A stretch of 48,838 bases of DNA from assembly GCA_049724395.1 (NCBI GenBank), contig JAUGWO010000127.1, positions 62,001 to 110,838 on the forward strand. Reading direction: 5' to 3'. Of this stretch, positions 1-48,838 are shown piece after piece. The position numbers and the translations under genes were made by a program. The notes beneath the pieces are model-generated. The model was given only the letters and a program-made list of their open reading frames with translations. It ran no database searches and had not been told where the DNA came from. Each line of letters starts with the position of its first letter. Position 1 is the first letter of the stretch. The stretch is from Spongospora subterranea f. sp. subterranea (taxonomy: Eukaryota).

Positions 1-999
1 CGGGAGTATGCAATTCTATGTATTCTTCAGATTATACCAGGTACACAGCCCAATTTGGCTTGAGTGCCACGTTGTTATCTAACCAACGATCGGTGTTTTT
101 TCTAGATGTTGTACTCACGCTGGAAAACAAGCCGAGATCTTGCACTTTCAAAGCCCAACGGCGAAGCAGTTTACAGTAAGGTGTTCGAAATTTCCTAAAT
201 ATTAATTAACACGCGAATTTTTTCCTAAAAGGCCAGTTTAAGGATCTTGTTTTTGCGATAATTGATGGGCACACTGACCAGACGGCATACGAAGACAGTT
301 TGAGGACTTTGGTTGGCGCCAAATCCTATTCTATGTTCACCGTTGACAAATTGGTGGCCGCCCTTATCAAGCTTACACAATCTCTTACTGTAAACCCTGT
401 TAATCAACGATTGATCGGTCTATATAATTACGAACATTCGCGAGCAATCGATAAGGAGCAGAATTCTAGGGGTCAGGACCCGCTTGAACGCTCTGCCTTG
501 ATGGCCCGTATGTACTTGATGAATTGTGCATCGATCATTGAAGATGATGACCATTGCGTCCAAATTGAATATTTTAAGGTTGGAGAGTGTATTGCTTGGA
601 CTTATACCTCATGACCCGGGTTTCAGGATACTTGCGAACTTGGCATCGGCTATTTAGAAAACTTTGGCAGCTCCGATTCGAAATATTCCAACCCATCATG
701 CGATCAGTTCCTTGATCGGTATTTGAATTCGTCCAGCAACTGCTCTCCTCCGTTTCTTCGCCGGAACCTTTCTAAGCGAATTGTTAATGACGATATTGTC
801 ACTCGCAACGGGCTAGAGAGTAAAATTTGTCGCCGAACGCTCAAGGTTGTTTTCTTTACAGTTTCTTGGCGTGTTCGCCGCATTGATACAGTGTTTTCTC
901 CAGGCCTATTTTATTGAAGGTACTGAAGATATCTTCTATCGCCGTCAGCGGTCCAAGATCACTCGCCCGGATAAACGGCAGCACCGGTTAGTTCAATAA
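1..999 (+). CDS. SIN3: 3' part of a spliced Sin3 co-repressor gene (Sin3a_C region); starts upstream of the window
   Basis: Spliced exons read FYVFFRLYQ, YEDSLRTLVGAKSYSMFTVDKL, PPFLRRNL, NGLESKICRRTLK and YFIEGTEDIFYRR, matching the Sin3 C-terminal domain. GT-AG introns are present (e.g. ~41-106). Stop TAA at 997-999. Confidence 0.85.
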
Positions 1000-1340
1000 C
1001 TAGCATGGATTGCCAGGGCTTCCTTTGAAGCTGTATTTTTAGATTTGAATCGTGGCGGTTGTCCCAGCCTGCTATTGCTGAAAGATCAGGGGATTCACCG
1101 ATCATGTTCCAAGATCAAAGCCAGACAAGCCAGGTGGTTCCCTCAGACAACCAACCGATTAGTCAGCCAGACCTTGTTCAACACGTTGCCAGTCCGGCTC
1201 AGCCAATGGATTTATCCTGATTCTTGACAATGCATTTTTGGTTTTTAGTATTATAAAGTCTTGATATAGTAGGACTGTATTCAGTTATCGTGTGACTATT
1301 GTTTGATCGGCCAAATTTAGTGCAGTTGCCGTCATCGATA

Positions 1341-1613
1341 ATGTCGCTGGACGATTACAACATAGAGGAACCAATCGGCAAAGGAGCCTATGGAGTCGTC
1401 TATAAAGCCAGACGGCGGCACGATGGCGCTTCTGTCGTGATTAACAGATGAGGCTACAGAATCCACACAACCGAAGCGCAATTGCTCTCCGATTTTGCCC
1501 ATCCCGGAATTATCAAACATTACCAGACTTTTTAGGACCCGGCGTCCTAAACGCGTTGTCTCGTGATGGAATACTGTGATGGCGGTGATCTATCGCGTTC
1601 ATGAGGGATCACG
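1341..1613 (+). pseudogene. Truncated Ser/Thr kinase (NEK-like N-lobe) pseudogene
   Basis: MSLDDYNIEEPIGKGAYGVVYKARR...EAQLLSDFAHPGIIKHY...LVMEYCDGGDL, with stops and frameshifts. It ends where the copia remnant begins. Confidence 0.75.
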
Positions 1614-2480
1614 TGTTGATACCCAATGTAGTTTTAGACCAATCCATGCCGGTGGACTTTTTTCTTTGGCTCCGAAGAACCGTTTTGCATTGAGTTGCTC
1701 TTTTGAAAGCAGATTTTCTATCATGGTTGGTAGATGAGACTCCAATGTAAACCATAGCCCTAAATGCCGCGTCCCGGAATCCGAATAAATCTCTTCTCTC
1801 TCTGGTCTGTTATCACAAATTAACAGTCGACTTTGGCGTTTGCGCCATGGGCAGTACAGAGGAGAAGACACAGCTTGGAGCTGTAATGGCAGATGTAGCC
1901 AACATGTCGTTAGATAAGCTTCAAGCTGAAGCTGCCAAAATCGATATGATGACGAAAGTCGTCAGGCACCGAATGGGCATAGACAACTTGACGCAAGCTG
2001 AAGCGGTCCCGGCGAGGCTCAACAAACATCGAATCATTGTCCCCAAATTCAGCGGACTCAAGGTTGATAATTTTGTACTTTAAACCTTGTGGACTGGTCG
2101 AAGCATTGGGTGCGCACGATGATGGTTCGCCCGTCGATAAGCACGAAAACCCATCCTGTGAGCAAATGAAGTCGAAGGATAGCGAAGCACGATCGATTCT
2201 GATTCTGTCCGCCCTGCCTCCATCTACGGTCACAGCACTCGGTCTGACCACCAAGAAGACTGTCCACGAATGTTGGAAGGTCCTTTTCGACGCATTACAC
2301 CCGTCGACAATGGCGACGATCTCTCGTGCCTTAAGAGACCTGGTCCAAGCTCGTCAGGAAGACGGAGAGGCAGTCGGCGAATACGTCTCTCGGGTGAATC
2401 AAGTAAACTTTAAGAAACTTCGTGTAGTGATCTATGAATGTTGCGAAATACTTGTAGCGATTTGGCAAGCATGGACATGA
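1614..2480 (+). mobile_element. Copia LTR retrotransposon 5' remnant (putative short LTR 1614-1723 plus gag)
   Basis: A TG...CA segment is followed by TGG (PBS-like). The frameshifted gag reads KDSEARSILILSAL...ECWKVLFDALHPST...QEDGEAVGEYVSRV (UBN2/Retrotran_gag_2-like). Confidence 0.65.
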
Positions 2481-2535
2481 AAATGGGCCTTTACGATCGC
2501 TGAATGCCAATTCTCCTGGCCGGCGTAGGAGAGTA

Positions 2536-5101
2536 CAGTCCCAGTCACCTTAACTCCACACTTGTTTCAATTTGGTTTATTAGAAATTGCGCGCAAATTA
2601 AGTTTGCGCAACTGCGCAACTTGATTTGTGCGTAAGCAGGTTTTCAGCAAATTCAATAAGGAATCTGGAACTGCAATGGGTTATAAGTCCTTCAGAATTC
2701 TAACGGGAATCGATCGATGTCTTCGGTATTTTTTTACAGCAAACTCCACTTGATCGGGAGTCAATTGGTTTCCGTCCTCCCCGCAAACACGATAGGCGTC
2801 CATGTACCGGAAACACTTATTTGCAAATCTTTGAATCGTTGCTAACGAAACGCTGTTTAAAGCCAATGGGACAATTGTTTGAAGGTCTTTGAACGAATAT
2901 GTACAGTTCCTTCTGGTGAAAAATTTGCACGCCGCCCAGTACATCTCGATGAAGTTGAATTCGCAATGGAATTTGGGATAAAAGTCTATTAAAAATCCAT
3001 CATTCTCAAAAACTACTTCCTGTAACCAACAATTTTGTTCCTGGAAATCGGGTTGCTTTTGCAACAACTCCATGGCTGCTTGTCGAGATAGAGTAATATC
3101 CCACAAACCACGTTCAGTCAGAATTGTACGTAGACCCTTTGCCTTGCCCTCTGACGTGATCATGGACTGGGTTTGTCTATCCCCGTTTGCAAGAAACCAC
3201 CCATCACGTTGCGGCTTGACATTTTTGCCATCGTCCTTGATTGGTAAAACTTTCGCGTTCAGCGCATTAGGAGGAAGAGCACGATGATTCTGCGAGTTAT
3301 CAAACAGAAACAAAGCATCGCAGCCAGGATGTAAAATTTTGAAAATCAAGATGACGTTCTCGAGTTGTTTCACCAGATCAGAATTAGTCCAATAACCATC
3401 CGCATTTTTTCCGGGCTTCATGATTACAACTGATTCAGGATACACACCGGGATGTTGAACTTGCTGCGAAGGTGACAATTTTAAAGGACCATGGCATTCG
3501 CACAGGAATTCAGACACCATGATGCTGCGTCCTTCACCTTTGGGTCGCAATGGCCGATTATCTTCGCTCATCCAAATGGTTGTCTTTCCGTCATTTGAGC
3601 TGAAACACGATTCATCGTGGGTAACCAGAACCAATCTTCGATTCCCATCGCCTAAGTTTGGCGCGATTGCCCTCAGAACATCGACGTCTTTGTCCAACAC
3701 ATCAACGTATTTCGTCATTCGTTCTTCATAGTTTAACATCCGATTTAAGAATAACTCTCGATACAATATGACATCACCTCGTTCGTGGCCATCAACGTAT
3801 GTCCCCTTTTTAAAAACACCATATCTTAAGCCAAGAGCGTGAAGCCAACGCTTTGCAGTCGATTCTGAAACTAAAATAGGTGAAGGCAGTCCGACCTTGC
3901 TGTGTAGTTGATTGGCAATCCATTGTGAAAAACTGTGACACGTGACTGAATCATGGATTTGGCATTTTAACCAGATTCGGCATTCGCGAGCGATATCTTC
4001 ATCATGGATGAGAGATCTGCTTTTCACGTGACATCCTTGACGATGTTTAGGCAATTCTTTGTGAAGAAGAAAATGCTCTGCCCATTTCCGAATAGTTCGA
4101 GAATGATTGATTTCACTTCTTGTGGGAAAAAGATTAGCCGCAACAGTCCTGGATGCAGCGACCATATTGACAGACGACTGTAAAAGCGTGAAATATTGTT
4201 CAAGAGCAATGTTTCTGATAAAGTCGTATTTTGATACGCCCTCCATTTGTTTTTGAGCAGTGCTGCTCGCAGTCACCCTGGTGTAGGTTCCAATGATTTC
4301 AAGTGCAGCATCAACAGAAATGGCCATTGCAACATGATCGATGTCTGCTGCGTTCAAGGGTCGGGAATCCACAGGCGTTTCCGCTTTGAAAAAAAAATCA
4401 GTGATCTTTGAGTTCTCGACAGCAGACTTCAATTTGGCTTTTTCGCGATTTTGATTTCGCCACGTTGTCGTTCTGCTATTGCCAGAATACCCACAGGGCA
4501 GGTGCGAACCAGCGCCTTCTTTCCAGGTCAAAAACGACGGATTGACTGTCGAATATTCAACTTCATCAATTGCGTTATCACTGCAAAGAAAATATAAAGA
4601 ATCGTCTTTGTCATTATCTGAAACTACAAGTTCTTTGTCAGGGATGGTCAATGTCTTTGTTCGTTTAGATTCCCTTGCTTGCTGAAGCTGCTTATGGCGA
4701 CGATTACTGGGAGGCATGAAACAGTCAAAATGTTAAGACGCGTTGCCGAAAGACGAGAGTCCGATACACAAGGGTTCCTCGAACCGGACGCACGCATTTA
4801 TAAACTGCGTGACAATATAATCAAAATATGCGTACGCACTAAAATACTGCGTGCACGCACAATTTGTGAAGTTTGATATTTGACCATACATGTTTCAAAT
4901 TTTTCATTTTCCATACAACTTTGATGGCTCACTAGTCAGTCAATATTTGGAACTAGTAGAAAATTGTTCTGTATTGCTTTTCGTTTCGACGAGATCTGTC
5001 GAATTACAGAGCGTTTGTTGGAATTTGAGAAAGTTTGAAGTTGAAGATATCAAACTCCGTGACGCCCTCTCAATTGTGTTGAGTTAAGGTGACTGGGACT
5101 G
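2536..5101 (-). mobile_element. Complete IS630/Tc1/mariner-superfamily DNA transposon
   Basis: Perfect 21-bp TIRs CAGTCCCAGTCACCTTAACTC (2536-2556 and 5081-5101), flanked by TA at 2534-2535 and 5102-5103. It encloses an intact transposase ORF. Confidence 0.92.
2681..4717 (-). CDS. 678-aa DDE transposase (IS630/Tc1-like, long second spacer)
   Basis: Uninterrupted ORF with an HTH-like region (TIRKWAEHF, TAKRWLHALG), YVDGHER, and triad motifs THDESCF / LFDNSQNH / YPKFHCEFNFIEMYW. Confidence 0.9.
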   Translation of the reverse strand: MPPSNRRHKQLQQARESKRTKTLTIPDKELVVSDNDKDDSLYFLCSDNAIDEVEYSTVNPSFLTWKEGAGSHLPCGYSGNSRTTTWRNQNREKAKLKSAVENSKITDFFFKAETPVDSRPLNAADIDHVAMAISVDAALEIIGTYTRVTASSTAQKQMEGVSKYDFIRNIALEQYFTLLQSSVNMVAASRTVAANLFPTRSEINHSRTIRKWAEHFLLHKELPKHRQGCHVKSRSLIHDEDIARECRIWLKCQIHDSVTCHSFSQWIANQLHSKVGLPSPILVSESTAKRWLHALGLRYGVFKKGTYVDGHERGDVILYRELFLNRMLNYEERMTKYVDVLDKDVDVLRAIAPNLGDGNRRLVLVTHDESCFSSNDGKTTIWMSEDNRPLRPKGEGRSIMVSEFLCECHGPLKLSPSQQVQHPGVYPESVVIMKPGKNADGYWTNSDLVKQLENVILIFKILHPGCDALFLFDNSQNHRALPPNALNAKVLPIKDDGKNVKPQRDGWFLANGDRQTQSMITSEGKAKGLRTILTERGLWDITLSRQAAMELLQKQPDFQEQNCWLQEVVFENDGFLIDFYPKFHCEFNFIEMYWAACKFFTRRNCTYSFKDLQTIVPLALNSVSLATIQRFANKCFRYMDAYRVCGEDGNQLTPDQVEFAVKKYRRHRSIPVRILKDL

Positions 5102-5190
5102 TACAATTATTGTTTCAATTTGATTTTGTAAAAAAAAAAAAAAAAAATGCGAACGCACTTTGAATTATGGCTCGCGGTTTATTATCTGCG

Positions 5191-5612
5191 GGCTTGGTTC
5201 CTGTCTGTCCCTGTTGGTGGCAGGCATGTCCGGGTGAGTGTTAGACAGGAGTTCGAAACCCCGTGAGTGATGGAATTTTGGGAGACCCCCCAAGGTTGCA
5301 TCCAATACGGAAAAGTAGAGTGAATGTTGAGCACGAAGGTCTGACCACGTGGCCTCTAATTAATGTGGGAGAGCGAGCTGCTTGCAGTAAACTCGGAAAC
5401 TCTGGATAGGCAATGTAATCAGGTGGGGGCAGGTCCCATTCGGTGTGGTCGTTAGGACAGATTATGTTGCTGAATCCAGCTGGTCTAATAGGTTCCTTCA
5501 TTGGATACCCAAGCTACTTGTAGCGGCCAGGCGGAAGTAGGGAAAGCCTGGTAGTACACAGGCTTACTCAACCCATAAGAACCCGCGATCCTTTGTATAC
5601 CATACCATACCA
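5191..5612 (+). mobile_element. SINE-like non-coding retroposon, full-length copy 1
   Basis: 12-bp TSD TTATTATCTGCG (5179-5190 and 5613-5624), a 3' (TACCA)n tail, and a B-box-like GTTCGAAACC in the head. Homologous copies lie at ~38347, 45876 and 46294. Confidence 0.85.
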
Positions 5613-5639
5613 TTATTATCTGCGCGCAGAAAAATGACA

Positions 5640-6233
5640 TCAAAATCAACCAAGTTGCGCAATGAGCGACTCTGGTAGATTGCGGTGCGTTTGTACTTCT
5701 TGACGGCGTATTCTGCTTGTCGGACAGAATAAATACCAGAAGCGTCAACTATTCGATATGCGTCCATATATCGATAACAATCTCTGGCGAAGCGCCGAAT
5801 TTGTTCTAGAGGAACCTGCTCCAACGCCTTCGGTACAACAATCTGCAAATCTTTCCAGGAATAAGTGCAGTTGCGTCGAGTGTAACTCTTGTCCGCAGCC
5901 CAATACATCTCGATAAAGTTGAACTCACAATGAAATTTGGGATAGAAACCAACCATTCCGTCATTCTTTTCGGCTATTTCAACGATCCATTCTTCTTGGC
6001 TGAATCTTTTGATAAGTAGTTTCCCCACAGGCCACGTTCATGCAGAATGGTTCCAACCCTTTCTAAACTCCCGCATTCGTCTGCATCATCTGTTCAACTC
6101 GTTGTCCCTGTTTCATGAACCATCATGGACGCTGCAGTTTTACGTTCTTTAGACCATCATTCGGGTTCAGACCTTTAGCATTTAACGCGTCAGGCGGCAA
6201 TGCTCGATGATTCTGGGAGTTGTCGAACATTAA
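5640..6233 (-). pseudogene. Degenerate 3' half of a paralogous IS630/Tc1-like transposase
   Basis: MFDNSQNHRA...FYPKFHCEFNFIEMYWAADKSYTRRNCTYSWKDL...YAVKKYKR is highly similar to the 2681-4717 protein, with stops and frameshifts. Confidence 0.85.
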
Positions 6234-7318
6234 GCGCACTGTGATGTTGTGGCGGGGACTGCGTGGATCGCTTAATGTACCACCATCGATTTGCGACCTT
6301 GGTTTGACGCCACATCAACCAGGTATTGGCCATCTGTGCTTCAGATGACCACGAACTGACCATTGGTTGTTTGTGCAGGACCGCATGGATTACGCCGCGA
6401 TCACCACCGCCGACATGGCTGGAGTAGCAACAACCGACTGGCAACTCATGCTCGAGAAGGCCTCTGTCCATGAACAGTCCTTTCTGTAGTGGGACAGCTG
6501 GGACGTGGCAACCTGCGTGCGAAGTGTCAAACCGGTCCTGATTCGCCAGTGTACCAATTTTCTCAACGTTCGTCAACCGCTAACTCTGCAATCCGTCGCA
6601 AGAGCGGTTAATCATATCCTGCGATATGATTACGATTCCGGGTCGTTCTAAATCCAAATTGCGAGTACCGTCGGGTGATGTTACGAACGGGTGGACATCG
6701 TCCGAGTGTGCGTACTGAAAGGCGCCACGAAGCCACAATTTTTTCAACGTTCGTCAACCGCTAACTCTGCAATCCGTCGCAAGAGCGGTTGGAAACGCAG
6801 TAAGTCCCAACACCGTCGTTACCATTCAAATCTCACTCCTTTCAATCAGAAATGGCTTCGTGGCGCCTTTCAGTACGCACACTCGGACGATGTCCACCCG
6901 TTCGTAACATCACCCGACGGTACTCGCAATTTGGATTTAGAACGACCCGGAATCGTAATCATATCGCAGGATATGATTAACCGCTCTTGCGACGGATTGC
7001 AGAGTTAGCGGTTGACGAACGTTGAGAAAATTGGTACACTGGCGAATCAGGACCGGTTTGACACTTCGCACGCAGGTTGCCACGTCTTAGCTGTCCACGA
7101 GCAGAAAGGACTGTTCATGGACAGAGGCCTTCTCGAGCATGAGTTGCCAGTCGGATGTTGCTACTCCAGCCATGTCGGCGGTGGTGATCGCGGCGTAATC
7201 CATGCGGTCCTGCACAAACAACCAATGGTTAGTTCGTGGTCATCTGAAGCAAGCACAGATGGCCAATACCTTGTTGATGTGGCAAATCCACGCAGTCCGC
7301 CACAACATCACAGTGCGC
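6234..7318. repeat. Large inverted duplication (arms ~6234-6735 and ~6853-7318)
   Basis: The arms are reverse complements; the ORF track gives the same peptide MTNVEKIGTLANQ... on both strands. The spacer is ~117 bp. Confidence 0.9.
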
Positions 7319-7582
7319 CCAGCACCCATTAAGGGGGGACTTGGCTGGTGACTATGAATGTATGTATATAGATACACTTGGGGTGCCCCGTGGAGCGCCC
7401 CGGGTGACTCTATTGCACGTGAGCCTATGTGATGGAATTCGGAAATGTTTTCTGGAAACTGGAGATGTGATGAAATTTTAAAAATGTAATGGCAATGTGA
7501 TTCAAAAACACACGTTTTGAATGACGCACGACAATGTCGTCATGTGGTCAATGGCTTGCTGTATTGTAGTAGGCAACAGGAT

Positions 7583-8164
7583 TCAGTCATCACAGTCGGT
7601 TTCATACACAATCGGATCATGGTTTTGAGATATGAATAGCGCCAGAGATTCCTTGGGAGGGGATAGAAGTGGTGATGACACGATCTCCCCTGTCAGATGT
7701 TCGTCCATAGCTTGCCGATGGCGAGGAGGGATGCTTGCAATGACAGCATCGAGATAATGCGGCTTGGCCATGAGCTTGGTGTAGTAGTTACGGTAGAGTT
7801 GCCTCCATCCGTCGGCAGTTCGGGTGAAGTCGTTGAGGAACTCTCTGAGGCGATCCCAGGTTCCTCGGGAATTTCCCGACTGCCCACACTCGTTCACCCA
7901 ATACATAATCGCTCCCAGCTCCCACTCTTGGGGGTTTCGACGGGTCCGGGGAGAATCTGACTTTTGAACGGACTTGGAAGGTTTGGTCTCGACATCGGGC
8001 GTTCTGACCGGGATCACAGGAGCAGCGGCAGTTTGTCGACTGGAGACCGGCGTTGAAGGCACTGACCGCAGTTCCTTAATTAAACTATTGGCAGACTGTG
8101 TGTGATACTTGGACGGCGGTTTCATTGCGGTAAGGTCGATGGGTTTGGGCTTCGATATCTCCAA
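7583..8164 (-). CDS. Protein (possibly a 3' exon) with a single Myb/SANT-like domain after a Pro/Ser-rich linker
   Basis: The W-spaced helical segment WELGAIMYWV...GNSRGTWDRL...TRTADGWRQLYRNY resembles Rap1/SANT-type Myb domains. Confidence 0.45.
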   Translation of the reverse strand: MEISKPKPIDLTAMKPPSKYHTQSANSLIKELRSVPSTPVSSRQTAAAPVIPVRTPDVETKPSKSVQKSDSPRTRRNPQEWELGAIMYWVNECGQSGNSRGTWDRLREFLNDFTRTADGWRQLYRNYYTKLMAKPHYLDAVIASIPPRHRQAMDEHLTGEIVSSPLLSPPKESLALFISQNHDPIVYETDCDD

Positions 8165-8599
8165 CGACGGCGGGATGGGCGGGGTCGTGTCGGTTGATGG
8201 ATTGAGAACAATCTGACATACTTGGATTCATGTTTGGCAAAACTTCCGAACGTCGTCGCTGACGGGGGGCATGAGGCGAGTGGCTGAATGTTTAATCGAA
8301 CTGTTGTGAAAATTGGAACAAAGGCTTTATGGCGATAAAGTAGCGCAGTAAGAATATTCAACGACACGCTTGGGTACAACAAGATGATTGACCCGAGTAG
8401 TTGCCAGTGGCCTGTCAATCCGATTGTTTAGGTCAGTGCAGTTCCGCAACGATCAGCGTGGATGACGAAGCTATCTACGGCAAGAAAGCCTGCGGAGCGC
8501 CAATTAGGAAGATGGGATGATGGCTGTTGATTGTTCTCACGAGAGTGTTGTGCCAAGGCCTCGACAGTAAAATCGGAAGCTGGCGGCTACCGCGAACAA

Positions 8600-9060
8600 G
8601 CCAACCCACGACTGTTCCCAATACCGATATTGTTGACGGTGAAAATTAATGTTAATTGATGGATATACGCTCTAGTGTGGGTTTTCTATCTAAGTTTCAG
8701 GGCGATGATGGTTTCATCGTGAAAATGTATGATGGTTCGGCCTCACCAACGACGGAGACAATGCAAGCCCTTCAGCGTCTTCACCCAGTAGGTCCTGAGG
8801 CCCCTTTCCCCAATCATTTAGGTCCCACAGGTCATAACATCACTGACGCTGACATCCTTTTCGTTCCGAAATCCACCAACTTCGACTCGGCTGGCGGCCC
8901 TTCTGGATGGACCACCATTTTTCCGCTGGGTGAAGACGCTGAAGGGGTGGCATTGTCTCCGTTGTTGGTGGGGCCAAACCAGCACTGGAGGCGGTCGGCT
9001 TGACCATCGGCCACGATGCGGATTCGTTTTCTCGGGCCGCAGACGCGTGTTGAGCAGACA
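8600..9060 (+). mobile_element. Degenerate non-LTR retrotransposon fragment (CRE/RLE-type, region just before RT)
   Basis: Motifs ALQRLHP and SAGGPSGWT resemble the LHP...S.GPSGW segment preceding RT in CRE-clade elements. Confidence 0.5.
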
Positions 9061-9149
9061 CGTGCTGAGGTTAACGATTTCGTCCTCTTGATCGTTCGCT
9101 ATGAGCGCGCGATGGAACTTTCATTATATTTACAAAAACAGCCCTATCT

Positions 9150-11000
9150 ATCTTCTTCGTTATACCATCGAAAGCGATTAACTGTAGCGTCAAAAACGGA
9201 ATTAGATAAACACTTCAATAATTTCTTGGAAATGTCAGCACTCAATCTTCAATTACAGCATCTAAGCACGAATTGTCAACTATTACAACTGTTCACAAAG
9301 ACTCAAAACATCAGAATGTGATAATAGTGCGAATTTCGATGGCACCTGCAAAACGACGCACAGAGCATTGACTTGAATCTTGAAACCAATTTTGAATATG
9401 AAATAGCTGTAATTGAAATTAATCGACCGTTTGTCATACCCCATGCTACTACATCAATAATAACATTCATTCGAGCATTACTTACAAAAAAGCATTTTGA
9501 ATTTGAGCAATGTCACGACAAAATCGAGATCAGATAAAGTCATCAACAGAATGTACGAATTTGCAGAAATAGAAACGGAATCTTCAATTGCAGCATCCAT
9601 ACACGAATCGTAAACTACTCGAAAATTCACCAGGACATAAAACATTGAAATGTGATAATAGTACGAAATTCGAAGGCAGCAAAAATGACCCAAAGAGCAT
9701 TGACTTGACTCTTGAAACCAATCTTGAATCTGAATAGCTGTAATTGCTATCAAACGACCGTTTGACACGCACTATGCTGCTAAATCAATAATAACATTCA
9801 TTCGAGCATTACTCACGAAAAAGCAATTTAATTTGAGTGATGTAGCCTGAAAAACGAAATTAGCTAAGCCATCAACAGAATTTACGAATTTGCAGAAACA
9901 GAAACGGAATCTTCAATTGCAGCATCAATGCACGAATCGTCAACTATTTAAACTGTTCACAATGAGATAGAACATAAAAATGTGATAATTGGACGAAATT
10001 CGACTGCACCCGAAAAATGGACCCACAGAGCATTGACTTGAATCTTGAAACCAATCTTTAATCTGAATAGCTGTAATTGAAAAAAAAACGATCGTTTTTT
10101 GACATACACCATGGTGATGAATCAATAAAAAAAATCATTCGAGCATTATTTGCGAAAAAGCATGTAAATTTGAGGTATGTATTCGTGAAACCCGAAATTA
10201 GTTAAGCCATCAACAAATTATAGGAAATGCAAAACATCAAACCGAATCTTCAATTACAGCATCAAAACACGAAATGTCAACTTTTATAACTGTTCACAAT
10301 GAGGTAAATTAATGAAATGTGATGATAATTCAATAGACGGCTCCCGCAAATACGGCCCACTGAGCATCAAGTCGAAAACATGTAGCCAATATTGATTTTG
10401 GATAGCTGTAATTGAAATTTCTCGATCGTTAGAGCAAAAACATGCAGTTCATTTGGTCATAACATTCATTCGAGCATTACTTATAAAATCGAATCGTCAG
10501 TTGACTAGTGTAACGACAAAATCGAGTTCAGATAAGGTCACCAACAGAATCTGCGAATTTGCAGAAAAAGAAACGGAATCTTCAATTGCAGCAACAATAC
10601 ACGAATCGTCAACTATTCCAGCTGTTCACAATGAGATAAAGCGACATAAACATGTGATAATAGTACGAAATTCGACGGTACCCGCAAAAATGACTCGCTG
10701 AGCCTCAATAAAAAGTTTGAGGCCAATACCGAATCTGGATAACTACATTGTTAAAAGAACGACCGTTAACCGTAGAGCATGCAATGCAATCAATAACAGC
10801 ATGGATTAGAGCGGTATTTGCAAACGCATCTTCATTTGGCCTAATATGACGGCAGAACGGAATCAGCAAAATGGCCTCAATACTATATGGAAAATTGCAG
10901 AGACAGAAACGGAATCTTGGTTGTCAGCATCAATAAACGAATCTTTGTATTGAAACTGCTCACAATGGCACAAAACATGAAAAATGTGATATTGAGCGCC
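9150..11000. repeat. Diverged tandem repeat, about 6 units of ~333 bp
   Basis: The marker AAACGGAATCTTCAATTGCAGC recurs at ~9240, 9573, 9902, 10239, 10571 and 10907 (periods 329-337). Confidence 0.85.
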
Positions 11001-11889
11001 AATTGCAAAGACAAAAGCGAAGAGCGTCCACAGTCATAATCAGACATGGATTCTGTCGTTATATCAACGCTTTCAAAAAAAACCTCTGACTGTAATTTAG
11101 TATTTGTAAATCATGCTCAAACGTACAAGCAGCAGCAAATTGATAAGCGATAAACAACAGCATCGGGTCAATGGGTGGCTCTAAGCGCAAAGAAAGCCAT
11201 AGCGTTGCATGAACTGTTTGTAGTTTATTAATCTTAACTAGTTTATTAATCTTAAACCCAGTAATAGCTCGAGCGCAAACATCCTCAACAATAGAAATTC
11301 GGCAATGGCAAAGATTGAAGAAAACGTCATACTAAAAAAACATTATGCAGCATCTCTGACCTGAAACGAGGCACAGAAAACAATGAAAATGCAAAAGAAA
11401 CCGATAACAATTCTAAATTAATCATTAAATCATCGGAATTTGAAAATGATGATCCGCATCCCTCATTGAAAACTACATTCAACAGCATTAAAACAAAATA
11501 AAAACGGGGTTCGACTCGACAACCATAATCACCTAGAAACCAGCAGGGACCCCAGAGTAGACTGGACATCATTGCGAAATATTCAATGATCATAATGAGC
11601 ACCAGATTGGCGTGCGAAACTGCATCACAACGGGACATGGTTCAGGCAACTGGAAAACGTCTGGCGACGACGACCGATGGCCGAGGCCGGGACAACAGTA
11701 ACCCAACATGAGATCGGACCTGCAAACTGTCAAGGAATACAACAACCCAATAATCTTGAACATCATCAGATGGAGTTGTGGTTTTGGCTCGGTTTCGACA
11801 GCTGTATGACCATGATAAAGTTGCTGATGTTGGCGTCACTTACCGATATTTTGACGAGAAGGCACAACCGTTTGATATCAGAGATACAG

Positions 11890-12590
11890 AGGAATCGGAC
11901 GATCCAATTGATGGTGATATTGGCGACAATCGACAATTAATACAGTCCAATTGATGATGATAATGGCGATAATCATCAATTTAATACAGAAGAACCGGGT
12001 GCTCTACTTGATGATGATAACGGAGACAATCAACAATTAATAGAGCAGAATCGGGTGCTCTACTTGATGATGATAATGGCGACAATCGACAGTCAAAAGA
12101 GAAGAATCGGGCGATGCACGTGAAGATGATTGATTGATGATGATAATGGCGACAATCAAAAAATCAATAGAGAAGAATCGGGTGATGCATTTCATGATGA
12201 TAATGGCGACAATCAACCATCAAAAGAGAAGAACCGGGTTGTAATGACCTGGACGGAACGAACAATAGGCTTAAGCTAAAACTAGAGAGAAGGTTTAACT
12301 AACAGAGACTGAGGCTAAACGTGGTGCTTTACTAGAACTAATAATACGATCTGAGCCCGAAGACTCAGATCGTGGATAGGTAATATGGATAGATATTATT
12401 GACTGGTGTGGAGGATCTAACACGGGTGATCCACTTGATGAAGATAATGGCCAAAATCGACAATCAATAGAGAAGAATCGGGTGATCGACTTGATGATGA
12501 TAATGGCCAAAATCGACAATCAATAGAGAAGAATCGGGTGATCCACTTGATGATGATGATTATAACAACCGATATTCTATATAGAAGAAT
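11890..12590. repeat. ~54-bp minisatellite interrupted by a solo LTR
   Basis: The unit GATGATGATAATGGCGACAATCGACAATCAATAGAGAAGAATCGGGTGATCCACTT, with variants, repeats on both sides of 12240-12422. Confidence 0.85.
12240..12422. mobile_element. Solo LTR (183 bp)
   Basis: TG...CA ends and a perfect 5-bp TSD CGGGT (12235-12239 and 12423-12427). Removing it restores the minisatellite unit. Confidence 0.85.
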
Positions 12591-12641
12591 CAGGTTCCGT
12601 ATTGTCAGCACGAGAGGTAATATAGTGTTCGAGGGAGGACA

Positions 12642-15600
12642 ATGTCATCGCTAGAGTCGGCATCTGATTCCGAATGCGGTACCGTCTGTATTTTAGAATG
12701 CGGTCGTTGGACTGTTTCTGACATACTTGCGCCGACGCTGCCGTGCACCCTTATTGATAGAAGTGTCGCGAATCAGAACTTCGACTGTGATCAGGTTCCG
12801 CTGCGACCAGATGGAAATTGCCGTTTTATGTTTGACGAAGCTTCCAAAAAGCCCAATTTGGTCGGTCGGTACTCCGAGTGGCAATGGCGAGTAACCAACA
12901 CCCGCTACCGTTCGCTGCCATCTGACCCCTTACCGATTAAGATCACCAACAAGGTGTGCACAGGCAACATTGTTTGCTCCAATTTGGGATGTGCATATTC
13001 GCGTCGTCCGAAAACAGAACAATCCGGACAACTTTGAACGAACGTAATATCGCAACTCAGTCACAAGTCTAAAACCTTGAACAGTTGTTTACTTTTTATA
13101 ATGTTGCAGGTGCCGCGTTTGCAGCAGCGACATGGTTCGACTCGTTTGTCCTGCAACATGCATGTGGGTGGAGGCAAAATTCTCTGATCGAGCCATTATT
13201 ATCCATTCTGACCGGCATTCTCATGCCGTGCCACATGTGTTGAAGCCTGACTTTTACTGCAAAAAGATGCTCACTGACAGGATCTGTAATAATCCCATGG
13301 CCAAAGCTGTCACGCTTGTCACCGGCACACCAATCATTGGCTCGGTCTGTGAGATCCATGAATCTTACGGTAACCTCTCAAGAGTAGCGTATTTCCGACT
13401 TCAGGTGTTGCGAGACCTTGGTGTTAGACTTCCAGGTCTCGGTTACTTGATTTATCTGAAAATGTTCCTAAATTTGAATAATCTAGGTTCTGGAGACTCA
13501 TTCATCGATCAAATCCTGGAGTTTCAACTGACTTTTGGCAAAACTGCCGTCATCTTGAGTGATTTCAACATCAATCGAATGCACTTAACTGCTGCTTCGA
13601 GTTTTATGTTGGAAAGGTACAGTTGAATATTTCTTTCATGATTGTTGCTGATTCTCAGCTTGCAACACAATGGTTAGATTCGTCGATGTAGATCCGTTGA
13701 CAGGTCGTGATGGCCAAGGCGCTGTTTCCGATGTTACGTACAGTTTTTTTGATCGAGGCTTTCTTATGACAACCGCAGTGTATTGCGGTTTGCTTGCGCG
13801 ATGGGTCCCGGTGGCTTTTTCTTGGTTGAACGGACTAACTCGCGAGCATTATCGGGCACATTTTGAAGCGATTTTCAGCTGCGCCTCAGCAAGCATTCAG
13901 TCCGCTGAAGCATCGTTGTCTGTACAGGACAAGGTGACAAGATTCAAACGTTTGTGTGGGGCAGTCATGGATTTTTCCAATGCGCAAACATTGAGCTTCA
14001 TCGATGCTTATATTTCGGTACAGTGCTGAAACTCATTGTTATGACATTGCTTACATGTCTACAGATAACGAACAGAATCTTCAACTCACATGGCATTGTT
14101 CCGATTGTTTCCGAATTGAAGGCCGACGCACAATCGCTAATGAAAGGTTGTAGAGTGCACTTTATTTGCTCAGCTCAGCGGATTGACCGCAATCATGCCA
14201 TTGTGGGGCGTGACAATGATGGCAAATTTCTGCAATTAATCATGGAAGCAGTTGAAGAACCCATGCTGCATGCCTTTCATGAAGCAATGAAAATCCTTCA
14301 TGTTGGAATCACATTGATCGTTACGATATAAGAGGTCAAAATCAACTTTTGTTATATCAGGACCGATATCCAAAAGCAAGACCGTGGTTTTCCTGGTGGT
14401 TAAAAGAGAGTGTGGCATGTCTTATTTTTGAATCGCAACGGAAATTAGATCCAGAAGTTGGCGAAAAAAAATGTAAGAGAGGATAGCAATCCCATTGAGT
14501 CGATGCACTCTATATATTATCAAATAGCTGAACGCAAAAATCCTATTGTGTTCGGTCTCTCGGCCTTGATGATTTTTGCGGCAAATAATGAACGAGAGAT
14601 GAATGACCTTCAGCTTGGTCGAACTGTTAGATATGGTACAGAGTGCAATGTTGTCACTCTCAGCGAAGATTGATCAAACTATAGGTGTTCCTGAGAGATG
14701 GAAGATATCTATAGAAAAATACGGGTTAGCACACCCCGAGCGCCGAAGAAGACAACTACATGCACCAAATGAGGGCGAGCGCCCGATACGACTAACTCCC
14801 TCTTGCATGGTTCCAATGCATCAGTGGATTGTGTCGAACTGAAAGGTACCACTCAACGACCTGAGAACAAGGAAACCCCTTCAGTAATTGGCAAGAAGAG
14901 ACCTGGGAACAAGGAAACCCATTCAGGGGTTGGCAAGACCTGGTCGCCCGAAAGGGGCAACAAACGTGGATAAAAACCCCAACACCACTTACCAGTCGTA
15001 CCGACATTCTAACAATACCTGTTACTTAACAGTTCTGTTGGAGGTTCTAGCGGTTTGTCTTCCAAACATTCCAGCCCCTTCAGGTAATGTGGTTCCTTGT
15101 TCCGGCGATACCTTCTTTATCTTCAATTCTTAGACCAACACGACAATACAAGGTCGTGTTTTGCGCGGCTTCTGCAACACGTCAATGCCCGGATGAATAA
15201 GCAAGGCGCTTCCCTGACAAAGGAGTTGACCAAAGGAAGAGAATTTCTCACTACCTGGGTTACTGAAATCGAAAAATTATACAAGCCAGGATCATTTGGA
15301 TGCCCTTTTGAAGTCCTTGCTAGGGTTTTATCTGAAATCGACAGTGATCCTATTTTTGCTCATTTCAAAATGATTGTACAGGTATAGTTTCATTGTATTG
15401 TTGAATGCATTTAACACAAATATGTTTTTCAGAAGGATGTAAGATGTACAAACGGGCATCACATAAAGTCGCGTCCGTTATTTTGGCCGATTTTGGTACA
15501 ACTGTTTTGGTGTTAACCACGGGTGTTTGAATCAAACTTTGTTGTAGGAGCTGAGACAGCAAGTATTTACTCAGTCATCATCAATGTCTCTACAGACCGC

Positions 15601-16074
15601 CGTTGCCGCATTGATTTCTGGTTTTACAGAAGAACTGCATAGAAGCTGCATTCACCCAGGTTGTGATTCGGTATGTGAACAGTCAACTGCATTTAAACAA
15701 CAGGAACATCTCATCGCCACAAATAGTGCAAGCAAGTACAGACCCTAACGATCGAGGCAATGCCAACTTCAGTATTGTTTATCACGTTGCCTATCGGAGT
15801 GCCAGATGATAATGTGCCGCTGGTTGATAGCACGACCATTTTTTGTCCGGATACATTATATGTTCTGAATGAAGAATGGCGTTTGATGGCAAGAATATCC
15901 GCTACTACTATGACAGGATCACACTTTTATGCACACATTCGCCGTGAGTTTCAAGGCATGATGCCGGGATTCTACCACTACGATGATCTACAAAATCATG
16001 GAAGAGCAGTTTTCGATCCAGCTGCTGTAAATTTAAAGCCTAATTCAATATATTTGGCCTATGTCAAGAAATAA
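12642..16074 (+). mobile_element. Spliced, partly degenerate Mutator-like (MULE) transposase gene: GCM-like DNA-binding domain + DDE core + USP-like protease
   Basis: GCM-like W..TN...KVCTGNIVCSNLGC...RP...CRVC...C...HSDRHSH. Core residues SDVT (D ~13730), MDFS (D ~13970), CRVH (~14149) and SNPIESMH (E ~14497). AT-hook-like PGRPKG. Protease motifs NNTCY (~15020) and GSHFYAH...YHYDD (~15922-15987). Confidence 0.7.
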
Positions 16075-16334
16075 ATCAACAAAAGCTAATCAAATGCGTG
16101 CCTAATGTTCGTGCTGACCTGTCCCATGATCGAAGTGATTTGAATGGGCGCCCCAATGCTCGTGCTGACATGTCGGATCATCGGAGTGATAGAATCCAGG
16201 CATCCTTTCTTAAAACTCCTGTTATCGAGATTACTTTCGAACTCCTAAACACATCATCTTCGACAAGAACTCCGGATGATAACTCCAATGAGATACACTT
16301 GAGTGTACATTAACAATATTTTATTCCAACAAAC

Positions 16335-16475
16335 TCGATGACCAGTCAATATATGTTCGGCTGAATCTCCCAGTCAGAATGTGACCAGCTTTTTCTCGCG
16401 CCCTAGTAATTAACTGGTCACATTGACTGGTCGTCTACGCAATTTTTGAAGTGACCAGTTAATGTGACCAGTCTT
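16335..16475. repeat. Cluster of TGACCAG motifs in both orientations (putative transposon subterminal sites)
   Basis: Six TGACCAG/CTGGTC(A) copies within ~140 bp, downstream of the MULE gene. Confidence 0.5.
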
Positions 16476-17344
16476 TTCTAGCCCCCCATATAAAACTACG
16501 CGCATTTTTCAGATTTGAGATTGAAACAAAGTACAGAGTTAAGGTGTCCGCTACTGTACTAAAAAAACATTCTCGTCAAAATCAGTCCAACACAGTTCAT
16601 CTTTAAATGGCTTGAATCTGTTCAACACTTCAAGTCGCAGTTTGACAGAATTCACCAAAAAACAACATCGACGGCAATGGTCACATTCCCGAAACCGACG
16701 CCAATCAACGGACGCCTACTGTATAAAGGGGCTTATTGGGTCCAGATCTGTCCCACGTCTACAGCTACACAACGGTAGGAGGCTTCTGCCTAAATTCAGA
16801 GCCGAACGTGATCAACAGCGACAACGCGACCAGAATAACTGCTTTACCCAGGATATGGGTTTTCACGATCTGGACCCGAAACAGGTGTTGACATTTGTTT
16901 TGCTGTGCTCAAAGCATTGGATTCCTGTAGCTTTATAACCGAACTGCCCCTGTTTCTCAGTCAGTTCTTAACCACATATTTGAGTCCAAAGCGATTGTAC
17001 GAACCGTCGACGTGTACTATGCTGAGCTTGGTCGAATTGAAATAATCCTGACATGCCCCTAACATCGCTCAATGGTCCCGCCTGATCAAGAAGGTTGAAC
17101 ACCAAAGGAATCTGAAGAGACAGCTCACACAGCACTTCACATGAGTTGATGAAACTTGTGCATAATTCTGCCATTGGTCGCATACTATAGATCCGGTAAT
17201 TTATCACCTGAACCAAACCCTATATATAGAATCGATGATCGATGTTTAACATTGAGGAATTAAAACGGAATTCATATCCCCACATGTCCAACAGGACCAT
17301 GACACTCTGTGTTCAATACCCTGTATGAACATCACGACATACAT

Positions 17345-18160
17345 TTGACGTATAGGGAAAGTTCGCACAGGTGGTAGAGCCTATATTTCATGCTCCGAAA
17401 ATTCTGACAAACGTCGAAATGACAAAGTATAGTCCCAGCAACAGAATGGTCACACTCCTCGTAGCCGCTCAACAAAATCTCGAAGTGGTCCCAAATCTTC
17501 CACGACGGCTGAACCGAAGACAGCGTTCGATGCATCCTAGCTTGACGGTCAACGCGCTCACTTTTGAGCAGCCGCTCCCGACATCGTTTGATATTTCTCC
17601 AATCGACGTCATATTTGCTTCCAACCTGATATAGCACCCCAGGTTGTGCAAAAGCTTCGTAAAGGCCGCGCGGAGCACATTTGTTAAAGTTATTTGGACA
17701 AGAACTACGGTATGCATAATGGCGTCAAAAACAGTGCGATTCAAGACGGTTATTCCAATGTGCGGGTTGCCTATGATCACTTCCATCGTGGGTCGCGGTC
17801 TCTGCAGTTTTACACTTGGTGAAAATTTGGCTATCGTAAATGAATCTTTTGCACAACCTGAGGTACTATACAGGTTGGAAGCAAATATGAAGTCGATTGG
17901 AGAAATATCAAACGATGGCGGGAGTGGCTGCTCAATAGTGAGCGCGTTGACCATCAAGCTAGGATGCATCGAACGCTGTCTTCGGTTCAGGCCGTCGTGG
18001 AAGGTACAGACGTTTGGGACCATTTTCAAGATTTTATTGAGCGGCCACGAGGAAGGTGATCATTCTGTTGCTGGGACTATATTTTCTCATTTCGACGTTC
18101 GTCAGAGTTTTCGGAGCATGAAATATAGCTCTACCACCTGTGCGACTTTCCCACATATCA
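17345..18160. mobile_element. Inverted duplication of a pogo-like transposase N-terminal fragment (arms ~17345-17660 and ~17845-18160)
   Basis: Diverged reverse-complement arms. Both encode VGSKY(D/E)VDWRNIKR(W/C)RE, which resembles a Brinker/pogo HTH. Confidence 0.55.
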
Positions 18161-18946
18161 AGCACGAATCGGAACGCAGTTCTTGGGCAGGAATCCGATA
18201 CGACGCGATTCATGACCATTGATGTCAGCATGTGTAGCCACCGCTTCTACGCCGACACCGTTTCCTGATTGAGGAATCGTATGAAAATTAAAATGTTGGT
18301 GAATTAACCGCAAAAGCTTTTGTCGACAGTGACCACATCGCCTATTGTCAAGGTTTCGAGAACCAAGGACATTTTGTTCCTTTCTGAAAAACCTCCGAAC
18401 AATACCAAAACGTAGCCGACAGAGTTCGAAACCCAGCAAAACTGGTTTTTTCACCAGAAACCTACTCCTCGAAGCAAAAAGGGGAATGTGCATTACTACA
18501 TAGGGGCTATTTCGGCAAGAATGACGGTAACACTCATCAAAAGCAGAAACGTTTGCTCGGCAATTTGCGATATGTCATAAAGAATACTCAGATTAATAAA
18601 GTTCCCACAAATCTTCGTCAGTGAAGGTGCCAAAAAGTATCCAATTTTGTTAGAACAAGGTGCTGGATCATTTAGACAGCCGGAAAGACGTTGGGGATCG
18701 GCATTCAAAAGGCTATTAAAACAACGAGATATGTTTTTACTGGCTCTATTGCTCAGCCGCCAGAAGATGAACTGGTTAAGCTCAACACCATACCCTCTCA
18801 GCGGTGTACCAGATTCTGATTAGGCCTAATTTGGATGCTGTTCCGATTAAGCCTGGGCACACTAATCAAAGTCGATCCGCACCGCAACATTCGTTCGAAT
18901 CGCGGTCTTGAACAGGAGTTCGTTCATAATAAATACTCTTATATAT

Positions 18947-21900
18947 TTACAATCGTGAAAGATAATCGTCAAATCGTACCTCGGGTAACGCAGAGAGCTT
19001 CTTCAGTAATGGCGCTACATTTCGATGATATGACGCTGGTGCAAATGATGACGGCGACTGCCATTGTAAATGAAGCGGTAAACATTGAGAACTGGGCGGG
19101 CGCTGAGTTGGCATCGTTAACCGGGTTAACGTCCACCACGTTAAATCTGGATCGATTTTCATCAATTCTGTGAACAGCTGTACAGCTTCGGTTTGGATCA
19201 CTGAAGGAAGTGAATCTGACAAATAAACACTGGTCTGTGTGGCGATATCAGGAAGGACAGAGGCGGAAGATGCAGGAAGGGATAGACAATGTCGAATCAG
19301 GCGTAAAGCGCGTTCTTGCATAGTGATCGATGAGGGATTCAACGCACTGCGGTTTAACGCGGATGAGAGTACCCGCTGCTCGGAGATCATCATCGACTTG
19401 AGGCTGAATCGAAGCAGTCAGACTGGGGGGAGCCAGAAAGTGAGTCACGAGAAGGTTGATACCTAGGCCAGAGTTCTGTGGCAACACGATGGGCGATGAA
19501 ACTAGGGCAGACTTGAACGATAACGTCAGCAACATCAAGGGCCTTACGCAGTACAGAGCGGTTGGCATTGGAAAACCCGAGCTTTAACGGATCCCATATA
19601 AGAGCAACCTAAAAAAACAGGCCATGATTGATGAGCGTAAAACAGGGTTTGATTAAAATCGATCGATAGACCATGGAGGACTGCCGAAAAAAAAAACAAG
19701 TTAACCGTGAACAACTGGTGTGGTAAGCAACAAAAACAAACACGAACAACAATAAAAACTGCGATTTAGGTGTACCTTGGGCAACAACACCTTCTCATTA
19801 TTGCGAATCGCCCAAAGACAAGAGCCCATTAGCTCTAGGGCAACATGTCGGCGATGGAGATCCGGAGTATCGATGAAATGCATAGTCCTTTCGACAATCA
19901 ACAAAATTGTTTTGAAATGAAGTGACAGCTCTGGTTCCATATCTGGTGAAGCGCTATCTTGAATGTTGTCGTCGGCAGCGTCCCCAGCATTGATTTCTTG
20001 TTCGCCCCAATCATGCGGGGGCACCATTTCTTCATCGTCAACATTTTTGAAGGAATCCTGCATTCGCCGATCAAATCGAAATGCTTCTTCAGCCTCACTT
20101 AGCCTCTTTGCAATGTTCTCACCGCTGTAGAACGCAGCGTCGCAGATCAGCGTCATTGGTTTCAACTCAGAAAGAACTGGATGCTCGGAGAGCGCGTTAA
20201 CTGCAGCAAGAAGAACGCGAAGCAAAGAAATGACCAACGCCGGATCGTCTAGTGCGTTGTCTAAACAGGAAACAACAGTCGTAATGGTATCGATTAATAA
20301 CGGAGCTAACGCGGAATCGGACGAAACGTCCAATGTCAGAAGTTTTTCCAGCATACACGATGTTTGAAGAGACGACGCCGACGATGACAACTTGAACGCA
20401 ATGACGTCGACAAGGTAATCGATATTGTCGGCGAGAAGAGCTCCCATACTGTCATGGCCTTGAGAAAGAGCTATTCGGTCAAGAGCTGCTCGAGAGGATT
20501 GCTGTGTGATGACGGATGAATCCGCCAAAGCAGCAACGCTGGGGAATAGAGCATGCATCAAAAGAAGCTGAAAGTTGGGCCCTAGACGTGTCGCGGCAGC
20601 AGCCAGACATCGTAATAAAAATGGCCTCAAAACTGAGTTGGACCACAATGTATCGTCGAGAAACGCGAGAACTAGATCGGCGGTGAAGCTGGGCGATGAT
20701 TTGATGGCGCATTCGGCAATAACAAGATGCTCTGGCTGGGAGTTGATAAGACAGAGGTTGAGGAGATCGCGACTCATTTCGTTTGATCCAGCAGCCACGA
20801 ATCCGCTTATCAGACTGAGGGCCTCTTCAGCAGAAAAGGGGAAGTTAGCCATGTTAACATGGTAAAATGGAGCGCACCTGGCATAGCAACGAGACTCAAT
20901 ATTGAATGTTTCCGATTCAGAGTTACTGAAAATTTACAAAGCATGACCCAACGCCGATACGATCAAACAAATGATCAACAAAAACCAACTACCATTGCTT
21001 TCAATACATGTGTAAGCATAGCAATGGTTTTTTGTAAAAGGAGATTTGTGATGGTGTTTAGCTTTACCATGTGGAATCGCGTGATTCTAGCGCTACCGTA
21101 GTGTTATCGTCCAATGTGACCAATTTCAACATGATCTGCATAATACGCTGTTGATGCATGAGCCAAATCTGGGCCAACTCCTCCTGACTGCATAGGCGAA
21201 AGGCGCGCGTCACTGCTCGAACATCCAAAACATGAGGACGGGCAATAGCAATGCACCCTAGACGATGCATAACAGAGTCGGCGATGTTGACCAGCGGCGA
21301 GCAAGTTCGTAAAGCATCGATTGCAGGGACAGATACGGCCGGAAGAGAATCCTCAGCACCCGATAATAGAACGTCAAACAACACTTTATGGGATATTGCC
21401 AGAGAGGGAAGCAATAATAATGAAGACGCTAACGAAATAACCGAGATTCGAACGCGAGGCGAGGGTGGAGGACCTTCGAATAGCCGTCGACGGACGACAG
21501 TTTGGACCAGGTTGCCAGCATTGTTGGTAAACTCAAGGTTTGATGCGTTATGAGGAATAATAGCAATCATCGCGACTGATAATGTTTCCAGCGCCGTAGC
21601 GATCACGCCGGAACCAGTTTTGAAATCCGCGGCGGCAATGCCGGCGATAGCCGATAGAAGCCCAGGAGCGATGGGGGTTAAGGCTACTGGGGATATACCT
21701 CGCGATATATCGCACACAGCATTAAGCGCTTGGATTCGCAACGTTTTCAATGCTTCCAACCGCGCAGATTCCAACAAAGCGCCGACAACATGCGCCAAAG
21801 GCTTTGAAAAAGAGCTGTCAGAAAGCTGAAGAAGCACGTCCGGCTGAAACAATAATCGCATTAACTGAATTGTGGTCACGCGATGAGATTCTGAGCGGAG

Positions 21901-22272
21901 ACGACGAGATGCAGCTGAAAGGGCACCTAGACAGGTTGGCCAGAACGATAATGGGACTGAGGATCCACATAAAGTTATTAATGATGATATGTAGACCAGA
22001 GCTGCATGATTGTCGGAATCGGAATCTGAGGCAAGTAAGGGGAGAGCGGGATATAGAGCCAAAGCAGCGAGACGATCGAGGATCGGACCGGATAGATTAT
22101 CGAGCTGGGCCCGTATTTCGTGAAGATATGCGGGGGATGGGGAAGCCCTGGCCGCCATGATCACATGCAGGAGAAGGGAGATGGCCGGGTCGTTATCATC
22201 CTGATTGTCTACATGATCAGAGGACGTCTGCCGACTGACAATAGGCGGTGCAGGTGATCTGATTGTCGTCAT
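18947..22272 (-). CDS. TTI1: TELO2-interacting protein 1 (HEAT-repeat TTT complex subunit), spliced
   Basis: Long Leu/Ala-rich helical exons (21064-22272, 19701-20852, 18947-19393) with motifs PGLLSAI, LLADNIDYLVD, LLPKVH and IDPDLTWWTL, typical of TTI1. Confidence 0.72.
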
Positions 22273-25200
22273 GATTTATTGTGACCGACCTGGAAGATGT
22301 GTCGAACATGGCTGCGCCTGTCACCGCTCACGGACTGTCACTTCTCACGACTCACGATTCACGACACTGCTAAACCCGGATATTACTCCAGGTTGCGACA
22401 AACGCTATATCACGACGTTCTTGTCGCTCATAGGAACTATTCGAATCGCTATCTTTGTCTCAAAAATTCATGCCTTATCTGAAATCCACTTCTATATTTA
22501 CGTTTGCCTCGTTTGGCTTCCGCGTCATCGAGATGGCGATTTGGAGAGCTCGTATGATCAACATGAACAGAATTTTATAGGCTCTTATCGCAAACCTGTT
22601 ACTCTGGCATGAAGTCACCTTGTCGTATGTCGCGTCTGCAGAAGCCGAACTGGGTAGATGATCTCTGGAGGATAACCCAACTAGGGTCCAGGAGAATCTC
22701 AGAATGGATGCGAATATCTTCATTGCCGCAATGCAATGTTGACCAATTTTCCGTTGCCTTCCTCAACAAAATATATACGAAAGTTGAAGAGCAGCTGGCA
22801 GTTTCCAACTTTTATCAAAGCAAGCGCTCCAAAGTGACATGTACAATATAGAGCGGACACTTAACCGGTGACCATCATCAGGTGTATATCGCTTGCAACC
22901 GTCTATTCTTCCAAAACTTGGTTATTGGCGTTCTTAAAACAACCAATGTATCATGTTTGTTGTTAAAGAATATATCATTATTCCTACTGACAACGTCTCC
23001 GTCTGATCCACAGTCGGCTGCAAACCATACCGTGTTTGCTGTGTGGTTCCTTGACTTAGGTTGATGTTAAAAATGGATTTGCTTGGTCTGATTTCGATCG
23101 AGGCTCAAAAGCATATCAGCAGGCTAGGAAAGGTCGGCTCCCGACAGCACAATGCCCGTATTAAAGGGTTTAACACAACTGCTGGGTACGTTCGATCTTG
23201 CCGGCGCAGGGTACGCTCTTACGCCAGCGGCGGTGTTAACGCCGTATCGATGTGTTGAATTTCACTCGAGAGAATGGGAACAACAGGTTCTTGATCCCCA
23301 ATGCTACAACTCTTACCCGACATGACCGCAGAACCCACATGAACTGTACTATGATTAGACCGGATTTTCGGCATTTCAATGAAAACGATTTCCCATTGAT
23401 TGCCAAGCGCCTAAAGTATCGCTGAAAATGCAGACAAACTAAGTTATAGCGTGCTGTATCTGACACAGCTACAAATATCAGGTTTTTAGGCGGAACTGGG
23501 GATGTGATTGAAAACAGAGGCAATGTGCTTACTCTCACAACCTATGCAAAAAGGGAGATGGTTCTTGAAGCGAGCGACAGCAGTGCAACCCTCGATTCCT
23601 CCTGGTTGACATTGCAAACGACTTCAATACCAAAGTACAATAAACGCCCGACATTGGCGCTAACTTTCTTATGTTCTTTGAATATTTGGTTTTCAAGCCA
23701 TTGGTTGTCTGGGCACAATGCGGTGAAGAGTTCAGCTTTTAAATTACTGAGCATGACGTTGAATGCTGTCAACATGTCGTCGTCGTTCAAATGGCCATAA
23801 CAGTCTTGTATGATGCCAACAGCAATGTGCTCATGCGTCGATCTATGCTTGCTAGACACATCGTTGATCGTATCTGCCAGTGTTGAGGCAGGTGTGACAT
23901 GAACGCGCTGATTTGGTTGAACTGCAGAGCAGCGGACACCTGGGCTGGGCGTTTCCTTCAACAGAGCCTTTCTTTATTATGTCGGTTGTCGAACACCGGT
24001 GGGATTTTGAGCGACCAGAAACCACTTTGTACGAAAGGCCTTACCAGCCACTACATAGTTTCATCGAACATCACGGTCCTGAGGGGCTCAACTAAAGGTG
24101 CGGATGAGTCATCGGGTGAATTAACTCGCTGCGCGGCGTGGCATTTCGTCATTCGAGACTTGTCCAATAATCACAGTCCATATATATAGAAGGACATTTC
24201 CAGCGAGTTAAAGTTGTTCACTAGAACTGTAGGAAAAATTAGCAAGATGGAGGCTAACGAGGAGCAACTTGACAGTAATAGCAGCTAGCCAGCCTTGGCT
24301 TGGAATCGCCACTCAGAATACCAGCGGGTCAGCACTGCCGAACCAAGTTCAGTACCATGGCGACAGAGTGGTAGATCTTTGCAAGGAGCTCCACGAGTGT
24401 GGCGAAATCGTTGAAGGTCTTGTCGTTGCCCGGCTCAGGTTCAAATGCATATTGAAATGGTTTATCATGGTGATGATCCCAGGCAATGACACAGCGATTT
24501 TGCAGCTCACGCTATAAAAATTCATGGCATCGTTTTGATCGAAAATGGTCGCCAAAAATCAGATCATTTTGCAACGGTTGGCCACCAACCGTACTGTCAG
24601 GCGCCAGGCCGCACCGATTATCGAATACACCCAGTTGTATTTAACATTATCACTGAAAGTATGCCAGCCCAATCACCAAACAAGTGGCCGAATTTTTCTA
24701 TCTCTTTGCAAAGAATCCGCGATTCACAATACCAGGAAATTTCGCGAGGGCTGCTAAAGATCGGCTGTTTCGTGCCTTGATTCATCATCGTTTCGTGGCA
24801 GCAGTTCGCAATCGATGTCAGTTTTTTCAAATCCAACATCGGTCGGGTGATCAAGATCAGGCAACCGCCCGAAATGTGTTCGACCTTAACTGCATTGACA
24901 ACACATGCCATGCAGAGGTATCGATACAGCAAAAAAAAGCCGAACATCGGCTGTGTGAGATTCCACTGCATTGCCAAGATGTTTGTGGATGGGGGTTGGG
25001 CCTCAAGCGTGGCAATGCGGATGGTTGGTTCACCCTGAGACATCGCTGAACAACTTGATTTAGCTCAGTCGGTGAGACGACGGAACGTGGATATCAACTG
25101 AGATGATTTCTCGTTAATATTTATCAATTTAAAAAAATTCTCAGGAGCAAGCCAGTTCCACTTCACAGATGAGCGGATTGCGGTCTGTACACCTGGTTTT

Positions 25201-25665
25201 GGCTGAGCTTGAACTTTCCGCCAGAGTCTCACACGTATCGGCGATTTCGTGTATGTACCTTGGCGGGGAATTTGAAACTTAGGAATCTATACAAGTTATA
25301 CATGGCCCCTCTGCGGCGAACTGAAATCACTGGAACGTTGTACTCTTGACGCAGGTTTGATGTGTAATGAATATTTTAATATTCAGATGAGGCGAAACCC
25401 CTAAGTCTTGTCATGCATAATGATTGCAGCTGATTCCGATGACAGACTGCTCTTTATATATATAACCTTTCAATCGGTTCTAATACACATGGACGTCTTC
25501 TTGTTATCATCTGCAACTTCTCTTATTGCAGTAATTGCGATCAAGGTATATTTTGTCTAATCTTCGAGACACTATGAACAGTTTCCGTTGGAGCAGATTA
25601 CAATTAAACAATGGAGCGGACCATATTGTAGTTTTGCGCAGAACTCTGGGGAGCTGGTCAAGTGG

Positions 25666-26463
25666 TCATTGTCTTGCATCGGATTGAACGGAGGTATACC
25701 GTCGGCCGCGCTCCAGTTCCTCCATCTCGATCCGATCAGTTCCCATCACGAACTGCATCGCTAAATGCGTTGCCTCATCTGAAAACACACGTCGCATCGC
25801 GTCCCTACCGGACGACGCCAACCATGCTCGGTTCTGCAGCCCAAATACCAGTAGACTATCAAAATCGGAGAGATGATGTCCAACCCGACACCTTTCCCCA
25901 TTGTCCACTTCGATCCCACAACACGTATATGGCGCCTCTGATAAACGACGTCGATGCCCACCAATCCATGCGTGCCGGTTAAGCGCCGTTGCCAATTGTA
26001 ATCGATCAGAGGTCGAATCCACTCCCAGATGGAACCGGCATGCATTGGGCGCCGACTGGCTTCGAGTAAATACAGCGTCACAGGTCAATCGGACACATCG
26101 CTCCACTGACGGTAACGTGTGTAACGATTTTATGCGCCATAGGGGGAATAGGTCCTTAGATGCCAACGCTGATTCTAGCGTTGGAAGTGCGGCTTTCGGG
26201 TCACGGAGGGCGAATTCCAGAGCAGCAACCAAGATAGCGCCTTTATCATAATCAGGGAGATGATGATAAGAGAGGATCAACGTGATTATGTCTTCGGGAA
26301 GGCGAGTGATAAACGGGACTACCAGTAAATAGTCTATCGGCGATTTTGGTTCTGGCCAGTGGGCAACTAGTTCTCCTAATCGGTGAATTACGTTCGCCAA
26401 ACGCCTATCACGGCTCGCATTGTCAAAGGTTGCCCTGTGATTAAACTCTTGAATCTGGTCCAT
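25666..26463 (-). CDS. Hypothetical protein with an F-box-like motif; may continue in further exons
   Basis: 265-aa ATG ORF containing ITRLPEDIITLILSY. Confidence 0.45.
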   Translation of the reverse strand: MDQIQEFNHRATFDNASRDRRLANVIHRLGELVAHWPEPKSPIDYLLVVPFITRLPEDIITLILSYHHLPDYDKGAILVAALEFALRDPKAALPTLESALASKDLFPLWRIKSLHTLPSVERCVRLTCDAVFTRSQSAPNACRFHLGVDSTSDRLQLATALNRHAWIGGHRRRLSEAPYTCCGIEVDNGERCRVGHHLSDFDSLLVFGLQNRAWLASSGRDAMRRVFSDEATHLAMQFVMGTDRIEMEELERGRRYTSVQSDARQ

Positions 26464-26602
26464 TTATAGAATCAGAACGGATGAATGAGACACGTGCCTC
26501 TTATCCCATTATTCACGCATTCACAAAAATTGGTAAATCTGCTTACTATGTAACGATTTTAAAAGGCCTGATAATTCAACCGACTAGAAAACAAGTAGTT
26601 TA

Positions 26603-28393
26603 TTATGTCTGCTCGGGATCTGTGTCTAGCGAATCCATCATTGCCAAAAGATCCAAAGATCCACCATCATCATCAGTTGTCGTGTTATCTGTTCAATAAC
26701 CACATCATAAATAAGCAGATGCTCACACATGCCCATCGCATATACCTTCAACTTTCCAATCTGAAACCGTTGAATTCGCTTTCGCCTGAATTACAATGCT
26801 CTGGATGCCGTTGCTGAGTGACTTCGCCTTCGACTCCTCCTCGACACTGGAAACGTATCAAACGATTGAAAACACGATGCGACAACACCACAGAAATAAG
26901 AATCAAATAGGTTTTGACGGCGAGCTTTGGAATCACTTAACGTTTGGAATAGTAAAAATTCCCAGAATCCAGAAGAGCATTACGAGAGATCTAGATCCAA
27001 CTTGAAGGTCGAGTCAGACAAACTTCGAACTTGAAGGAAATCCGCCAGCGCATCTAGATGTGCCGATGGCTCACTGACTGAGACACCGTTTCTAGACAAT
27101 TCCTTAGACGATTCCACAATCTGATCGGTATGTTTTATGGATTGCGATGGGTTAGGTTGATCAGCCGAAGCTGGAACTGCTGCCGCGCTTGGATCGATCT
27201 CGTATCTAAAACGCTTTGTATCAATACACCCACAAGAGAAGAGCGCAATTTGTGGCAACCAACATGTTCTTGCCAAGGGGGAGAAGTGTGGGCTGTATTG
27301 AGGTGGCGATAAGGTTTGAAGCCCCGACCCTGACGTCATTCTTCATAGCCTGATCTTGGCGCCCAGGCATGATCACCTGATCCGTTTTCTGTAGCAGATC
27401 ATGTGCATAATATTTAACGGTGCCCAACTGGTCTGATGAGTCTGGCTGAGAATCACGCCTCTCACTAGATACGAGAATTGCACCCGAGGAATCCTGAATT
27501 GGTCAACAATCAGCGGTGCGAACTCGATGACAAGATCGAGTATGCCGATTAGGATATACCTGTAGGTTCCCTTGTAGCAATAAAGATACCTTAACTCGAC
27601 GATCTTGAAGTGCACCACATAACGTATATCGAAGAGAGGCCATCTCCCAGTCCCAAATGTTGTTGAACAGCTGATCACATGTTTTAGTTAAACGATCTCA
27701 ACAAGTCAAGCAAGACAAAAAGGGGTTGTAGTGGGGAAACTTTTGGTCGTGGAAAAACAACGAAACCTTAGAAACCAACTGTTGTGTTCGCTTGAGAAGA
27801 GATATGGCCAATGACGATTGTGAGCCGGATGGCAATAGATCGATCAGCGAATGCAGATGGTTTTGAGTGATGATCAAAACACCTTTGGGAGTTGTGGTCG
27901 ACAGAAGCTGATATTTGAACCCCATCGTCATCAAATCGTACAGCTAAGCACCAAGCATCGTTTGGGCACAGCCAATGTAAAGAGTTAGGCTTATGATGTC
28001 ATTGATGCACCTTATCCATACTGGGCTCATTGAGACGCATTATCGAGGAATGGGCTAATCGGCGAAAAATCGTGGGAAGAACGTCGACTTTGTAAACGTC
28101 ATGAGGTTTGAGCATTTCGTCGATAAATGTTGGGTTGAACATTGTGGCGATAACGTCTTCTAACACTGAAAATTTGGTCAGAGAATTCGCAAATCCCGAC
28201 ATTCGTGAACAAATACGGTGTCACCTCTTGCGCTTTTCTCACTGGGAATGGATTGAGCCTTTAACCGCTGATCAATGATATATACCATTTCGCCGCCCAT
28301 GTTGATGACCAGAATCAGCACTGACGACGAGATGAGTTTCATAATACTGGTGAGTCTAACGTCACCCTTTCCCTTACTGGCGTGTTTCGACAT
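26603..28393 (-). CDS. OSCP1: Organic solute carrier partner 1 homolog, spliced
   Basis: Exons read INMGGEMVYIIDQRLKAQSIP, IFRRLAHSSIMRLNEPSMDK, LYDLMTMGFKYQL and GTVKYY. The last exon ends DLLAMMDSLDTDPEQT* (TAA at 26603-26605). Confidence 0.9.
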
Positions 28394-29944
28394 CGATTCG
28401 CGGTCCCAGAACGCAGATTCACCGTTGGACGATCAGATATGAGGATTGCCAGATCCGATTGTGACGACCAGCTGCAAGGAGATCCTATCAAGGCACTGGC
28501 CATTTGAAAAAGTACGTTGTTTTGATAAAGCGGCCGAAAGAAATTCTGAATGCGCGAATTATCATCACATAGCAGGTGAGAAGAACAATGAAAGTGGGGA
28601 ATTTACAGTAGCTAGAAAAAGGAATCGGGTTGAAAGACTATGTTTCTTTGTGATTCTGATCGATTTCGGCACGTTTCTATTTAACAAAGTCGGTCAGATA
28701 ATGAAGACGGCAACTAGACCCCAACTGAGTTGGGAGGTGCAATTGATCCAGAAAGAGTTGGTGCTAGAAAACGCTTCCGATTTTTCAAAAGACGAATTGA
28801 AATCGCATTAGAATGAACCGATTGCGACTACATGATGAACATGTGAAATGATAGCGGCAATGATAAACGACTCCGATAACGCAATGGACTGTTCACTAGA
28901 TCATTGAAATCTTCTTGAAATTGAAGCACATATCCGAAAACCTATCAAACGAAAATATTGAGGAGACAGAACCGTGAAATCGTTCCGCGGACGTTCAGCA
29001 TTATCACAGATCCAATAGTTTAAATAAATCATGCATCGCCATAGAAGTGTTCACCTCATATTTGAATTGTGAGCAGATCAATTTGGAGTATGGAGGTTGA
29101 ATTTCACGACGACCTACAAAAATATGGGAGTCTCCCAAATAATGTGATCACGATTGGCAGCATTGACTGGGACAACAGAGTGCGACACGTTACTGAAACT
29201 TTGTAATGAGATTTGGTATCATAGATTTGCACGATATCACATGATCATGCAATCAAGACGCTGTGATGAAATGTGTTTTCGGTGTGAAGGTTCATGGCAA
29301 CAATCTGAAAACTGGCAACCTCGCTCCGGAATCGGCCGAAAACCTACCGTAGCTTCCAAGCTGAAGTCCCATACGATGTAAAGTATCTGAAATCAATGAT
29401 ATCCCAGTAAAAAAGAATGAAGATTATCGAAAAGTTAGCCTGACTCTGCTTTGAGAGCACGATAACGTGAAGTATATCATTAAAATGGACGTGGAAAACG
29501 AGGAAGTTGCTCAAACTAAATACAATCTGATGTCATGTGCGACAAATACGTATAGTTTATATACGGGAACAATGCAATTGAAAGACCATAAAGTCACAAC
29601 CAATAGCAAATCCAATAAATTGAGGGACGATAGTGGAAGAGCGGAGGCCAAAGACCATATGATCAAAGGCCGCGCTATTCCTCAAGTAGTCTCATTGCAG
29701 TGTCAGTGTGGCTCGGCGGAAGGTTGCATCAAGGCCCGATCTCGCTTCGGAGTGCGGAGAATCGTAAATAAAGGAAACTGCGCCGATTGTCGTGATAGGG
29801 ACGTTTTTATTGGCATTGTCAGGTTCATATAGGCGAGTTGTGATCTACATATCAGGTGAGGGATCATGGTCAACGCCTGACCCATTGCCACTGACCGCGT
29901 TGGCCCAACAGATTATCATCACTACATCATACCCAATCTAAAAC

Positions 29945-32417
<2,473 letters not shown>

Positions 32418-33511
32418 CCATATCAGCGTTTCCAGGAAACATCTTTACTTTCTGATTATCTTCATCCAGCCAATTTCAATACAATAGAATTCCAAAACCC
32501 CTTGTGTATTCGTTAAATATGATGTTGATGGCTTTGACGGTCTTCGTCGGAAAAAATGGTCTAAATGCCAGGCTGCTGGAATTTCGCACTGATGATATTA
32601 TCTACTGGATTTGCTTCACAGCACTATGGATACATCGTTCGAAGGTGTTTGCTGCATATAATAGCCCTTTAATCAATGTATCGAGTCAAAGGTTACTGTG
32701 AATCGCATTTGTTTGAACACTTCGCAGTTGAGGACCGGAAAGTACAGCAGTGAAGCCGGCAGTACTTCGACCACAAATGCAACGCCTTGTCTGAATACGG
32801 TGTGCTTAATAGATATTACAATTTTGCGTTCTAGGTTCAGGCTTTGATCATACTCAAGGACTTCAAAAGCCTTGTCAATCAAATACCATAGTGATCGGAG
32901 CGCCGTTCATCAACGTTTTTTGCACATTCCCTAATTGTTTTTTTGGAGAACATCAAGTCTACTCAAAGTTGGAAAACGAGCTTTGCGTGGTCCATGTGAA
33001 AGATGTTCATACTATTGGCATAAAACCCTTGGCTCTTAGGGTTTGTTTGGAGGGACTAGCACAGAGTCTTTTATGCATTTTACTCTCAGATGGCTCTCAT
33101 GACTGGCAGGTTTGACAATATTGGACAGGTGCCTATAACCTCTTGTTTTCACCGAACTAGCACAACGCACAACCCAAAATGCGTCAAGATCACCCTGTTT
33201 CAGTTCCCGATTCCGTCGAAAGCTAGAATTATTTCAATCTAATTTACTGAGTAACCACTAAACTGTGGCAGAAACAACTAGGACAACACACTTTTCTCAG
33301 TTTACCCGCGTTTACCAAAACGTTTGCATTTAATCGGCACCTAGAGTCGCCATTCACTCTTATAATTTAACGAAACTGGATTAGTTTGTCGCGACTACCT
33401 AAAAGATGATGAAATACCGGCAGTTCTGAATGGATCCGTGATAGTGTCACATTCAATATGAGCAACGACGTTAGACAGCAAAACATATAATTTTATTAGG
33501 ATTGCCTTCTC

Positions 33512-35057
33512 CTAGGGATCTACTGCAGAAACGCCGATTTGAACTTCCGTAGGACGAAGACAAACTATCAACGATTTAGCGAATACTCTTCTACGAAGCG
33601 TGTCCGCACTTGGTCGACCAGGATTCTTGGGTCTGAACATTTGTACGAGAAAGTTCAGTTTGATAGATCCGACAAAGCCGAGTACGGCGTAGACGAATGT
33701 CCATCCTGTTATGGTGAAAAATATTGGCGTCGCTATGATTATCAAGACGACACATTGTGCCAACAGGCATATACCAATCCCAAGAGCGCAATTCGATAAT
33801 CGATGGAGCAAGTTATTCATCCGTCCACGGTGGGGTGTATCCTGATCTTGAATTGTGCTGGAAAGCTGCTGGAACTCAATCCGAAATCGAATTGCACCAG
33901 AAAGAAAATCCACTCCAAGAATCATTCCAATGACTAGGAATAAAATTGAGTTGTATACGGCGGATGTTGGGTACTTATAGTTACGATAAGAAGCGTACAA
34001 TGAACTTATGATTATATCAACGATCGACACCAAACTGCAGAGCAAAATTGTTGATTTTCTGCTGTCGCCACGAAGGAATCTAGTCAGAAGAGAGTATTTT
34101 TTGGATTTATCGTGATCTGTGAGGACCGTATTCCAAAGAGAAGAGGATATGATGGAAATAACCAACTGCCCAGAGCCTCCTTGGGTGATAAAGAATAGGG
34201 CAACCGGAGCGGGAAGATTTGATGTTGAAAAGCATCCCCCTATCCCAATGACCAACCCAACTATTGCTGAGAAGCACATGGCTAGGAATAATGCCAAATG
34301 CTGAAAGCCCAGCTGCGACAATAGAAACTGCAGAAACCGACCCCCATTGCGATTCCCGGAAAGAACCGTATTCTTGTATCGGTTATAAAGGATGCTAAAA
34401 TGCCCATGAAGAAATACAGCGGCAATAAGGGAGGCTTGTGAATATAACAATGCAGGGAGCCATCTCACAAATAACTGAAATGTCCAAGAAGAAAACACAG
34501 CTTCCCAGACATTTAAATCGGGAAACAGGGAAATGGTAATGTTTCGATCCTTACGAACCGCATTGACCAGCTCCTTGGTCTGTTGAATAGTTAAGAAAGG
34601 AATATCTGATCTGTCAGGTAAACACCACGAACATGGGTCTTTTAAATGCATTGCTGGACTTGGAATAAAACTGGTTAAGCCTGAATAATATATCAGAACC
34701 GAGGAGAAACAAGATGAGGAGACCGAGACCTATAATGGCCACGGCGCCTTTCCTGATGAAATTATCATAAACATTTTCGGCAGAACATGCGCCTTGTTTC
34801 ATCAGCATCACCACTGACCCTCTAATGATGCCCTCGTCCATCTGGTCCTTTTCGCATGGATCAACTTCATACACATGAAGTGTTGCTGTTATTGCCTCAA
34901 TGTGATCCGCATATTGAGATCCAATGAATCTGGTGATTGAGGTACTGTAGAGACTAAGACCTGCCAAAGACCCATTGACAAAGGTGACACCTGCTCGACA
35001 GCAACAAAAAAATACACAGCATAATAAAATATATTCCGGAATACGGGTGCCCTTCAT
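33512..35057 (-). CDS. Signal peptide + PA-like ectodomain + about 7 TM helices (two exons)
   Basis: Hydrophobic leader; DPC...IRGSVVMLMKQGACS...GAVAII...IPFLTI is PA-domain-like. The 379-aa exon has multiple hydrophobic segments. Intron at ~34670-34730. Confidence 0.65.
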
Positions 35058-36226
35058 AGATTTGATTCTTGTTTGGTAGACGGTTCCCACAGATCACTGG
35101 TACGCTGGAATACAAATCACGTGCCAACACCATAAATCTTCTTTGACTGCTGTGTCTTGAAATTGTGTCCCTGCAAAAATGCTCAATTCTCGATAACGAT
35201 CAGGCGCACTATCCCCGACCTTGTATTGACTTCGCAAATGCTTCAAAGCATTTGTCCCATCTATAGCCATATACATCCAGAGAACATCTCAGGAAAACCA
35301 AGAACAGCAATTATCCGATGTTGTTGATCGCAGATATTCAGGACCGATCCTGTTGTCAAGCAAAAGTCACAATAAAATACTCATCACGTAAGAAACAAAT
35401 GTACAGCAACAAAACGATCAAAACTGAGAATAGCAATGCTTTCGCCGATTCAAACATATCCGGAGCAAGCATCAGCAGGAAGTCTCAATGCTGCAGTTGA
35501 CTTTCGCAGCGTTAAATAACAGTTCTGGCTTCTCAAGTGCGTCAACAGTTTGTCCGAGATACGGGTTGGCGTTTCGAATAACGATTACTATTTTCATCAA
35601 CAAAATCTTTTCTCTCTGAGCCGACGCCCAAATAAACGTTCGTCGTATACGGCTCTGACAAGCGAACAAAACCTTACTAAATGTTTTGTATAAAACCCCC
35701 TTGCGAGATCGCGCTTAAGATTCTCACAACAACCTGGTCGTGAGCCACCCCGTCAATTGGTTTGATTTGTAACTCCTTCATCGAATAATGCTCCACAAAC
35801 CCAATTCATCAACAAGCTCGCCCTCATCTTGCAATCTTTCCAGACAAAATTCTTGAATGTTGATGTGTATTGAAAACCAGTGATGTAGTTGGGGAGTATC
35901 TTCTCTATGGATAGGCGGGCTGGGCGGTGGAGATCAACCAGATGATTGCCCACTTCATGTCTGACCAATCCAGTCCCTCATTCCTTTGCATGATGAAATA
36001 TATAAATAACACTCTTATTGGTATTATTGTCAACACAGAAGGACACCTTTTTCTGATCCGAAAACCCTGATCCGTATCCTGGAACACAGGTACAGGTATT
36101 GGAAAACCAGGAATGGGATTGAAAAATCTGCCGTAGGAATATCAATGGTTGATCATTGAACCAGTGCTAAATTCGCAGGACAATTTTATAGATTATATCT
36201 TGTGTGCGGGTACTTGACGTAGCACA

Positions 36227-36414
36227 TAGACCGCTCAATACAAGCAACGACGTTAGACTGCTCAATACAAGCAACGACGTTAGACCGCTCAATACAAGCA
36301 ACGACGTTAGACCGCTCAATACAAGCAACGACGTTAGACCGCTCAATACAAGCAACGACGTTAGACTGCTCAATACAAGCAACGACGGTAGACCGTTCAA
36401 TACAAGCAACGACG
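36227..36414. repeat. 27-bp minisatellite, 7 copies
   Basis: TAGAC(C/T)GCTCAATACAAGCAACGACGT repeated head-to-tail with no spacers. Confidence 0.95.
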
Positions 36415-36546
36415 GGTGCCGCCATGGTAATTGATGCGGTAAACCCGTTCGAGACCTCACCGAAAGTGAACTTCAACGCAATTAACGGCCCCCGCGCTGC
36501 ATTGACCATTGAGGAGAAAAACGGGCGTCGCCGAGCCGGCCTTTGT

Positions 36547-36770
36547 TGTTATGAACTGGGGACTAAGGAAGGGTGATGATGAAGGACTAGACTGGTGAAC
36601 GGAGGATACGGGAGTGGCGACGACGAAACGGGTAAGGAACGAGGTATTCATAACGAATTAATAATTCGATCTGAGCTTTATCTCAGATCGAATCCTTCTA
36701 GGTCACCACCGTGGGCTGTGAGAAACCTATGGAGCAGCGAATCTGACTGGCTTAACGTGGGGTCCTGACA
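36547..36770. mobile_element. Probable solo LTR (224 bp)
   Basis: TGTTA...TGACA ends with flanks TTTGT/TCTGT (5-bp TSD, one mismatch). It shares the hairpin CGATCTGAG..CTCAGATCG with the LTR at 12240. Confidence 0.65.
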
Positions 36771-37199
36771 TCTGTCTCTATTGTGGCGAGCCTGGCCACA
36801 CTATCTCAGCACACAACCTTCCCCAACGACCATTTGTGAAGCCATCATCAATACACATTCTGAAGCTTACATTTACTCGACCCCTAGCCACCCTTCGTAA
36901 AGGGTGACGCGCGGCAAGTTCATTCCATCCCGCATCTGCAGTTGGACATGTGAGGCCTAGGCTGCACAGAACGTGGACAAATCGAGGTGCTTGCACAGCT
37001 TCATGGACCATTAAGAGGTCATCCTGGTCGTCGGAAAACGCTCAAAGCTTTTCAACGACACTTTTGGTGGATGATTAGGTGGTTTGAGTGAGTCGGGTCA
37101 TGGGATCAACCTCACACTATCACAATGTCGGTCAGACTGCAGGATATTCAGCGAAGGTAATATTGTCTATAACGCCTTTGAGGAATTCTACCAGAACTG

Positions 37200-40100
37200 G
37201 TGTGAATCACACGTACATCGAACCGATATCGGAATTGATGAAGAAATCGGATGAAAAGAAGAGGGATCATTTTGCTATTGGTGCTGTTTGGAGCAATTAG
37301 AGTTGGTGGACATGATTTATCATCAATGGGAAAACGATTCCGCGACAAGTACAGAAACGCCACTACTAGATGGGCCATTGAACAATAAATATCAGCAGCT
37401 GAATAAGGAAGGGCGGAACGCTCAGGGAAAGGTGGATATTGGCGCTGCCTGACAGGAAGTGATTTTATACGAGATTCAGAGGGTAGAGGACCTCGTTAAA
37501 AACAATATTTCACTACGATTTATTCAGGACGCACTCTATGAGCTCTGTTTAGCGGCAACCTATCAATATGGGCCGATTATTGAAGACCGAATGAGAAACT
37601 TGATTTTCAAAGTGCTAGATGAAATGAAGGGGAAAGAAATGGAAGTCAAGCAACGAGACAAGTTGGGGAAATCGTTGCAAACGATTCAAAACGATTATAG
37701 ATTTGCTGACAAAATTCAATCAGCCTCATTTCCCTGTGCTCAATAGTGAACTTACATTATCAGGTCATCAATGTTCTCACCATGGTCTATTCGGAGCTCA
37801 ACGAATCAAACAACTTCTCGTTCGATAACGGGGAAGTGTTTTGGGAGATTTTGCACGAGCTGACGGTAGTCGTGAGCGGTGGTTTTGATCCAGACGAGTT
37901 CACAAGATTAGGATTCAGTTTCGTGGTGTCTCTATTGCGATATTTCATACACATGGCGCCAAACAAACTTAACCACGATAAATAACACAAAAGTAGGGAA
38001 CTAAACCCAGCCCCGCCCTATCAACATTCCATGCAATTTGATGGGGTTTTGTCAAGACGCCATCACTGGAGCGCGAGCCTTCAACGTCAATTGTATGAAC
38101 ACAAAAACCATTCTGGGAATGATATAAAAAAAGAGACTGATCGTCCGATTTGTGATGCGGAATATTAAATATCGAAACAGCTGACAAAACGTTCCGGAGC
38201 ATTTCCTTGTCTTGATCAAAACGTGGATGTCCCCAATCAGATATTCGCAATATGCCATTAAATATCGGACAGTTTGACATTGTTGAGTTTATTTTGATCG
38301 CGCGAAATCGATTTCGCGCTCGCCATCTGACCGTGATTTCTACCTGGTTTGTTGCTGGTCTAATAGGTTCCTTCAATGGATACCCAAGCTACTTGTAGCC
38401 CCCAGGAGGAATAAGGGAAAAACCTGGTAAAAATACACAGGATTACCTGAACCATTAAAACCCAGGAACATTTGTATACCATACCATCATTACCTGCATC
38501 GGTCAGATTGAGATAACAGTGATATCAACTGAGTCCAGCTCATCGCCTTCACGAGCAGTTTATCATTGATGCGGTGTCGCCTGAGTGGAGTTATTTTTCA
38601 AGACAGATAAAGAATAGGGATAAGCGGCCCTAATGCCTGAGAACTACTGATTTTGAGCAATGATGGTTGCATCATCCATTGGCGACATTGTTTAGACTCA
38701 ATCCAAATATTTGGATTGAGATTGACCATAACAGTTTATGGGGAACAAACTTCTAAAAATTGACGAAGTCCCTCGTATAATTTACCGACCTCATAGAACC
38801 ACTCGTATATCGGACCGGTATCGGACTGAGATTACAAAGACGCGATGAACAGAAGAGGGATCATCATTTTAGATATTGGTGCTGTTTGGAGATATTAGAG
38901 TTTGAGGACATTTAGTGTTTTTCAAGTCCATCAAAGCAGAATTGGCTCAGGATCAGATGGAGAACATCGATGCGCGAATCGCCCAAGAGGTCAATATGAT
39001 TTTGAAAACCCAACACATCGACAACCGGGTTAGGGGCAACTTCAAAGCGTAGGATCACATCATTCAAGAGCACGGGTTGCAGGATGTGTATGCCCATAAA
39101 GATATCAAGAAAAGAAGAATGCAAAAAACTGGTGCTAGGAATACGACCAGAAGCTCTACAAGCAGCAGTAGATCGAGCAATACAATTTATATACAAATGA
39201 CAAGACGCCAATAAGGATGAACAGCCACTGTATAAATTGATCAAGAAAAGTTCAAGAAGCAGAAAGAATTTTTTTCCATTCAGAAGGAAGTTGACGAAAA
39301 GCACTCGAAGCAAACACACGAACCTAAGAGAAACTCAATATCGAATCGGTCGCAAGAAGTACCCATCAACAAGACAGGTTCTCTGTCAGCCAGGCCACTG
39401 TTGTCCCGAACGATTCCATTCCCGATACCTTGACCGCGATCTGCCAGAGGGTGGATGGTTAGTCTGCCATGGCCGCCATTGGGTACAGGTCTGTCGTCCT
39501 GTTTTGATCCTATGTGAACTGCTCTACATGAACTAATCCATGTCAAAGACGATTATCGTCTCTGTTTTTTTCCAGACGCTTCTAAGGATTGTTGTTTCTG
39601 CTTTCTCAGATTCCCGCCGAAGTCATTCAGAAACAATTCAGCTCACAACGACATGAACCTCTGGCTTTCATCAGCGGTGCTTTCAAGGGACGTCATCTCC
39701 GATGGGCTACTATCGAGAAAGAAGATTTTCCAATCGTAGAAGGTATACACCGTTTACGACATTTTCTACATACGAAACATCCGTTTACCATATTCATTGA
39801 TCATCGAAATTTGGTTTATATCCTCGATCCCACTTCACAAACGTCGTCGATTCGAAAGATCGTTTAGCACGGTGGGAAATGCAATTAGGCCAGCATCATA
39901 TCAATATTACTCATACTCCTGTTGAGGATAATCACTGGGGCTGATTTAGGAACGCGTTGGGGTCTCGAACCCATTATTCCCGCTTCGCCGCTTGTTGCCA
40001 AACGACTTCGTATCCCGCTCGAATCATATCGTATCACGAATGATTTTGTTTGGCCTTATCTGTCCGATATATCTCGATCTCAGCAGACATTCGTTTCTTA

Positions 40101-40340
40101 CAATGCCTGTCCCATCAACAAACGGCAAGTTAATTCACAGGGAGCGATACTATTCTTAATTTTGACAACGACTTAATTTTTTGGAATGCTCCTGCTGGTC
40201 AGGTTTGGAAACCTGAAGTCAGTTTTCAGGTTAGGGTTTGTGTTATTGCCCATATGGGTATTTCAGGTCATCTCGTCGCCGATTCCATAATATCGGCTAT
40301 ATCGAAATACTTCTGGTGACCCGACATGACAGATTTCTCC
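37200..40340 (+). mobile_element. Fragmented Ty3/gypsy retrotransposon remnants (two gag-like starts, RNase H, integrase Zn finger)
   Basis: PDAS...HEPLAFISGAFKGRHLRWATIEKE...FIDHRNLVYI (RT-RNase H) and IAHMGISGH...KYFW (integrase H2C2 region). A related segment is duplicated at ~37250 and ~38845. Confidence 0.75.
38347..38490 (+). mobile_element. 5'-truncated, diverged SINE-like copy
   Basis: Matches the 3' third of 5191-5612, including the TATACCATACCAT tail. TACCTG flanks both sides (38341-38346 and 38491-38496). Confidence 0.75.
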
Positions 40341-41224
40341 CATCCAGCAGAAATTAATCGAACTCTGAACCAAGACCCAAATCACCTAATATGCGAACAA
40401 TGGAATGTTCCCTCCATGGCTGGCTTTTGTCAACGGAGCGACTCTGGAAACATTTGTCATTATAAATCAGCGATTGTATTGAGATGAGAAGGAGGGGAGG
40501 GACTGGAACCCAAAAGTAATACGGTGCGAAGGGAATTAGGTAAATGGTACAAGTGAAATGTTGACTCAATAGGCGAGTTGACAGAACTGACCTATTCTCA
40601 CCTAAACATTTGTATTATCAAGGGATTACGGGTTGTCACCGCATACTGTACTACCCTGATTTGGTCGCGCCTGTGGCAATTGCATATTCTGACAGCAGCT
40701 GATGATATCCCAACCGACATCGTCATATTACCTTTCTAAATCCAATCAAGTGTTCTCTACATCGGTGACTACAGTATCGTACTTGTTGTCAACGTCAAAA
40801 TAAGACGAAACTAAACAGTTTAAAGTTTTACGATTAATCTTCATCAGACAGCAACTCGAGACTTGACCCTTGTGAGAAGGCATCATCATTTTCAGAAACT
40901 TGTTGTCGATTTAGTTGGCCACCGTCTTCCTTATTTTCGGGATCTGTGTTTTGCCTATGATTGGTCGCCGTGAGATGAGCTCTGATAATGTAAAGTAGTA
41001 ATGAATCAGGTTAACGATTACCATTGCTGCAACGAGGGTGTTGGCGGTATTGTTGGCCATGGTTGCCCCAACCTTATACCGTCGTCAACGATAGTGAATT
41101 GCTCAGAAGTGTCAGCTTTGTCAGGCATTACCCTCTCAGATAATGAGTAAATGGAATCACCGTCTTCATCAGGATCCTACATCATCATATCAGTTGTCTG
41201 ACCAGACCTGTTCGGATCGTAGCA

Positions 41225-42153
41225 TGGCGATGCCATCCGATGCCATCATTGCACGACCCGCATCGTCGTCATCTACTCCAGCACTCAATATAGAGATGCA
41301 CGAATCGATCCTTCGGACGCATCAACGTAGTCTGGAGTTTCGCCCAAAAATACATCCAAGGCGTATGCATGTCGGCATGCGGAATTTCAAGCATGGTCCA
41401 CCGACAAAGGTTTTACCGATGGCCACACGGTGACCGGAGACAAATTGCACTTATTTCTCGATGAGCAGGTCATTGACCGACATTTTAGAAAGAGAGAAGC
41501 AACATCGAACGAATCGATTGGCAAAGTCGGGAAGTCCACCGTGTGCGGATACGCGGCTGCAATAGTTGATCTCTGGCGTCAACAAACATCTATGAAGATG
41601 AATTCAAATCCAAATCCCCGTGATTCGAATGTTAAACGATTGCGAAGAATGCAGATTACGGGACGCAGCAGCACCGCCGCAATAACTTTATCGATCGCGA
41701 TATTGTACAGAATCTTTGGTACTAACGATCGCATTAACTGTACCAAAAATTCCTTTAGCGATCCTGACTTCCTAATTTTTTTGATCTAAATAAACAGCGC
41801 TTAGGTTCCTGCGTCAACCAACGCTTGCGGAATCTGCATTTTAGATCAAAAAAGATTAGGAAGTCAGGATCGCTAAATGAATTTTGGTACAGTTAATGCG
41901 ATCGTTAGTACCAAAGATTCTGTACAGATATAGGAAGCCTTATTGATGGATACACGACTATCGACCAGATTGTCAACATCGCAAAACATATTTGGGGTAA
42001 AAGCAATGACCACGGGCAACATTTTCGAAACCTATGTGCCTTTTTCATGTCTCACTATGCACTTCTTCGAGATGAAACTCTTCGAAGTTCAAAATTTGCG
42101 GATTTGCGCTCAGTACAGTTAGGGAAGGAAGGGTTCTCTGTTTGCAATGCAAA
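41225..42153 (+). pseudogene. Crypton-type tyrosine recombinase (NDC10-like) N-terminal remnant
   Basis: Across frameshifts it reads RPK.TSKAY...VTGDKLHLFL...YAAAIVDLWRQQ...NPNPR...FIDRDIGSLIDGYTT...SHYALLRDE. It is split by a MITE and truncated by the piggyBac-like element. Confidence 0.8.
41704..41926. mobile_element. MITE, 223 bp, ~85-bp TIRs, 5-bp TSD
   Basis: TGTACAGAATCTTTGGTACTAACG... with its reverse complement at the other end. TSD GATAT at 41699-41703 and 41927-41931. Excision restores the Crypton frame D-R-D-I-G-S. Confidence 0.92.
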
Positions 42154-42368
42154 CCCTGATCGAGCGCCGGGATTATGAAAAAAATCGATACCGCCGGGGT
42201 TCAAAAAACCTGATTTTTCAAGTTTAAAAGCCAATAATCTGTTTATGATTGATTTTTATAAAAAATTGTACGCATATTGATAATCGGATTTTCTAGCCAG
42301 GGCTGATTCACCGTGGTCCAGATCGTTAGGGTACCTTCATTTGCTCATTTAGACTTCTGCAGTTTTTG

Positions 42369-45300
42369 ATGGCTGACCTACAAGCCTTTTTCGAAGACGA
42401 TTATGCCGGCGACGAACTTGCCGAATTGATGTGCAGATCTGACAATGGGTTTGAGGACGGATGCTGTCGCCAACTGGTACGGACCACGAGCTCTTGTTGA
42501 CTGCCAAAACCGAGATTTTTGCGGTTTTTAGCAACGCCAGAAGCTTGATGAATAGTCAACAAATTACGCTGAGCGAATGCGTAATTTTTTTTTCGATGGA
42601 ATTGATCACGAATTAAGTGATGCACTGCGTGAGGGGATCCCCGTAGGGCAATCCGTTTCCAGCCAGGACCTGGTAGCGTTCATCAAAGTTTTAGTCTATC
42701 TCTCGATATATGGTGTCACACCCTCCGTGTTTTTCGATCCTCAACATGCTTTCCTTTATCCAAATGCTGAGAACTGCAACAGTGTTTCATTTACCACCAT
42801 AATGAACGCTTTCAAGCGCAAAAACCATTCGGAATCGACCTTAGCAACGTGGGATCGTCCGTTTTCATCGGATACTTTGATAAGACGGACCGAGGTTGCG
42901 TTTTCGAGGACAGCATCCGAACTCGCATTCGTTCCTGCAACCACAATTTTGTCAATTGATGACGATCAGTATCGGTTGACATCCGCGCTATCTGAACAAA
43001 TGGGATTTACAAGAGTTGATAATGCGAAGAAAGCGTTTGGAATAGTCTCAACTAACACTGTATCTTTGACAACTGGGGCTGCTTCTAGGGATGCGCCTGT
43101 TAGAAAAAAGTAAAAGCTTTGCAGATGTGGTTCGTATGCTGCTCATGCATATTCACTCAGTACAACTGCCTGAACAAGTTAAGGGCACAAACTTGATTTG
43201 TTTGGACCGAGGATACAATGGCCCGAGTTTGATTGAATATCTGTTGAAGTGTGGGTTCCAGCTTCTAGGAACTCATAAAAGAATGAGATCGTTTCCTTTT
43301 GTTTTCGGTGACGTTCAAAGCAAAATAGGATCCAGAAGGTAGTCAGTGTGTTTCAAGTTTGTTTTCTAACTCATAGTGTTGACCAGAATGGTGCCCGAAC
43401 TTGGCTGTAAATCATTGTATCTGGCCAAGAAGCGGTATGGGGACAGGGATTTGTATGCCATCGCTTACCGAAGTGGCAGAGGACATGTGGCAACTCTAAT
43501 TGCCAGCAATCCTCGAGCGGCATCATGGATTTACGTTCCCAAAAAACCGTCATCGGTCACCATGTCAGTTCCAGGGCATGAACTGACTCAGCAAACTATC
43601 GATCGCAATGTTGAGGCCCTAACTGATGCTCAAGGTGGATTTGACTGGCACATTATGCGAGCAGGTTGCTGTTTGGTGACGTTAACATTAGCAAGTGCTG
43701 CTGTTCGGGCGTTTACAACATTTCTAGACCCGGGGCAAATGGCTCGCTTCGTCGATCGCAGATTCTAACATCTGATGCGCCTGTGGCAACGGGAAATTGT
43801 CCTGACCTGTCTGCAGAGCAATTCAATCAATTGACAATTCCACAGTTGAAAGAACTTGCTAGCAACTTACAGCTGCAGTGCAATGGGACAAAACAATCGG
43901 TGATAGTTCGAATCCGTGGTGCCATCCCTTCTATGCGAATATTTTCTGTTATGATGAAGAAGTGGTTCATGAAGCCATTGCGAAGTCATCCCTTTAAGTA
44001 GGAAGTGCAAACGAGAGCAATATTGTGAATGCATTGCCTTCTTGGATCGAGATCCATTGCCCTGATCTGTTGATAGTGAACGCAGAAATTGTTCATAGAG
44101 TACTCCTCCACAGTTTAACTGTTCCAACAATGGCGACATCTGTCGATGGAATTTGCGTTATGCAGTCAAGTACAGCGGCAGAAGATGAGGAACTGTTTGT
44201 TTGCATTCTGGAATTGAAAACGGCCACTACGATCACCACAATCACAATGGCAAAAGAGCGGCTAGAACGCGCTTGCAACATCTCGCAAGAGGTCGCACAG
44301 CGGTTTTTCAGAATCGACGCTTGTTCGGACCTGTTTTCTCTGTTGGTTTGGACGCCTGATTATCGCGGACAGGGTGCTTCATCATGCATCAACCACTACG
44401 TGTTCTCGAGTACTCTTTGTTGTTGCTAGTGATCATGCAATCATTTACGCGGCCTTGATCAAGTTTAATTATCTAGATTTGATTCAATATTCCTGTATCA
44501 TAACGATGATTACTTCCAGGGTCGAGCCAATGCTGGAACCTGAGTTCCTGATCGCCGCTCCTCCCGAAGCGCTACATCACGCTGTCGATAGTTCTACTGT
44601 TCATTTGTGGAGGTCTATGGCTGAGGCAATACGTTTACGACGCTCGGCATCCCACAGCTTGCCTCCTTGCCACGAAATTGTGCCATACGTGGTTTCAATG
44701 TGGAACCACACCAAAGGAGGGCAAGATGTCGTTTCAAGGCAATTAAAGAATGTTAAAGTGGATTTCCGCTCCCTGACTCCTCGGGCCTACATTTACATTA
44801 GATTTATTATGTCGTCGATCATCAACGCTCATCATCTTCACCGACTGTCACAGAATGAGCACAAACTTGACAGCTTTGACAGCTACCAAAAGTGGAAAGG
44901 TTACCTCAACCGCGAGCAATCATTCCTACAGTTTCTGGTGAGAATGGTTAAAGAATGGATTTCCTTCTCCCAGGATGTCAGATCGCAGCTCCAATGACAT
45001 TATTGGCAGCGGTGGATTGTCATTGTCTCAGCTATCAAGACAGGAACAGCGTGCTCAAGGTGATCCAGTCCGAAGTGTTCCAAAATATCGGAAGGAAGAG
45101 TTTTACAACAGACCAGAAAATTCAGTGGTCCGACTGACGGTATCAGCAGAATGGCCTTACGACCGATCGTCACGTTCCAGCAGACGTTGCCTTTTGTGCG
45201 ATGGAAGAACAACATCATATTGCACAACGTGTGATGTGAATATATGTTCAACGGCGCATCACCGTCATCGCAAATCTTGCTGGGAGAAATTTAATTTAGT

Positions 45301-45454
45301 ACTTAAGCTAGAGAAGGTGAACAACCAGTTGCCAGAGGGCACCGAGGTCGGTTGGGCAAGAGACCAATCCCTCCAACTCCAACAAGTTAGCAGCAAGCTG
45401 ATCAACAAAATGCAGGTGGTAAGCAACTTAACGATATGGACTTTGAATTTCTAA
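42369..45454 (+). pseudogene. Frameshifted piggyBac-like transposase with inserted YqaJ-like nuclease and SAP domain, plus C-terminal Cys-rich domain
   Basis: LSIDDD (~42958), CLDRGY...LLGTHK (~43205), WNHTKGGQD (~44725) and RCLLC...YCTTCDVNIC...CW (~45185-45285). The insert ~43610-44450 has Q...DWHIMR, a SAP motif, GSANE, ATSVDGI, LELKT and YRGQ. One intron at ~43339-43377. Confidence 0.75.
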
Positions 45455-45596
45455 CCGTTGATATGTCTAAGGGAACGGGTTACGCCGTCGACCTCGTTCT
45501 CATGGGTCAAAAATAAGTCGAAAAAGCATTCCAATAAAGTGATATAAGAACTGATAAATGCCTTGAGCGGGGGTATATATTATATTCCGCCCCATA

Positions 45597-45641
45597 CAAA
45601 TGTCCGTGTCAATTTTTGGAAAAAATTGACACGGACATTTG
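45597..45641. repeat. Perfect hairpin, 21-bp arms, 3-nt loop
   Basis: CAAATGTCCGTGTCAATTTTT-GGA-AAAAATTGACACGGACATTTG. Confidence 0.9.
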
Positions 45642-45875
45642 GGTTTTGTAAAAACTAAAAAAGTTTCAGAAAAAAAAATATATATTTGTAGTTAGAAAAT
45701 TTGCCATTCCACAGGTTTTTCTTATCAATTTTTCCCTAAAAACCAATATTTTGCGAATTATGGGTAAAAGGATCGTTGTGGAAAATAATATATACCGCCA
45801 CGGGGTCCGATCAGGGTTAAGGCAAAACAACCCAATTTGTGCGCAACGATTTTGGGGCTTTCGTTCGCAAATTAA

Positions 45876-46281
45876 GCTTGGTTCCTGTCTGTCCCTGTTG
45901 GTGGCAGGCATGTCCCGGTGAGCGTTAGGCATGAGCTCGAAACCCCGTGAGTGATGGAATTTTGGGAGACCCCCCAAGGTTGCATCCAATACGGAAAAAT
46001 ATAGTGAATGTTGAGCACGACGGTCTGACCACGTGGCCTTTAATGAATGTAGGAGAGCGAGCTGCCTGCAGTAACTTCGGAACTCTGGATAAGCAGTGAA
46101 ATCGGGTGGGGGCAGGCCCCATTCTGTGTGGTCGTTAGGACAGGTTATGTTGCTGAATCCAGCTGGTCAGTGGATACCCAAGCTACTTGTAGCGGCCAGG
46201 TGGAAGTAAAGAAAACCTGGTAGTACACAGGCTTACTCAACCCATAAGAACCCGCGAACCTTTGTATACCATACCATACCA
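45876..46281 (+). mobile_element. SINE-like copy 2 (near full length)
   Basis: 12-bp TSD TTTCGTTCGCAA (45859-45870 and 46282-46293), with the same head and (TACCA)n tail as copy 1. Confidence 0.85.
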
Positions 46282-46293
46282 TTTCGTTCGCAA

Positions 46294-46493
46294 GCTTGGT
46301 TCCTGTCTGTCCGTGTTGGTGTCAGGCATGTTCAGGTGAATGTTAGGCATGAATTCGAAACCCCGTGAGCGATGGAATTTTGGGATACCCCCCCAAGGTT
46401 GCATCCAATACGGAAAAGTAGAGTGAATGTTGAGCACGAAGGTCTGACCACGTGGCCTCTAATGAATGTGGGGAGAGCGAGCTGCCTGCAGTA
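46294..46493 (+). mobile_element. SINE-like copy 3 (3'-truncated)
   Basis: Begins GCTTGGTTCCTGTCTGTCC like the other copies; similarity stops after GCTGCCTGCAGTA. Confidence 0.8.
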
Positions 46494-46556
46494 GGGGTTG
46501 TCAAAGTTAAAACTCCGTGACAAAATAATCGATTCTTTTGGACAAAATCCAAGTCA

Positions 46557-46622
46557 AAAGAATCGAATCTTTTTAACAGATGTTGGTCCCGGACCAACAT
46601 CTGTTAAAAGATTCGATTCTTT
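46557..46622. repeat. Near-perfect palindrome, ~32-bp arms, 1-nt loop
   Basis: AAAGAATCGAATCTTTTTAACAGATGTTGGTCC-C-GGACCAACATCTGTTAAAAGATTCGATTCTTT, with one T indel. Confidence 0.9.
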
Positions 46623-47099
46623 CTACGGACTTAATCTGGACTTATCTACCTATTGCAGTTTCCCTCTGAACTATGCCAAGATTATCGGATCGAGGTCAAT
46701 TACTTTCCGACATTGAGCGTCTCATCAGGCTCCTGGCTATCGATCATAGCAGCGCCCAACTAATGCAGCCGGATTTGGCCTTCAATCTACGTCAGCAAAT
46801 CGACGATTTACTGAGTTTGAAGTTCGGGATTTTGTGTTATCAGCTGCTCTGATCGCTGATGCAGCTAAAGGTTCATGACTGTTGATTCATGGCCAACATG
46901 TCTCCACGCCAAATGCCCAATCATTCTTGCCCCTTTCCACAACTCGGTCTGAAACCGCTAATTACTGCGCGAGTCGCGTATCTCGAGATGGTGCTCGTGA
47001 TGAGGGTAAGTGAAGGTGATGTTCTACGATCTGCTGCCGCCAAGGGAGGAAGCGGAGGGCTAAGGGAAGCTAGCCTTACCCAAGGAAGCGACCCATCCC

Positions 47100-48838
47100 G
47101 ATAGCCGATTTTCAACCCAAGATGATCGACTGACACTACCCGGGCAGTGAAGGTTTCAAACCGACACTGTTGCCCAGGACTTACGAAAACTCGTCCTTTT
47201 GGACAACGACCCATCACGAGGACAGCGAAAGTTATTTACTTGAACTTAAGCCTCGTGAATACAACAACTTATTGTTTCAAACAATTACGATTCAGTTTTT
47301 TGGAAATAAAGGTCAGCTTTTTATTTTGTCACCCAAAAAGCACAGATCCCTGCCCTTCTGGACAACCAAACTCATAGTCAATAAGGCACGACAACCATAC
47401 AAAAAACAATGCGAACCGACCATCAGAATTAAATTTCTGAACGAAAACATTATGCATCACCATAGTTACAATAACCTATCGTATCTACAACAAACCAGAC
47501 ACTTAATAACACACCAATTGATACATCCAATAAAACAAACACTCTCACCTGCAGAAGCACAATAAATACAAAAAGAACAGCACAACTGTAATCCGCTTGT
47601 TAAAGCAGTGGCAACAAAATGAAAATCGTCGTCGAAACTCCACAGAGATGCGATCCCGACAACAACAAGCACTGCGTGTCATCCCTCCAGGTCGCATCAA
47701 GTCACCGTGACAGTTCAAAAATCATTACCATGTTACACACATTACACAAATTACCTCCTATGAGAGTGAATAGCAGAAGGTTGCACGCCGCGAACCTCAA
47801 TTATAGGAACAGTTATCAAATGACCAAAATCGCAGACCACATAATGCATGACACTCCAATGAGTGCCGACTGTCACACCGAATGAACACTTTTAACACTA
47901 ACACACCATACCTGTGAACAAACCAGAGAGCCAAGGACTGCACTAATCCATCAATACAAACAATCACACCCCAAAATAAAGTCATTGATCTCACCACAGA
48001 CACACAACAAAGAAGGCAAGAAACAACAACGATAACTACCTCGAAACAAGGACCACAAGTCCAAAAACGTGATGGAATGCACCGAAAACACGGTTGATTG
48101 AAATGATCCAAGAGCTATACGTTTTCAAAGATGTAATTGGGTTAGGAAACTGTGCCCTGGAAGCAATCCGAACATCAGGGGCCATCCCTACTCTATCCGT
48201 TCAACAATTGAGAAAGTATCTGTCGAATACGAGAGTGGCCCACAGCAGCACGTGTGCTATAGCACAACGCATATCGAACCACGGCAGCATCATTACCATG
48301 AGGGCATTACACTAGATGATTACCTCGACATAATGCAACAAGATCGTCAATGGGCTGGGGCTATTTGAGCTCACGATAGCGGCATTCCTGTTCAAAATCA
48401 ACATCATCATAATAAGCCCACTCCACAAAAGCCGTTTATAAAGTATCCGAAAATTGATTGATAATTCCTTTCCAAAACTACGAGACAGCAGGGAATGGAA
48501 GGACCGACAATACACCTACTGCATCATAACAGGGAAACCCATCGACCCGAATGGAACACACCAGCCTCAACCACTATGCAACTTTGTTCCCGGTAAATAT
48601 GGACGGCCGAAACTCGAAAATCCAACGCCCATGACAGAAGAACAATGTGAGCAGTACATCTCGCACTATAAAGAGAATTCCACTAAACGTAAAATCGACA
48701 GACACAAAAAACCAGAATGCAACGTCTCAGAAACAAAACAAAGAATCTTGAATCGACCGACAAAAATGCTTCCAAACACTGACTGTAAAAAACTCTCACG
48801 TGGCAGCAGGACCAAACAGAACCTTCAACAAACAAAAA
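47100..48838 (+). other. A/C-skewed degenerate coding-like region, possibly a non-LTR retroelement 5' part
   Basis: Strong A/C strand bias and broken reading frames, with no diagnostic motif recognised. Confidence 0.25.

Follow-up and report, generated by a model that had tools for sequence, protein, structure and literature searches.

The locus and its gene model

The window analysed here is a stretch of 48,838 nucleotides on contig JAUGWO010000127.1 of the plasmodiophorid Spongospora subterranea f. sp. subterranea. Its plus strand carries an 11-exon gene whose product is predicted to join a GCM DNA-binding domain, a Mutator-type DDE transposase core and a cysteine protease (Table 1). In a six-frame reading the gene motifs lie in short frames split by GT..AG introns of 47-66 nt, and the open, fully spliced form encodes a protein of 963 amino acids. 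A preliminary description, made from the letters alone, had placed a Mutator-like transposase with a GCM-like zinc domain and a C19-type protease module at this position; every motif that it named was found, and its limits coincide exactly with the start and stop codons. Placing intron 1 at 13067-13109, with a stop codon, was ruled out, as the reads give 13044-13109 plus a frameshift.

The sole close protein, 97% identical, bears the UniRef name Spongospora subterranea, and its cluster includes P0002, a public 813-aa protein of this family that reads as a single open reading frame from ATG through GCM and DDE to the Cys box of the protease. Residue numbers for GCM and DDE positions below follow P0002.

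Table 1 Features of the candidate element and its gene, in window coordinates
Feature	Position	Strand	Remarks
56-bp tandem repeats, likely left arm of the element	11884..12584	.	upstream of the ATG; very deep in run X1
Putative MuDRF-type transposase-protease gene	12642..16074	+	11 exons; start ATG 12642, stop 16074
Exons 1-6	12642-13043, 13110-13435, 13487-13616, 13678-14017, 14065-14301, 14361-14635	+	
Exons 7-11	14685-15083, 15134-15381, 15433-15495, 15548-15670, 15727-16074	+	
GCM DNA-binding domain	12810..13233 (approximate)	+	eight ligands in two Zn sites; interrupted by intron 1
Mutator DDE core	13678..14635	+	D 13730, D 13970, CxxH 14149-14160, E 14497
Family motif N-D-G-R-x-P-D-T	14685..14800	+	closes the transposase part; frameshift 14772 in this copy
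AT-hook-like RPGRPK in linker	14936..14953	+	not family-wide
Predicted USP-fold cysteine protease	14990..16071	+	Cys 15020, finger Zn 15445/15457/15647/15662, His 15922, Asp 15982
Intron 9	15496-15547	+	52 nt, GT..AG; retained in X11 record 10 and P0002
Four frameshifts of this copy	13011 (+1), 14464 (+4), 14772 (-1), 14934 (-5)	+	absent from the majority form in the runs
Likely right end	16378..16487	.	subterminal palindromic repeats, closing C6 run at 16482-16487

A GCM domain and a Mutator DDE core

The N-terminal Cys/His pattern corresponds to a GCM domain. Its zinc-type ligands C106, C112, C117, C135, C138, C147, H170 and H172 are each nearly invariant across 106 aligned sequences, the family profile matches mouse GCM1 (E 1.4e-20), and the GCM part of a structural model of the relative P0003 aligns with 1odh (Z 12.4, rmsd 3.7, 133 aligned); P0002 by itself gave no Pfam GCM match. 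The core residues D304, D384, C428xxH431 and E523 are likewise conserved (D 97/97, D 100/100, H 98/98 and E 102/102), and Atlas features together with structure place the core in MULE/Transposase_mut clusters. The best transposase match of the P0003 core is ISCth4 (Z 10.4, rmsd 5.3, 235 aligned), and it also matches the P element (Z 9.8) and Hermes (Z 9.6) transposases. Both domains thus bear out the preliminary description, and the core does align with MULE-type DDE domains. The AT-hook-like GRP that it reported is present in the linker of this copy. It is no general trait of the family: only 14 of 73 linkers have a GRP-like motif.

A predicted USP-fold protease

Behind the linker, NNTCY holds the Cys, GSHF the His and YHYDD the Asp of a protease triad, in the Cys-His-Asp/Asn order of ubiquitin-specific proteases (USPs). 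Among 72 near-complete family domains the triad is almost invariant (Cys 68/68, His 71/71, Asp/Asn 70/71) and falls on the window's alignment columns in 66 of the 72; the four finger zinc ligands are kept in 67, 67, 70 and 67 of them. Against a profile from which it had been left out, the spliced protease reading reaches 132.6 bits, and none of 200 shuffled versions exceeds 6.7; the test is only partly independent because the seed alignment had been started from the window sequence. The His-box exons are open, with a profile match spanning positions 4-284 of 304, and Atlas independently ties the His-box exon to UCH clusters (0.89-0.94).

A family profile of 106 rows finds USP46 at E 1.4e-11, with USP-family chains in the next rows down to E 1e-4. 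A second profile of 66 rows, from which P0095 was left out because it carries a second, canonical UCH, repeats the matches (USP46, E 5.1e-11); USP12, USP47 and USP18 are also matched. Evidence for the fold comes from a model of P0003, the closest full-length relative (36% identical; 28%, or 75/270, over the protease), and not of the window protein. Folded with the family alignment, this model reached pLDDT 85.8. Its residues 618-927 match USPs at Z 16-22, many at Z 20-22, including USP30 (Z 21.6, rmsd 4.0, 273 aligned) and USP12 (Z 22.3, rmsd 3.5, 276 aligned), and Foldseek relates its protease to USPs at E 1e-9 to 1e-12, with the SUMO protease USPL1 first. Viral structural matches comprise giant-virus USPs and, more weakly, coronavirus PLpro. 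A thumb-palm-fingers USP fold is therefore predicted by modelling, and the USP/C19-type module postulated earlier agrees with this model, with the intact triad and with the USP matches (USP46 at E 1e-11 by profile, USPs at Z 21-22 by model); a domain lacking any USP or papain fold is not what the model returned.

Pfam does not register the domain. No family protease domain reached the Pfam UCH cut-off (best E 0.0038-0.03, 14.5-17.3 bits against 23.9); the sole pass, in P0095 from Pigoraptor, lies on a separate second domain, its family protease and canonical UCH occupying 724-1021 and 1106-1203. Pfam found nothing at cut-off in 13 single-exon pieces of the gene or in P0002, and no match to a USPL1-type family in the proteins scanned. 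By single sequence, the PDB gave no matches for P0002 and chance matches only for the His-box exon. Identity as an Ulp1 (C48) protease was rejected: the order here is Cys...His...Asp and the predicted fold matches USPs. The C48 triad order is His-Asp-Cys.

In the Cys box (15011-15028), the residue five positions before the catalytic Cys is Trp in 46 of 68 domains and His in 7, including the window. The same position is Asn in USPs and Trp in coronavirus PLpro; the Trp or His may form the oxyanion hole.

Transcription and retention of intron 9

Six of the 24 listed sequencing runs were compared with the window, X1 and X2 being DNA runs. Among the joints listed, nine of the ten introns (1-8 and 10) were seen as joints in RNA-type contigs, and intron joints occurred in neither DNA run. 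The spliced model that had been proposed as a check could thus be built with 11 exons. The proposed single transcription unit is also borne out, as P0002 is one open reading frame from GCM to Cys box and RNA contig X11 record 10 (1136 nt, 14361 to 15644) begins with the catalytic-Glu exon, crosses the Cys box and ends within exon 10; the protease exons do not form a separate transcript.

Intron 9 is often retained. Retention introduces a stop ahead of the His box in X11 record 10 and P0002, and of the RNA paths displayed just one reaches the His-box exons without a break; it includes this intron and hence the stop. We infer that intron 9 is also spliced, from its typical size and ends and from the restoration of the frame on its removal, no joint for it being among those listed. 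The start of X3 record 24 falls exactly on the intron-9 acceptor (15547). A remainder of the same 123 nt is found in X12 record 16 and in X4 record 22 and fits a start at that acceptor; contig starts of this kind are expected where spliced and unspliced paths merge. Retention is predicted to give a protease-dead isoform, a transposase with half a protease, and splicing would give the 963-aa enzyme with a complete triad.

Contigs from a multi-copy family may be mosaics of copies. At the third catalytic site, some transcribed copies read YDD and others FND. Both forms are canonical in USPs, and the replacement of YDD by FND suggests variation that stays within catalytic limits.

State and limits of the element

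The copy in the window reads as broken by its frameshifts. The open form was found at all four sites in four runs, and further runs are open at the three sites that they cover. Run X1 covers it at a depth of 799-949 and run X2 at 318-386, and unique DNA has 60.6 and 34.4 in the two runs. Relative to the neighbouring single-copy contig the open form is 13-16 and 9-11 times as deep, contig depth not being true copy number. With that same limit, these values hint at roughly 10-15 near-identical copies. Right flanks differ among X1, X3 and X4. Both DNA runs match the neighbouring unique DNA over about 4 kb without substitutions, and X1 and X2 therefore hold the window's organism.

The four frameshifts probably represent real decay rather than assembly errors. 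In favour of decay, residual depth near the single-copy level and without the majority form is present at 14934 (X1 59.7, X2 39.8) and at 14772 (X2 27.5), and the window copy also differs by substitutions. In favour of assembly error, the unique flank differs from both DNA runs by indels without substitutions, and at 13011 no residual single-copy depth was seen. Bases 11400-11576 are without cover in four runs, which carries no evidential weight.

The right end of the element likely lies at the C6 run, because other copies depart from the window sequence at 16493-16495, just past it. No left terminal inverted repeat corresponding to this end was found in the window (the best local score, 34, lay inside the range of 29-39 given by 30 shuffled sequences). 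Nor was a target site duplication found, the 9 bases after the C6 end recurring nowhere upstream exactly and the window containing no recognisable left end, and a candidate empty-site flank from X2 is absent from the window. Further upstream, 9244-10950 holds about five tandem copies of an AT-rich unit of 331-337 bp, 75% alike.

The protease across the family

A search of 1.84 billion representatives yielded 935 relatives at E 0.001 or better, and the analysis was made on the best 150. Twenty relatives were looked up, and those named come from Puccinia, Melampsora, Tilletia, Mycena, Coniophora, Obelidium and Pigoraptor. The rust proteins P0012 (E 8.8e-64), P0014 and P0018, from Puccinia graminis, P. 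striiformis and Melampsora, match at E 9e-64 to 7e-56, and the USP-fold domain is found in rust proteins too. Word-seeded protein searches yielded nothing beyond the protein of the species itself or two seed members, and scans of metagenome and viral contigs gave no match.

All 76 relatives with at least 150 residues behind the GRxPD motif carry the protease (best reversed-sequence control, E 0.35), in a sample that leans to carriers because the query included half of the protease. A profile iterated from the window protease recovers it in 97 of the 149 relatives (E below 1e-4), and 48 of the 52 missed are at most 684 residues long. In 69 proteins, the tree of the core and that of the protease have 42 of 66 splits in common, and of the 31 core splits with good support 26 are shared (Mantel r 0.85). 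This agreement fits one old fusion with little swapping, as far as trees that give no root or donor can tell. The protease is not a local capture, since all long-enough relatives carry it and its tree tracks that of the transposase; it is a standard part of the GCM-Mutator family and not cargo peculiar to this element. Many fungal members additionally carry PHD fingers behind the protease.

Relation to known transposons and proteases

MuDRF, the GCM-bearing branch of MuDR/Mutator with GCM and DDE and a 9-bp target site duplication, was described in 2011 (Cantu et al., PMC3164196, in its available part). The GCM domain, the Mutator DDE core with CxxH and the homology to rust proteins indicate that the element belongs with MuDRF. 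It resembles the published elements in having one protein with GCM and DDE and relatives from their defining taxa. It differs in that the protease, family-wide here, is not named in the available part of that description, whose hosts are basidiomycetes and Naegleria, whereas the present host is a plasmodiophorid with relatives also in a chytrid and in Pigoraptor. PMC3164196 was the only relevant paper in a literature search on the name MuDRF. No paper describing a USP domain in MuDRF was found in a search that lay outside subscription papers and Repbase, and neither GCM nor C19 is mentioned in a way that bears on the MuDRF protease in PMC6446971 (text and three supplements), PMC6431247 or PMC5751038.

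Proteases of the ubiquitin and SUMO systems are a recurrent companion of transposases. The usual protease of Mutator elements is Ulp1 (C48), and both Ulp1 and OTU cargo are listed in the accessible portion of PMC2836005. As in Ulp1- or OTU-bearing Mutator, Ginger and Helitron elements (PMC2836005 and PMC1702500, as excerpted), a cysteine protease of this kind lies C-terminally, sometimes with a PHD finger; unlike theirs, the one here would have a USP fold with thumb, palm and zinc fingers. By its description in PMC2836005, as far as that text extends, Trichomonas vaginalis XP_001314237 (transposase_11 plus Peptidase C19) is also a DDE transposase-C19 fusion and is a direct printed precedent for the pairing, unlike the present protein in that it has a pfam01609 transposase, lacks GCM and is the single protein named. 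Helitron-borne VTD domains, which cleave ubiquitin in vitro (PMC9741609, from the text available), are likewise transposon-encoded ubiquitin-system proteases, of another fold and another transposon class; activity is shown for VTD only and is predicted here. GCM folds have been linked to MULE transposases, and a transposon origin of GCM has already been proposed (PMC1702500, partial text). Both the theme of a transposase with a ubiquitin-system protease and the fusion of GCM with Mutator have been published before, which makes the present gene less surprising.

The protease resembles human USPL1 and USP12, USP46, USP30, USP2 and USP7 in its modelled fold, the Cys-His-Asp/Asn order and the finger zinc, and differs from USPL1 and canonical USPs in having only 9-17% identity to them in structural alignments. 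The family Cys box S-Y-x-W/H-x-x-N-S/T-C and zinc site C-x3-H...C-x4-C, together with the lack of a Gln box or KRF loop, also set it apart from USPs.

Possible functions of the protease

The architecture, the splicing of nine of the ten introns and the conservation of triad and zinc finger across the family are virtually beyond doubt. For the whole, our best explanation is that the gene, frameshifted in this copy, encodes the GCM-DDE-protease protein of a transcribed MuDRF transposon whose protease would remove ubiquitin at the element's site of action, a reading that we regard as evenly poised between right and wrong. GCM would bind the element ends, with GCM and linker contacting DNA, the DDE core would cut and paste the element, and the tethered protease would remove a ubiquitin-family tag in cis. 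It could thereby save the transposase from degradation directed by ubiquitin, or strip ubiquitin off chromatin and repair proteins where the DNA is broken; chromatin is suggested as a target by the PHD fingers of many relatives. As the substrate, ubiquitin is our tentative first choice, SUMO is possible and anything else rather unlikely, as judged from sequence and model. Ubiquitin-directed USPs are marked by blocking loops, by a Gln and a His residue and by a Tyr that follows the catalytic His (PMC8983731, in the part available). Against ubiquitin, neither the Gln box nor the KRF blocking loop occurs in any of 71 family domains, the ubiquitin-contact His is present in 11 of 71, the residue after the catalytic His is Tyr in 27 of 71 but Phe in the window, and the first Foldseek rank is a SUMO protease. 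The enzyme likely works like a USP, on the modelled fold, and is not filed as a canonical ubiquitin-specific USP because the ubiquitin-tail contacts are mostly missing.

The same architecture could instead carry a USPL1-like SUMO isopeptidase that would free the element or its transposase from SUMO-dependent repression, so that the USP fold of MuDRF would do the job ascribed to Ulp1 (C48) in other Mutator elements. We consider this conceivable though doubtful. USPL1 fills Foldseek rows 1-4 (E 5.7e-12, against 4.8e-10 for the next entry), although its small size may inflate that rank, and VIA-align only ties it (Z 21.5-21.6) with ubiquitin USPs (21.6-22.3). By sequence USPL1 (E 7e-7) falls below USP46/12 and is absent from the best 60 of 64 second-profile matches. 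Among the points for SUMO, the residue after the catalytic His is Phe in 39 of 71 domains including the window, and Tyr, Phe or Trp stands at the ubiquitin-contact His site in 36 of 71 (Tyr alone in 19 of 71; Ala in the window); USPL1's own SUMO contacts are Arg324, Phe335, Asn398, His421 and His493. Stripped-down USP folds can nevertheless cleave ubiquitin, as coronavirus PLpro does. As in USPL1, the Gln is missing and the blocking-loop motifs are absent or short (PMC8983731, same portion), and Ulp1 is the usual Mutator protease (PMC2836005, as above). That the MuDRF protease is, in full, an ancient, family-wide and so far unrecognised USPL1-like SUMO isopeptidase switched by the splicing of one intron seems unlikely to us; if it were true, animal GCM factors and USPL1 could both have come from this one transposon family.

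Self-processing, in which the protease cuts the polyprotein in its disordered linker and so releases or activates the transposase, is improbable. The linker is of low confidence in the P0003 model (residues 583-620), the same fold processes viral polyproteins (PLpro matches, Z 10-12.5) and such a role was suggested for OTU-bearing MULEs (PMC1702500, partial text). Yet the fingers subdomain and its zinc site, which grip ubiquitin-like folds, are kept at the counts given above, the linker lacks a conspicuous conserved cleavage motif and an isoform without the His box is transcribed. Still less credible is a passenger or inactive scaffold, or His-box exons that are never translated with the transposase in this species: the broken window copy and intron 9, kept in X11 and P0002 and with no joint among those listed, would fit, but the triad is near-invariant in very divergent relatives, the His-box exons have an open frame that matches the profile, and the X3, X12 and X4 records named above fit a merging of spliced and unspliced paths.

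Many DNA transposons carry Ulp1, OTU or VTD proteases. The USP-fold protease of the preferred reading would be a fourth protease fold, fixed in a whole Mutator branch that spans basidiomycetes, a chytrid, a plasmodiophorid and a holozoan; Pfam misses this protease. It would add a large family of predicted USP-fold enzymes with unusual substrate-binding surfaces, and in this transcribed, apparently multi-copy element the predicted protease-dead splice form could serve as a natural control for the role of the protease.

Neighbouring features of the window

At 2533-5104, 29-bp inverted ends (97% complementary) surround an open minus-strand frame of 683 amino acids with a weak DDE_3 match (E 0.15), likely an intact IS630/Tc1-type transposon; an end related to this element begins at 16529. 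Two long fold-back inverted repeats lie at 6234-7318 and 17351-18157, one arm pair measuring 399 nt at 98%, and the latter lies over a region of unique depth. At about 18420-18486 the bin mean depth in X1 is 20947, against 60.6 for unique DNA; the segment is very deep in X2 too and has many flanks, and is likely a small high-copy repeat. Frames in 41331-45454, which had no Pfam support at cut-off, resemble part of a Crypton-type recombinase and a piggyBac-like transposase whose tail is rich in Cys. Host genes in the window include a TTI1 homologue on the minus strand (19701-22275) and a helicase C-terminal domain on the plus strand (31669-32130).
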